Positions 1 through 56,394 of a stretch of 56,394 bases of DNA are shown piece by piece; the stretch's first letter is position 1, and each line of letters begins with the position of its first letter. The DNA is from an uncultured virus (IMG/VR IMGVR_UViG_3300031587_000158) (Duplodnaviria; Heunggongvirae; Uroviricota; Caudoviricetes). The notes under the pieces were generated by a model. The model searched no databases and was not told the DNA's origin. It saw only the letters and a list, made by a program, of their open reading frames with translations. The translations under genes and the position numbers were made by a program. The stretch is taken from the IMG/VR virus record IMGVR_UViG_3300031587_000158, one strand, 5' to 3'.

Positions 1-2328
1 TAGATTTAGTATTTGAGGATTTAAGTGACGATCTTGTATTTCATAGTTCAGAAGGGAAGATAATAACTTGGAAGGAGCTGAGGGCTTTGATAGCCGAGAA
101 TTTAATAAAAGCTTTGCCCGTTTTTGTGAAGGCTGGAATTAAACGGGTAGAGGTAGGTACTATTCAATGGTTTTACGACCGCAAAAAGACAAGAGGGTAC
201 TTCATTTCCTTGAATACTATGTTCATGGCGCGGTTGTTGAAGAGGTAACTATGTTGGAAAACTCAATAGCAGAAGATTTTAAACAACTGTACGGTGAAAA
301 GGCATTAATAGAATTACTGAAGCGGTCAGGGAAACATTCAAAAAGAGTAGGATCACTTGCCGTAGGAGCACCCATTACTTTAACTGATGACCATGTTTTA
401 GTGTTTGCACTACTTGAGATACTCGATTATAAATGTTGTGAAGAAATGTGCTATACAACGCTTACTGCAGAGGAGATAAAAGCATTTTTGGTAAAGCATA
501 AAGCGAGAGTTCTTGAGATGCTGACTAAACAAGAGATAGAACCACCCTCATATTTAGGTTTATTATTTGGAGTGTATGATTTTTTATCGGGATAGAAAAA
601 GAGAGAAGGAGAGTAGAGTCTCTTTGGAGGTAGAACTAAATGAAAATTGATTGGGGGAAAGTTAAATGTTTTTTCGGGTTCCACGATGGGAAGTTAATCA
701 GTCGTGCAAAGTGCAAAGCGTTGCTGGGAAGTATTATAGGTGATTCATCCTACAAAGTCGATGCTGTTGCAGAAATTCGAAAATGCTCTCGTTGTTCTAA
801 GTTTTTGGGCGTAGTTACAGATGGGATACATGAGACAACGATAGATCCTGATATTCTTGTTTCCCTTTCTAATGGTATTCTGCACTTATAGTTAGTACCC
901 TAAACTTGTATCACCGGAGGTAAGTGAGTAAAATGAAAAATAAGATAGCGGTATATCTATACTTGTGGGATGAGGTGCACTCGAATTCGGACTTACAACA
1001 GAGAACGAAAGAAACAATAATGTCTTCGTTGAATGAGGAAGGACAAAAAGCATTAGAACCGATTTTGGATACCATACTTAAAGGACGATTACTAACAATA
1101 GCAAATTTTTCAATGACACTCGACGAATATATTAAAAATGTAAAGAGTATAGCATTTCAGATATATGGTGGAAAGGACATTGACGATGCTATAAAATGGG
1201 TCAGAAATGATATAAAAAATGGATTATATCGTTGCACTCCTACTAAGCAGTTAGTATATATCAAGAATAAAGAATATTCACCGGGTGAACCCGCTACTCT
1301 TGAATTAATCGAGCAATTAAAGGCTGTAATGAGCAGCAATACAGTAATTGTTCATCCGCTACTGGTCGAACTTGCAGAAGAAAAGTTGTAGTGTTGAAGA
1401 GATAGAAAAACTATTAGGGATAAGTGTTTGAACACCATCCCACAATAGATTAACATGACACGACTAGTTCTAAGTGATACCGTGCGAGATATGATTATCA
1501 AACTGGCTGAGGATAATCCGGGAGCGATTAGAGTATGCTCAGAGATTTTTGAAGCAGGAGAGAAGATTGATAGAGACAGTTTTCATGGTGGATTTAGCAC
1601 ACTACTTAATCTCGATAGTCTTGAGATTTATGGAGCTAACATCTGGCTGTTGTACAAAGATGTCTGTAATGAAGATATAACGCTAACAATAGCGGTACTT
1701 CGAGCATGGCAATTAGGTTTGGTAAGTAAAGATAAATTAAAACATGCCGTAGAGCACTATGGAGAGGGCATTGACGTTCAAGGACTATATGAAAAGGTAA
1801 AAGAGAGACTATCTAAGTTCAAACCAAAGCCAAAAGTAATTTTTATTAAGGAGGACGAAGAGTAAAAATGGAATGGAACAAAGCGGTAGATAAATTAATA
1901 GAGATCTGTAAAGAAGCTACTATCCAACTACGAAAAGGGGATATTGTTGAGAAACGAACAAGTGGCAACATAGAAGTAACAGAGATATATATGATGCCCC
2001 ACGTCTCAAAAGCGAGTAACTCACTTGAAAAAATTGATATGGAGTTTATCACAATTGGGGTGAATAGAGAGATTGCAGAGAAGAACCGACAGGCATTTAT
2101 TGAGATATGTGAATCATATCCGAGACCTGATAGGTTAGCCGCAGGTCCCTCGTATATAGAAGTTGGAGCAGAAGTTGGAGATCAGGGTCTAGCATTTCAG
2201 ATGTTTGCGATAGGTGAGGTTTTGGGTCTGTGGAAGGTTATCACACCAGCCCGACTCGGTATAATCGGTGCAGAATCTCGCCAACTGGCGGGGTCAGGTT
2301 TCATAATGATCTCAGGGTACAAAAAATA

Positions 2329-2649
2329 ATGCCTCTTACTCATTTCGCTGAAAACGAGATGGATTTGGAGCAGATTATTGCCTCATGTAAATTCTTTCTG
2401 TGCCTTTGGGATAGATACAGCTATTACGACGAACGCCAACATCAGCAGATAGATATTGCATTGCGCCTTAAGAAACCATTTATCCTCGCTCTCGAAAAAG
2501 GATCAACCTTTCCCATATTCATAAGAGAAGAAGCGAATGTTATCTATGAGTTCGAGTGGGAGGGTGATAAACTCGAGGAAATGTATGACAAACTTGTAGC
2601 TTTCCTTCCTTCATTGAAGCCGGAGGTTGAAGAAAATGGAAAGCAGTAA
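2329..2649 (+). CDS. Small TIR-like / nucleoside-deoxyribosyltransferase-like fold protein
   Basis: ATG at 2329 overlaps the upstream TAA (TAATG). IIASCKFFLCLW...QQIDIALRLKKPFILAL resembles the TIR betaC-alphaC-betaD segment. Confidence 0.35.
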   Translation: MPLTHFAENEMDLEQIIASCKFFLCLWDRYSYYDERQHQQIDIALRLKKPFILALEKGSTFPIFIREEANVIYEFEWEGDKLEEMYDKLVAFLPSLKPEVEENGKQ

Positions 2650-5095
2650 GTTAGCTTCTATTTTGAAAACTCATACAAAAATCGCTGAGACGATGATAAG
2701 AAAACAGGGAGACATAGCTCCTATGGTAGTAGGTTACCGAAGAAAAATGTTAGTCCCCATTGTTGTGAAAGGCGATAGAGAGACACTTAAAGCGACAATT
2801 GAGTTGGTCAAAGAAGATGCGGACTGGATAGTTGTTATGAACACTGGATGGATGAGAAAGGTGAAAAAAGAGGAGATAGAAGAGATTTTAAAACATTACA
2901 AATGGGGACGAATAGCCAATGATCCACAGAGAGAGGAAATTTTAATCGTCCAGGTATCCCTCAGGGATGGAACAAAGGATGCGATAGTGGAGAGAATTAT
3001 TAGAGGAGAGAATGATATTCGATTTGAGCGGATAAGGGACATTGGCAGTGAGGCAAAGATAGATGGTTATTTAGCATTGTGAAAAATGATGGAGGAAAAA
3101 GATGTTTGAAAATATAGACTTCGAAGGAATGGATATAGAGCAGCTCATTACTCTATGCTTAAACTGCAACACAAAAGACGAGGCAAGACAGGTATTAGAA
3201 CAATACGAAAAATACTGTGATTCACCGGAAATTGCAAGAAGGAACTTGGGCTATATATTTGGTTATTGCGGAAAGGAAGATCGAGAGAAACTATACCGTC
3301 TGTTCCCAGTGAGCCATCCTATATTTGGTGAGGGGTTTGGCAGAGGTAAAGAATTGAAACCTGAGGAAATACTCAAAATGGGATACGACTAGGGAGTATC
3401 ATGAAAATGGAATTTTGGACTGCAGATTTTAATGAGTATAAGAAAAAGGTTGAGAGTTCATTTGGCGATATAGATACGCTTGCGAATGAATACCCCGATA
3501 TATACCTACATCAAGTATTATCTAGCGGGTTCACCGAGTTTGCAGGAGTTACAAATTTATTCGCCAGAGTAAAGGAAGAGGTAGCGGGGAGTGAAAAGGC
3601 GTTCCATCAAGTGGTAAATGGACCTGATTCAGAACAGAAAAAACGATATAACGAAGAGTATGGTAAAAAACTCAAAGAGGAATATTTGAAGTGGGCCCGA
3701 GTAAACGCCTTGGGAGAGGAACTACTTGAAGAAGGGTGGAAAGTGTATTTAGAAGATTAGATTGAGAGATCAAAAACAAAATGACAGAAGTTACCATAAA
3801 AGTATGGGATAGAACATGCCCTGATTGTGGAAGTACTAACCTTGATTACTTGGGGAACCACTGTGAGGGTAATAAATACGGATGTAAAGACTGCGAATGT
3901 GAATTTATTACTTATCTATACGAAGTTCTTGGAGAGGTAGAATATAGGGCTGAGGTTGTCTCTAAATGCCAAAACTGCAATGCTGATATAGTCTTAACAA
4001 GACATGGTGATAAAGCAACCGGAACTTGTGACTCGTGTGGTGCTGTAATAGAGGAGGAATAGATAAATGGCAGAAAATAATGACGAGAATAGGCAGAAAC
4101 TAGCAGAGGTCGTTGTGGATACTTGGGATATGGACACCTTAGTTGAGTTCGCTGTTGATAAATTAGTTGAGGTATATAAAAACGACGATATAGCATTCCA
4201 AAAGGACTGGCTGGAAATTAAAGGTGAGCAATAAGCATGGGAATGGATGTATATATCGAACCGGAATTTAGCAACCGATATAATGAATTAAAACCGAGCT
4301 TCAATGAAGCGGTAGAGCGAAGGAACAATGCGAAAACTGAAGAGGAGCGTAAAGAAGCACAAAAGGAGGTAGACAAGTATTTCAACCAAATTCACGAGCA
4401 ATTTTACTTTAGAACACAATATAACCCCTACGGGCTTCAACACTGGTTGGATGCTAATATATGTGAGGGATACGATGCATGGGGTCTCTCGATATTTGAC
4501 CCTACACATGATCCTGATAAGAGAGTGATAACAGATGTAGAAAAAGTTAAAGCCATGTTACGTACAGTGAATAAGTGGATAGAGAGGACTAATACATTGA
4601 AGACCTCGGTTCTTTGGGTTCCATCATGGTGTATAGAAGATTACAAAAAAGAGGCAATAAAAACAAGAGTGAGATACTTCGGAAAACAGGAAAAGTTGGT
4701 ACGATTAAGTGCAGATGATACAAAGGACTATAAAGATTGGTTGAATGATCTCAAGGTTTTTTTAGAGGAAGCCGTTGATTTAGTTGCTAAGGGCAGTAGA
4801 ATTGTTATTTCAGCGTAAAGGAGATAAATAACGGAATGCGAGAGGAAATTAGACTAAACAAATGCAATGCAAGATGGATTCGAGACGAGAGTGATAGAGC
4901 TATAGTTGCTGGAGTATGCATAGAGACCATAGAAAAAGATGGACAATATTCACATAAAATAAGAGAGGTTGAAGTACCTTTTTCTGATTTGCCAAAGCTG
5001 ATAGAGGCCCTAGCATCAGCCTATCATCTCTGGTTATCTAATGTTGGCAAAGATATTAACTTAGATGGCTCGCCTATAAGGAGATAAGGTATTTG

Positions 5096-5213
5096 GAGGT
5101 CGAAAGGGAGACGAGAAGGATAAATAAAATGGGTCGGCACGGGTTCGAATCCCGTTAATTGCTGATCAGCAAATCTTTAAATCTCCCCGACTAACTCCTT
5201 CGTTTCGAAGATA
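5096..5213 (+). ncRNA. Candidate structured RNA containing a tRNA T-arm
   Basis: Intergenic gap with ACGGG-TTCGAAT-CCCGT, a perfect TTGCTGA/TCAGCAA palindrome, and GTCGG/CCGAC and GAAGGA/TCCTTC closing helices. Confidence 0.4.
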
Positions 5214-7977
5214 CATAAGGTGGAGAGGCATCATGATTCCGAAGAGCCTAGAAGAGGCGAGAATAGAAGCGCAAACTATAGGTATGACGATCGAGGAAAC
5301 ATCTAACGGCTATTTGCTGAAATATGGCGATGAGAAAGTGGGTATTGTACCTGACTTTCCTAGTCTTCAAGCATTGTTTGTGACTGATGGAGAACTGAAT
5401 GATATTACCAAGGAAGTAGCGAGACAGTTAGCAAAGGTGAGATAGGTAAGAGAAAATGATAGCACGAGTTTATTACTTCACAAAAGATTTTCTAAATGCC
5501 CTTTTAGGAGGGACTCCACAAACAAGGAAGGAATTCGAGAGATACTATCGCAAGCTGTGCGAGATTGAAGGGAACAGCTTAACCTTAGAGGATATTTTTT
5601 TCGCCTTGAACACTAATGAGCACCTACAAGAGTTGTTACAATTCAAAGCTGTTGTCATCGGACATACCTCAATGTGTGTTGGTGATATAGTCGAGATGGA
5701 TGGCAAATACTTTATTTGTCGATCTATCGGTTGGGAAGAGATATTTTTTGAGAAATAAAATTAAGAATAAACAATCTTTCCTTTTAAAAGAAAGCTTTAC
5801 CAAAGGAGGAGATAAGATGAATATTTTTATTATACTATCTCTTATGGGTCTTACTCTCACAGCACTTGGAATAGTAAGTTATCTCTATACGGGGTGCAAG
5901 TGTGCCATTGGAGTAATTTTTGTATCCGCTGCTCTAACAGCAAGTTGGATTATGGCTTATGTGTTAGAGAGAAGGAAACGTAGAGGATCAGCCTGATAGT
6001 GGGGAATTTTGGTAATATGTTATTTGAAGATCTGCCACAGCCACCCGAACCGCTAAGAAGTAACTGGCGAAAGATGATTCCAAATTGGGCTTGGGAGACT
6101 CTTAGGTGGGATGTACGAAGGATATTAACACGTGAGAGGCAAAGAAATTCACCTGATAAGCATATAGAGATAGCGATTCATAATGCACACACCCTCATTA
6201 GGGTAGAAGCTTTCTTTCCCGACTGTTTCTTACCTGATATTCTAAAAGAAGCGGAGGGAATGATTGAAGGACGATTATGCGATTCCTGCAAGACTGGAAC
6301 ATATTTTTTCAATAGTTACTGTGGAGCGTTTGTTTGTAATAAGTGTGGAAGTCATCACAATCTCGCCAAGTGCTTCTGCGGGTGGAATGTGAAGTCAAAA
6401 GAGGATATAATTGAGCTTGAGGGATAGGGGGCTGAAAAGGGTAAATGGAAAAAGTTCCCATAGAAATATGGGGTGCATGGATATATAAGATGTTCGGTGA
6501 TAAGCCTAAAAAAGGTGAGAAATTACCAAAGGAAGGTTGGCAGTTACTACATGTGGTCCCCGGTAAATTCAGCGATATATCTGAACTATCACAGCATTAC
6601 CAAAACTACGCAGATCTCGATGATTATTGCGTATTGATAATGCACGGTGATAATACGGGAATAGCGTATTTAAAGGAATAGGGGGTGAAATGAAATAGAA
6701 TGGATAAACAAAAAGATTTGTTGAACCCAGTGTGTAGCGAGGCAGTATTTCGGTTCCATACAATAGAGCCTGAAAAGATACAGCAAATTCTGCAGGCGAT
6801 AAAGGATGAGATAGTTGCACACTATCAAGGCGAGGACGAATGGCTTGACCCAAATACACCAATACCACTATTCGCTACTCCGATGGAATTCGATACGAAA
6901 TGGAATGGCGAGAGGAGTTATTATGGATCAGTAAGAGACAAGTACAATCCTGAGATAGACAAAATATGGGGAGATAGGGATGCTGGAAGGATAACACAGG
7001 AAGAGGCTCTGGAGCGATATAGCGAGATCCATGGGAAGATGTCTAAGGAGATATATCCAAACTCGTTACTTAAGGCATGTGCGGGTTTAGGGGACAATGA
7101 GGCAGTGGTAACAATAGAGCAGGACAAGGGTGCATTCAGGTTTAATATCGGTAACAATGATATCGAAGATAACCGAACAGGGTGGATAGAGAAGATTAAG
7201 GCAATGGGCATATCGACTGAAGAGGCAGAGACATGCGACGATTTGCGGCAATATGCACGTGATTGCACCTGTGGTATTCGGTTCTTCGATAAATAATGAG
7301 GGACGAGGGAATGGATGAAATTGATAATCTTGAGAGAATCTTATCAAAGAAGATCAAGAAGGATGGCGAGTGGGATGAGCTTGAAATAGGGGACGTGAAA
7401 GTTCGGAAAATAGAACGGAAAGATAGTGATAAGCAGAGGGAGATAAAATGAATAAAATTGTATTAAACCCGAATTGTAGCGAATTGGTGATGCGCTTTAA
7501 AGGCATACAGTTTTCAGGGATGACGAAGGATGAGTTACTTCGAGAACTGGATAAGATAGGGATAATAGAAGTCGAGCGACTGGAAAACTTCTTCTGGTCT
7601 GGTAATGCTATTGATAATATCCTCGTTGATAAAGAAGACCCCAACTCCCCTGACTTCGAGTATCATTCGTATATCAGGGTAGAGGAACATTTTAGAGGAT
7701 ACCGAGGAGAGGAAGATACTCTGGCGATACTTGCTATCCAGCACAGTCAGCATCAAGTATTTCCGACTGTTAATAAAATAGCTAGCCATTTCAGGGTTGA
7801 GGTTCTTGGGTTTGATGGCGGTAATGAGGATGGGTTCTTGGAATGGTTAAAAACGGGTAAGCCTGAGATACCAGACTATAATGGGAAGCATAAAGAGAGG
7901 AGAGATGAATTATTGAGAAAGCTCACAACTGAGGTTCCTTCAGGAGAGAAAAGTAAAACGGGAGGTGAATAGAAGGA

Positions 7978-8277
7978 ATGGTGGGGAAAATGAATGATAA
8001 GACTTTGGAGGAAGCGCATGTAATCTTGCATCCGATTCGCTTCAGGATAGCGGAACTACTTATTGAGAAGCCTATGCACATCAATGAAATAGCCAAAACG
8101 CTGGGAGAAGAAAGACGACTGGTTACTTACCATCTACAGACTTTGGAAGATTTCGGATTTGTAGGTAGCAAGTATGAGATATCAGAAGCACCAAAGTCAA
8201 GGGGGAAGGCAATCAGGAAATACTGGGCGACTGATAAAGTCAGTAAAACGCTTGAGCACATTAAAGGAAAACTTTAA
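7978..8277 (+). CDS. ArsR-like winged HTH transcriptional regulator
   Basis: LHPIRFRIAELL..KPMHINEIAKTLG...VTYHLQTLEDFGFV; paralogous to 22864-23157. Confidence 0.85.
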   Translation: MVGKMNDKTLEEAHVILHPIRFRIAELLIEKPMHINEIAKTLGEERRLVTYHLQTLEDFGFVGSKYEISEAPKSRGKAIRKYWATDKVSKTLEHIKGKL

Positions 8278-8291
8278 GGAGACGATATAAA

Positions 8292-8891
8292 ATGCACATG
8301 GTAATAAGGGCACTTGTATATGCAAGAGATGAGGTGGAGGCACTTGAACGGGGAAGAAGTGTATTTAACGATCTTGTAGAGCAGGGGGTCTTTGATTACT
8401 TCGTTACCTTTGATGAGGATGGTAAAGGAGTAAGTGGAAGGGATAGGTGGGGTAATCTTCCAGTGGCTGTACGAGCAGATTCGAAGGCAGGGATGGAATT
8501 AATCAGAGAGGGACTTGAAGCAACCTGGGGAGATTTTCTTGAGAATATTCGGTATATCAAAAACTACATAGAGAGCGTAGCAATTGAGGATATATTCGAA
8601 GGTAAGAAAATGGGCGATTTCGAGCACTTTGGTACAGGTTTTCGGTATGCCTGCTATTGCATAGGTCAGTACGCGGGGCCTCATATATGGCTTTATGACC
8701 AGGATGGTGAGGGGATAAGAGATACTCACCACCTAATGAATGTGTTAGAGAAATGGAAAAGCATATACGAAGACCTCACAGATAATGATGCTAAGAGATT
8801 ATCTCAGTGGGATTGGGAGAAAGGCACGAAAAAAGAAAACCCCTATCGTGACTTGGATATCTGGGTAGTTCCGGCTGATGTTCATTATTGA
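8292..8891 (+). CDS. Hypothetical protein (199 aa)
   Basis: Long ORF with SD (AAGGAG); no function recognised. Confidence 0.7.
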   Translation: MHMVIRALVYARDEVEALERGRSVFNDLVEQGVFDYFVTFDEDGKGVSGRDRWGNLPVAVRADSKAGMELIREGLEATWGDFLENIRYIKNYIESVAIEDIFEGKKMGDFEHFGTGFRYACYCIGQYAGPHIWLYDQDGEGIRDTHHLMNVLEKWKSIYEDLTDNDAKRLSQWDWEKGTKKENPYRDLDIWVVPADVHY

Positions 8892-8897
8892 TTTAAA

Positions 8898-9506
8898 ATG
8901 AATCGCTATTTAAACGAATTCTTCTCATTACGTTGTGCCGGTGATATTCTTAATGTAACTGGTAGTATTCATAATGGACCGAAAGAGATAACTGAAGCGA
9001 TGAGTGTTCGCAGGATACTCAAAGACTTCTCATTACAAGAGAAGATGACATATCATGTTCTTGATTTATGTGCAGGGAACGGGTTGCTGGGTCTACTAAC
9101 TGCCTTTACCTTACCGGTTCTATCGGTTACCTCTATTGATATAAGACCTCGTAAGTTAAATACATCGGGAGTGAGAAACTATTCCTATCAAATCAAAGAT
9201 CTCATGCGTGATGAGATAGAAATAAAGCCCCCTACGATCATCTGTGCTATACATGCATGTAGAGAGCTAGCAGAAAGGAGTATTGAGTTATACTTAACCA
9301 ATGGTAGTGCGAAGAAACTCGTTCTCATGCCTTGTTGTTCGCTTAAACATTATCAAAGACCAACATCTCAGCCCTGGATACTTGAAAGAGTGCCAAAATC
9401 AGTACAGTGGGTATGGTACTTGGCTGAGAAGGCAGGTGGTGTATTTCACGAGGATAAATCAGTCTTATCACCGATGAATAAGATTATTATTGCGGAAAAG
9501 GATTAA
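8898..9506 (+). CDS. Class I SAM-dependent methyltransferase (Methyltransf_32-like, possibly RNA-directed)
   Basis: VLDLCAGNGLLG SAM motif, SIDIR, AIHACRELAE and LVLMPCC motifs. Confidence 0.7.
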   Translation: MNRYLNEFFSLRCAGDILNVTGSIHNGPKEITEAMSVRRILKDFSLQEKMTYHVLDLCAGNGLLGLLTAFTLPVLSVTSIDIRPRKLNTSGVRNYSYQIKDLMRDEIEIKPPTIICAIHACRELAERSIELYLTNGSAKKLVLMPCCSLKHYQRPTSQPWILERVPKSVQWVWYLAEKAGGVFHEDKSVLSPMNKIIIAEKD

Positions 9507-10471
9507 GGAGATTGAATGAGTGGCAGATAAGTGTCCCAAGTGTGGGATGGGACTGAAATCTCATCTGGGCGATAAGTACTGCATAAACAAGAATTGCAAA
9601 GGATGGTACTGCTTCGTATGTAATAAGTGGCATCACTACGGAACATTTTGTAGTCATGCCCAGATCCATGGAAGCGATGTAAGTTGCCAAGAAGATTACG
9701 ATAGGTGGATCATGGAACATGTCGATGATTTGAGGCTGATGCTCAAGGAAGCTGAGGCAGAGTGAATGAATTGAGAGGAAATGAAAAAAGGTATGTCGAA
9801 CGAGGGAGGAATACGAATTAAGTATGAGGGGGAAACAGCTAAGTTCATTCCGATAGAGTTTTGGCATATCCCCTATAAGTATCTCTCCATTTATCCAAGC
9901 GGAGTACACAGCATAAGGGATCTGGAAACAATAATCACCGATTTAAAATCAAATAGACCTCAGATATTAGAAGATCTTGGTACTTATGTCTTAATCACAA
10001 TCAAGGAAGGTAATTCATCGAGAGACTTAGACATCCCTTCAGGACTATTTTTAGACGAGTTAATCCGAACTCTCCAGACTATCGCCGAGCTGTTTAGGAA
10101 TAAAAGAGATGTTGAAATTGAGATTATTGCTTAATAGGGGCAAGAGAAATGGTAAGTAGAGAGAGTCTGTCCATATTTGGTAGCGGCCGACAGAGCAAAG
10201 CAACTAATGACAAGGGAGAGATGAAAAAACTTGCAGAGGTGAGATTAGACACCTCTTTCATGCCAATCAAAGAAATAGGTGATGCGAAGTATGTGATATG
10301 TAGTGATGGCATAGTTGAGATCTCACCAGCAGGCATAACGCACTATCTAAATGTAGAACAAATAGAGAAGCTTGCAGAGAAGATAAAAGAGTTGCGAGAG
10401 GCTAAGTTCTTTGAGGAGGACAAGTGAGAAAACAGTTACATTTATAGATATCCTCACCGTTTTGTTATAAT

Positions 10472-11008
10472 ATGTCACAAATGGAACGGTGGTTAGGATA
10501 TTTGGCAGGAGTTATTGACAGTGAGGGAACAATACATGTAAACTACAACAGATACAAAGACAGGATTTTTTATTTTAAGGTATTCACCGCCATCGGAAAT
10601 GAGTCTCCGCTATTGATTGAAAGATGTATTCTAATAATCAGAGAAGCAGGGGTAGAAGTTCCAAAAGGCACTCCCTATGTTTTAAAAACCAAATCTGGGA
10701 ATAAATTTTACAAAGTTACAATTTCTAACCAAGAAGAAAACTATAAGCTTTGTAAAGTGATTAAGGGCTATTTAGTATCTAAAAAAGAACTATGTGAGTT
10801 AGCGCTCGAATTCCTTTCAAGTAGGAAAGAAAAGAGGAGAGCGAGAGATGGTTCTGGTAGATTTACTTTTTCACCGTATTCTGATGAAGAGCTTTCAATT
10901 CTAAGGGAGATATATACTTTGAACAGAAGAGGAAAGAGAAAGAGGCTTGGAGAAGGTTACTTAATAGAGCTGCAAAAGAAAAATGAGCAAAGAAAAAGGG
11001 TAATATGA
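10472..11008 (+). CDS. LAGLIDADG homing endonuclease, single motif, free-standing
   Basis: N-terminal YLAGVIDSEG motif and basic C-terminus; AT-rich TATA-like sequence just upstream. Confidence 0.8.
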   Translation: MSQMERWLGYLAGVIDSEGTIHVNYNRYKDRIFYFKVFTAIGNESPLLIERCILIIREAGVEVPKGTPYVLKTKSGNKFYKVTISNQEENYKLCKVIKGYLVSKKELCELALEFLSSRKEKRRARDGSGRFTFSPYSDEELSILREIYTLNRRGKRKRLGEGYLIELQKKNEQRKRVI

Positions 11009-11826
11009 AAAAGAAAAGAGTTGTTGCATTACATTTCACGGATTTATGCAATATGCTTCCTCCGTGCCCATTTTGTTACCGAAGGAGCAGGGGAGAAGAT
11101 AAACGGTCTCTATCGCAGTCATTTCTCATTGATATGGTGCCATTTTTAGCCGAAATTACTGAGCAAGTAGCTTGCGGTGGTGGTGAACCATATATGGAAC
11201 CTGAATTCATTGAAGATTTCAGTAAAGTCTGTGATGATTATGATCTTACTGTTAATGTTACGACAAATGGATCACTACCCGATAGAATCATCAAATACTC
11301 AAAATATGTCACAATGGTCTCAGTATCTTACGATAGCGCAAAATGGAGGACCATACAAGATTTTATGCTCACATTACACAAATTGCGAGAGCATGGTCTG
11401 AGATTAGGTGTAAATCTCTTAGTAGAGAAGGATACTTTTAGCCCACCCTTAAAGTTTGTGTCGCTTGTGGATTTATTCTTGCAGGAGGCAGAGCGAGTTT
11501 TTGCATTATTCCCAAAACTAACCTATTTCGTCCCCATCCTGGATTATAGAATGTACTACCTCTACCTCACGTTGAAGCACAAACATTTCTATATCGACGA
11601 TGCAACCTATTCAATACTCTGTAATGAGAGCTACAATGAGTGGAAGTCTCCCTGTCATTTTGGTAAAGACATCGTGAGTATAAACCCGCGAGGATATGTT
11701 ACTGGATGCTCCTTTGATGGAGAGGATAAAGCTGTTCTCAAGCTTGATAAACCAAGTGATCTACTTAAGATCAGGGACCTCGAGTTCGAGGAGAGATTTT
11801 CGTGCCCCCACATTCTTGTTACATGA
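11005..11826 (+). CDS. Radical SAM protein with CX5CX2C cluster motif
   Basis: CNMLPPCPFC, GGGEP, VTTNGS, VSVSYD; C-terminal C..G...INPRGYVTGC twitch-like motif. Confidence 0.85.
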   Translation: MKKKRVVALHFTDLCNMLPPCPFCYRRSRGEDKRSLSQSFLIDMVPFLAEITEQVACGGGEPYMEPEFIEDFSKVCDDYDLTVNVTTNGSLPDRIIKYSKYVTMVSVSYDSAKWRTIQDFMLTLHKLREHGLRLGVNLLVEKDTFSPPLKFVSLVDLFLQEAERVFALFPKLTYFVPILDYRMYYLYLTLKHKHFYIDDATYSILCNESYNEWKSPCHFGKDIVSINPRGYVTGCSFDGEDKAVLKLDKPSDLLKIRDLEFEERFSCPHILVT

Positions 11827-12208
11827 AAAAATGAGGTGGTAGATATGAAATGCTTTATTTGTAGTAGGAGAATTTGGATCTTCCAGAGAAGAACAAGAGC
11901 AACTAATCCAGCTCTGCGAAAAATACTTGCAATCGCTGGTTTCTTAAAAGAGGAAGATGCAGGTTGGATGCACAGTAATTGCCTGATGGAAGTGATATAT
12001 CAAGATCTGGATGACGTGAAAACCTCTTTGAAAGCAATAGAGAGTTTCTTGGGGTTCAAAACGCAAGAGGAGAGGAAAATAGTGATAGAAGTTAGAAAAG
12101 GAGTGGTTGAAGAAGTTAAAAATCTCCCAGAAGGATGGTCTTTTGGAGTGGATTACTATGACACTTTTTAATTAATGTAAAAAGGGTTAGAAAAGAGGTG
12201 ATGGAAAA

Positions 12209-12913
12209 ATGGTCTTAGAACCAAGAAGAGGATGTGGATATAGACAACTGAACAAGCTCTATTTAGTCGGATCGGGTATTACAATCGAGTGTCATCGGCT
12301 GCCCCTGAATATTCCCGAGATATGTCCTGTTTGCGGATCGGGAGTGAAATTCTCTCGTGGCTGGACATGGATAAACCCTAAAGAATTGTTCGGTGAATGC
12401 AAGGAAAAGGATGTAGACGAATCTCTGCAAGCACTTTCTACTACGCTTTTCCCATGCCACAAAGTGGAATGCAAGATATGCTTCCCGCCAGTGAAAGTCG
12501 GACTTATGTTTGTGGGGCAAGAGTATACTCCACAATCGTTCACAATTGAGGCAGCACAGCTTGGTGTTTCTAAGGCGATAGGCGCAATTCCAAAGGGTCT
12601 TGAACTGGGTAAGACATGGGTTTTTCTCGCACATAAGAAAGCGGGTAAGAGAGTTATAACAGAGGAATCTCTTAGTAAAAATGTAGTTGAAAGTCCAGCG
12701 GTATTCTATGCATTTGTTCCCGTGAGAGTTGAAATGCTTCTTAAGAAGAGTGATGCAACTGAGGATAAGTTGGAAATCCTGAAGAAGAGGAATATCACAC
12801 CGATAATCGTGGATGACGACTATGAGGAGAAAGTGGCAGAAGCCGAAGAGATATATAAGTCCCAAGAGCAAGAGAAAAAGGTGAAGGACGAGATTGAGGT
12901 GTTAGAGATATAA
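12209..12913 (+). CDS. Cys-rich hypothetical protein
   Basis: RRGCGYR N-terminus, CPVCG and CKIC motifs, strong SD GAGGTGA. Confidence 0.7.
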   Translation: MVLEPRRGCGYRQLNKLYLVGSGITIECHRLPLNIPEICPVCGSGVKFSRGWTWINPKELFGECKEKDVDESLQALSTTLFPCHKVECKICFPPVKVGLMFVGQEYTPQSFTIEAAQLGVSKAIGAIPKGLELGKTWVFLAHKKAGKRVITEESLSKNVVESPAVFYAFVPVRVEMLLKKSDATEDKLEILKKRNITPIIVDDDYEEKVAEAEEIYKSQEQEKKVKDEIEVLEI

Positions 12914-13925
12914 CATCCTATCGAGGGACTTTTGTAATGACAGAAATTGACAAGTCAAAACTTCTACGATTCCCTGGACTTGATAGTAGTACAACCGAAG
13001 CTTACTATGACGATACTTATATCTACCTTTTCAGCAAAGATGATGGGCACCTCGCTTGGAAATTTAATCGTCGCACAAACAAAACCGAATTTGAGTGTGA
13101 ATGTATTAAAAAAGGAAAAATGATATTTAGTTTACTTTGGAGGTAAAATAATGGATCTAACGAAACGGCAGCAGGAAATATTTGAAAAAGTGAAAGCCGA
13201 TTGGGGAAAGAGGGTCGGTGCAGGGAACGTGAATGAGGATACACTAAAAAGAATAATTGTAGACGCCGATACTGACGGTGATGGCTTTAAACGAGTGCAG
13301 AAAGTAGGATCTAAAAAAACTTACCTTGTCCCGATTGAGGACATATTACTAATTGGTGTACGGGTTACTGACTTGGAGAAATATCCAACGGAGGAGCAGC
13401 AATGAAGGTTAATATCTCCATTCAGAGCGAACAGCTCTCTAAAGAAGATCTGCAACTTTTACTCCAATACATTCGAGATTGCGAGCAAAAGAACTTCCCC
13501 GATAAGGAAATACATATCACTATTGATGCTCCCGATATGAGTGCCGAAGAAATTAAAGAAATCTTAACCGAAATAAAACCTCCCCTAAAATATGGTCCAT
13601 TTACCATTACACTATAAAATAATCTTCCTGGTCAAGGAGAATGAAAACATGCCAATATGGGAATTAAGTCCGGCAAATAATGAGAAGATAGTGATTTCGC
13701 TAGATGCCGATACGCGAGAAGCGGCAACCACTAAGGCTGAGGAAATGTATCCGCAGTATAAAAGGTGGATATGCAAGAAAGGTGGATCTTCTGATATGGA
13801 AAAGAGGGAGACAAAGGTTGAGACCCCTAAAAAGGAGATAAAAGAAGGGGGGAGGATAAAACCAAAAGCTGTTAAGAAGAAGGAGACGGAAATAATAGTA
13901 CTGGACATGTAGGAATGTTGCGATA

Positions 13926-13944
13926 AAGTAACACAGTACAGTCG
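13926..13944 (+). promoter_or_regulatory. CRISPR mini-leader motif, copy 1
   Basis: AAGTAACACAGTACAGTCG abutting repeat 1; 13 of 19 positions identical in all three arrays. Confidence 0.7.
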
Positions 13945-14303
13945 GTTCCGTGGCAACTATGATAAGAGTTGACCGTCATGTGAAATTAAAGAGGCCACGG
14001 ATCAACACCCGGTTGTTCCGTGGCAACTATGATAAGAGTTGACCCTGTCTCTTTGATTAGCCGCTCGTATTCCTTTTCATCGTTCCGTGGCAACTATGAT
14101 AAGAGTTGACCCTCTAACTGACTGCTTTTTATACATCGTTTATCAATCAGTTCCGTGGCAACTATGATAAGAGTTGACCAATAATATCCTTGAGAAGTTT
14201 TGTCCACCTCTCCTTCGTTCAGTAGCAACCATGATAAGAGTTGACAAGCTGCACCTGCACCAAAGCATCCTTTTGTTCAGTATCAACGATGATATGAGTT
14301 GAC
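13945..14303 (+). CRISPR. CRISPR array 1: six 29-bp repeats, plus a degenerate seventh at about 14340-14368
   Basis: GTTCCGTGGCAACTATGATAAGAGTTGAC at 13945, 14015, 14082 and 14150 (identical), variants at 14217 and 14275; unique spacers of 29-41 bp. Confidence 0.95.
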
Positions 14304-14441
14304 TCTTTATATCCTAAATGGTTCGTATATACTTCCCTTGTCATGGACATCTATAATATGAGTTAGACTCTGAGTAGCTCTTCTGATTTGCCATTTTTCT
14401 ATATTCAGCTATTTAAATTCAAATGATAGCTTTTTAGAGGG

Positions 14442-14792
14442 GTGATGAAGATGAAGACAAAAAGCTGGATACAGGATTTCATACCCGACCTGCTTGATCG
14501 GAAAATATCACTCGAAGAGGTCAGGAGAATAAGGGAGAGAGAAGTGGGGCATCCGATCAAGTTGAAAACCATAGCTAGAGCCATAAACACGATGGGCTAC
14601 TCAGTAGCGGGTATGGTCAGGGACATATGTGTATCCGAGATGCCAAAAACTGAACCTATGTTTTCGGGGAATTCAGTCTGCCGTGATTGCAGATTCTGGA
14701 AAGCGGGGATATGCATAACACCGAAACAGACAACGGCTGGATGGCTTGATAGGTTTGATGAGGGTTTCTGTCCCTTGAAGGAGACGGTTTAG
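14442..14792 (+). CDS. Hypothetical protein, possible HTH plus Cys cluster
   Basis: SD GGGGTGA; ISLEEVRRI..IKLKTIARAI and CRDCRFW...C motifs. Confidence 0.55.
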   Translation: MMKMKTKSWIQDFIPDLLDRKISLEEVRRIREREVGHPIKLKTIARAINTMGYSVAGMVRDICVSEMPKTEPMFSGNSVCRDCRFWKAGICITPKQTTAGWLDRFDEGFCPLKETV

Positions 14793-15074
14793 GTGAACAT
14801 GAAGAAAAAGGTACAAGTTTGTATGTTCTGTGGTGTTGAGATGAAGCTGGAAATAGCTTCACCAAACGAAATGTATGGTGCAGATGATCCTTTTGGTTAT
14901 CGAAGAGGACCGACAGGAGATACATACTGCCCAAAATGCAGAGGAGGGAATTGCGGTGTATCAATACCCCTTACCCAAAAGGACATAGAGAATTTGCGTG
15001 ATTGGTTCAAGCACAACCCGCAAGACTTAGAGAAATGTATTCCTCTCATACAAGAGACATTTAAGAATGGATAG
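14793..15074 (+). CDS. Zinc-ribbon hypothetical protein
   Basis: CMFCG and CPKC motifs. Confidence 0.6.
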   Translation: MNMKKKVQVCMFCGVEMKLEIASPNEMYGADDPFGYRRGPTGDTYCPKCRGGNCGVSIPLTQKDIENLRDWFKHNPQDLEKCIPLIQETFKNG

Positions 15075-15166
15075 AGGAAATGTTAAAGACAATAGTGATT
15101 TATCTAATCTTAATGGGATTTGCATATCTTCTTTACAGAATCACCAAATGGTATAGGAGATAAGAC

Positions 15167-15427
15167 ATGGGAATAAGTAAGGTTCTATGCAAGATCCTTG
15201 GTCACAATTATCATTTTCAAAGACGAGTTACAATCTTAGGGGATAAGGGTTATTTCACGGGATTTGAATATAAATGTATAAGATGTTACGATACATGCTA
15301 CTTACCGTGGTGGGCTCTACCACCGAGAAGATGCTTTTGTTTAAAGGAGCGTTTAAAAAATTATCGAATGAGGAGATGTCTAAGAGAAGAAGTGATTGAG
15401 AGAGATGATAAAAATTGTAGACTATGA
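15167..15427 (+). CDS. Small Cys/His hypothetical protein
   Basis: LCKILGHNY...CIRC motif, same type as the 640-891 protein (KCFFGFH...CSRC). Confidence 0.55.
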   Translation: MGISKVLCKILGHNYHFQRRVTILGDKGYFTGFEYKCIRCYDTCYLPWWALPPRRCFCLKERLKNYRMRRCLREEVIERDDKNCRL

Positions 15428-15761
15428 GAGAGAAACAGGCAATATAAAGCTTGAGTTCGAGAGCGAGACAGTCGTAAAGACCACCATCAATAATCTGATG
15501 GACATATGCGTAAGGTTGCATAGTTTACACGGTACTAAAGAATGACTGAATACATAGACATCCGGGGTTTGTCGGATGAGGAGAAGTTTAAGTGGTACGA
15601 GAGGATAGGGAAGGATGCTAAAGGTGTTGAGTTGAGAGAGCATGAAAGCGGCTTCCCAATAATAACGATTGACTACCAAGATATTCACTTGCTGACCGAC
15701 GTATTGAGTGTTGAGGAATGGTGGAAGAGGCAGAGAGTAATAGCTCTATGAGAAGATAAAA

Positions 15762-17627
15762 ATGAAGATATGCTTTTTCGGAGCCACAAAGGAGGTTACG
15801 GGATCTTGCTTCTTGATAAAAACGTACAAATCCAGTTTTCTCCTTGATTGCGGTCAGCGACAAGGACCTGATGAGGAAAAATTACCTCGATTTCAATTCA
15901 ATCCGAAAGAAATAGACTTTGTTATCCTCTCACATGCCCACATTGACCACTCAGGTCTTTTACCAAAGATGATTGCCGAGGGGTTCGATGGTGAGATATA
16001 CTCAACTGTAGCTACCAGAGATGTTGCTGAGCTGCTTCTGAAGGATAGTGCGAAGATTCAAAAGGAGGATGTGGAAAAAGGAAAAATTCTGCCTCTGTTC
16101 ACCGAGAAAGATGTTACTGAAACGATGGAGAAATTCACTGTTTCAGAATGGGATACTCCTATTGAGACCTCTCACGATGTTACAGTAACATTCCTTGATG
16201 CAGGGCATATATTGGGTGCAAGTATCTCGATTATTGACATCGCGGGAGTTGGAAGGGTAGTTTACACTGGTGACATCGGACATGGACGTTCGCCCCTGAT
16301 GAATGCACCTGTAAAGTTAAGCAATGCCGATTATCTGATAATCGAATCTACTTACGGTGCAAAGCAGCATCCGTTCTTTTATCCTAAAGAAGAATTGAGA
16401 CAAATAGTACAGGATACCTATAACAGCAAGGGTAAAGTTCTAATTCCTGTATTTGCTGTGGGCAGGGCACAGGAAATACTTTATCTCTTGAAATTACTGT
16501 ATGATGAAAATAAGCTCCCAAATATACCTGTTTACTTCGATACGCCGTTAGGTCGAGAAGCAACATCTCTTTACAGGCATCACCAGAATTATCTTCGAAC
16601 CGATTTTAGAAGTTCGTTCTTAAAGGGAGGGAATCCCTTTAACTTTGGGACACTCGATTTTGTCAAAGGACACCAGAGGTCTTTGGATATATCCTTATCC
16701 GAAGAACCCTGCATAGTAATGGCAGCCAGTGGTATGCTCACCGGTGGTCGCATACACAACCACTTAAAAAGTACATTGGAAGACACCAATTCAAGCTTGG
16801 TATTCGTGGGCTATCAAGCGGAAGGCACGCCTGGACGAGAGATAATTGATGGTAAGAGAAAGGTAGAAATTGAGGGAAAAGAGTATCAGGTAAAACTTTC
16901 TGTTAAATATATTCAGGGTCTGAGTGCTCACGCGGATACAGACGGTCTATTTGCCTTTGCAAATTCCGCAGAAATACTTCCAAAGAAGATATTTGTGGTG
17001 CATGGTGAACCAGAAAATGCAGAAGCACTACAAGAGAGGATAATAAAAAATCTACGAATTGATACTTGTGTACCTGAAAAGGGCTATATAGAGAACTTTA
17101 TGGAGCGGGAGATTATCAAAGTGATAGTAAAAGACGTGCATCTCGATTTTACACCACAATTCACGAGATTCGATGAGCAGGAAGTCTTTCCCATCGTTGG
17201 AGCACTACTGAGAAAAGAGGATGGCATTCACCTAATCTCGAAGGAGCAATATACGCGGATACTCGATGAAGCGGAGGATAAACTCGGACATTTGTTGGAG
17301 AGGGTAACAGAAAAGAGGGATATTACGGAGGTGGAAGTAGAGGGGACTCCCGAGGAGGAGATGTCAGAGGCAGTATTCAAGGAGACAATGATAAAAGATG
17401 CTCTAAATGGGATTTTGTCCAGGAGTAGGGCTCGAGAGCTTAAACAAATGATTGAAGAGGAGGGGCGAAACGCAACGATAGCACATATTAATAAACTTGC
17501 AAGGAAGGATAGATTATATCCACAGGATAGGGAGAAACAGGAAGAGCTGAGGAAGGTACTCGTTGCAGGTATTAATTCCTTCCCCCAATTGGCTCTTACA
17601 CTACTTAATGAGGTAATAGAGAAGTGA
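15762..17627 (+). CDS. cas14: Beta-CASP metallo-beta-lactamase ribonuclease with C-terminal helical extension; type VII CRISPR effector (Cas14-like)
   Basis: SHAHIDH, AGHILG, YTGD, ESTYG, AVGRAQE, VGYQAEGT, SAHAD and VVHGE motifs; about 170 extra C-terminal residues (LSRSRARELKQ helical region); sits between CRISPR arrays with cas7/cas5 downstream. Confidence 0.85.
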   Translation: MKICFFGATKEVTGSCFLIKTYKSSFLLDCGQRQGPDEEKLPRFQFNPKEIDFVILSHAHIDHSGLLPKMIAEGFDGEIYSTVATRDVAELLLKDSAKIQKEDVEKGKILPLFTEKDVTETMEKFTVSEWDTPIETSHDVTVTFLDAGHILGASISIIDIAGVGRVVYTGDIGHGRSPLMNAPVKLSNADYLIIESTYGAKQHPFFYPKEELRQIVQDTYNSKGKVLIPVFAVGRAQEILYLLKLLYDENKLPNIPVYFDTPLGREATSLYRHHQNYLRTDFRSSFLKGGNPFNFGTLDFVKGHQRSLDISLSEEPCIVMAASGMLTGGRIHNHLKSTLEDTNSSLVFVGYQAEGTPGREIIDGKRKVEIEGKEYQVKLSVKYIQGLSAHADTDGLFAFANSAEILPKKIFVVHGEPENAEALQERIIKNLRIDTCVPEKGYIENFMEREIIKVIVKDVHLDFTPQFTRFDEQEVFPIVGALLRKEDGIHLISKEQYTRILDEAEDKLGHLLERVTEKRDITEVEVEGTPEEEMSEAVFKETMIKDALNGILSRSRARELKQMIEEEGRNATIAHINKLARKDRLYPQDREKQEELRKVLVAGINSFPQLALTLLNEVIEK

Positions 17628-17646
17628 CGAGGGGAGTGATGTGAAA

Positions 17647-17665
17647 AAGTAATACTACATAGTCG
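17647..17665 (+). promoter_or_regulatory. CRISPR mini-leader motif, copy 2
   Basis: AAGTAATACTACATAGTCG abutting repeat 1 of array 2. Confidence 0.7.
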
Positions 17666-18359
17666 GTATCGTACCAACAATGATAAGAGTTGACTTTGAG
17701 TTCTTTTGCTTTGGCTCCTGCCTTCACTATCCCGTATCGTACCAACAATGATAAGAGTTGACTACGGCATGGCGTCAGAAGGGCCAAAATTTTCCTGTCC
17801 TGTACCAACTATGATAAGAGTTGACGTTTTTTATTGGTCCAACCTTCTCGGCATTGCATTGTTGCGTAGCAACTATGATAGGAGTTCCCCAATAATGGCT
17901 GTATTTCAGGCAGGTTTGCTATATCCCGTTCCATAATAACGATGATATGAGTTGACTTTTCCTACAACAGCAAGTTTCAGACGATACTTAGTTCGGTAAC
18001 AACTATGATAAGAGTTGACTGAAAATTAGTTATCTCATCTAAATGAGAAACCATCAATAACAACAATGATAGGAGTTGACACAGTTCCGGCGATTGGGAA
18101 TAAAACATCTTCATACGTTCTTTAACAACGATGATATGAGTTGATACATCATTCCAGATAGGGGCTGTACTAATTTTAATCCGTGCTCCCTTACAGCGAT
18201 GATAGGAGTTGACTTTTGGTATTGGAATGTCTCTCTATAAAGTTTGCGGATAGTAATAACGATGATATGAGTTAATAGATGGACTAGCTTCTTTACTTTT
18301 GGCACGGAGGACTTTTTGGGGTTATTGAGATGATAATAACAACGATGATATGAGTTGGA
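17666..18359 (+). CRISPR. CRISPR array 2: eleven degenerate 29-bp repeats
   Basis: Repeats start at 17666, 17734, 17797, 17861, 17928, 17991, 18052, 18117, 18185, 18248 and 18331; core YAACNATGATADGAGTTGAC; first two identical. Confidence 0.93.
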
Positions 18360-18402
18360 TAGGAAGGATTGAAATAGATAAAGGAAATGGAGTTTGGTAA
18401 AA

Positions 18403-19050
18403 ATGGAAAAAGAATTTGGAAAATACAGATTGGAGATGAGAGCTGTCTCCACTGTTATAAGTGGAGAAATAAAAGAAGAAAGAAGACGAAAAGAGAAGTC
18501 AGGTGTCCACCTACCATGCAGGTTGACAGCAGACGGCAAGGTTGCAGTACCCATTTATGGGGCACTGAGAGGCTATGCGGAAATAGCACTCCGAGCTACA
18601 GGAGAAGAGGTCTGTGATACCGGAGCAAAAGGATCGAAGGGTTGTGGTAGATGCTCCCTCTGTGATCTATATGGATCATTAGGGATGAGAGGCCGAGCGA
18701 TTATAGATGATCTTCGCTCGGAGGAAAACTTCGATAAGGTAGTAAATAAAGTGATGCATGTGAAATTGGATAGGGAAAAGGGAGTTGTAAGTGATTCTCT
18801 GGAAGCAGAAGAGATACAGGAAGGGACTATATTTACAGGGACTATCATCGTTCTTAATCCTCGTGAACGAGATTTGGAGCTAATAAATATAGGGATCCAA
18901 GGAATAAACACATTTGGTCTTGGCGGATGGTTGACAAGGGGGAGAGGTCGAGTTGAGTTGAAAATAGTGAGTGCTGAGAGGATATCTTGGGCCTCTCTAG
19001 TAGAGGAAGCGAGGAAGCGGGTGAAAGAACTGGTAAAAACCAAGAAATAG
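18403..19050 (+). CDS. cas7: Cas7-family RAMP backbone protein
   Basis: IYGALRGYAE helix, zinc-binding CDTG...GCGRCSLCDLYGS, HVKLDRE, and G-rich loop GLGGWLTRGRGRV; ATG 18403 preferred over TTG 18394. Confidence 0.9.
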   Translation: MEKEFGKYRLEMRAVSTVISGEIKEERRRKEKSGVHLPCRLTADGKVAVPIYGALRGYAEIALRATGEEVCDTGAKGSKGCGRCSLCDLYGSLGMRGRAIIDDLRSEENFDKVVNKVMHVKLDREKGVVSDSLEAEEIQEGTIFTGTIIVLNPRERDLELINIGIQGINTFGLGGWLTRGRGRVELKIVSAERISWASLVEEARKRVKELVKTKK

Positions 19051-19063
19051 GGGTAGTTACGGG

Positions 19064-20080
19064 GTGCATCCAATGAGCACTGATAATATAGCAGTGGAGG
19101 TTACAGGGGATTTAGTGAACCTTAATGAGACGATTCTATCAACCGGAGAACTTGATAGCAGAACGCATATGATGACGAGCCATAATTATCCTCCAGGACA
19201 AGTCCTGAGAGGTGCTTTTGGGCACCTCTTTTTCGTAGCAAATCTACCGATAATAAAGACATACGAAATAAATGCAGAGCCTGTTCTTTACTTCAAAGAT
19301 GCATTACCGCTCCACTGGCGAGATGGTGGTATCTTATTCCCGACAATCGTAGATGGGAAGTTTGTCAATTACCAGTGTCAGGTATGCAAGGAGATCTTAA
19401 GGTATGCCTCCTTCAAATCAATGATTACGAGAACGAGATTAGATAGACATAAGGGGACCGTATCGATGATGTGGAGACAGGAAGGGATAACACAAAGAAC
19501 ACAGTTTAGATTCAGAGTGATCGTGAAGCTGAAAACTGATATAGAAGATAATCTCAGTGCTTTATTCGCAGTATTAAGTTTCGTGGAGGATAACGGTCTT
19601 TCACTAGGAAAACGATCAATGAAGGGCAGTGGAAAATTCCGGCTGGATAATCTAGCCTATAATCTGGTTACGAGGGAGGATATAGACAGGAGGGCAAAAG
19701 AACTTCGAGAGAAGGAGGTGATGAAGATCAGGTTACTATCTGATGCCATAGTAAGAAAACAGGGGACAAATCTCACTATAATCAAGGGTGATGATTTCCT
19801 CTGGAGTGTGAAGAATGCTGCCAAGAATTTCAATTACGATTACAAACCCTTCTCGGCAGAGGTAAAGCTCATAGACACCCAGACAACAAAACCATATCCC
19901 ATAGGATTTCTGGACATCAAGGGACAGTATGAGATAGCGATACCAAAAGGGTCAACGTTCACTTACAGAATAGCTCCAGGGGCATCAGAAGACTTTTATA
20001 TTGCACTAGCATTACTCGAACGGTGTCATGGTATAGGCAATAGATCCTCTTCGGGGAAGGGGGAGATAATAATAGAATGA
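19064..20080 (+). CDS. cas5: Cas5-like RAMP with two RRM units (Csx10/Csm4/Cmr3-like)
   Basis: PPGQVLRGAFG, TRTRLDRHKGT, G-loops LGKRSMKGSG and GIGNRSSSGKG, AIPKGSTF; alternative ATG at 19073. Confidence 0.8.
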   Translation: MHPMSTDNIAVEVTGDLVNLNETILSTGELDSRTHMMTSHNYPPGQVLRGAFGHLFFVANLPIIKTYEINAEPVLYFKDALPLHWRDGGILFPTIVDGKFVNYQCQVCKEILRYASFKSMITRTRLDRHKGTVSMMWRQEGITQRTQFRFRVIVKLKTDIEDNLSALFAVLSFVEDNGLSLGKRSMKGSGKFRLDNLAYNLVTREDIDRRAKELREKEVMKIRLLSDAIVRKQGTNLTIIKGDDFLWSVKNAAKNFNYDYKPFSAEVKLIDTQTTKPYPIGFLDIKGQYEIAIPKGSTFTYRIAPGASEDFYIALALLERCHGIGNRSSSGKGEIIIE

Positions 20081-20095
20081 GTAGAAGATACTCAT

Positions 20096-20114
20096 AAGTA
20101 GCACTGCATAGTCG
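20096..20114 (+). promoter_or_regulatory. CRISPR mini-leader motif, copy 3
   Basis: AAGTAGCACTGCATAGTCG one base before repeat 1 of array 3. Confidence 0.7.
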
Positions 20115-20115
20115 G

Positions 20116-21110
20116 GTTCATTAACAACTAAGATAAGAGTTGACTTCTGGTGTCCAATCACAGTTCATAGCAATATATCCCCGATCATTAACAACTAAGA
20201 TAAGAGTTGACCCCCATAGCCTATTATGTAGACCGTCTCGCCTGCACTGTTCAGTAACAATAATGATATGAGTTGACCTCTTGAAGAGTATCCAAATTGT
20301 ATCGCTCTTTTATCTCAGCTCTGTAACAACTATGATAGGAGTTATCCCTGAGAGGGAGATATTGTGCAGCAGCGATTTCCTCGTTAGGTAACAACTATGA
20401 TATGAGTTGACCTATGCTTGAAGCACACGTTTTTCGGGGTCGTTAAAAGCTTTGGTAGTTCCGTGGCAACTATGATAGGAGTTGACTGCCCATAACTTCC
20501 ATTTTCTATCATATTAGCCTTCTTTAGTTCAGAACCAACTATGATAGGAGTTGCCCACATAAAATGCCGCCCAATTTCTTTAACTCCGTGCTCTGAATTT
20601 GATAGCAACGATGATATGAGTTGACTTCTATCTATTCTCGCTAAATTCATAGTACATCTATTCGGTGATAACTATGATAGGAGTTAGCTTACTAAATCCA
20701 TAGTATATGAACAAGGATAAACCAACAACGATAAGAGTTGACCGTTAGTTATCCTCCAATATAACCTTCTATCGTCCTCGTTCGGAACCAACAACGATAA
20801 GAGTTGACTAATCAAATCTACGCTTTGGATAAGCTTTTTTGGTATTCAATTACAACCATGATAGGAGTTGATCAATAATTAAACATGAATTCATCTGCTC
20901 AACCATGATAGGAGTTGGCTACGAAGGCGAGTTCGTAGATCCATCCTAGGATCAATAGCAACTATGATAAGAGTTGATGGATTAATAATATCTACCCATA
21001 TATGTTTTCGATGATGCATTCAGTACCAACGATGATAAGAGTTGACTATCGCACCCTTGCCACCTTCACGTCTTCACATTGTCCCATGACCAACAATGAT
21101 ATGAGTTGAC
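20116..21110 (+). CRISPR. CRISPR array 3: sixteen degenerate 29-bp repeats
   Basis: Repeats start at 20116, 20183, 20249, 20318, 20383, 20458, 20527, 20597, 20660, 20714, 20780, 20844, 20891, 20950, 21018 and 21082; spacers 18-46 bp. Confidence 0.93.
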
Positions 21111-21217
21111 CTTCATATCCCAGTCCACGTTATTGTCATTTTATTTATGATAACAAATATATACTAAATAAATATTTTCAATAGAGGTGAAAGGAGAAAA
21201 AGGAGTAAGTATAAGAA

Positions 21218-21427
21218 ATGGAAATGTTCGTGGATGTAGTTAAGGGGTACTTCTTTGGACCTATATATACCGATGGGACAAAATCTTTAGCGGTCTATAT
21301 TCCACCGGAGATACGGAAATCTTTTAATATTAGACCACCCCTTAAGCCAAAGTTCAACGTGTTCCTTGATAAGGAGAAAAAACGCATAATCTTTGAACTT
21401 CAGGAATTCGTTAAGGAGGAGGAGTAA
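21218..21427 (+). CDS. AbrB/MazE-like swapped-hairpin DNA-binding protein
   Basis: SLAVYIPPEIRKSFNI...FNVFLDKEKKRIIFE pattern. Confidence 0.65.
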   Translation: MEMFVDVVKGYFFGPIYTDGTKSLAVYIPPEIRKSFNIRPPLKPKFNVFLDKEKKRIIFELQEFVKEEE

Positions 21428-21428
21428 G

Positions 21429-21632
21429 ATGGAAGTATTAATAGGTGTTGTAAAGGGTAACTTTACAGGGAATAAAAAGACAAAAGGGTACTCACGACTT
21501 TTAGCAGTCAATATCCCAAAGGAGATACGAAAAATACTCGATTTAAAACCACCTTCAAAACCCAGCTTCAAAGTCTTCGTGGATGAAAATAGTCGGCGAA
21601 TAATCCTTGAACTTCGGGAATCGATAGACTGA
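21429..21632 (+). CDS. AbrB/MazE-like protein, tandem paralog
   Basis: ATG 21429 after GGAGGAG; LLAVNIPKEIRKILDL...FKVFVDENSRRIILE aligns with the upstream ORF. Confidence 0.65.
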   Translation: MEVLIGVVKGNFTGNKKTKGYSRLLAVNIPKEIRKILDLKPPSKPSFKVFVDENSRRIILELRESID

Positions 21633-21678
21633 GATACTTTAAATATTAAGCCAAAGTTATTCCAATGGGCTCAGGATA

Positions 21679-22854
21679 ATGCACGAAGAATTACCTCCTA
21701 ATGTGGAAGAGGGCGAGATACTTCCCCCTATTGTGAGAATAGGTGACGCTTTTGATCTCATAGATAATCTGAGGGATAACTCAATACAAGCTGTTATTAC
21801 CTCACCACCCTACTGGAAACTTCGCTCCTACTTGCCAAAAGAGCACCCGGATAAACATAAGGAAATAGGGAATGAGGCAACACCTGAGGAATATGTCTCT
21901 AAAGTAGCTGACCTATTTGACTTAATTTGGCCAAAGTTAAAGGATAACGGCACTGCTCATATAGTCATTGGTGATTCTTACATAGGCTCTGATACGGCTG
22001 AGCGAGGGACATGGCGAAAGCCTAAACAAAAGGCTCTGATACCATACAGATTAGCAATAGAACTCCAAAATCGTGGATGGTGGGTATTTAACGATGTTAC
22101 ATGGGCAAAACCAAATCCTCTGTGCGAGAATGTGCGTCATAGATATGCTCGAGCAACAGAGCCGATTTTATATATTAGTAAAAGCGCAGACCCGTACTTT
22201 GATATAGAAGCAATAAAGGAACCCGTTACTGAATCAACTCTAAGACGCTTTATATTCGCAATGCGAAAAGAGGGTGGATACTTGCATAATATACCCGATC
22301 TGAGTAAGGATACAAAGACACTTAGAGGGCTACGGGATCCTGATCGTATTCTAGGGTATCCCTATAAAGTGTCAAGTGCATTCAGGGATTACTGGGAGAG
22401 TTTTGTAGCAATACAAAGAACAAAGCAAGTGACTTTGACAGGCGACCTTGTGGAAGAAAAGGAGTTTAAAGATAAGGATGAAATTGATAAATATGGTCTG
22501 TTAAAGGATGTAACAGATGGAAAAATTAAACATGGTTGGTACTCGAGAGGATATAAAGGAATAGAGCAAAAATCTATAATGAGAAATCCGCGAGATATTT
22601 TTATTGTTGCTCCAAAGAGTTATCATGGGGAGCATTATGCGGTCTATCCACCTGAGCTGATTATTAAACCTATATTAGCATCATCCCGACCAGGCGATTG
22701 GATACTTGATCCTCTGGCTGGTACGGGCACAACGGGAGAAGTTGTCCAAGAATTGGGACGAAATGGCATATTATTCGACTTGAATCCAGGTTTCAAAAGA
22801 CTAATAGTGGAAAGATGTCTACTGGATATGAAGCGAATACGGGATTTTCTATGA
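21679..22854 (+). CDS. Site-specific DNA methyltransferase, beta class (probably N4-cytosine)
   Basis: TSPPY catalytic motif precedes HYAVYP and LDPLAGTGTT SAM motif. Confidence 0.9.
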   Translation: MHEELPPNVEEGEILPPIVRIGDAFDLIDNLRDNSIQAVITSPPYWKLRSYLPKEHPDKHKEIGNEATPEEYVSKVADLFDLIWPKLKDNGTAHIVIGDSYIGSDTAERGTWRKPKQKALIPYRLAIELQNRGWWVFNDVTWAKPNPLCENVRHRYARATEPILYISKSADPYFDIEAIKEPVTESTLRRFIFAMRKEGGYLHNIPDLSKDTKTLRGLRDPDRILGYPYKVSSAFRDYWESFVAIQRTKQVTLTGDLVEEKEFKDKDEIDKYGLLKDVTDGKIKHGWYSRGYKGIEQKSIMRNPRDIFIVAPKSYHGEHYAVYPPELIIKPILASSRPGDWILDPLAGTGTTGEVVQELGRNGILFDLNPGFKRLIVERCLLDMKRIRDFL

Positions 22855-22863
22855 GGTGCCAAG

Positions 22864-23157
22864 ATGCTTGGAAAAGAAAAGACGATGGAAGCTTATGTGC
22901 TTCTCCATCCGACACGGTTCAAGATAGTGGAGCTGCTTGCTGAGAAGCCCATGTACATAGCTGAAATAGCCAAAACGCTAAGAGCTGACAGTCAATTCGT
23001 CATTTCATACCATCTGCGTATTCTAGAAGAGTATGGTTTTCTAAGTGGTAGGTATGAGATCTCAAAGCAGCCGAAGTCAAGGGGAAAAGCAGTTAAGATA
23101 TTTTCGGTTACTGGTAAAGTCGAACAAGTGAAGAGGGTGATGAAGGAGAAATTGTAG
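22864..23157 (+). CDS. ArsR-like winged HTH regulator, paralog of 7978-8277
   Basis: LHPTRFKIVELLAEKPMYIAEIAKTL...YHLRILEEYGF...YEISKQPKSRGKA. Confidence 0.85.
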   Translation: MLGKEKTMEAYVLLHPTRFKIVELLAEKPMYIAEIAKTLRADSQFVISYHLRILEEYGFLSGRYEISKQPKSRGKAVKIFSVTGKVEQVKRVMKEKL

Positions 23158-23180
23158 AGAGATTACTACGGTAACTTAGC

Positions 23181-23405
23181 ATGAAAAAAGAAGAGTTTAT
23201 ACACCTCCATATGTTATTATTACAAGTCAAGAAATTTTTGGAGGTGAGTACCTCTGACTGTGATTTCAGCAAATATAACGATTTAGACATTTCTCCCTTT
23301 CAGATACACCGAAGCAAGGAGGAACATAAGCAGGCTATTTTTATTCTTGCACAGGAGTTTGCATCAATGGTAGAGAGAAAAAAGAGGTCGAAAAATGGTA
23401 GCTGA
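23181..23405 (+). CDS. UPF0058 family protein
   Basis: MKKEEFIHLHMLL...Y..LDISPFQIHRSKEEHKQAIFIL signature typical of euryarchaeal UPF0058. Confidence 0.8.
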   Translation: MKKEEFIHLHMLLLQVKKFLEVSTSDCDFSKYNDLDISPFQIHRSKEEHKQAIFILAQEFASMVERKKRSKNGS

Positions 23406-23791
23406 TATTAGTGTGCGGAGAAATATAAATAATGGCTCGGAGATTACGAGCTTGAGAAAAGAAATTTTAGAAGCTTTAAATCGAGCTGAAGATGCAATTG
23501 GCAATGGTTTTCTTCTGCAGGTGAATCTTACCATAAAGGTCTTTTCAAATACCTGTCATGATTGCAGCAAAAAACTAACGGCTAATGAGTGTCATGACTA
23601 TTGCGGATTGACTCTGTGTGGCTCGTGTAAAAGTTCGGAGGAGGAAGTTGATGAAGAATGCCGATAGGGCTGAAATAAACTTTACGGAAGAAGGAAAATG
23701 TCACAAATAGAGATAGCTATGCACATGATGGGGTGGTCTTTGGTGTTTATCTTAATATTAATCTTCCTCTTTTAAAACGGCGAGGATTGAA

Positions 23792-24568
23792 ATGACAGAA
23801 AATAAAGGCTTGATGTTTGGTTTTGTAGGTCCTCGATTCAATTTAGTTACCGGATGCCTACACGAGTGCTATGTATCGAGCAGCAACCCCTATGGCTGCT
23901 GGGCACGAAAACTCGCCTTAACCAAATTAAAACATCAGGGTCGTTATCAAGAGGGTTTTATTCCACATTTTAACCCAAGCGAAGTGAAAAGGTTAGAGAA
24001 ACAACTAAAGCGACTACAAAAACTGATACTGGCAGGTAAAACAGTGAAAAGGTTCGTATTCGTTACCAGTATGGGTGACATTTTCTCTACGGGTGTCTTA
24101 GATGATTGGGTGAATTCAGTATTCTGGCATATAAGGAACTATCAAAGGGATTATCCAGACATAAAATTCCTCATATTGACTAAAAATCCGACAAGGTACT
24201 GGGAGTTCATAGAGGATATACCCGATAACTGCGTACTTGCTGCAACTGTGGAAACGAATAGACCTTATAGTGGTAATTTCATATCAAAAGCTCCCGAGCC
24301 ATCACATCGATTACTAGTGATGACCATGCTTAATGAGATATGGGATGGAGAGAAGGCAATTATAATCGAACCAATTGTTAAGTTCGACCTCAAGCAATTT
24401 TCTGAGCTGCTGTATGATATATCGCCTAACTTCGTGGTGATCGGTAAGGATAATCACCACTGCTCATTACCAGAACCATCATTTGATGAGATACAGCAAC
24501 TTAAAGATAGGCTTGATAATTTCACAAATGTGATACTAAAAGGGGAATTGGTAGAGATTCTTAAATAA
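23792..24568 (+). CDS. DUF5131 / phage Gp37-Gp68-like (radical SAM-like) protein
   Basis: NLVTGCLHECY...CWA, VFVTSMGDIF, ILTKNP, ATVETN, IEPI. Confidence 0.75.
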   Translation: MTENKGLMFGFVGPRFNLVTGCLHECYVSSSNPYGCWARKLALTKLKHQGRYQEGFIPHFNPSEVKRLEKQLKRLQKLILAGKTVKRFVFVTSMGDIFSTGVLDDWVNSVFWHIRNYQRDYPDIKFLILTKNPTRYWEFIEDIPDNCVLAATVETNRPYSGNFISKAPEPSHRLLVMTMLNEIWDGEKAIIIEPIVKFDLKQFSELLYDISPNFVVIGKDNHHCSLPEPSFDEIQQLKDRLDNFTNVILKGELVEILK

Positions 24569-26524
24569 TAGAGGAGGTGATTGAGATGGAAGAAGAAATA
24601 AAAAAGGAAATTTATGAAAAGATTGATGAGATAGGTATTTTATGTGAGGAGCTTTTTTACCTTATCCCAGTTGATGAAGAGGGAGGGAAGGAAGTTCGTA
24701 AGTACGTCGATACGATAGCAGACAATATAAGAGATACAATCTATCAAAAGATGGGGGTTAATGTCAGGGATGAATGAAACAGTCGATAATACCGTGGTTG
24801 GAATATTAACTCAAATTCATCATTTAAACGATGAATTGTTCGAAGCAATACGTAGAGAATATCCCATTGGCTCCTTGGTGAGCTATAAGCACGGGAAATA
24901 TGAACGGAATGTAGAAGTTGTCGGATATTCATATCCCAGACAACTCTGGGTAAAAGGAAAAAGCAAAGAACGATATAAGATTGATATTTATCGCTGCTTA
25001 TCTGAGGATGACCAAGACAGGGTAATAGGGGTTAAGAAGCAGAAAAGTGGGTGATACTCGCAACAATAATAAAGGATACTAGATTTAAAATGCAAGAAAT
25101 AACGGATAAACCAATAGGATTTAGAGAAAACGGAACATTAATTATTTATGAGAGCACTGAGGAGGTAAGGCGAGATACTGGTGGTGTAATGTTTTGGTGT
25201 AAGCCATCTGTGCTTTTTAAGGAAATACGGGCGATGGAGAAAGCATTAGCCGAATGTGAAGATGCGATAAGATATGACCCCGAGCATTAATTTTTGGTAG
25301 GTGATTGAGATGCAACCTTATAAAGTACTGGAAGAGGGAATACCAAGAATCTTAGAGACAATAAGAGATGTAGAGAAAAAACTCGATACGTGCGGAGAGA
25401 TTTCAGATTGGGGATATTTACTTAATGGAGTTATGAGAGACTTAAATCTCTCACAACGAGAGCGTGAAATTATCGCCAAAATTTTCTGGGTAGTAGCGAA
25501 GGAATAAAGAAAGTGTTGAGTGTGAAGATAAGGAGGTGAGAAAAGATAAAATGAGAAGATTGTGGTATCTAATAGTAACTGCCGTGATTTTGATAAGTGC
25601 GAGTTCTTTTGGTTGTATCGAGGAGCAAGAGGAAAGTCAAACCGTTACCATACCCACTAACAATACCATTACTATGCCTTCTAATAACCAATGTATCAAA
25701 AGCGATCAAGTGCAGACCGAAATTGCACTATTATACGATATCAGCGGTACACGTGCTAAGACAATAACAGGAAGAGTGATAGAAATCAGAATTCAACAGA
25801 GATCGCCCGATGTAATCGTTTTTCAAGATGGCTATGTCTTCGCTATTCATGATGCTGAATACTACATATGGAAGTTAGGGGAAGTTCATAGAATAACTTG
25901 GGTGGAAGACAATTTCTTGGGTCGTAGACTAAGAAATGTGGAGATTCTCAATTGAAGAAGAGCGATGAAATGACAAGTGAATTTGATACGTTGTCTGGAA
26001 TAGGTCAACTTGCAGAGAAGAATGCGAAATATAAACCTCTAGCACTATCTGTTGCGAACCTTGCTCGTGCGGAAATTGAGGCACTTTTGAAGATCTCGTA
26101 TAATGATTGGGATTTAAAGTGGTTGTATGAGAAAGACGAGAGTGAATTTGCGATCTTTTCATGGCTTGGATATATTCACAGTCAATATGATCACAGTGAA
26201 AAATGGCATGGTAGACTTATATCATGGGATTTACAAAGATTAAACGATGCTGTCTGTTCGATTGAACAAGGCCACAAACCATACGGACTTGAAGAAGTTT
26301 TATCAAAATATCCCGAAATTTTAAATCTATTAGTAGAACTCGGTTCTATTAAGGTTGGTTGGGCAAAATCACGACATTCAAGGAAGATACATTACTGTAT
26401 TGATGACGTATCTGTATGCCGATATCATCGTTATTGTGCTGAAAAAGTACCATCCCCAAGTAATAAGGATCAATGTCGGCTCTGTCAAAAAGAAGTATTA
26501 AGGAGTAGAGGTGAAAAGGAGTAA

Positions 26525-26845
26525 ATGGAGGAGGAATTCGACGAGGTACGAATGGCAGAAAGTCGCAAATTGATTGAGCAGTGTATGCATGAAGCATTGG
26601 GACTATATATCGCTAAAGAACCAAAGCATGGAGATGAATGGCGCGATAAAGATATTTGGAAGAATTTGGAACACCTTGCTCACGAAGTGGAGGAAATACG
26701 AAGAAGCAAAAATCTTGGACGAAAATATCATAATGCCCTCGATTGCTGTAGTCAGGCAGCAATATTGGCAGTACAAATCAAAATGACTCTACAGGAGAAT
26801 GGAGAATGGTCGGAGACACACAAGATGCATTCGAAGGCAGATTAA
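26525..26845 (+). CDS. MazG-like all-alpha nucleotide pyrophosphohydrolase candidate
   Basis: KHGDEW...LEHLAHEVEEI...ALDC spacing resembles the ExxE...D motif. Confidence 0.4.
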   Translation: MEEEFDEVRMAESRKLIEQCMHEALGLYIAKEPKHGDEWRDKDIWKNLEHLAHEVEEIRRSKNLGRKYHNALDCCSQAAILAVQIKMTLQENGEWSETHKMHSKAD

Positions 26846-29251
26846 AAAAACTGTGGAGAATGATAAGATGAAAGTGATTAAATTCCAACTGAGGAATGGG
26901 CAGAAAATACGATTTAATGAATTAACTGGACTTCCAAATCCCGATACGGATGATGAGACACTAAAGTTAGTAGCAGAAGCAGCAATGAGCACAGATGAAC
27001 AAATACTCAGCTATGAAATTATCGATGAGGGCTAATTGGAGGGACAAGAATGACTAAAGAGATAAAGCCAGGGATGCGGGATAAGATGGTATATCATACA
27101 TGGCAAGAGGTTATGAGATACTTACTTAACAGAGGGCAAATAGAGAAAGCATATACTTTCGCATGTGCGATACGAGGTCCTGATGTTTGTCCGAAATTAA
27201 TAACATCTCAATTATTGCTAGAGCGTAGATCTATTGTTAAAAGTATGCTAACGGGTCTTATAAGAGGTGGTGATAGCTATAGTACCGACTATTTGTACAA
27301 ACCTAATGCAGAATTGAGAGAAGCGTTGGAAGGTATGGACCCCCATTTCCTATATCATATAAGTGGGGGATTCGTGAGTTTATCCTTCTATTATCGTGAA
27401 GCTCGAGGCAATGAAGTTATTTCATCCATACTTTACTATCTTGCTGAAGCATTGAGTGAGAAAAAATTCTACAACGCTGTGTACTACTGCCGAAAGCTTA
27501 ATGCAAGAGTAGGCATACTGGGATCCGATAATTCGGGTGGTTTTAATGAGTAGCATAGTGCAGAAGATACTAAGTTATGCAGTAAGTAGAGAAGAGCGGC
27601 TATTGAAACGCCATATAAGAGGTGAAATATCAAATTTTGGAATGGAGATTTACGCTTATTCCCCTTCGGCGATATTTCTTGAGTTCTATTACTCTTATCT
27701 GTATGGACTCGGTATCCATCCAAAGGATTTTCCGCACCGGGAAAGAATGCTACCGTTAGAGAAGCGTTCATGGCAGAGATATTGGCATAATAAAGGGGAA
27801 TGTGGGGGAGATAAACGCTGTGAGTTTTGTAAGAAAACACTATTGAGTAGAGAAGTAAAATGGACAAAATAGAAGAGGCTGAGGAAACTTATCCTTTTGG
27901 ACCTTTTTTCGGATTCTTTATGCTAGGACTACACTTAGGCGAGGCAATTGATACTTTTAAAGAATGGATAAGGAAGAAGCGTTAATGACCGAAGTAACCG
28001 ATGAGTGGATTATTGACGAGATTATATGGGAATTGGAGGAGGCCAAGCTGATGAAGAGAAAACCGATGTTCTTTGTAGGTAATGATGAGCAGAAAGAACG
28101 GCTAAAACGATTATTTCCAATAGCGGTCGAGAGGCTAAAAGAAGAATCATCCATTCATTTTCTCCTCAACCTAGGACAGTATATTTAAATACAGAAAAAT
28201 GACTGAAGAATTTTGGAGTGATGAAGAGAAACGAGAAATAGCTTGTTATGAACATGACCTAAAAGTAAGAAAGAGTGTTGAGGAGATGCGAATAGTTCTT
28301 GAACGTAATGATTTCAGCACAGTACTTCAAAAGAAACTGGGTAGGGAGCCCACTGAAGATGAGATCCGATTATTTGTTCATTATTTGAATTTTTCTTTAT
28401 ATCCACCCTTTGTCTTAACAGAGGAAGCCGATGCATTTGTTGAGAGGATACTAAATAATAAAAAAATACACGGATGCAGGTGATGATGGTAAATGAGTAC
28501 ATATTGTATAGAAACGAAAGGTGGTCCTTATTGCTTCGATGCTGATAATCGCTTTGAAGCATTGCGGAAATTCTTTTTAGGGATAAAAGAAGGATCGGTT
28601 CAATTAAGTGATGTTGGTCTTGTCGTGACAATCACCGAACAGGGTGAGGAATATCCTTTCAGAACCCTTCCAGTACTCTATTTCATGGGTATCTTTGATA
28701 AGGAGAAGGCAATGAAATTGGCTAAGAAGGTGAGCAGGAAAATCAAAGAAGCAGATTTAGAAAAATTGGCGATGAGTGATGCGAAGACGTTGGGATTGAT
28801 AAAGGATAACTCCTCCATCTGAATTAAAGAAGAGTATCACTCACAAGATATGAAACCGTTTTTAGATCCAATAGATACCTGGAAAGAGAAATATGAGAAA
28901 TGGTGGCTTTATAAATATTGCAGAGCAGCAGGCTCAACTGGTGAATTTAAAAGGGTAATAAAAATTGAAGTTTTCGGCCCACCATCTTTTGTTTATGGAA
29001 CAGCCGAACTCACATTTGAGGATGGCACTACAATGCATCCTGGGACACCTTATACTTTCAAACCGAGAAAGATGGATGTTGAAGTCAGAGAGTGATTGAA
29101 AGGGGATTAGTTTTAAAATTGACAACGTTCATTTGTAGGCGATGCGGGCTAACATGGGTCGAAGGCAAGGGATCTCTTGAATGCTGGACTCTCTGCCCTC
29201 GCTGTAGCCGAGAAGTCGTTCAGGAAGAGGAGGATAAGAAACAAAAGTTAG

Positions 29252-29325
29252 GGGATAGTAGCCAAGCGGACTAAGGCGGAGGTCTCCAGAGCCTCATATC
29301 GTGGGTTCGAATCCTACCTATCCCA
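29252..29325 (+). tRNA. tRNA-Trp (CCA), intronless
   Basis: GGGATAG/CTATCCC acceptor, GCC/GGC D-stem, GAGGT-CTCCAGA-GCCTC anticodon arm, GTGGG-TTCGAAT-CCTAC T-arm, discriminator A. Confidence 0.92.
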
Positions 29326-30134
29326 TGATAAAGAAACATGAACAACATGAATAAAAAAAGATTTGAACCTCCTAGATCTTTGAAAGGTAGCGATTTACCC
29401 GATGTATTAGTAGGGGAGGGGGAGCATCCTATATCTTTAGACATCACTGCGGTTAAAGAGGACTTCGCGTGGTTCTTAGACATGGCTGATTTTCTACGAA
29501 CCACCAATTTAAAGTGTCGTGATTGTGCTGATTTTCCATGCCATAGATTTCCCGAGCCTGACCAGAAAATAGGTTTTTGCTTCATTAGTAAGTCTCGGGT
29601 AGATTAAGATGATAGAACCAACGGGATCTGATGAAGTATATTGGAACTCAACCGATTATAAACCCTATTTGTATCGAGGTTCTATAATCTGGATACATGA
29701 TAACTACTTTAATCAGACAGGTATTCATCAATTACCTCAAATACTTAAAATAGTGGATGGAATATTTGTATGGCTCAAATTTTAAAAAGTACGGATCTTT
29801 GGGCTTGTCCTAAATGTTTCGGCACGATTACAGAGGACGAATATTGTACACTCCCGAGAAAGTTTGAAACTATTCGAGGTGAAAGCTTTACGACTGTTAT
29901 ATGTCCAATATGCAAAAGAAAAACTATCGGTATAAAATGGAAAAGAGCTATCGTGAGAGATCTCTCTCAACAAAAGCTACCAATCACGTTTTAGGTACGG
30001 AGGGCATTAAATAGTCCTTAAGAGCTAAATGAATATTCGGAAATCAATCCGAGGGAGACTAAAAGAGTTTTTATTCTACCTGCTTTTTAGGAAAACACTC
30101 TTAGGCATACTTAGAATAGAAGGGGGAAAAAGGG

Positions 30135-31145
30135 ATGAATCAAAAACAATTACCCGAAAAACCTGAAGAGATAGAAAAAAAGATTATAGAGAATTATTTC
30201 AAGGATAAAAAAGCAATTAAGATAGAATACGAAGATAATCAGTATTTAATTGGCAGACCTAAAAACTGTGAGTTTAAAATAGGTAAACGAGTTGCAGAAG
30301 ATCTAACCGATTTGGTCATATATCATGTTGACTTCAAAAGTTTTTCATGTGATTGTAAGGGCTTTGACATTGTAAGATCTCAGCAAGGTGAACCGTGCCG
30401 GCATCAAGATATGATACTCAAAACTATCCCAGAGTCAAAATACCTTATTTCCGATGATGTAAAGAAGACGTTATCAGATGAATTTCTCGTAGAATTGTTC
30501 CCTGAGATGAAGGAACAGATAATGAGTAAGATAAAGAGATATGCAGCTACTAAAGAAAAGGAGGCAATAGCATTACGAGATGTATTTGTAGATCGTTGGG
30601 ATGAGGCGAGAATTATTGGTAACTTGACGAAGGATGTAATAGAACGTACACTTGAGAAGTATATTTACAAATATCCCATGAAGACTAAGAAGGGAGAGAA
30701 GATAATACGAGGGTTAAGTGTACATGCTGTTCAGGACATAACACACTGGATGTCTGGTATAGCGTTAGAGGATGTAGTATTGATAGAAGATGATAAGTAT
30801 TTCACTGCGAGGGTAAAAGTTCGTGATACAGTGCGAGACTTTCCGGGTTTTGGGTTTTTCAGAGAACCAAAATATTATGAAGATGGTCGAGAGAAGAAAC
30901 ATGCAGATTATATAGCTTTCCGTAAGGGTCTTAGACGTGCACTCGATCAGATGATTCCTGTACCGATAAAAGAGAAGATATTTCAAATGTACGAACAAGC
31001 TAGGTTAGAGAAGTTAGAGAAGAAAGGCATAGAGGAAAAGGAAGGGGAGGAAATTAAAAAAGAGGGGGAGGGAAAAGGAGGAGGAGAAGAGGCAGAGAAA
31101 GGAACGAAGGAAGAGAAGAAGATTAGTATAAAGGATTTTATATGA
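30135..31145 (+). CDS. SWIM zinc-finger protein with a possible single-strand annealing (Rad52/Sak-like) domain
   Basis: CDCKGF...PCRHQ SWIM motif; FTARVKVRD...AFRKGLRRAL segment; charged tail. Confidence 0.5.
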   Translation: MNQKQLPEKPEEIEKKIIENYFKDKKAIKIEYEDNQYLIGRPKNCEFKIGKRVAEDLTDLVIYHVDFKSFSCDCKGFDIVRSQQGEPCRHQDMILKTIPESKYLISDDVKKTLSDEFLVELFPEMKEQIMSKIKRYAATKEKEAIALRDVFVDRWDEARIIGNLTKDVIERTLEKYIYKYPMKTKKGEKIIRGLSVHAVQDITHWMSGIALEDVVLIEDDKYFTARVKVRDTVRDFPGFGFFREPKYYEDGREKKHADYIAFRKGLRRALDQMIPVPIKEKIFQMYEQARLEKLEKKGIEEKEGEEIKKEGEGKGGGEEAEKGTKEEKKISIKDFI

Positions 31146-31523
31146 GAGGTAAAAGAAATGACACTAAGGTTTAAATTGTTGAGGTTGCCTGGAAATATCG
31201 AAGAGTTCCTTAAAGCTGAAAAAAAGAAAGGGACGAAAGAAATAGAAATGGGTGCTGCTTTTGAGTATGATTTTAGCGCTCCAACCGGTACTACTAACTT
31301 ATATGCCTACGCTGAAGGAGCTAAATTTTTTATAGAACTGACAACCTTTACCAATATTTTAATGGGAAAAGAGGAGGTGAAAAGAGCCGCTTCCGAAGTG
31401 CTAAAAAAGGTTAAAAAATGGTCAGAGAAAGCAAGAGAGCGTGGATTTACCGTTAAATATTCATGGAGTGAAGAGGTGCTTATAGAATTGGAGAAGTACC
31501 TTTGATACAGGAAATAAACATAA

Positions 31524-32411
31524 ATGGACGAAATACTGAGCTTAGTTGGTAGAGCTAAAGAACTATTTGGTAATACTCTGCGAGTTGGTGATTTACTTCC
31601 GCATGTTCGTACTCGAAAGAGGGGGGTATATTTATGTCCTCCCCGTGTGAACAAATGGAGAAAACCGCTTAAATTTACCTGGTACTTTCCTAATGATTGG
31701 CTGGTAGGATGTCCTGTTTGTAAAACAGCGCAATGGCGATTTGCTAAATACCGAGGAGGATGGACGTTACGTGCTAGTGGATTAGCATCACATTTAGTGC
31801 CTTTATGTCCAGTTGATATACGTGAAGATTTGTTGATGCTTACTGATTCACGTTTTCCTGAGCAGCTATGCCCCTGGACAATCGATGAGGAAGATGGCAC
31901 TTTTGTAGCCAAAAATGGTAAAGCGAAGCTCATTCTTACCTGCGATTTCTTTAATGCTGGTGACGGCTATCGAATCGTTTTAAGGGAAGGAAATAAGTAT
32001 TGGATGTGTTCAGGAAAAAAAGAAAGAGAGATTATGAGACTAGTAGCTGAACAATGTCCCTCTGATACTAACGTCCTTGTCGGTGGACTTGGATTGGGAA
32101 TAATCGTACTTGAGCTTTGTAAGCAAAGAGTGAAAAACATCCAGATCTGGGAAATCAGCAGGGATATAATCTTATTAGTCTATCCAAGATTATATCGTTG
32201 GTGCAGTAAATACTATCCTGATACCCGATTAGATGTAGTATTAGGTGATGTAAGAGCTGCTACGGGGCATTTTGATTTTGTTTTCTATGACCTCTGGGAT
32301 AGTAACTCATCAAAGCATCAGCCATTGGTCCAGGAGGTTAGAAGCCTAGGTGAGAAGCTCAGCGATAAGGTAATTTGCTGGCAGGAAGATAGTATTATGG
32401 GGAAGGTGTGA
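31524..32411 (+). CDS. Class I SAM-dependent (spermidine-synthase-like) methyltransferase domain protein
   Basis: NVLVGGLGLG, IWEIS, GDV and FDFVFYDLW in the C-terminal half. Confidence 0.65.
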   Translation: MDEILSLVGRAKELFGNTLRVGDLLPHVRTRKRGVYLCPPRVNKWRKPLKFTWYFPNDWLVGCPVCKTAQWRFAKYRGGWTLRASGLASHLVPLCPVDIREDLLMLTDSRFPEQLCPWTIDEEDGTFVAKNGKAKLILTCDFFNAGDGYRIVLREGNKYWMCSGKKEREIMRLVAEQCPSDTNVLVGGLGLGIIVLELCKQRVKNIQIWEISRDIILLVYPRLYRWCSKYYPDTRLDVVLGDVRAATGHFDFVFYDLWDSNSSKHQPLVQEVRSLGEKLSDKVICWQEDSIMGKV

Positions 32412-32418
32412 AAAGAAA

Positions 32419-33045
32419 GTGAAACTAGCAGAGCTTTTAGCTTCAGCGGATGATATGCTACTGAACGCACAACTGATAGCGAAGGAGCAGCAAAAGGTTG
32501 TACCTCTGGCTTTAGAGATTTTAGAATACTTCAAATGTGAAGGATGTGCGAGTTGCTGTAAGATACCCGTCGGATTAACTAATAGCGACATCACGAGGCT
32601 ATACAAACTCGAGGGGGATACATTTTTTGATAAATTGGAAGACCGTGTTGTACCAAACTACTTAAAAAGCCCCTGCCCGTACTTAGAGGATAATAACTGC
32701 AAGGTTTACAATGATAGACCCCTTCTCTGCCGGTTATACCCATTTTCCATGGCATACGTCTTCCCGTCAATACGATTATGTCCCCTTGGAATGAAAATTC
32801 TTGAAGAGTATAAGAAAATAGTTCCTGTTCACGCTACAAGGAAAAAGAAGATAGATAAAGCTAAAGGAAGGCGGAGCGAAGAGAAGTCCTTAGCTCTTCT
32901 TCAAGATATTACAGACACCTCTGAGGAGATATTAGATACCATCTTTCTCGAAAGAGATAAAATAAGGGTTCCAGTTGCAGCTCTCTCGATAGAAAAAATG
33001 GAAAGACTTTTACGATATTTAAGGCATAACACAAAAAAAGTTTAA
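32419..33045 (+). CDS. YkgJ family Cys-cluster (CxxCxxCC) protein
   Basis: FKCEGCASCC, PCPYL..NNCKVYNDRPLLCRLYPF. Confidence 0.85.
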   Translation: MKLAELLASADDMLLNAQLIAKEQQKVVPLALEILEYFKCEGCASCCKIPVGLTNSDITRLYKLEGDTFFDKLEDRVVPNYLKSPCPYLEDNNCKVYNDRPLLCRLYPFSMAYVFPSIRLCPLGMKILEEYKKIVPVHATRKKKIDKAKGRRSEEKSLALLQDITDTSEEILDTIFLERDKIRVPVAALSIEKMERLLRYLRHNTKKV

Positions 33046-33084
33046 TTGAAGTAAAATAATTGAAAGAATACGGAGGAGTATTGG

Positions 33085-33900
33085 ATGGAGACGGTGCAAG
33101 ACAGGGGAAGGCTGGCACTTCACCCCAACATAGTGGCGGTTCAAAATAACTTTTTAGGTCGGCTTTATTCAACTGACATCTTCTTAATTTATCGGGCTAT
33201 ATCAGGGACATACGCGACCTATCCCTCATTGCCCGCAGCGTTGGGGATGCTCTCCGTACATAGTGACATCTCACAGTGGCTTGGTCTTCTTCTCCCCACA
33301 ACAAAAAGGATACAGTATGTAGGTGATCTCGCCGAGATATATTATAATAAACATGTGAAAGCAGACCTATCAACCATTCCAGAATTTAGGATAACTAGTC
33401 TTTGGGATGGGATGGACCGTTTCACTGAGCTTCTACGTGAAGATGCAGAAGCCATAGGTGAGCCTTTCCCGAAGTGTCCAGCAATCAGACTGCCCTTCAA
33501 TAAGCTTGAACTTAAGCCTGAAGAGACCCCTGCAGATGCACGTTTTATCTACTCCATCTACCGAGGCGATGTGGACTGGGCTGAGGAGGTACTGTACCTT
33601 ACATCTACCTATGCACCCGAGGCTAACCTGATGATGGGGACCATAAGGGCTGACCAGGAGAGGATATTTGACCTCTACACGGATTGGATTAAAGGTAGAG
33701 TTTTCGGTTTTGGAAAGGAGACAACTAGAAATGCCAAAATTATGAGTAAGGTAATTTTATTGTCAAATTACAGGTGGTGGCTCTTAACCAGTGATCTCCT
33801 GTATGGTGTGGACCCTAAGTTTTCAGCAGGAGACTTCACAAGGGGTATATTAAGCATCGGAAGAAAACTCAGGGAGGAAGCTGAGAGAATTAGAATTTAA
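33085..33900 (+). CDS. Hypothetical protein (271 aa)
   Basis: Long ORF with SD GGAGGAG; no motif recognised. Confidence 0.7.
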   Translation: METVQDRGRLALHPNIVAVQNNFLGRLYSTDIFLIYRAISGTYATYPSLPAALGMLSVHSDISQWLGLLLPTTKRIQYVGDLAEIYYNKHVKADLSTIPEFRITSLWDGMDRFTELLREDAEAIGEPFPKCPAIRLPFNKLELKPEETPADARFIYSIYRGDVDWAEEVLYLTSTYAPEANLMMGTIRADQERIFDLYTDWIKGRVFGFGKETTRNAKIMSKVILLSNYRWWLLTSDLLYGVDPKFSAGDFTRGILSIGRKLREEAERIRI

Positions 33901-33910
33901 GCGGAGGTTT

Positions 33911-35893
33911 ATGAGAATGGAAAGCGATAAGATGTATTCGAATTTAGTATCAAATATTGAAGGTGTGTTGGGAAGCTATCTATCAAATGGTGAACTTTCA
34001 AATGAAGTGGCTGTAATCGGCGAACAGGCTAAAATCTTTCTTAGAACGATTAAGAGAGAACCTTATAAGCCAAACGAATTACAAACAGAGAGTTTAATTC
34101 AATTAAAGATCATCCGTAATCAAAATCAGAATAAGACCGTGGTAGTTCTACCGAGTGGTGCAGGTAAGACTTATATCCCAGCTTTTGATCTACTGAGCAA
34201 TTATCATGATGAGAGGTTATTATTTATAACACACCGAAATGAGTTAGTTTCACAAACAGTTGAGTATTTTAGAAATATTTTAGGAGATAAAGTAGATATA
34301 GGGGTTTTTAATAGCAGTAGAAAAGATAAGGACGCGAGAATCGTTGTCGCTACCATTCAAACCATATCACGACGAGAGAATCTCGATAAATTCAAACCCG
34401 ATGATTTTCAGTATTTTGTAATCGATGAAATCCACCACGTAGCGGCTAAAACATATCGGCGTGTCTTTGACTATTTAAACTTTGAGTTCTTCTTAGGACT
34501 TACCGCAACTCCTTACCGATATGATGGACAAAACATCTTAGAGTTATGTAATTCTAGCATAGCACATGAGGTTAATTTGAAAGAGGGCATCGAACGCGGT
34601 TTTCTCGTTCCATTTATTTATTACGGGTTATGGGATGACGTGGATTATTCTAACATTTATTGGAATGGCTACAAGTATACCGAAGAGGATTTGAATAAAC
34701 TTCTCTTGATAGATAAGAGAGATGAGGCGGTTATTCGTGAATTTAAAGCTAAATGCGCTGATAGAAAGGCAATTGGGTTCTGTTGTTCTGTGAAGCATGT
34801 CTGGAGGATGGTAGAGAAATTTACAGAAGCTGGTATTAGGTGTGCAGGTATAACCTACAAAGAGAAGAGAGATGAACGAGAGAAGATAATAGATGACTTC
34901 AAGAGCGGTTATATACAGATAATATTCACGCGTGATATATTTAATGAAGGCATTGATTTCCCGGATGTTTCTGCTTTATTATTCCTCAGACCAACAGAAT
35001 CGATAGTCGTTTTCATCCAGCAACTTGGTAGGGGACTTAGACAATCAAAAGGTAAGGAAAATGTCATAGTCCTTGATTTCATAGGTAATTATAGAAACGC
35101 ATTCCTGATCCCTGAATGGCTTGAAGGTAAAAGTCTTAGTGAGATAGAAAGAAGGAGGGAGACGAAGCCTGAATACGAGTATCCACTTGGCTGCGAAGTA
35201 CACTTTGATGCAAAGATTATAGACTTATTTGAGAGACAAAAAAAGTTATTCTTGAATGGTCACTTCATAACTGATGAAGAATTACGAAATGCGTATTTTG
35301 CGTTAAAAGCACTATTGGGCCACCAACCAACTTCGACAGAATTTAATAAATTATCAGGACTATCCATATATCTTGTTTTAAAGACTTATAGATCATGGAA
35401 TGATTTTCTTAAAGCTATGGGTGAGCCTATTAGGCATAAGTATAGGCACTTTAGGGTATCAGATGAAGAATTAACTGACGCGTATCAGAGATTGAAGTCC
35501 GATCTTGGTCGGCCACCGACATCGAGTGAATTTGATAAATTATCTAGGTATTCCAGTGGTAGCGTAAGGAGACGTTTTAAAACATGGGCTAAATTTCTAA
35601 AAGCTATGGGCGAACCTTTTCCTTACAAAATTTATAAGCACCTTAGGACATCAGACACGGAATTAACAGATGCATATAAGAAGCTGAAGTCCGATCTTGG
35701 TCGGCCGCCGACACAAAAAGAATTTTATCGATTAGCGAGTTATTTCAAGAACGCAATTGAGAGGGGGCATTTTAAAAATTGGACTAACTTCCTTAAATCC
35801 ATAGGTGAAACTCCTTCTAAAAGGCAGGGAAGAAAAAAGAAAGGAGTGAATTTTGGGGCTCTGGTGAAGGATAAAAGAAGCAGTACAGTTTAG
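33911..35893 (+). CDS. SF2 DExH helicase (Res-like) with three C-terminal homing-endonuclease-associated-type repeats
   Basis: LPSGAGKT, DEIHH, GLTATP, FNEGID, QQLGRGLR; three roughly 60-aa repeats of D.EL..AY..LK..LG..PT..EF...W..FLK..G. Confidence 0.9.
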   Translation: MRMESDKMYSNLVSNIEGVLGSYLSNGELSNEVAVIGEQAKIFLRTIKREPYKPNELQTESLIQLKIIRNQNQNKTVVVLPSGAGKTYIPAFDLLSNYHDERLLFITHRNELVSQTVEYFRNILGDKVDIGVFNSSRKDKDARIVVATIQTISRRENLDKFKPDDFQYFVIDEIHHVAAKTYRRVFDYLNFEFFLGLTATPYRYDGQNILELCNSSIAHEVNLKEGIERGFLVPFIYYGLWDDVDYSNIYWNGYKYTEEDLNKLLLIDKRDEAVIREFKAKCADRKAIGFCCSVKHVWRMVEKFTEAGIRCAGITYKEKRDEREKIIDDFKSGYIQIIFTRDIFNEGIDFPDVSALLFLRPTESIVVFIQQLGRGLRQSKGKENVIVLDFIGNYRNAFLIPEWLEGKSLSEIERRRETKPEYEYPLGCEVHFDAKIIDLFERQKKLFLNGHFITDEELRNAYFALKALLGHQPTSTEFNKLSGLSIYLVLKTYRSWNDFLKAMGEPIRHKYRHFRVSDEELTDAYQRLKSDLGRPPTSSEFDKLSRYSSGSVRRRFKTWAKFLKAMGEPFPYKIYKHLRTSDTELTDAYKKLKSDLGRPPTQKEFYRLASYFKNAIERGHFKNWTNFLKSIGETPSKRQGRKKKGVNFGALVKDKRSSTV

Positions 35894-36586
35894 TAAGATT
35901 TAGTGAGGTACTGTGTAGTAAGAGGAATAAAATGGAAAAAGTCGATACAAATAGATTTGTAGATATGATGGTCAAAGCAGAGCAATCCGGGAAGATGTTT
36001 TCACTTGATCTCTCACCATTAGAGGTAACAGGGCTACATGGTGCGATAGTTCTGGCTATGAAACATCCTCATGTGGCGAGCGATATGCATGATCTTCGTG
36101 GGATCCTGCAGAGGATAAGACATAAGCTCTGTCTGATAATGGAGGATATAGGCTTTACAGAAGAGGAAGTTAAATATCTTGATACGAAAGAAGTGTAATT
36201 GAGGGGGGTATATGAAAACTAAGGATTCGAGAAGGAGATTTATAAAGGAAGATGTCATACGAATTTTATCAGAGAACCTTCAATTTACCGATTTTGACAT
36301 CAGGAATTATCCATCAGTATTAGAGCATATCGCGGGTCAAATTATGAGGGTTATAGAGCGATATATAGTCTCTGATTACGAAGGCACCCATATTTGTCTG
36401 TACACGAACAGATGTAACCCCGTCAACGATTTCGTAAGACCGGGGGACATTTTGGAAGTGAAGACTATAGAGGTGTTTGGGCAGGGGGAAATTGGTTTGG
36501 ATTATAGATTTGATTTGATGAAGAAGGATAAATAAAAGATAACCAGAGGAGTATATGGAGCAGCGCAAGAAACAAGAGAAGGACAA

Positions 36587-37690
36587 ATGAACAATGAAAT
36601 GGCATGTGTTAAATGCCTACGTGAAGGGGCAGAAATTGAAATTGTAGGTGAACGCACGACAAAAGGGCACATACATGAAGACTGCCTTATCCAAACCATT
36701 TTATCCCTTATAGAAAACAAGCCCGATTACGAGAATATATTGCGAAGACTAGTACAGTATGAGGAGACCACGGGTGAAGACAAACACGAATGGGTTAGAG
36801 GGTTAACCGAAGGTAAGAAAGACAACTGCTGGGGCTGGTCTGATGTTAGTGTGGCGACAGCTCGATTAAACCTACTCATCAGTGAAAACATCATTACAAT
36901 CATATTCTCAACTCGAAGCCGGACTGAATATACACTCGTTAACCGCGATCTTACGAAGAAGGCTCTGGACCTTGTAAGTGCAAATAAAGAAGAGAGGATA
37001 GAGATTGAAGGGGAGATCGAGAGGATCGAAATACCACTGGATTTATTCGATATTATTGTTGGACATGAGGGTAAAAAGGAACTTATCCTGAGAAGCTTAA
37101 CATCAAAATCAGAACGCCCCACCCACTGGTTATTACACGGTAGTGTCGCCTCTGCAAAAACACTCTTTCTCGAGGAGCTTACAAGAATAAGGGGCTCTAC
37201 CCTTGTTGTAGGGAGTGGTGCAGCACGAGTGGGACTTTTGGATACTCTCTTTGATAAGAGACCTATCATACTAATTATTGATGAGCTTGATAAAATACGG
37301 GATGCAAGTGACTTATCAGTCTTATTAAGCTTAATGGAAAGAGGCTATATCTCCGAGACAAAGCATGGTAAGCTAAGAGATGCACGATTGAGAACTTTAG
37401 TTTTTGCCTCGGCAAACAGGGTAGATAGATTTTCAGAGGAGCTGCTCAGTCGGTTCAGGAAACTACGATTTAGAGAATACAATGATGAAGAATTCAAAGA
37501 GGTTGTAGTCAAAGTTCTAACTGAGCGGGAGAGCATACCTGAGACTTTAGCATTATACATTGCAGTAAAGGTCCTTAAAGATCTGAGGAGCAGGGATGTC
37601 AGGGATGCCGTTGGAGTTGCACGTTTAATAAAAACTGATAATGAGGAAGATGTGGATCGTGTGGTGGACACTTTGAAGAAAGAGGGGTAA
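36587..37690 (+). CDS. AAA+ ATPase with N-terminal domain
   Basis: Variant Walker A HGSVASAKT, Walker B LIIDELDK, sensor ASAN, arginine finger LLSRF. Confidence 0.8.
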   Translation: MNNEMACVKCLREGAEIEIVGERTTKGHIHEDCLIQTILSLIENKPDYENILRRLVQYEETTGEDKHEWVRGLTEGKKDNCWGWSDVSVATARLNLLISENIITIIFSTRSRTEYTLVNRDLTKKALDLVSANKEERIEIEGEIERIEIPLDLFDIIVGHEGKKELILRSLTSKSERPTHWLLHGSVASAKTLFLEELTRIRGSTLVVGSGAARVGLLDTLFDKRPIILIIDELDKIRDASDLSVLLSLMERGYISETKHGKLRDARLRTLVFASANRVDRFSEELLSRFRKLRFREYNDEEFKEVVVKVLTERESIPETLALYIAVKVLKDLRSRDVRDAVGVARLIKTDNEEDVDRVVDTLKKEG

Positions 37691-38003
37691 AGGAGATATA
37701 AGTAATGATACACTCGATAAATTTTTATGCTATTCGGCGATATATAGAGATTAGCGGGATATGGAACATAAATGACCTACTGGGCTCACCATGCCATAAC
37801 GGATTTATCCTCCCTATGGACTGAGATTCCCGGTATGCGGGGGACCGAGACCTCCTCCCGCTATAAAAAATATAGCCATCAAAATGCCCAAGGAAAGGGA
37901 TAGCTCTGGGATGAGGGATTGGTTTACCGAATTTGAAAAGGATGAGACAAAACTTGGGATTACCTATAAACGAAAAAAAAAAACTTAGGAGGTGATATAG
38001 AGC

Positions 38004-38162
38004 ATGACAACCGTGGACATTGACCGGGATGCTTTTGATTTGGTGTCTGCGGAAGCTAATCGTGTAGGAAAGTCAAAAAGGGAAATTGTATCAGAAGCGG
38101 TTCGGAAGTATTTTAGTGGGGGTAGGCGAAAGAAGGACGATATATTAGTACTCGATCTTTAA
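38004..38162 (+). CDS. Ribbon-helix-helix (CopG-like) DNA-binding protein, 52 aa, not in the ORF track
   Basis: MTTVDIDRDAFDLVSAEANRVGKSKREIVSEAVRKYF; perfect SD AGGAGGTGA. Confidence 0.7.
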   Translation: MTTVDIDRDAFDLVSAEANRVGKSKREIVSEAVRKYFSGGRRKKDDILVLDL

Positions 38163-39419
38163 TTAGCTCTCCATGGGTCTTGGTATATCAGTGGAGGAAA
38201 AAAGAAAATTCTGTGAATACTGTAATAAAGAGACAACATGGAAAGTCATTCACAAAGATAAGGGATTGATGATAATAGAGTGTAAAGAGTGCTTCAAGGT
38301 GGAACAGGTTTACTCAGTAAATGAAGGAACTAAAGATATACCTTTTGGATGACGGGAAAATAACCTGCTTCCTACGAGAAGATTTTCTTGGGTCCTTTAA
38401 GGAGATATCGGTAGACGACGCAAAGAAGATCCTTGGAGAATCTAGTTTCAAGGTAAAAAGTGAGGAGTAAAAAATAATGTTTCCAGATGTACCTGTAACA
38501 ACGATCCTATGGGCTAATGAGCTTTGTAATAGTTGCAATTGGAATGCGGTACAAGGTGACGACTTAAAGCATAACTGCCCAACAATCGAGTTAAACTTCC
38601 TGAGAATATCAAAGTTGTATAATACCGACGAAGAGATTGCAGAAGCTCTCATTAAGAGTTGGCTCGGTATTTATCTTGTATTTTCGTGCAGGAAAGATTG
38701 GATAAACCATAATATTAGACAATTTTTAACCGCAGAAGAAGAGGAAGATACATGTAATGGAATATTCAACTACGTTTTAGACCATCTCAGCGAGTTCACC
38801 GAACTGAAACAGAAGGCTAAGGACGCAATACTTAATGGTGGAAAGGTTTGCTCAGAGGATATATCTGGATACGTAGATCGAATATTGAAGTTATTAAAAG
38901 ACCTCTAATCTATCCTTGGAAGAATATGGATTTTTTGGTAACACCGAATACTCGAAAGTCTAATCAATAGTCTGCGATTTATGGATTTACACTATGGGCG
39001 AACTGTTTCCTTCGGTCGAGGCATTATTAGCTCGATATAAAAAAGAGGAACGTACCCTGGTAGAGCGGCTGGAAAAATTACAAACGAGATGGGGTGAAAT
39101 ATGGGACAGATACGAGAACATTCCGACAGTAAAATTAGGCTTCATAACATTACCTGACGAGTCATATCTATCAGATGAGGACAAGGAAGAACTGGACAGG
39201 AACTACGATGAAGAAGAGAGGATACTTAGGAAGTTAGCCAATATCAGAGAGAAGATAGATATACTCACCAGAATAGAAGAGAATACGGATGAGGGGGGGA
39301 GGAGGACCGATAATCTATGGTGGTTTGGTAACGAACAAATAGCTAGCCGCCGGGATATAAACACGCTAATAAAGAGAAGAACGAAGAAGGAGTGGTTTCT
39401 AGATTGGGCGTACAGAAGA

Positions 39420-39707
39420 TTATGATGGACCTCTAACAGCTTTTCTCGTAATTACTCTCATAATTATTTTTATAACTATCGCCCCCAAATACCACAACGG
39501 AAAAGCATATAATGATGTGGTCACTAAAACACTACCAGGATAGACCCATAAAAAACTACCCGTGATATACCGTATACACCACCCCAAAATAAATTCCCCT
39601 ATAAACGCTAAGAAAGCAATAAATAATGTTTCCTTGATAAATATCAACCCCTTTCTCATTAGTAGCGACACAGGAAGATTTGGTAATTGAATATGATTAA
39701 TAACCAT
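39420..39707 (-). CDS. Small membrane protein
   Basis: Two to three hydrophobic segments; true start probably the internal MRKGLIF. Confidence 0.55.
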   Translation of the reverse strand: MVINHIQLPNLPVSLLMRKGLIFIKETLFIAFLAFIGEFILGWCIRYITGSFLWVYPGSVLVTTSLYAFPLWYLGAIVIKIIMRVITRKAVRGPS

Positions 39708-40109
39708 TGGAATAAGAAGTTACTCAGACTCAAAGAAATATGGACATATCCAAAACTTGCCGATGCTGTATTAGTACGATCAGGTGCTGGTATGTGGCTC
39801 GAAGGGAAATGGGTTGAGATTATTCCTGCGAACGTAGTCAAAGTTGATTTTTTTATCATCGGAGTTTGGTGGGCGTTCAGTATATACGAGAACATTTTAG
39901 AAATTGGAAAGGGGGCTGTGGGTAGTGAAATTGAGATTATTAATATACCTGGAAAAAGGAAACGTATAACAGAAAGTGGATATATCCCCTTTACACCTAT
40001 TTTCTTCCCGCCTATTCGATTAGTGCGTAATACTCGAGTATCTGTGCGGACAGCAGATTCATATACTGGTTCTACTGATCATTTTGTAAAAGTGATCTGT
40101 GCGGCTTAA
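39687..40109 (+). CDS. Beta-rich hypothetical protein, possibly virion-associated
   Basis: 140-aa ORF with alternating hydrophobic beta pattern. Confidence 0.5.
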   Translation: MNMINNHWNKKLLRLKEIWTYPKLADAVLVRSGAGMWLEGKWVEIIPANVVKVDFFIIGVWWAFSIYENILEIGKGAVGSEIEIINIPGKRKRITESGYIPFTPIFFPPIRLVRNTRVSVRTADSYTGSTDHFVKVICAA

Positions 40110-40192
40110 TGTTAAAATAAACTGCTTCTTGCGTATTTAAAGCGATAAATTATACCAATGGTATAACCAACGGTTAGCCTTTAAAGCTTTTT

Positions 40193-41209
40193 CTATTTTC
40201 GGCGATAAAGTTGTATTAGGTAGTCTATCAAGCACGAAAACTTCGTGGTTGCAAGAGAGGGGTAGACTGTACAGCCGATGTAGCATAAGTTGCATTTTCT
40301 GGCTTTTTCGCGGAGCCTCTCTGCCTGAGGTGAGTTCCAGATTTCTTTGAGCATTTTCTCCTTGACCGAGCCGATAAAGTTTTCTTTACCGTTCCATTGG
40401 TTACATGGAAATGAGACTTTTCCGTCTGGGTGCACAAATATGCAGGTGTCTCCTGCTCTGCAAGGTATAGCTATTTTATCTTTTAGTAGGTCCAAGAATG
40501 AGCTTGGGTTATAGATTAGGTAGCCTTCTGCTTTTAACTTGGCTATCAATTGGAACATCTCAATGCTTCTGTTCCTTTCTATTGTTAAGTCTGTCGTATT
40601 GTCAAAGTAGAAGACTGGTTGGAAGCTGATACCTATGCTCAGTTTTTTGCATAGTTTTGATAGCCCGATTATATCTCCTTTAGTCGTGTCGCGGGTAACA
40701 GTGGCGCTTATCGTTACTGGAACCTCGTCTTTCACTTTTTGGATACCCCTTAATGATTTCTCGAAAAGTCCCTTCATGCCTCTTTGCTTGTCATGCTTTT
40801 CTCCATTAAAGTAGTCTAGTGATACTGAAATCTCGTCTAGATAAGGCGTAACTGCGTCAGCCTTCTCTTCCAGCAGCAATCCATTCGAGTTCATATGAAC
40901 AATCATACCAATCTCTTTTGCGTAACGAAGAATCTGGGGCAAATCCTCTCTCAATAGGGGCTCACCACCCTCATACGAAACTATACGCACACCTAACTCT
41001 TTCGCCTGGTCAAGAAGATTCTTATGCTCTTCAAGTGTTAGTTCGTTTAGCTGTTTCCGTTTCCACAAGTTGCAGATGCTACATTTACAGTTGCAGCGGT
41101 ACGTGATTTTCACGTCGAGAAAAACAGGTATAAACTTCCCAATGAATGCCAAAAAAGCAATATATAAGATCTTAGCGGCATGTTTCCATACCACACTTCT
41201 AACTTTCAT
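40193..41209 (-). CDS. Radical SAM / SPASM domain protein
   Basis: CNCKCSIC, GGEPLL, NSNG, SVSLD; SPASM CRAG...HPDGKV.FPC...CNLCYIGC. Confidence 0.9.
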   Translation of the reverse strand: MKVRSVVWKHAAKILYIAFLAFIGKFIPVFLDVKITYRCNCKCSICNLWKRKQLNELTLEEHKNLLDQAKELGVRIVSYEGGEPLLREDLPQILRYAKEIGMIVHMNSNGLLLEEKADAVTPYLDEISVSLDYFNGEKHDKQRGMKGLFEKSLRGIQKVKDEVPVTISATVTRDTTKGDIIGLSKLCKKLSIGISFQPVFYFDNTTDLTIERNRSIEMFQLIAKLKAEGYLIYNPSSFLDLLKDKIAIPCRAGDTCIFVHPDGKVSFPCNQWNGKENFIGSVKEKMLKEIWNSPQAERLREKARKCNLCYIGCTVYPSLATTKFSCLIDYLIQLYRRK

Positions 41210-41269
41210 CCCTTTATCTACATTATATTTTTGAGATCGTAAAAGATAGATTTAAGGGTAAGAAACGGA

Positions 41270-41725
41270 ATGATGAAACAATTAGTCTCCTTTCATGTTG
41301 ATCGGGATAAATTAGCAATCCCATTCGTGGATCTGGAGGCTTGGAAGAATAAACATCCTCAAAGCTCTAAAGATTATCCTGATTTTTATGTCGATTTCAA
41401 TGAAGATGGGTTACGCTATACGAGTTCACCTTATGAGTGGCCGGCAGTAAGAATGCTCATCTTAGAGCGAGATGGACGCCGATGTAGATTTTGTGGGTTA
41501 GATGGATCAAAATCAAGGAAGCTACGAGCAAGTTTCAAAAATTTTATGTGGTACACTAATGGGCTCGAGGTGCAGCACATTATACCGAGCAAAGACGGCG
41601 GCGCTAATCACCCCAAGAATCTTATAACCCTATGCTATTCTTGTCATAAGAAGACATTCAAGAAAGGGTATGGGGGGATACCACAAAAAGAAAAAACGGT
41701 CCAGACCACTTTACTTATTGAATAA
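41270..41725 (+). CDS. HNH endonuclease
   Basis: RDGRRCRFCG...LEVQHIIP..GGANHPKNLITLCYSCH. Confidence 0.85.
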   Translation: MMKQLVSFHVDRDKLAIPFVDLEAWKNKHPQSSKDYPDFYVDFNEDGLRYTSSPYEWPAVRMLILERDGRRCRFCGLDGSKSRKLRASFKNFMWYTNGLEVQHIIPSKDGGANHPKNLITLCYSCHKKTFKKGYGGIPQKEKTVQTTLLIE

Positions 41726-43452
41726 GTGATGATTATATGCAAAAATAAATTAAGAAGTTAAAGAAAGAGGTGGATAGTTTAGATTGGTGAAAGAAAGTAT
41801 GGAGGAGAGCATGAGTGAAGAATTTTGGGAAAAGGAAGAGAGGGAAGAAATAGCTTGCTACGAACATGATTTATGGATGAGAGATTTTCTAAAGCGATGG
41901 CAAACGGGATTAATGTCAATAGACGAAGCGAGTAAAGAGATAGCAGAGCATTTTCCCGGATTAGAATATGGTTCTGTGCGAGATGGACTACTCAAATTGT
42001 TATGTGGGGTGTAAAGGAAGGGTGAACATGAGAACTTGTAAATGTTGCGGGAAGGAGTATGATGAGGATACGGTAAGGAGGAGCTTGGGTGCAGACTCAA
42101 GACCTTACCTTTTGGGTTACTGTTCAGCGCGGTGCTATACTCGTGATGTGATCGAAAAGAATAGTGAACCAAAGGAGGTGAAGAGGATATGATGGATAAC
42201 GATGATAAACAATTCTTGTTCATAATATGTGTTGCTTTAGTGGTAATGTTCCCATTTTTGTGTTACCTCTTTATGCATTATATGGAACCATTTGAGACAA
42301 TAAAGTTTGTAGCAACCGTCTACGGCTTTTTTGGGTTAGTGAACCTTTTTATGCTGGGGGTTCCCGCACTCGCCCAATTTTTATTCCCACCAAGTGGGAA
42401 TTGTAATAGAATCAGTAGCGTGCTTATTGAAGAATCGGAATTTATCGATGGATACAAGGAAGCGTCTAGGTACAAATGGAACACGCCCAATGGGAAACCG
42501 CCAAAGTTTGGTGTGGAGTGGATAAGACAGGATGGAATATTGGTAAGGCACGAATATCCGCTCTACTACGATATTATGGGCGAGCCACACGCAAACGAGC
42601 TCTTTGCAATGGATGTGCATCGGTGCAGCCCTGAAGAGGAGCGGATATTAAGAAAGGGTGAATCAAAGGAGGAATAAAGTAAATGGGTGAAGAAGATATA
42701 AAATTCTCAATACTTGAACTCATACAGAACGAGATCATATATTCAGACGAAAAGGGAGAATTGAGAGGTTGGGAGCAACCGAACAATACAATTGTTCTAT
42801 ATGCTGGAAAACCAAATACGGAAGAGGTGGAAGATTATATTCAAACTTTGCACTTTCCCAAAGCAGCAATTCCACGGCTCATCGCATTTTTAGGACGGGT
42901 TAAAGTTCCGTGTACTGAAGCTATGAAATTATTCTCAATGGCATGGAGAGCATCATCTGGGAAACATGCGGAGGCTTATGCGGATTATTTGGAACATATT
43001 GCAGAGTGCGAAGAGTGCATAGCCACTTTCATGCTTACCGATAAGGACATAGAGAGGATTAAAGAGGATGTTAAAGGTTATAGAACTGGGGCAGAGGATA
43101 TAAAGCGATACAAACAAAGAAAGGGTGCAGGTGATGAACGATGCTTATGATTATCATATAAAGCAAAGGAAGTGTGAAGAATGATACATGAATTGGGATC
43201 AAGTGGTGGAGTAAAGATAGTTAATAGAATACAAATAATAGCTGATTTGATGGAAGAGTGTTATCCCTTTTTCGATCCGTGGAGTTGGATAAAAAGGTTG
43301 AATAAGGGCGAACAACATGAGTGAAGAGAACTTGCAAGAGGGATTAGGAGAAGGACTGGTTTGTGCTTTGAAGGTTCTTAAATGTGGATGTATGATAACT
43401 CCAAAAGAAAGAATCTATTGTAAAAAGCATAAAAAGGGTGCAGGTGAGGAGG

Positions 43453-43581
43453 ATGCAAAGCAAACCACGTAAAGCGGTAAGTTTTAGGCCAGAGGGATTA
43501 TGCCCCCATTGCAAAAATCAAGAATGTCCTTTCACAGATAAGGATGGGCAAATAATAATCTGCGAAGCATTCGTAGACTAA
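43453..43581 (+). CDS. 42-aa Cys-rich peptide, copy 1, not in the ORF track
   Basis: MQSKPRKAVSFRPEGLCPHCKNQECPFTDKDGQIIICEAFVD. Confidence 0.7.
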   Translation: MQSKPRKAVSFRPEGLCPHCKNQECPFTDKDGQIIICEAFVD

Positions 43582-43610
43582 AAAGGGTGAGGAGCGTTAA
43601 GATGCAATAT

Positions 43611-43733
43611 GGTGGTGTGGCGGAGAGAGTAGACGCAGTCAATCTATGGTCTGCAAAGCGTCTGGCGTGTGAGATGCAAGACTACAGCATAGATTGGGAC
43701 AGCCATGCAGGGTTTGAATCCCTGCCACCACCA
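43611..43733 (+). tRNA. tRNA-like element with a greatly extended anticodon arm; identity unassignable
   Basis: GGTGGTG/CACCACC acceptor, GCG/CGC D-stem, GCAGGG-TTTGAAT-CCCTGC T-arm, and a roughly 60-nt hairpin (CAATCTATG/CATAGATTG) in place of the anticodon arm. Confidence 0.55.
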
Positions 43734-43742
43734 TCATAAAGG

Positions 43743-44210
43743 GTGCAAGAGATGAAAGATATATTTAACAGAGAAATGTTTAATAGACTCTATTTTGAAT
43801 GGTTAACAGCAGTATATGAACGAAATCCAGAAATAGCTACAGAAGGAGATAAACAGGTTATTCAAAGATTAGGTAAGAAGATGGCTCAAAGAATAAAAGA
43901 TATAGTTCCACGTAATAGCTCGACTATAGATTATATATTTGAAGCATTAAAATTGAGCCATTGGTTTCAGGAAAAGATAGAAATAGTAGAAAAAACAGAT
44001 AATTATCTGATATTACAAACTAGAGGATGTAGTTTTCAAAAACATTGGATAGAAAAATTTAATGGTGTGTTTTATTGTGCAACTTCTCATAGAGCTTTCT
44101 TAGAAGCATTTTGTAAAGAAATTAATCCAAATTCTAAAATAGAAAATCTCGTAAGTCCTATAGAAAATCCTCCTGATAATATCTACTGCCAATGGAAAAT
44201 ATCCGTCTGA
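43743..44210 (+). CDS. V4R-like / DUF6125-like small-ligand-binding protein
   Basis: TRGCSFQ...CATSH..FLEAFCKEINP...YCQWKI Cys pattern; visibly more AT-rich than neighbours. Confidence 0.55.
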   Translation: MQEMKDIFNREMFNRLYFEWLTAVYERNPEIATEGDKQVIQRLGKKMAQRIKDIVPRNSSTIDYIFEALKLSHWFQEKIEIVEKTDNYLILQTRGCSFQKHWIEKFNGVFYCATSHRAFLEAFCKEINPNSKIENLVSPIENPPDNIYCQWKISV

Positions 44211-44286
44211 CCCTCAAAGTTCGATTGGATAGGCGGAGATTCGATAAGAGATACTTCAGCATATAATAAAGGTGCAAGTGATTAAG

Positions 44287-44415
44287 ATGGAAAGCAAACC
44301 ACATAAGGAGGTTAGTTTTAGCCCAGAGGGATTATGCCCTCATTGTAACAATACAGAATGCCCTTTCGAAAATAGGGAGGGGCGAATAATAATCTGCGAG
44401 GTATTCGTAGATTAA
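44287..44415 (+). CDS. 42-aa Cys-rich peptide, copy 2
   Basis: MESKPHKEVSFSPEGLCPHCNNTECPFENREGRIIICEVFVD; ungapped alignment with 43453-43581. Confidence 0.7.
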   Translation: MESKPHKEVSFSPEGLCPHCNNTECPFENREGRIIICEVFVD

Positions 44416-45025
44416 AGAAGTATGCAGGTGAGAAAGTGTGAGCAAAGCCATGAGTGATGAGTGGATAAGTTGTGATTTACCAGTGTCAGAAAGAAAAAGT
44501 TGTGAATATCCGTGTAAAATAATTGTAAAAAAAGGTCATGTTCTTAAATTCAATCCTGGTAATAGGTATAACAAACAAAATGATGTTTATATTTGTAAGT
44601 TCTTTCATTCAGATATGCAAGCAGAAGATTCAGATAAATCTTTTCCATGGAATCTGAAACAATCAACAAAAAGGAACAAAAGAGTTGCGATATTGAATAG
44701 AATACACTATATAACCTATGATGCAAAGCGAAGAAAATTGATTCATGGTAAGCCTGATTTATACATAAAAACGAGGTGGGGGAAAAAATTACCGGAGAGA
44801 AAGGGAATAGCTAAAAATGACTGAAGTAATAGGCAATGTAGTAATTATCGAACCAGAAGAAGATAAGGTATGCGAGTTTTGCGGGAATGTTGCAGAGTGC
44901 AGACCATATGGAGAAGGTGGTAAATTGATCTGTTTTAAGTGTGCTATGAAACCAGAGAATATTGATACTGTCAAACGCAATGCTCGTAAGTTATTGTTTG
45001 GTACTGAAGGAAGTGAATAAGAGGG

Positions 45026-45643
45026 CTAAACAAGGAATAACCCCACGGCCATTATGATAAGCCCAAGACACAACGTAAATACTACCCCCCTGTAAAGGAT
45101 TCTCAGTCTATCAGCATGGTCATAATCTCCGGTAAGAGCACGGTACGAGTATATCGCAATCCCTGATGCCAGTCCGAATCCCATAAGTAGCAGAGCCAAC
45201 CCCCAAGTCATCCCATCCGATGCGATATAAGCGGCAGTTATCGTACCTGCCCCCCATCCAATACTCCACATAGCCTCCTTGTGCAGCTTTGCGTACCCCA
45301 TGACCAAAAGAAAGCCCGCAATTATGCCAAATAATGCAAAAAATCGGTAATATACGATATACGATCCACACAGTACACTTCCAATTGTAAATAAAACCGC
45401 TGCCTTTCGCAGATCTATGGCAAAATCCTTCACTTTCATGGATGTCGAGGTGCCACATAGCACGTGTAGACAATGTTGCACCATTGAAAGGCAGAAGATA
45501 CCTAATAAAGAGGCAAAAACCAACCCCCATGAGAGTCTGTTAAAAAAGGCATAGCCCGCGGCTGAGCCGACGAGAATATATAATACCCATAGAATCGAGA
45601 AATCCAGATGTGGAAGCCCCAGAACTTTTGCCATCTCTCTCAC
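45026..45643 (-). CDS. Multi-pass membrane protein, distant UbiA prenyltransferase-like
   Basis: About 7 hydrophobic helices; directly abuts the polyprenyl synthase; canonical Asp-rich UbiA motif not seen. Confidence 0.45.
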   Translation of the reverse strand: MREMAKVLGLPHLDFSILWVLYILVGSAAGYAFFNRLSWGLVFASLLGIFCLSMVQHCLHVLCGTSTSMKVKDFAIDLRKAAVLFTIGSVLCGSYIVYYRFFALFGIIAGFLLVMGYAKLHKEAMWSIGWGAGTITAAYIASDGMTWGLALLLMGFGLASGIAIYSYRALTGDYDHADRLRILYRGVVFTLCLGLIIMAVGLFLV

Positions 45644-46636
45644 CTATCCTAGTTTTAATTTAATCTCACCCTCACGAAGCATGAGTTTTACCGCGTATGA
45701 TGGATATTCTCCGAGCAGATTTTTCCACTTACCTTCCGGGATTAAATTACTTTTTGCAGCTTCCTCAGCCCTTTTTAGGTAGCTCTTCAAATGGGTGACA
45801 AGAAATTCCCTCGGATTTATATCCATATCCTTTAAAAAATCACCAACTTCCGCTTTATCGCCGAGCAGTAGTGAGAATAATTTGTTGCGAACAGCACTTT
45901 CACCTTTTGCAGCTATTAATAACGGTAATACGGCTGCGCCTTCAATCTTACCCCTTTTGATGTCAACCAAGTCATCTGCAACTTGATAAGCGATCCCAAA
46001 ATTCTCGCCATAGTTAGTAAGGACATCGACCAATTCTTTTTGAGCTTCAGCTACTTGTGCGCCGCTTTTTGCAGCGGTTGAGAAGAAACTTGCAGTCTTC
46101 TTCCTTATCACATTGAAATAGACCTCCTCAGGAATAGTTTCTCGTGCCAACATCTCTTCACCAACCCGTTTTACTAGTCCCAGGTCTTTTTTTTCACCTT
46201 CAACCGCTTCGCTCCATCCACCTATTATACTTTTCGCAACCTCAACACCTCGGCTGAGGAAAGTATCCAGAGCAGATGTGATTACGTGATGGGCAGTTAA
46301 AACCGCATCACTTACTCCTTCGGTCATCCATACAGGAAGCTCACCACGTCTATCCTTATCCATGTCGAAGATGTCATCAAGGATTAAGGAAGAACCGTGC
46401 ATACCTTCCACCGCAGCCGCGGTCTCAAGAATTTTCTCGTAATCTTCATCCCTTCCACCCGTAGCCCGCCATGATAAAATGGTGAGAACACCTCGTAATT
46501 GTTTCCCACCTACAATCTTCTCCGCTTCACCCTCATGATACTTCTCCCTTATCTTCTTTGTGACATCCTGCCTCGTCTGTTCCACAAAGACTTCTATCTC
46601 CTCTTTTTTTCCTTCTTTTTCCTTCTTCTCGGTCAT
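45644..46636 (-). CDS. Trans-isoprenyl diphosphate synthase (GGPP-synthase-like)
   Basis: GGKQLR, FARM LDDIFD...RRG, KKTA, SARM YQVADDLVD. Confidence 0.92.
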   Translation of the reverse strand: MTEKKEKEGKKEEIEVFVEQTRQDVTKKIREKYHEGEAEKIVGGKQLRGVLTILSWRATGGRDEDYEKILETAAAVEGMHGSSLILDDIFDMDKDRRGELPVWMTEGVSDAVLTAHHVITSALDTFLSRGVEVAKSIIGGWSEAVEGEKKDLGLVKRVGEEMLARETIPEEVYFNVIRKKTASFFSTAAKSGAQVAEAQKELVDVLTNYGENFGIAYQVADDLVDIKRGKIEGAAVLPLLIAAKGESAVRNKLFSLLLGDKAEVGDFLKDMDINPREFLVTHLKSYLKRAEEAAKSNLIPEGKWKNLLGEYPSYAVKLMLREGEIKLKLG

Positions 46637-46782
46637 TTATCTTCCACCAAACGGCGACCCTTTAATTTGACCCTTTAAATTATATCTTCTGATCACTGCA
46701 TAGTGTCGCTATCAGTGATCTGCTAGATACACTATAATTTATATATACTAGATATATAAATATATTCTAGTGAACAAATAAC
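46637..46782. promoter_or_regulatory. Divergent promoter region with tandem repeat and hairpin
   Basis: Between divergent genes; GACCCTTTAAWTT twice (46656-46681), GATCACTG/CAGTGATC inverted repeat (46691-46720), TATA-rich TTTATATATACTAGATATATAAATATA. Confidence 0.65.
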
Positions 46783-48471
46783 ATGGCGGAAGATAAAGAA
46801 TCTAAGATGGTGATAACCGAGGAGGAGTTAGAGCGATTAATTACATTTGATGATGAGAAAAAGAAGTACATCGCGGCATGTCCGGTAGAGGATTGCGGAA
46901 AAGTTTACGAGATAGGCTCCAAGGGATTCGCTTTTGGTAACTTGAAGAGACATTTGACAAAAGAGCATGGAATCGTGATAACTTCGGGAGTTGAGGAAGG
47001 TATCTCCCCAGGGGAGAAGGGTATCTTTCAGCGAGTAAATCCAATCCCTATGAAGGTAAGGGAGCTTCTGACTGATTATGCTGGCATTGATGAAAAGGTT
47101 GCCAAAAAAATCGTCGAGCTATTAGAGAAGAATCCTGTTTTGACAGAGAACCCCAATAATCTATTCAATTTCCTGTCCAGAGCTAAAGGGATGGATCCTA
47201 CTTTAGCCAAGAATATCGTTGATCTGGTTTTCTCTCAAGCTATGTATGAGCAGCAGATACAAGCAAGAGGTGGAACTATAACGCCTGTGATACCACAGTT
47301 CCAGGGATTAGGGTTCACTGGTATTACACCTATGACAGGTACTCCAGGTGGAGCTTTTCAGATAGGAGCACAACCCCAACCTCAGATAGCATATATCCCC
47401 AATCCCAGTGGTGGGATGACCCCTATTATCATTAATGTTCCACCACAATTTCCGCAAGGACCGGGGCAGTCTCCCCCTGCTCCTATTGTGCATATACCCT
47501 CTGTAATACCACCTACAAGTGATGATAAGTATCTCAAGTCTCTGGAGGATAGGTTGAAGGAGCTTGAGAGGTTAAGGGGTGGACCACCGGCTGGTGAGGA
47601 GAGAGGCACTGATATAGTGCGTAAAGTTCGTGAGCCGATTTTTGCTGAGGACGAACACGGAGATGTCCAAATCGATCCTAAAACGGGAAAGCCAATTATC
47701 CTTGATTACCGGGAAATTATTGAGGAGCCTGCTTTTATTGGAGCACCCACACCAATGGGAATGGTAGCACCACCTTCGGGAGGTGCGGGAAAAGATCCAG
47801 TCGGTCTCGCTATGGACATTTTAGAGAAAGCCAAGTCTATATTTGCTCCGGGAGGTGGTGGAGCAACAGGCAAGTCCGAAGTTGACGAGGAAAAAGTAAT
47901 AATGAAGGCAACAGAGAAGGCAAGAGAAACAACGGAGACCAAGGTAAAAGAACTTAAGGGGGATATAGAGAAGTTGGAGGGTGCTACAAAGGGTATAGAG
48001 ACTACAATAAGTAACAAAATGACTGAGATCTCGGACAATATAAAAAACATCCAGCATGAGGGCGAGAAGAGGCGGATAGCAGAAGAGGCTGCAAAAGAGA
48101 CTTATGAGAAGCTGAAGCCATTTATCCCTACTCGTACCGAAGCGCCTCCAACAGGACTATCTCCACAGCAATTCGCCATGTCTCAGGTAAGAGAACTGGC
48201 AGGTGAAATCGTGACGAACGTTAGAGCTGGTTTTGAGAGCATAGGGGTGCGGCTAGATAGAATGGCCGATGCTCAGAAGGTATCTCAGATGGCAACTTCG
48301 ATGCTTGCATCTGGAGTCCCTCCTGACCAGGTTGAGCGAATAATCTTTCAGTATATTAGAGCACAAATAAGCCCCGATTATGTTGCACAGGCTGATAGAT
48401 ACACGCGAGGTAGTATCGGTGAGACTGATAAAGCGGAATTCTTAAAAAGGATGAGGGATCGGGTGGCGTGA
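46783..48471 (+). CDS. 562-aa protein with N-terminal C2H2 zinc finger, Pro/Gly/Gln-rich linker and coiled coil
   Basis: CPVEDC...HLTKEH; low-complexity P/G/Q middle; heptad region KVKELKGDIEKLEG. Confidence 0.75.
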   Translation: MAEDKESKMVITEEELERLITFDDEKKKYIAACPVEDCGKVYEIGSKGFAFGNLKRHLTKEHGIVITSGVEEGISPGEKGIFQRVNPIPMKVRELLTDYAGIDEKVAKKIVELLEKNPVLTENPNNLFNFLSRAKGMDPTLAKNIVDLVFSQAMYEQQIQARGGTITPVIPQFQGLGFTGITPMTGTPGGAFQIGAQPQPQIAYIPNPSGGMTPIIINVPPQFPQGPGQSPPAPIVHIPSVIPPTSDDKYLKSLEDRLKELERLRGGPPAGEERGTDIVRKVREPIFAEDEHGDVQIDPKTGKPIILDYREIIEEPAFIGAPTPMGMVAPPSGGAGKDPVGLAMDILEKAKSIFAPGGGGATGKSEVDEEKVIMKATEKARETTETKVKELKGDIEKLEGATKGIETTISNKMTEISDNIKNIQHEGEKRRIAEEAAKETYEKLKPFIPTRTEAPPTGLSPQQFAMSQVRELAGEIVTNVRAGFESIGVRLDRMADAQKVSQMATSMLASGVPPDQVERIIFQYIRAQISPDYVAQADRYTRGSIGETDKAEFLKRMRDRVA

Positions 48472-48490
48472 TGGAGGGTCAGTAGTACAT

Positions 48491-49471
48491 ATGACAATTT
48501 TCTTGATTGTTCTATCAGGAAAGGGTGGCGTTGGTAAAAGCACTGTTGCCACCGCGATAGCGAGAAGTATTGCCATGCGAGGGATTAAAACAGGGCTTAT
48601 AGATATGGATGTTGACTCACCCTCAATCCCCACAATTACAGGAACCAGTGGTAAGGATATAACCATTGGTAGTAGCCTGCTTGAACCCGCGATCTCTAGT
48701 GGGGTAAAGGTCTTTTCGATTGGCCACCTGATCCCTTCTGATGATACGCCTATCCTATGGGAAGGTACGAAAAAGGAAAAGTTCCTGCAGGATATTTTCA
48801 AAAGTTGCGATTTTAGCGACGTCGAGTTCTTAGTCATTGATATGCCACCTGGAAGTGGTGATGAACTATACGGTGTCAGTAACACACTCCAAACAGTCTC
48901 GGCTCTCGTAGTTACATTGCCCCAACAACTTTCTTTGGTAAGTGCAAAGAAGGTTGTAAGAGCTTTAAAGAAGTACAGTATCCCTATCTTGGGAATTATC
49001 GAGAACATGAGTGGTTTTCAGTGTAAGTGTGGTGAGACAGTATACCCCTTCAGACATGGAGCTGGAAAGATGCTTGCCGCGGCAAATGGCGTAGAATTCC
49101 TCGGCGAAATACCTATCATGATGGATGTGAGTAAGGAAGCTGACGAAGGGAGTGTCAATACAATAGTGCAGAGCGATGCTTTTAAAAATATCATGGACAA
49201 ACTCACCAAAAAATTAGGGCTATCAAAAGCTGAAGAACCCACCCCTTCCGCTCCTATAACCGAGGCTGCGACTGGTATGAAAAAGGATGAGAAGGAGAAA
49301 GAGGGAGAAAAGGCGACTAAGGTGAAAGAGAAGAAGAAGAAAGGGGCCAGTGTTGGGAGAATAACAGCTACAATGACAGATAAAGACAAAACAGAAGGAA
49401 AGCCCAAACCATCAACCGAGGAAGTAACGAGAAAGGAAGTGGGTGAAGGTAAGGATAAGGAAGGTGATTAA
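48491..49471 (+). CDS. mrp: Mrp/NBP35 (ApbC) family P-loop ATPase with Lys/Glu-rich tail
   Basis: SGKGGVGKST, DMDVDSPS, IDMPPGSGD, GIIENMS.F.CKC. Confidence 0.85.
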   Translation: MTIFLIVLSGKGGVGKSTVATAIARSIAMRGIKTGLIDMDVDSPSIPTITGTSGKDITIGSSLLEPAISSGVKVFSIGHLIPSDDTPILWEGTKKEKFLQDIFKSCDFSDVEFLVIDMPPGSGDELYGVSNTLQTVSALVVTLPQQLSLVSAKKVVRALKKYSIPILGIIENMSGFQCKCGETVYPFRHGAGKMLAAANGVEFLGEIPIMMDVSKEADEGSVNTIVQSDAFKNIMDKLTKKLGLSKAEEPTPSAPITEAATGMKKDEKEKEGEKATKVKEKKKKGASVGRITATMTDKDKTEGKPKPSTEEVTRKEVGEGKDKEGD

Positions 49472-49472
49472 A

Positions 49473-49886
49473 ATGCTTGAAAGAAGCGGTGATGATATGC
49501 TGAAAGAAGCCCTTTCATGGGCAGTAAAGTTGTTAAATAAACGAATCAATGTGCATGAGCTGAAGAGGAAGTACAGCCCGACGGAGGATAGAACACTCAT
49601 GCTAAAAATCCTCGGTAAGAATTTTGAATCGGGGTTGATAGTGGATATGGTTACTAAAGAGATTGTTCTTATGAACCCTGCTAATCTCCCCAAGGTTACA
49701 GTGAGTGCTGTCATGAGTGAAGACACATTTTGGCTTATGATAATGGGTAAGGTAACTCTAGCAGAGTGCTTCTTTGACCGAACTCATCCTATTGCTCTCG
49801 AGGGGGATGCAACACTCAGAGACATGAAGATATTTTCTACGCTAGAATTAGAATTGAGAGATGTATTCGCCGAAGTGTGGAAATGA
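49473..49886 (+). CDS. SCP2 sterol/lipid-binding-like domain protein
   Basis: ATG 49473 after GGTGA; VMSEDTFWLMIMGKVTLAECFF...IALEGD matches the SCP2 C-terminal pattern. Confidence 0.55.
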   Translation: MLERSGDDMLKEALSWAVKLLNKRINVHELKRKYSPTEDRTLMLKILGKNFESGLIVDMVTKEIVLMNPANLPKVTVSAVMSEDTFWLMIMGKVTLAECFFDRTHPIALEGDATLRDMKIFSTLELELRDVFAEVWK

Positions 49887-50906
49887 GGAGAGAGAAAATG
49901 CACGGCTTTGAAGACTTTGTTTCGGGAATAAAGGATGTAAAAAAGGAATTTGGTATACTGAATGGCAAGATGGATGAACTCAATCAGCACGTAGCCGAGC
50001 TGATTGGTGCAACTAAGGATAATACCAAGGTAAAGGAGGAGCTGACAGTAGCAATCCGGGACCTCATCAGGGTTACAAAGGAGAGGAAAGGTTGATAAAA
50101 TGGTTAAGTTGTTTGGAGTTTCGATACTGTCTTGGATAATCTTCACAATATCAGTATCTCTCTTTATTACCGGTATAGGCTGTACATTAGCTTATCCCTT
50201 TATGATGCATGAGCCACAGTCTCAATGGATATATCTCTTAGCATGGTGGTATTGGCTTTTAGCAGGGATAGTAGGTTGTTTGATATTTATTGCGTACTTT
50301 AAGTTCGTCGATCGTCGAAGTTAGGAGAAGAAAGGATGATAGATGTAAGCGAACTAAAGAAAAAGAGGATTGAGACCCGAAGGGAAATAATAGAGTTTCT
50401 TCGGATGAATAGAGGAAAAGCCTTTACACGTGATGAAATACACGTGAATACAGGACATGCCCCCGATTATATGAGACAACCTACGTTTGGTTTTGATAGC
50501 TACACCTTTGAAGATGGTTACTATTACTACAAATATAACAAGCTAATGGTCTTCTTCGTTTTAATTCCGATGGTTATTGGATTAATAGGGATATTGTTAA
50601 GAGGGGTGACATGAATGGATGAAAGAGAAAGGGAGAGGATAGCTGAACTCGTGAAAGAGGTACAAACGAATACCGCATTTGGCAGTGTTTCAAGCAAATA
50701 CCTATGCCCTGAGCATAATTGCTTTCTCGTGTGTGATGCTGTTAGTATTGAACTACAAATAGGAGAAAAGAAATACCCTTATGCTTGCGATTATCGAGTA
50801 TTATGGCGGTGCAACGAGTGTAATCGAACCATAGTTAAGGTTAGGGAAGATTAGGTGGTGAGGTGATAAGATAAACTTTAAATGCTTTCCCTTCTAATTT
50901 ATTTAT

Positions 50907-50989
50907 CACCGGGGAGAGATTCGAACTCTCGAGGGGGGAAGCCCCAGCCACTCCCAAGGTGGCTGCATTGCCAATTCCGCCACCCCGGT
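50907..50989 (-). tRNA. Class II (long variable arm) tRNA with TGG (Pro) anticodon on a Ser/Leu-type body
   Basis: ACCGGGG TG GCGGAATTGGCAATGC A GCCAC-CTTGGGA-GTGGC, variable arm TGGGGCTTCCCCCCTC, GAGAG-TTCGAAT-CTCTC, CCCGGT G. Confidence 0.75.
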
Positions 50990-51019
50990 ATCTTTTTATA
51001 TAATATTGAGGGGGAAAAT

Positions 51020-51277
51020 ATGTGGGGAGTAATCGTAAGCGCGATTGCAGGATTTGTAGTAGGGCTGTTCACCTTTGCGAAATTTATAGCTGCACGTGTT
51101 AGCAAGGAGGACATGGAAGCGATTTTACTTCAGGCAGTTAAAGTAAACGAGGTATACCAAAAGGCTACACGTGAAGAGTCAGAGCAGGGGAAGGAGATAA
51201 GCCGCGAAGAGTGGGTAGAGATCGCAAAGGAAGGAGCTACTCTCGCCGGAATAATTTTGAAGGCTATCAAGAAATAG
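51020..51277 (+). CDS. Small N-terminally anchored membrane protein
   Basis: MWGVIVSAIAGFVVGLFTFAKF; TATA box TTTTATATAA about 20 bp upstream; the longer ORF-track start overlaps the tRNA. Confidence 0.65.
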   Translation: MWGVIVSAIAGFVVGLFTFAKFIAARVSKEDMEAILLQAVKVNEVYQKATREESEQGKEISREEWVEIAKEGATLAGIILKAIKK

Positions 51278-51864
51278 TGACTTCTCAAGGATCAGGACAA
51301 ATAATAAGGCGACGAGCAAGGTACAAGGGACAAATAGTATCAATTAACCAATGCGTATTATGCAAAAAGATAAGGAGTTGCCCCTACGAAACTCTGATTG
51401 CAGGCGTGTGGTATCCTGTATGCGAAGATTGCGGTGATGGTCGTCATATATAATTAATGAAACTACAAGTGTTTATATTTGAGAGGGGGGTAATCCGCGC
51501 TTGTGAAGCGTGTGCGTGTAATGATGTGGATCCAGTATCGGTTGAGAAGTGCTGTAACAGGATCGCACGTTTGATAAGCTGGTATTCCTTTCCTTGAAAG
51601 TAATTAAAGTTGGATATGGAGAGTTACCATGAGGAGTAAATCCGCATGCTCCATATCCATAAGTATTTAAGTAGTGAGGGTATATAAAATAGTAGTTACC
51701 GTGAGGAGGTTAAGGTAAGATGAAGGTAAAGATAGAAGAGATTGATTTCGATGATGAAATATATCCAGGACAACAAATATCGCACGAGTCACTGTGTGTG
51801 GATTATTTTGGTAGGGAATCCCGTAAAAATTGGAATGTTTTTGGCGCGGAGGGAGATTTGTTCG

Positions 51865-52341
51865 ATGGCGAAAAGAACTGAAGGGAAGGGCAAGGGAATA
51901 AGCGAGCATTCTCGCAGAATTATTTTTAGTAGTGAACACGATGATTGGACAACACCCCCAGAGAAATATAAAGAGCTTGATAATGAGTTCCATTTTGATT
52001 TTGATCCATGTCCCCTAAATCCGACATTTGACGGGTTAGAGATTAGTTGGAAGAAACGTAATTTCATCAATCCCCCCTACAGCAATATTGACGGTTTTCT
52101 AAGAAAGGGGTTGAAAGAATTAGATAATGGAAATGCGGATTTATTGGTTTATCTTATTCCAGCAAGAACGGATACAAAATGGTTCCATACATACATTTAT
52201 CCTTATTTCAAGCGAGGACTCTGTGAGATCCGCTTTGTTAGAGGAAGAGTAAGATTCGGCAATGGCACAGGAGCAAAACACTCTGCTCCATTCCCAAGCA
52301 TGATTGTGGTGTTTGACAGGAGAAATTATGCAAAAAATTAG
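51865..52341 (+). CDS. Phage-type DNA N6-adenine methyltransferase
   Basis: DDWTTP, FDFDPC, FINPPY, LIPARTDT.WFH, RGRVRF, APFPS; ATG 51865 with SD GGAGG. Confidence 0.9.
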   Translation: MAKRTEGKGKGISEHSRRIIFSSEHDDWTTPPEKYKELDNEFHFDFDPCPLNPTFDGLEISWKKRNFINPPYSNIDGFLRKGLKELDNGNADLLVYLIPARTDTKWFHTYIYPYFKRGLCEIRFVRGRVRFGNGTGAKHSAPFPSMIVVFDRRNYAKN

Positions 52342-52822
52342 CCAAGGTAAGAGAGCAAATCTAAATGGTCGGATATTAGAAGACCAAGTGATTGCTAGAA
52401 TTAAATCGGAAGGGTATATAGAGGTTGATAAAAAAATGCAAACGTGTCTAAATTTAGATAACCATTCTGCATTAGCTGAGGGGAAGTATTTTATAAGACA
52501 GTTTAGGATTTGCGATAGCATTTATGGCAATCCATATCATACCGATATTCTTCTTCTTAACAATGTTTTTTCCAGAAAAAAATTGGCTATCGACATTAAA
52601 TGGCAACAAATTAGCGGGTCGGTGGATGAGAAATTCCCCTATCTTGTCGAAAATATTAAAACTAAATTTCCCTGTCCCGCTATATTAATTCTTGATGGGA
52701 AGGGTTATAAAATTGGAGCATGGAAGTGGTTAAAAGGGCAAATTGATGATAAATTAATAGGTGTCTATAATCTTTCAGAATTTATAACATGGGTCAATTC
52801 TGGGAGATTAGAGTACCTATGA
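52328..52822 (+). CDS. PD-(D/E)XK restriction-endonuclease-like protein
   Basis: G..LE N-terminal helix, TDILL...IDIKWQQISGSVDEKFPY; overlaps the MTase stop. Confidence 0.7.
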   Translation: MQKISQGKRANLNGRILEDQVIARIKSEGYIEVDKKMQTCLNLDNHSALAEGKYFIRQFRICDSIYGNPYHTDILLLNNVFSRKKLAIDIKWQQISGSVDEKFPYLVENIKTKFPCPAILILDGKGYKIGAWKWLKGQIDDKLIGVYNLSEFITWVNSGRLEYL

Positions 52823-52926
52823 GTTACCGCCCGCACATTCACCACCCGCATGAGTAACCACCCGGCACCCGCAGACTCACCAGTACCTGATTTCTTTTGT
52901 CCAGACAAAGAGGAAGTGAAGGAAAA

Positions 52927-53097
52927 ATGGAATGCACGTATGACAAGGAAGAGGATATCTTAAATATCCAGTTGAAGGAAGAGGGGTACTGGAAAAGTAT
53001 AGAATTACCAAATGGCATAGTAATCGATATTGACAAAGATGGTTCGATCATAGGGATTGAGATTTTGAGAGCACGTGAAAACATAGAAGTGATGTAA
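52927..53097 (+). CDS. DUF2283 family protein
   Basis: YDKEEDILNIQL...IVIDIDKDGSIIGIEIL.A signature. Confidence 0.8.
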   Translation: MECTYDKEEDILNIQLKEEGYWKSIELPNGIVIDIDKDGSIIGIEILRARENIEVM

Positions 53098-53344
53098 ATG
53101 GTGGTATTAGCAGAGCATGAGAAGCGCATGGTGATGAGGGCTTTGTACTTAGCAAGGAGGGAGTTAAAGCCCACATGGATAGAAGATGATATTAAAAACG
53201 TTTTACGTAGTTTGATAGGCGATTTCGGTTATAGAGCTACTCGTGATTTAGAGCCCGAGATATATCAATACGTCTTCGGACACCTAAAGCTGCCTAAACT
53301 GATAAGTGTTAAAGGGTTAGAGATAGAGTGGATTTGATGGGTTA

Positions 53345-53395
53345 TATAATAGAAGAGCTTCTATTATAATAGAACCTCTTCTATTATTAAAGAAG
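53345..53395. repeat. Tandem palindromic 20-bp units in an AT-rich non-coding gap
   Basis: TATAATAGAAGAGCTTCTAT / TATAATAGAACCTCTTCTAT / TATTAAAGAAG. Confidence 0.75.
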
Positions 53396-53689
53396 ATCCA
53401 ACAAACTTGTTTAAGCCTAAATAACTCTATTAACCCTTTTTTTCGATGGCATACAACAGCTTAGGGATACTTATAATCAATTTGTTAGTAGTGATGAAGC
53501 TTAGGGTGTAACTAAAGTATGCGACATGAATGAAAGGCGTTCACCACATAAGTATTGTATATATCACAAACTCGGTGTTTTATCGGTGTATTTTAAAAGC
53601 TGTGAAGCCCTTCTTAGGTTTACCTTCCCTCCCCTTCAAGACCCCCGCCTTAGGCAGAGGTCAAGAGGGAAGGATAGGGGGTTTCAGCA

Positions 53690-54640
53690 ATGTATTTAGA
53701 GGAAGACAATAATATAAAGCTTTCTACTTTTGGTGATAGCGGAGGCACCGCTTCTCGAAAGGGGGGCAAGATAGGTCAGGTTGTGCTAAAAGGGATAGAG
53801 GATTTTGTTAGAAAGGGAATTGTAGTCTTACCAGAGCGAATAAAGCCAGATTGGCTTAAAAACCACTATGAGCCCGCCAAAAGCGAGAATATAAGGGCAA
53901 TTGATGTCCTTGCAGTGCCCGCTTTTTGTGAGGCAAATGGAAGGCAGCAGTTTGCAGAGGTGAAGGTAATCGAGGTTGAGGAGTTCAGTGAGGAGACAAA
54001 GGATGAGATACTCATGGAAGCAGTTAGGACTCACACAAAGGCGACAAGGGATCCCTACCATTCAGGTATCTGTCCAGATCAGACTTTTATAGTGCTTGCG
54101 GATAGGGAAGAGAAGGGTTACAGAATGAGGTTTAAGTACCAGAAGGGGCATAGAAGACCCCAAAATGGGCAGGGTAGTGAGTTTTGGATGGTCTTCAATA
54201 GGAGGCAGGGTGGCGCATTTATCCGTAAGAAGATATACGAGGTCTTTTGCACGTGGTTGGAGAAGCGGTGTATGGCGATTAAAGCGGCAAGTGAGAGGAA
54301 GGGGTTCACTCTATTTGGACCGATAGATAAGTGTGTGAAATTTGTCTCTGCACTCGCACGTAGTCTACAAAAGTTAGCGGATAGAATCAGTTATGTAACA
54401 AAGGAAGAGAAGCGTGCAGTTAGAGAATCGTGGACATTGATAAAGAAGGCAAAGAGGTTGGGTCTAAAGTTTGGTAGACGAGAAGACAGGGGAGAAGTTT
54501 GGGTGCCACCTGAGGAATGGTCCTACCCTGATGTCGTGTGGAAAAGATTATGTGGAGGAGCTGATATACAAGGAGTGGATTTATTGCGGTCTGACTTGGA
54601 GGCACTACTTAACGCACGTCCAACCACCTCAGTAAGGTAA
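53690..54640 (+). CDS. Hypothetical protein with possible PD-(D/E)XK motif, directly upstream of MCM
   Basis: IDVLAV...QFAEVK; ends 11 bp before the MCM start. Confidence 0.55.
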   Translation: MYLEEDNNIKLSTFGDSGGTASRKGGKIGQVVLKGIEDFVRKGIVVLPERIKPDWLKNHYEPAKSENIRAIDVLAVPAFCEANGRQQFAEVKVIEVEEFSEETKDEILMEAVRTHTKATRDPYHSGICPDQTFIVLADREEKGYRMRFKYQKGHRRPQNGQGSEFWMVFNRRQGGAFIRKKIYEVFCTWLEKRCMAIKAASERKGFTLFGPIDKCVKFVSALARSLQKLADRISYVTKEEKRAVRESWTLIKKAKRLGLKFGRREDRGEVWVPPEEWSYPDVVWKRLCGGADIQGVDLLRSDLEALLNARPTTSVR

Positions 54641-54651
54641 GGGGTAAAGTT

Positions 54652-56394
54652 ATGCAAGACCTGCTGCTTGAGAGGATGGAAAACTTCCTCAAGAGATATT
54701 ACTGGCAGGATATAGTAGAGTTATCTATTGGATATCCTGAGAAGCGCAGCTTATGGGTGACATTTCCAGACCTCGATGTATTTGAACCAGAGCTTGCCGA
54801 TATGCTTTTGGAGGACCCCGAATCGATAATAGATGCTACAACCAGGGCATTGAGGGAGATAAGTGTCCCGACGGGTGTAACGCTCGATGAAGCGTATGTG
54901 CGTGTTATTAAGAATAAGCGAATTGTTAAAATAAAAGAAATCAGGCATGAGCATATTGGTAAATTTATAAGTGTGGAGGGTGTGGTAACAAAAGCGACAG
55001 AAGTAAGACCGAGGATAGTAGAGGCGGCGTTTGAATGTCCCTTTTGCCACCATATCTTCACGGTTTCTCAGGGTGGTAGTCAATTCAAGGAACCAGTGGA
55101 GTGTGATCAGGAGAGTGGGGGATGTGGTAGAAAAGTTCAGCGCTTCAAACTTGATCTCGACAAATCCAAATTTATCGATGCACAAAAGATAAGGGTTCAG
55201 GAGTCGTTAGAGGAGTTACGAGGTGGTGAGATACCGCAGGCTATTGATGTCGCATTGGAGTCAGACCTCACCGGAATGGTCACAGCAGGGGATAGAGTAA
55301 TCATAAATGGTATCCTTCGCTCATATCAGAGAACATCAGTACATGAAAGAACGCCCTTTTTTTCAATCTACTTTGATGCGAATTCAATAGAGAAGAGAGA
55401 GCATGAATTTGAAGAGATCGTGATAACCGATGAAGATAGAAATGAGATCTTGAAGCTGAAGGAGGATCCTTTAAGCTATGAAAAGTTTATACGAAGCATA
55501 GCACCCTCGATTTATGGCTTTGAGGAGATAAAAGAGGCTCTTGTTCTGCAGTTATTTGGCGGTACACCAAAAAAGCTACCTGATGGGATGATAATAAGGG
55601 GAGATATTCACATGCTTCTCGTTGGCGACCCGGGAATAGCTAAGTCGCAACTACTTGCCTACCAAGCGAGAATAGCCCCTCGCGGTTTATATACCAGTGG
55701 TAAAAGCTCTACCGCAGCGGGTCTTACTGCAACGGTAGTTAAGGATGAATTTGGAGAGGGAAGATGGACCTTAGAAGCAGGGGCATTAGTGCTTGCCGAT
55801 AAGGGTGTAGCGGCGGTTGATGAGATAGATAAGATGAAGAAAGAGGACAGGGAATCTCTTCACGAGGCACTCGAGCAGCAAACAATTTCGATAGCAAAGG
55901 CGGGGATAGTGGCGAGTTTAAATTCAAGGTGTAGCTTATTAGCTGCTGCAAATCCAATGCACGGGCACTTCGATAAGTATGAGCCACTTGCAGATCAGAT
56001 AAATATGCCACCCACGTTATTGTCGCGGTTCGATCTCATTTTTATGCTGATGGATAGACCGAATGAGGCAGCAGATGAGGTTACTGCTGAGCACGTATTG
56101 GATCTTCATTACGCGGGTGCGTTACTAGCAAGGGGATCAGAGGGGGAAGAACCTGAAGTTTTTGACAGAATTAAACAGAATATAGAGCCTGAGATCCCCC
56201 CATTGATGTTCAGGAAGTACATAGCATACAGTAAAAGGAATGTGATACCAGTATTATCAGGGGATGCGAGGAAAAAAATAAAAGACTTCTATATTGGTAT
56301 TCGACATGCAGGTAATGATGATGATGCTCCAGTCCCGATAACAGTTCGTCAGCTTGAATCGGTGGTTCGATTAGCAGAGGCTAAAGCACGGGTT
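54652..56394 (+). CDS. mcm: MCM replicative helicase, runs off the window end, not in the ORF track
   Basis: MQDLLLERMENFLKRYY...; zinc finger CPFC...C..ESGGC; RGDIHMLLVGDPGIAKSQLL, SGKSSTAAGLTA, LEAGALVLADKG, VDEIDKM, AAANP, LLSRFDL, ITVRQLES. Confidence 0.97.
   Translation, partial: MQDLLLERMENFLKRYYWQDIVELSIGYPEKRSLWVTFPDLDVFEPELADMLLEDPESIIDATTRALREISVPTGVTLDEAYVRVIKNKRIVKIKEIRHEHIGKFISVEGVVTKATEVRPRIVEAAFECPFCHHIFTVSQGGSQFKEPVECDQESGGCGRKVQRFKLDLDKSKFIDAQKIRVQESLEELRGGEIPQAIDVALESDLTGMVTAGDRVIINGILRSYQRTSVHERTPFFSIYFDANSIEKREHEFEEIVITDEDRNEILKLKEDPLSYEKFIRSIAPSIYGFEEIKEALVLQLFGGTPKKLPDGMIIRGDIHMLLVGDPGIAKSQLLAYQARIAPRGLYTSGKSSTAAGLTATVVKDEFGEGRWTLEAGALVLADKGVAAVDEIDKMKKEDRESLHEALEQQTISIAKAGIVASLNSRCSLLAAANPMHGHFDKYEPLADQINMPPTLLSRFDLIFMLMDRPNEAADEVTAEHVLDLHYAGALLARGSEGEEPEVFDRIKQNIEPEIPPLMFRKYIAYSKRNVIPVLSGDARKKIKDFYIGIRHAGNDDDAPVPITVRQLESVVRLAEAKARV

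Follow-up and report, generated by a model that had tools for sequence, protein, structure and literature searches.

A type VII CRISPR-Cas module with three leader-bearing arrays on a large, likely mobile element of ANME-1-like archaea

Here, we describe a type VII CRISPR-Cas locus in which three arrays are interleaved with small ORFs, cas14, cas7 and cas5. It occupies positions 13926-21110 of a 56,394-nucleotide stretch of the uncultured-virus record IMGVR_UViG_3300031587_000158; this whole stretch, which we call the window, represents ~56 kb of a 118-kb contig. Type VII, which cuts RNA under RNA guidance, was described in 2023 (Altae-Tran et al. 2023, PMC10910872) and, in the literature available to us, its structures followed in 2024-2026 (PDB entries 8yhd, 8yhe, 8z4j, 8z4l, 8z99, 8z9c, 8z9e and 9j9e). 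The type of system is therefore already known, and the locus is a genuine copy of a rare one; its uncommon features seem to be a likely mobile carrier of methane-oxidising archaea and three separate arrays. Overall, the locus probably represents an intact module for type VII interference, carried by a large element that is most likely an ANME-1 (Methanophagales-like) mobile genetic element (MGE).

ORF and repeat scans gave the order array 1, four to five small ORFs, cas14, array 2, cas7, cas5 and array 3, with every ORF and array of the locus on the + strand. The features are as follows.

13880..13944, + strand: leader 1; TAATAG (TATA-like) at 13893 within the last codons of the ORF at 13592-13912, motif AAGTAACACAGTACAGTCGG at 13926-13945
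13945..14367, + strand: CRISPR array 1, 7 repeats and 6 spacers; first 4 repeats identical, last strongly decayed
14442..14792, + strand: small ORF, 116 aa; no family match in Pfam or NCBIfam
14793..15074, + strand: small ORF, 93 aa; zinc-ribbon-like Cys pairs, under the Pfam cut-off
15167..15427, + strand: small ORF, 86 aa; Cys-rich, without family
15396..15545, + strand: possible fifth small ORF, 49 aa; precedes the ORF at 15542-15751
15542..15751, + strand: small ORF, 69 aa; stops 10 nt 5' of cas14
15762..17627, + strand: cas14, 621 aa; beta-CASP RNase at residues 1-438, C-terminal adaptor domain at ~441-621
17600..17665, + strand: leader 2; TAATAG at 17614 within the last cas14 codons, motif AAGTAATACTACATAGTCGG at 17647-17666
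17666..18359, + strand: CRISPR array 2, 11 repeats and 10 spacers; decay rises toward cas7
18394..19050, + strand: cas7, 218 aa from TTG 18394, or 215 aa from ATG 18403
19064..20080, + strand: cas5, long form, 338 aa; Csx10/Cmr3-like two-RRM RAMP
20060..20115, + strand: leader 3; TAATAG at 20070 within the last cas5 codons, motif AAGTAGCACTGCATAGTCGG at 20096-20115
20116..21110, + strand: CRISPR array 3, 16 repeats and 15 spacers; a T-rich tract follows

The first small ORF (14442-14792) possibly encodes an HTH plus a Cys-rich tail, and a TATA-like TATTTAAAT lies just 5' of it. PADLOC found no match to cas10, cas3, cas8, cas1, cas2, cas4 or cas6 among 79 window proteins, and Pfam likewise gave no cas10, cas3, cas8, cas1, cas2 or cas6; these absences apply to the window. 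A preliminary description of this DNA had called the locus type VII-like, with four small ORFs, at least 33 repeats and none of the genes in the Pfam list. Its inventory holds, with a possible fifth small ORF and 34 repeat copies in three arrays, and profile, PDB sequence and fold comparisons together match all three proteins to type VII. The locus is also present in a second study's sequencing run, where it differs at four single letters and neither indels nor joints were reported; the arrays, where covered, are the same in the two independent samples.

Against NF045584, the curated NCBIfam equivalog for Cas14, the beta-CASP protein scores 947.9 bits (cut-off 800) over model positions 1-612 of 612, while 0 of 14 control genomes rose above that cut-off. 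Its best PDB sequence match is the Cas14 chain 8yhd_H (282 bits, residues 3-583), and the top four fold matches of its AF2 model (pLDDT 84.6) are type VII Cas14 chains, with 628-656 aligned columns as against ~445-465 for generic beta-CASP chains. Pfam domains stop at residue 438, leaving ~183 C-terminal residues, close to the roughly 170 extra residues reported in the preliminary description. Residues H58, H60, D62, H63, H149 and D171 do not vary among 23 sequences and, together with Y198, align with the published His62, His64, Asp66, His67, His148, Asp169 and Tyr198; the published activation residue Lys10 aligns with Glu11, with a Lys one position earlier. In a quick tree the Cas14 clade (19 rows, including rows labelled Methanophagales and Methanosarcinales) separates from generic beta-CASP proteins with support of 100, and the window's Cas14 sits inside it on a long terminal branch (0.18).

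Housekeeping aCPSF1 was also considered for this protein and rejected. The cut-off of the aCPSF1 equivalog TIGR03675 is 580.2 bits, whereas the protein reaches 373.9 bits; the alignment spans model positions 176-624 only, the N-terminal KH domains being missing. aCPSF1 (FttA) shares the metallo-beta-lactamase, beta-CASP and RMMBL catalytic core with the present protein, which has the Cas14 C-terminal domain instead of KH domains. The preliminary description had allowed for a grouping with housekeeping aCPSF-type RNases; the protein falls in the Cas14 clade, and its aCPSF1 score is below the cut-off.

Both remaining proteins lead back to the same solved complexes. Cas7 matches their Cas7 chain with 160.6 bits (E 3.8e-46), with further matches to Pfam RAMPs and PADLOC Csm3. 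Cas5 has their Cas5 chain as its best PDB sequence match (E 2e-7), matches Cas5_IIId and Csx10 models in profile searches and PADLOC, and has as best fold matches of its structure model (pLDDT 91.5) the III-D chain 8s9t_A, type VII Cas5 chains and Cmr3. None of the three cas ORFs is disrupted, and their catalytic and family-invariant residues are retained.

The 29-nt repeat, with consensus GTTCAGTAACAACTATGATAAGAGTTGAC, occurs in its 34 copies on the + strand only. Conservation is 90% over the 3' 20 nt and 65% over the 5' 9 nt; decay increases away from each leader, and the most divergent repeats depart from the consensus at as many as 12 of their 29 positions. Some units with decayed repeats may be dead. 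The repeat scan tolerated up to 6 mismatches and gave two 6-mismatch matches beyond the arrays (21728 and 22970), which we took as chance; minus-strand echoes 2 nt from the plus-strand matches arise because the repeat core is partly palindromic. The arrays look static, and the adaptation module is absent from the window.

A separate conserved leader precedes every array; its TATA-like box overlaps the 3' end of the upstream gene and lies 26-33 nt 5' of a conserved 20-nt motif abutting the first repeat. That motif occurs three times, at array starts only, against 0.00 expected. We infer, rather than predict by program, that the leaders are promoters, because the promoter tool is without archaeal coverage.

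The 31 spacers are all distinct and span 18-54 nt, mostly 34-41 nt; those of 18, 25 and 54 nt are of odd length. Their purine content is 0.41, compared with 0.58 on the element's coding strand, and a codon model (83% accuracy on 1160 held-out controls) scored 26 of the 31 as antisense-like to coding sequence (p = 2e-4), a bias that would fit mRNA targeting, as expected of the type. No protospacer was found in any sequence searched, the element itself included. Since the spacers are antisense-like and follow the codon usage of the element, the targets would, judging from composition alone, be mRNAs of related elements, of transposons or of the host.

A working model can be proposed from these parts. 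The three arrays would each be transcribed on the + strand from their own leader, and an enzyme whose gene lies outside the window, probably a Cas6 from the host or from the rest of the contig, would cut the pre-crRNA within its repeats. The window has no cas6, whereas the studied type VII complex was expressed with it. By homology to the solved complexes, Cas5 would cap a 5' handle that comes from the well-conserved 3' portion of each repeat, and about seven copies of Cas7 would line the spacer. If the system behaves like its studied homologue, pairing with complementary RNA would recruit a Cas14 tetramer through the C-terminal domain, and the beta-CASP site, whose residues are conserved here, would then cut the target RNA.

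Compared with the studied type VII system, the locus has the same three proteins, each the top PDB sequence match of its counterpart here, and the same Cas14 metal-binding residues; degenerate repeats and the lack of adaptation genes are also common to both, as far as the published accounts available to us describe them, and the codon model suggests a similar antisense-like spacer bias here. Unlike in that system, the order is cas14-array-cas7-cas5 with three leader-bearing arrays, Cas5 has 338 aa rather than the 240 aa of the solved complex, and Cas14 is distant from its solved counterpart (~30% identity in the fold alignment). Type III-D is another point of comparison: Cas5 matches Cas5_IIId/Csx10 models and has a III-D chain (8s9t_A) as best fold match, and Cas7 matches Csm3 models, but Cas10 and Cas11 are lacking here and the nuclease is Cas14, not Cas7. 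In the literature as we could access it, type VII Cas7 is described as being without the type III catalytic residue.

Two metagenomic loci are relatives. In L003, Cas14 is 72% identical, the repeat belongs to the same family and an array likewise begins directly after cas14, but small ORFs and an upstream array are missing and the neighbours are PAC2, ELP3 and GDPD genes, a chromosomal setting unlike that of the window. The preliminary description had found an array splitting the cas operon unusual; the split is real, but L003 shares the placement of an array directly after cas14. L004 is 49% (Cas7), 38% (Cas5) and 41% (Cas14) identical and has the long form of Cas5 (335 aa), as here, but its order is a contiguous cas7-cas5-cas14 and its contig has no array of this repeat family. 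A DDE transposase adjoins the L004 locus. The repeat family also occurs as a two-repeat mini-array on published ANME-1 MGEs of cluster 347_0. Arrays and mini-arrays borne by MGEs have been reviewed (PMC11656645, a source available to us in part, with no mention of 'type VII' in that portion); the mobile-looking carrier is common to them and to the present locus, which has a whole effector module and not an array alone.

What carries the locus looks like a mobile element tied to ANME-1 archaea rather than a chromosome. Its genes include several DNA methylases, HNH and PD-(D/E)XK nucleases, helicases and an MCM. The tie to ANME-1 comes from the labelled rows in the Cas14 clade and from this MCM, which shares 64-71% identity with MCMs labelled Methanophagales or Methanospirareceae. 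Among 66 scanned ORFs (at least 90 aa), 62 lie on the + strand. The same type VII module could instead belong to an ANME-1-like archaeon not yet sampled, in a variable island of its chromosome or in an element integrated long ago, and act there as ordinary defence of the host, for instance against transposon transcripts. L003 in its chromosomal setting speaks for this, as do the transposase beside L004, the mainly transposon matches reported for type VII spacers in the accessible text of PMC10910872, and the right window end, with the ANME-1-like MCM, a polyprenyl synthase, an Mrp-type ATPase and a tRNA call. We nevertheless regard a chromosomal home as unlikely: ~40 kb of the window consists of small ORFs running in one direction, only 17 of the 66 ORFs have a Pfam domain above cut-off (49 have none), the methylases and homing-type nucleases are present, Cas14 has its long terminal branch within the clade, and the housekeeping-like genes fall far under NCBIfam equivalog cut-offs, with no core gene reaching one. 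The MCM, two tRNA calls, the polyprenyl synthase and the Mrp-type ATPase are equally compatible with a chromosome. The preliminary description had called the locus MGE-encoded and virus-like. An MGE is likely from the methylases, nucleases and sub-cut-off housekeeping genes, but virus-like character was not borne out: PHROG matches were obtained for 14 of 66 window proteins, none of them structural, and the label 'virus' is unproven. A sub-threshold Pfam hint of a tail tube (16 bits) lies at 42683-43150. Plasmid-partition genes, conjugation hallmarks and element ends were not found within the window, and no close relatives turned up in phage records or IMG/VR. A Borg-like extrachromosomal element was considered and rejected, with three short imperfect tandem repeats in 56 kb; Borgs have pervasive perfect tandem repeats as a defining trait, according to the part of PMC9879509 available to us.

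How the module is used is a separate matter; the preliminary description had suggested competing viruses or host transcripts as its targets, and no protospacer turned up in the sequences searched. Our tentative proposal, possible but still rather unlikely as a whole, is a large ANME-1 virus or extrachromosomal element that carries its own complete type VII RNA cutter, without Cas6 or adaptation genes, and three promoter-equipped arrays, and that destroys the transcripts of rival elements, while other ANME-1 elements, through their mini-arrays, would borrow such effectors. The element might instead silence host transcripts, such as those of host defence genes; the antisense-like spacers with element-like codon usage would suit this too, given a host of similar composition, and no spacer matches the element itself. 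Such offensive use seems very unlikely to us: no target turned up in the sequences searched, which included no host genome, and the shared repeat family in mini-arrays on other published ANME-1 mobile elements points to inter-element conflict. It is more improbable still that the locus is a decaying relic, its genes open but its arrays out of use and its repeats drifting without selection. The strongly diverged repeats, the odd-length spacers, the lack of an adaptation module and Cas6 in the window and the identity of the arrays between samples would fit decay, but the cas ORFs are intact with their key residues, the same motifs are kept in all three leaders, and drift is concentrated in the 5' third of the repeat and in leader-distal units. 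Degenerate repeats are, moreover, a trait of working type VII systems in the accessible part of PMC12669027.

Type VII is the most recent CRISPR type and among the rarest, with a single locus among complete genomes in the part of Makarova et al. 2025 available to us. In a limited literature set, we found no paper that connects viruses, ANME, Methanoperedens or Borgs with type VII or Cas14; supplementary data of type VII papers, outside that set, may list similar loci. The present locus adds a copy whose carrier is probably a mobile element of methane-oxidising archaea. Its 31 spacers can be compared with environmental sequence, its three leader-bearing arrays lend themselves to the mapping of transcripts and of crRNA processing, and its repeat family links type VII to the mini-arrays of ANME-1 elements already published. 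Should the carrier be confirmed as mobile and targets come to light, type VII would count among the CRISPR systems used between mobile elements; and if the reading of warfare among ANME-1 elements is true, type VII would be an inter-element weapon in addition to defending hosts against transposons.

Every element between 13926 and 21110 sits on the + strand, and ORF calls together with a repeat scan confirmed the arrangement given in the preliminary description, in which CRISPR arrays are interleaved with small ORFs, a beta-CASP gene and two RAMP genes.

Elements of the CRISPR locus, in order along the window
13945-14367, +, array 1, 7 repeats
14442-14792, +, small ORF
14793-15074, +, small ORF
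15167-15427, +, small ORF
15396-15545, +, small ORF, possible fifth
15542-15751, +, small ORF
15762-17627, +, cas14, beta-CASP gene, 621 aa
17666-18359, +, array 2, 11 repeats
18394-19050, +, cas7, RAMP gene, 218 aa
19064-20080, +, cas5, RAMP gene, 338 aa
20116-21110, +, array 3, 16 repeats

For the 116-aa product of the small ORF at 14442-14792, all scores in the protein atlas lay beneath the meaningful level. Between array 1 and this ORF, at 14405-14450, a purine-rich ribosome-binding stretch accompanies the strong TATA-like TATTTAAAT, so that the small ORFs and cas14 may have a promoter of their own.

The beta-CASP protein gives a full-length match of 947.9 bits to the NCBI Cas14 equivalog model (cut-off 800), a cut-off passed by none of the 14 control genomes. 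A housekeeping aCPSF1 identity is not supported: the protein scores 373.9 bits against the aCPSF1 model, under the cut-off of 580.2, and aligns with model positions 176-624 only. By sequence, the best PDB matches of Cas14 (282 bits, residues 3-583 aligned), Cas7 (160.6 bits, E 3.8e-46) and Cas5 (E 2e-7) are the counterpart chains of the same solved type VII complexes. Cas14 and Cas7 are a structurally solved textbook pair. The top four fold matches of the Cas14 AlphaFold model (pLDDT 84.6) are type VII Cas14 chains, with 628-656 aligned columns, compared with about 445-465 for generic beta-CASP enzymes. Because the Cas14 chains align over more columns, the C-terminal extension, for which a structure comparison had been proposed, is identified as the Cas14 C-terminal domain. 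The equivalog model, the PDB sequence matches and the fold matches thus bear out the type VII identity first suggested for the three proteins. By the definitions of Altae-Tran et al. 2023 (PMC10910872) and Makarova et al. 2025 (PMC12669027), the locus is a type VII system.

PMC13069675 names His62, His64, Asp66, His67, His148 and Asp169 as the metal ligands of Cas14 and Tyr198 as its activation residue. Their alignment counterparts here are, in order, H58, H60, D62, H63, H149, D171 and Y198; the six ligand positions are invariant in a 23-sequence alignment, and Y198 is kept. The published Lys10 aligns with Glu11 in the window's protein.

The closest folds to the Cas5 model (pLDDT 91.5) are a III-D effector chain, type VII Cas5 chains and Cmr3. 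At 338 aa, the protein is longer than the 240-aa Cas5 of the solved type VII complex; since members of this rare family (27 representative clusters in 1.84 billion proteins) are mostly 300-370 aa long, the latter is the short form. As the sequence had already indicated, Cas6, Cas1, Cas2, Cas10, Cas3 and Cas8 models found no match among the 79 window proteins. The idea that Cas5 may be the crRNA-processing enzyme was set aside as speculative, the one pointer to it being the RAMP fold that Cas5 has in common with Cas6.

The CRISPR repeat is 29 nt long (consensus GTTCAGTAACAACTATGATAAGAGTTGAC). Over its 34 copies, conservation is 90% in the 3' 20 nt and 65% in the 5' 9 nt, compared with 40% in the flanks, and repeat decay increases away from the start of each array. 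Outside the three arrays, the window holds no member of the repeat family except two chance matches with 6 mismatches. A structured-repeat model was dropped because shuffled sequence folds as stably as the repeat hairpin (-3.6 kcal/mol, z -0.2).

All three arrays start 32-38 nt past the stop codon of the gene upstream. The motif AAGTANNACNNNANAGTCGG stands before every one of them and nowhere else in the window (3 occurrences, 0.00 expected), with a TAATAG box 33 nt (arrays 1 and 2) or 26 nt (array 3) further upstream. The final codons of ORF 13592-13912, cas14 and cas5 contain these boxes; in all, the 56 kb hold 35 copies of the hexamer. We infer three copies of one leader, each with a putative archaeal TATA box and a start site that would lie near the motif.

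The arrays hold 31 true spacers, no two of them alike, and nothing else in the window matches them: there are no protospacers within it, the best matches being 13-15 nt. Searches of phage and plasmid records at E up to 1 gave no credible protospacer, and 1.13 Mb of fetched loci gave matches of 15-21 nt only. On the + strand, the purine content of the spacers is 41%, compared with 58% on the element's coding strand, and a value under 50% is found in 22 of the 31 but in 23% of random 37-mers. A codon-usage model, trained on half of the element's genes and right on 83% of 1160 held-out sense 37-mers, called 26/31 spacers antisense (p = 2e-4). An antisense bias of type VII spacers is also described in PMC10910872, with which the window's spacers agree. 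Given these antisense-like calls, crRNAs would pair with mRNAs of element-like codon usage if the arrays were co-transcribed with the cas genes.

Among the 80 matches listed for Cas14, the C-terminal domain was present in only two metagenome loci, here called L003 and L004. The Cas14 of L003 is 72% identical to that of the window; PAC2, ELP3 and GDPD genes lie upstream of cas14, and an array of the same repeat family begins about 80 nt past it and extends toward the contig end. In L004, with a Cas14 of 41% identity, a DDE transposase is followed by a gapless cas7-cas5-cas14 operon; the transposase gene, at 2578-4296 of that locus, is directly upstream of cas7. The cas14-array order is therefore common to the window and L003, a relative in a chromosomal setting, and departs from the contiguous operon of the more distant L004. 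The Cas14 of the window has a fairly long terminal branch (0.18) in a quick tree, which groups it in a clade of 19 rows (support 100), rows labelled Methanophagales and Methanosarcinales among them. A single-protein query with Cas14 found no match in IMG/VR, and an alignment query found one locus (L002), matching residues 5-427 only. In phage records, 13 matched, none covering 80% of the query.

In IMG/VR, the repeat scan matched 3 isolated sites, roughly as many as chance would give, and none had a second repeat close by. In the supplementary MGE sequences of PMC9894754, text searching turned up IMG/VR-derived ANME-1 elements (IMGVR0541161 or IMGVR0541155, and IMGVR0541249) that carry two repeats of this family as a mini-array, with a core-to-core spacing of 72 nt. 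The table of that paper assigns them to cluster 347_0 and gives their morphology as ‘Unclear’. These mini-arrays lie directly past a gene's stop codon and lack the leader motif, whereas the window's arrays have it.

The carrier of the locus is probably a mobile element. This reading is based on strand bias (+ strand for 62 of the 66 ORFs scanned, which are 90 aa or longer), on the scarcity of Pfam domains (49/66 have none above cut-off), and on gene content: among the annotated genes are DNA methylases, HNH and PD-(D/E)XK nucleases, radical SAM enzymes, a DUF5131 phage-type protein, MCM and a helicase bearing homing-endonuclease repeats. It also draws on three housekeeping-like proteins, i.e. 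a polyprenyl synthase, an Mrp-type ATPase and a radical SAM/SPASM protein, which score far under curated equivalog cut-offs. Gene content and strand bias thus favor the earlier proposal of an MGE-encoded system; its ‘virus-like’ part found no support, as there was no virion protein among the 14 of 66 window proteins with a PHROG match. Cas14 is on record on a 118,394-bp contig, 62,000 bp longer than the window, and the MCM gene is truncated where the window ends; the window is therefore probably the final 56 kb of that contig. The MCM shares 64-71% identity with MCMs labelled Methanophagales or Methanospirareceae, a similarity that supports the proposed ANME-1 host link and would equally fit a chromosome. 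We consider a chromosomal island, to which that identity would lend itself, unlikely in view of the strand bias and gene content. MCM matches in phage records are at 31-39% identity, to haloarchaeal and other archaeal viruses, and the helicase and MCM have relatives in IMG/VR at 29-32% only. A 562-aa carrier protein had no match among phage records, and its protein atlas scores were all beneath the meaningful level. Neither Borg-like tandem repeats nor element ends, att-like or terminal repeats were found within the window.

Several other features of the window were recorded. Two ArsR-type winged-helix paralogues (7978-8277 and 22864-23157; 73% identity over 119 nt), which weakly match the HTH part of Csa3/CasR models, bracket a 15-kb stretch containing the type VII locus; raised contig depth at both, in both metagenomes, indicates that related sequences are common there. 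The 56 kb contain up to four methyltransferase genes (8898-9506, 21679-22854, 31524-32411 and 51742-52341), the second of N6_N4 type and just downstream of array 3, the last Dam-like and followed by a PD-(D/E)XK nuclease gene (52304-52822). The 660-aa helicase (33911-35893; ResIII and Helicase_C, with three C-terminal homing-endonuclease-associated repeats) scores 254.7 bits on the PADLOC type IV methyl-directed restriction enzyme model. Radical SAM proteins at 11005-11826 and 40193-41209 (-), the latter also with a SPASM domain, give weak viperin-like matches (51-65 bits, far under cut-offs). A 154-nt direct repeat of 82% identity (43429-43582 and 44263-44416) flanks a DUF6125 ORF (43743-44210). 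ARAGORN called tRNA-Trp at 29252-29325, confirmed by Rfam, and an 85-nt tRNA-Pro at 50906-50990 (-), an ARAGORN call only.

The locus occurs in two DNA runs of separate studies, and one of these may be the source of the window; no RNA run is listed for it. The listed pieces of the other run, including 13103-13971 and 20099-20626, are identical to the window, and that run differs from the locus by four single letters, with no indels or joints reported. There is no sign of spacer turnover between the runs, in a comparison of contigs, which drop rare variants.

Among the matches listed, no literature joined type VII or Cas14 with virus-encoded systems, ANME, Methanoperedens or Borgs; type VII supplements may list similar loci. 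Since the system belongs to a described type, a beta-CASP CRISPR effector is no longer a discovery. The interest that remains lies in a carrier that is probably mobile, in the splitting of the cas operon by three arrays with leaders of their own, in the large, strand-biased spacer set and in the link to mini-arrays on ANME-1 elements.

Follow-up and report, generated by a model that had tools for sequence, protein, structure and literature searches.

The window analysed here, a stretch of 56,394 nt within a 118-kb contig, very probably carries a type VII CRISPR-Cas locus, in which three arrays and the genes cas14, cas7 and cas5 are combined with spacers oriented antisense to coding sequence. 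The components follow one another on the + strand in the order leader and array 1, three small ORFs, cas14, leader and array 2, cas7, cas5, and leader and array 3:

13875..13944, + strand, leader of array 1
13945..14367, + strand, CRISPR array 1: 7 repeats of 29 nt and 6 spacers of 29-41 nt
14442..15427, + strand, three small ORFs (14442-14792, 14793-15074 and 15167-15427) with no family assigned
15762..17627, + strand, cas14: 621 aa, a beta-CASP metallo-beta-lactamase RNase with the Cas14 C-terminal domain
17596..17665, + strand, leader of array 2, partly within the 3′ end of cas14
17666..18359, + strand, CRISPR array 2: 11 repeats and 10 spacers of 32-54 nt
18394..19050, + strand, cas7 (type VII): 218 aa; PDB 21bh_B (type VII Cas7), E 3.8e-46 over residues 6-194; Pfam RAMPs, 24.3 bits
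19064..20080, + strand, cas5 (type VII): 338 aa; PDB 21bh_G (type VII Cas5), E 2e-7 over residues 42-201; Pfam RAMPs, 25.9 bits
20046..20115, + strand, leader of array 3, partly within the 3′ end of cas5
20116..21110, + strand, CRISPR array 3: 16 repeats and 15 spacers of 18-46 nt

The Cas14 protein matches the NCBIfam model NF045584 (cas14_MBL_CASP) with 947.9 bits, above the cut-off of 800, and its residues 1-621 align with positions 1-612 of the 612 in the model. It also matches the solved Cas14 of PDB 8yhd_H (E 7.6e-83) over residues 3-583 of 621, an alignment that includes the region past the beta-CASP domain, and it contains the Pfam domains Beta-Casp, Lactamase_B and RMMBL. The metal-binding HxHxDH motif, which was mutated in the published inactive control, is kept (SHAHIDHSG, aligned with THAHLDHSG of the solved protein) and is invariant or nearly so across 18 close Cas14 homologues. 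Cas5 is approximately 100 aa longer than the solved type VII Cas5 (338 versus 240 aa), and its match to 21bh_G spans only 160 of the 338 residues. For each of the three Cas proteins, the top PDB match is the type VII counterpart. As a type, VII is marked by Cas14, in which a beta-CASP RNase is fused to a Cas10-like C-terminal domain, and by a Cas7 that lacks catalytic activity. The three small ORFs matched no family in Pfam, PHROGs or NCBIfam, and the leads from the atlas were all below threshold. Among the 79 ORFs scanned in the window, none matched Cas1, Cas2, Cas6 or a reverse transcriptase in NCBIfam, and none matched a Cas10 family in Pfam or NCBIfam.

RNA targeting is also a property of type III (especially III-D) and type VI systems, in which useful spacers are likewise antisense to transcripts. 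The window locus resembles type III in that its Cas7 and Cas5 are RAMP proteins and that Cas5 residues 289-337 weakly match Csx10 (III-D Cas5) in NCBIfam. Unlike type III and type VI loci, however, the window has no Cas10, Cas11 or HEPN effector, and its nuclease is a beta-CASP protein. In contrast, the same three effector genes are found in the reference type VII locus, Ga0116245_10002768 (Altae-Tran et al. 2023; structures 8yhd, 8z4j and others), where a 29-nt direct repeat and spacers of 35-44 nt lie on the cas strand; the corresponding values in the window are 29 nt and approximately 36 nt, on the same strand. By eye, the repeat sequences of the two loci are only loosely alike. The differences concern layout and gene content: the reference locus has one array after cas5 and a cas6 gene upstream of cas14, whereas the window has three arrays interleaved with genes and each preceded by a short leader of its own, no cas6, and three small ORFs that the reference locus does not share.

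Where are the closest relatives of this locus? Type VII loci in metagenome-assembled genomes (MAGs) of Methanophagales (ANME-1) and Methanosarcinales encode Cas14 proteins 71-75% identical to that of the window, and the closest relatives are those in Methanophagales/ANME-1 MAGs. A Cas14 profile search returned no close relative in genome contigs (one irrelevant cyanobacterial hit) or in viral contigs. In metagenome contigs, one of the 80 loci kept was a Cas14 locus, the rest having been retained on generic beta-CASP motifs; this locus, termed L002, encodes a Cas14 72% identical to that of the window and has an array of the same repeat family directly after cas14. It has no counterpart of the three small ORFs and shares no spacer with the window.

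Together, the three arrays comprise 34 repeats and 31 spacers, 25 of which are 32-41 nt long. The first-pass annotation had placed a spacer bias at 13974..21081, and these coordinates hold: the first spacer begins at the former position and the last full spacer ends at the latter. It had also read the arrays from the + strand, an orientation that we can now place on several observations. Alignment of the regions upstream of the three arrays and of the L002 array revealed conserved short leaders, within which direct-repeat families were recognized in array 1 (D5, D7 and D11) and array 3 (D11). The leader of array 1, which overlaps the 3′ end of ORF 13592-13912, contains an ATAATA-type box approximately 55 nt upstream of the array and a conserved AAGTAA..CA.AGTCGG block adjoining the first repeat. 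At the 3′ ends of the arrays, the last repeats are degraded: in array 1, the first four repeats are identical and the last is strongly decayed, and the last two repeats of array 2 are decayed. Furthermore, the arrays run in the same direction as the cas genes; the reference locus has a matching layout, with a 29-nt repeat and an array that follows cas5 on the strand of that gene. Within the repeat, the 5′ 9 nt vary from unit to unit, in contrast to the conserved 3′ 20 nt. Several units of array 3 are shortened or have decayed repeats, and spacers of 18, 25, 29 and 30 nt occur alongside mutated terminal repeats; such decayed units may mean that part of the arrays is dead.

Some further properties of the repeats can be noted here. 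Rfam contained no family for them, a tRNA being the only match obtained. A 4-bp hairpin (repeat positions 10-13 with 24-27) is paired in 97.3% of cases, but it shows only two double-sided changes and a weak folding energy, and we do not claim it. A search of IMG/VR with the repeat core pattern gave three single matches and no array, approximately the number judged to be expected by chance. The scan for bacterial promoters and terminators was uninformative on this archaeal sequence.

The composition of the spacers differs sharply from that of their surroundings. As the earlier annotation had stated, the spacers are purine-poor on a purine-rich + strand: their mean purine fraction is 0.416 (sd 0.104, n=31), and a count per spacer places 22 of 31 below 0.5, one at 0.5 and eight above. 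This departure from 0.5 is significant both by t-test (p=9e-5) and by sign test (22 versus 8, p=0.016), and it is seen in the first 30 nt of the spacers alone (20 of 28 below 0.5, p=0.0013). The + strand outside the arrays has a purine fraction of 0.578 (1501 36-mers), from which the spacers clearly differ (Mann-Whitney p=2.7e-11), whereas they do not differ from the complement of that strand (0.422, p=0.82). All other classes of + strand sequence are purine-rich, namely ORF-covered (0.573), intergenic (0.600) and repeat (0.572) sequence, and the distribution of purine content among the spacers matches that of the window's genes read in antisense. Each array has a mean below 0.5: 0.367 in array 1 (five of six spacers below 0.5), 0.443 in array 2 (six of ten) and 0.417 in array 3 (11 of 15). 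The spacers of L002 are pyrimidine-rich too, with seven of eight below 0.5 and a mean of 0.40.

The same antisense signal is found in codon structure. When the spacers were scored as coding sequence on their reverse strand, they lay 4.4 sd above mononucleotide shuffles, none of 300 shuffles reaching the score, and five control sets of real antisense fragments scored alike; the forward strand was also slightly above its shuffles (2 of 300 reached the score). A codon-usage classifier, with a cross-validated accuracy of 82% on 1002 fragments of window genes, called 26 of the 31 spacers antisense and five sense-like, the latter being the number expected from its error rate. From the classifier, an antisense share of 0.76-1.20 follows, and purine content gives 0.81-1.27; both calculations assume targets that resemble the window in the purine loading of the coding strand and in codon usage. 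The compositional bias noted in the first-pass annotation is confirmed, the spacers having the composition and codon structure of antisense coding sequence, and its reading of the spacers as antisense is supported, composition and codon usage placing the antisense share at 0.76-1.0. The six peptides quoted in that annotation were reproduced exactly as the best-scoring reverse-strand frames, but their openness discriminates nothing: at least one open frame was present on the forward strand in 30 of 31 spacers and on the reverse strand in 30 of 31. The annotation's own caution about short open frames was therefore justified, and we have dropped them as evidence.

How might such spacers function? 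Type VII systems have been described by Altae-Tran et al. (2023, PMC10910872) as performing crRNA-guided RNA cleavage in vitro and as having protospacers with a pronounced antisense bias; the same authors also noted degenerate repeats and the absence of adaptation genes. A further source describes type VII repeats as often substituted (PMC12669027). The window is alike in its substituted repeats, its lack of an adaptation module among the 79 ORFs scanned and its spacers, which by composition and codon usage are biased towards antisense. The suggestion that the arrays direct RNA targeting accordingly gains from their position in a locus of a type with published RNA cleavage (PMC10910872). Following the published mechanism of type VII, we infer that the arrays would be transcribed rightwards and that the pre-crRNA would be cut within the repeats by a nuclease probably encoded elsewhere, because no Cas6 is encoded in the window. 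The conserved 3′ part of the repeat would form the 5′ handle, capped by Cas5, and approximately seven copies of Cas7 would coat the spacer of ~36 nt. A complementary mRNA would then pair with the crRNA, whereupon a Cas14 tetramer would be recruited and the RNA cut. Only spacers antisense to transcripts would work in such a system, which would explain why pyrimidine-rich spacers are found on a purine-rich strand. The bias may have arisen through the retention of useful spacers or through a directional route of acquisition.

Searches for protospacers yielded one candidate. A contig of a second metagenome run (X2), from another study, contains the spacer at 14179-14216, and the sequence on either side of it does not resemble the repeat. 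Translated by hand, this fragment (~150 nt) is open on its reverse strand over all visible letters in the frame given by the codon model, and one forward-strand frame of 29 codons is also open; the candidate thus fits the antisense reading weakly. When compared with the window itself, the spacers gave a best match of only 15/17 nt, and a blastn search of the whole locus against 50,697 phage and 72,556 plasmid records gave only chance hits (E 0.6). One exact spacer and three patterns masked at third codon positions had no match in IMG/VR viral contigs. Comparison of 39 spacers (31 from the window and eight from L002) with 84 loci and the window, and then with five further loci, gave a longest match of 18/19 nt, leaving aside a duplicate internal to L002. 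None of the searches in phage, plasmid and IMG/VR sequences recovered a target with an annotation.

Could the bias have arisen without any selection for pairing with mRNA? It might be a by-product of acquisition, in which spacers were taken up in a fixed orientation from one-directional, purine-rich replicons or were copied from RNA. The window is itself such a replicon, with nearly all of its ORFs on one strand and a purine fraction of 0.578, and it holds no adaptation genes that would show the route of spacer entry; moreover, an antisense share of about 100% is equally expected from a directional route and from selection. However, an orientation fixed by the replicon would be antisense only half the time across sources, yet the three arrays and the L002 array agree, no RNA-copying enzyme is encoded in the window, and the effector is an RNA nuclease, the function of which demands antisense orientation. 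We regard this origin as quite unlikely. The idea that the arrays are read from the − strand, giving purine-rich, sense crRNAs that act on DNA or on antisense transcripts, fits with a weakly structured repeat whose folding provides no cue to orientation, but it is very improbable indeed given that conserved leaders stand to the left of each array and decayed repeats to the right, that the cas genes are co-directional with the arrays, that the reference locus, for which crRNA has been sequenced, shares the repeat length and the orientation relative to cas5, and that Cas14 is an RNase.

It is also conceivable that the arrays are relics, with neither uptake nor interference at present, and that the skew survives from earlier activity or from growth of the arrays by internal duplication. 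The same arrays occur in run X2, identical but for one base in array 3, so that no turnover is visible; the repeats are heavily substituted and several units truncated; repeat-spacer units are duplicated in L002 and in the reference array; and spacer acquisition in type VII is infrequent according to PMC12669027. Against this, the three cas genes are intact and the catalytic motif of Cas14 is kept, no spacer is duplicated within the window, and a matching sequence is present in a contemporary metagenome. The conservation of the 3′ 20 nt of the repeat relative to its drifting 5′ 9 nt also resembles purifying selection on a crRNA handle. We therefore consider relic arrays rather improbable and favour a functional type VII locus with guides antisense to transcripts. 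More speculatively, and in our opinion improbably in this full form, the locus might be carried by a mobile element or an island in an ANME-1-type archaeon, its 31 guides, in the element's own codon usage, being directed not at transposons but at transcripts of the host or of rival elements, which they would silence, with the near-total antisense share reflecting directional, transcript-linked acquisition rather than retention alone. For the reference locus, transposon genes are the main spacer targets reported.

Because type VII is rare and few loci are known, the window adds a well-preserved example from the ANME-1 neighbourhood that is rich in spacers, its three arrays containing 31. Both the phenomenon and its meaning were published in 2023, and the window confirms this established picture and changes nothing in it. 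Our analysis indicates that composition and codon usage suffice to recognize the antisense orientation of RNA-targeting spacers where the databases contain no protospacer, and it touches on the question of where correctly oriented spacers come from in a system without Cas1-Cas2. The genomic settings of related loci differ: L002 lies among housekeeping-type genes (PAC2, Elp3-like), whereas the window locus is surrounded by small ORFs that run in one direction and belong to no known family, and by DNA methylases and HNH nucleases.

The spacers considered here lie in three CRISPR arrays interleaved with cas genes, and this locus is a type VII CRISPR-Cas system.

Features of the CRISPR-cas locus
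13945-14367, + strand: CRISPR array 1, 7 repeats
14442-15427: three small ORFs (116, 93 and 86 aa) inside the locus, between array 1 and cas14
15762-17627: cas14, 621 aa; NCBIfam NF045584, 947.9 bits (cut-off 800), full length
17666-18359, + strand: CRISPR array 2, 11 repeats
18394-19050: cas7, 218 aa; match to the type VII Cas7 structure, E 3.8e-46
19064-20080: cas5, 338 aa; match to the type VII Cas5 structure, E 2e-7, residues 42-201
20116-21110, + strand: CRISPR array 3, 16 repeats

The best PDB match of Cas14 is the type VII Cas14 8yhd_H (E 7.6e-83, residues 3-583), in an alignment that includes the HxHxDH motif, and every defining type VII feature that we could test is present. Among the 79 ORFs of the window, there was no match to Cas1, Cas2, Cas6, Cas10 or a reverse transcriptase. 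Ahead of each array lies a short, conserved leader composed of an ATAATA-type box and an AAGTAA..CA.AGTCGG block adjoining the first repeat, and these leaders overlap with the preceding genes at their 3′ ends. The arrays hold 31 spacers in total, 25 of which are 32-41 nt long (the remaining six are 18, 25, 29, 30, 46 and 54 nt).

Are these spacers antisense to coding sequence? We found the bias to be real and strong. As the first-pass annotation had noticed, the spacers are pyrimidine-rich on a purine-rich + strand: their purine fraction averages 0.416 (below 0.5 in 22, equal to 0.5 in one and above it in eight), against 0.573 in ORF-covered DNA, 0.600 in intergenic DNA and 0.572 in the repeats. 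The bias is seen in every one of the three arrays and persists whichever boundary is set for the variable 5′ end of the following repeat. The distribution differs from that of + strand 36-mers (p=2.7e-11) and is indistinguishable from that of their complement (0.422; p=0.82).

As a strand classifier, we used a codon-frequency model trained on 71 ORFs of the window, whose strand calls were correct for 82% of 1002 spacer-sized gene fragments kept out of the training. This model called 26 of the 31 spacers antisense. Scored as coding sequence, the reverse strand of the spacers lay 4.4 sd above mononucleotide shuffles of the same spacers, a level reached by none of 300, and genuine antisense fragments, taken as five control sets, gave a like result; therefore, the spacers hold reverse-strand codon structure beyond the base skew. 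If the targets are assumed to be of window-like composition, with which the pooled spacer G+C of 0.40 agrees, the antisense share is 1.03 (95% interval 0.76-1.20) from the codon model after correction for its error rate, and 1.04 (0.81-1.27) from the purine mean. The earlier reading of the spacers as antisense, as expected for RNA targeting, is supported by their composition, by the codon model's calls and by the type VII identity of the locus. The six peptides that the annotation quoted were all reproduced exactly, and its caution that open frames are weak evidence was justified: they prove nothing, because each strand offers one in 30 of the 31 spacers.

Type VII was defined by Altae-Tran et al. 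2023, who also showed that Cas14 cleaves RNA under crRNA guidance and described a pronounced antisense bias among the protospacers (PMC10910872). In their reference locus, Ga0116245_10002768, the order is cas6-cas14-cas7-cas5-array; the repeat is 29 nt long and the spacers, on the cas-gene strand, measure 35-44 nt (PMC10910872). Judged by eye, these spacers are rich in T and include duplicated ones. Arrays of this type are described as often having substituted repeats, and spacer acquisition as infrequent (PMC12669027). Later structural reports place Cas5 on the 5′ handle together with seven Cas7, target RNA recruiting a Cas14 tetramer (PMC11786720; PMC13069675). The antisense bias is a published type VII property, rediscovered here in a new spacer-rich locus; as to its cause, we leave both retention and directional uptake as candidates.

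Whereas the reference locus has cas6 and one array after cas5, the window locus has three interleaved arrays, each with its own leader, no cas6 in view, three extra small ORFs and a longer Cas5. Of the 338 aa of this Cas5, residues 42-201 are the part that aligns with the 240-aa Cas5 of the solved type VII complex; nearer its C terminus, at 289-337, there is a weak match to Csx10 (III-D). The small ORFs matched no family in Pfam, PHROGs or NCBIfam and lack a counterpart in L002, a related metagenome locus carrying Cas14 and a CRISPR array; the first of them gave a sub-threshold helix-turn-helix lead.

The repeat is 29 nt long (consensus GTTCAGTAACAACnATGATAnGAGTTGAC), with a 5′ 9 nt that is variable between copies and a 3′ 20 nt that is near-invariant except at positions 14 (T/G/A/C) and 21 (A/T/G), which vary freely, as if these bases were without contact. 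The terminal one or two repeats in each array are heavily decayed. A possible, energetically weak 4-bp stem (positions 10-13 with 24-27) is paired in 97.3% of cells and includes two C-G to U-A changes.

The L002 Cas14 is 72% identical to that of the window, and directly 3′ of its gene lies an array that has repeats of the window's family and shares no spacers with the window; seven of its eight spacers are pyrimidine-rich (mean purine fraction 0.40). Within L002, a repeat-spacer-repeat unit is duplicated (7827-7914 and 8356-8443, 94% identical), and by eye the reference array has the same internal unit duplication. Type VII arrays seem to grow partly through internal duplication.

The locus is present in two sediment metagenome runs. 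In the second, X2 (low depth, from a different study than the likely source run; 13600-21300), the arrays are almost unchanged, with one difference (G>T at 20911, array 3), so no spacer turnover is visible. Three variant positions lie at 15571-15634, a spacer-free region ahead of cas14. One X2 contig carries the sequence of spacer 14179-14216 between flanks of 27 and 85 letters unlike the repeat, and is a candidate protospacer. Its reverse strand, translated by hand, is open across all visible letters in the frame chosen by the codon model; because one long open frame runs through its forward strand too, it gives weak support to the antisense reading. By eye, its flanks showed no complementarity to the repeat-derived crRNA ends. 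We found no other protospacer in the window, in phage and plasmid records (whole locus by blastn), in IMG/VR viral contigs (one exact spacer and three patterns masked at third codon positions) or in related loci.

The window consists mostly of one-strand small ORFs without known family, nearly all on the + strand in 1-45000. Several DNA methyltransferases and a phage-type helicase are interspersed with them. Other identified genes are as follows.

Further genes in the window
8898, 21679, 31524, 51742: methyltransferases
10472, 41270: HNH nucleases
52304: PD-(D/E)XK nuclease
33911: helicase with HNH repeats
23792: DUF5131
7978, 22864: two ArsR-type regulators

A radical SAM protein at 11005-11826 has prokaryotic viperin as its best NCBIfam match (51 bits, far below the cut-off of 180). 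ARAGORN called a tRNA-Pro at 50906-50990 (- strand), which Rfam did not confirm; an Rfam-confirmed tRNA-Trp (CCA) lies at 29252-29325 amid hypothetical ORFs.

Relatives of Cas14 (71-75% identity) and of MCM (64-71%) occur in Methanophagales (ANME-1) and Methanosarcinales MAGs; a full-text literature search returned no paper with both ANME-1 and type VII or Cas14. Region 1-45000 resembles a mobile element or an island, and an island or integrated element in the window is plausible. Over 45000-56394, G+C climbs to 0.43-0.46 from a level of about 0.39, with a brief flip of the GC skew at 45-47 kb, and cellular-type genes appear from about 45 kb: a polyprenyl synthase and its neighbour (- strand), an Mrp/NUBPL ATPase and MCM, whose gene is cut by the window end. 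The stretch from about 45 kb onward may mark an element boundary.
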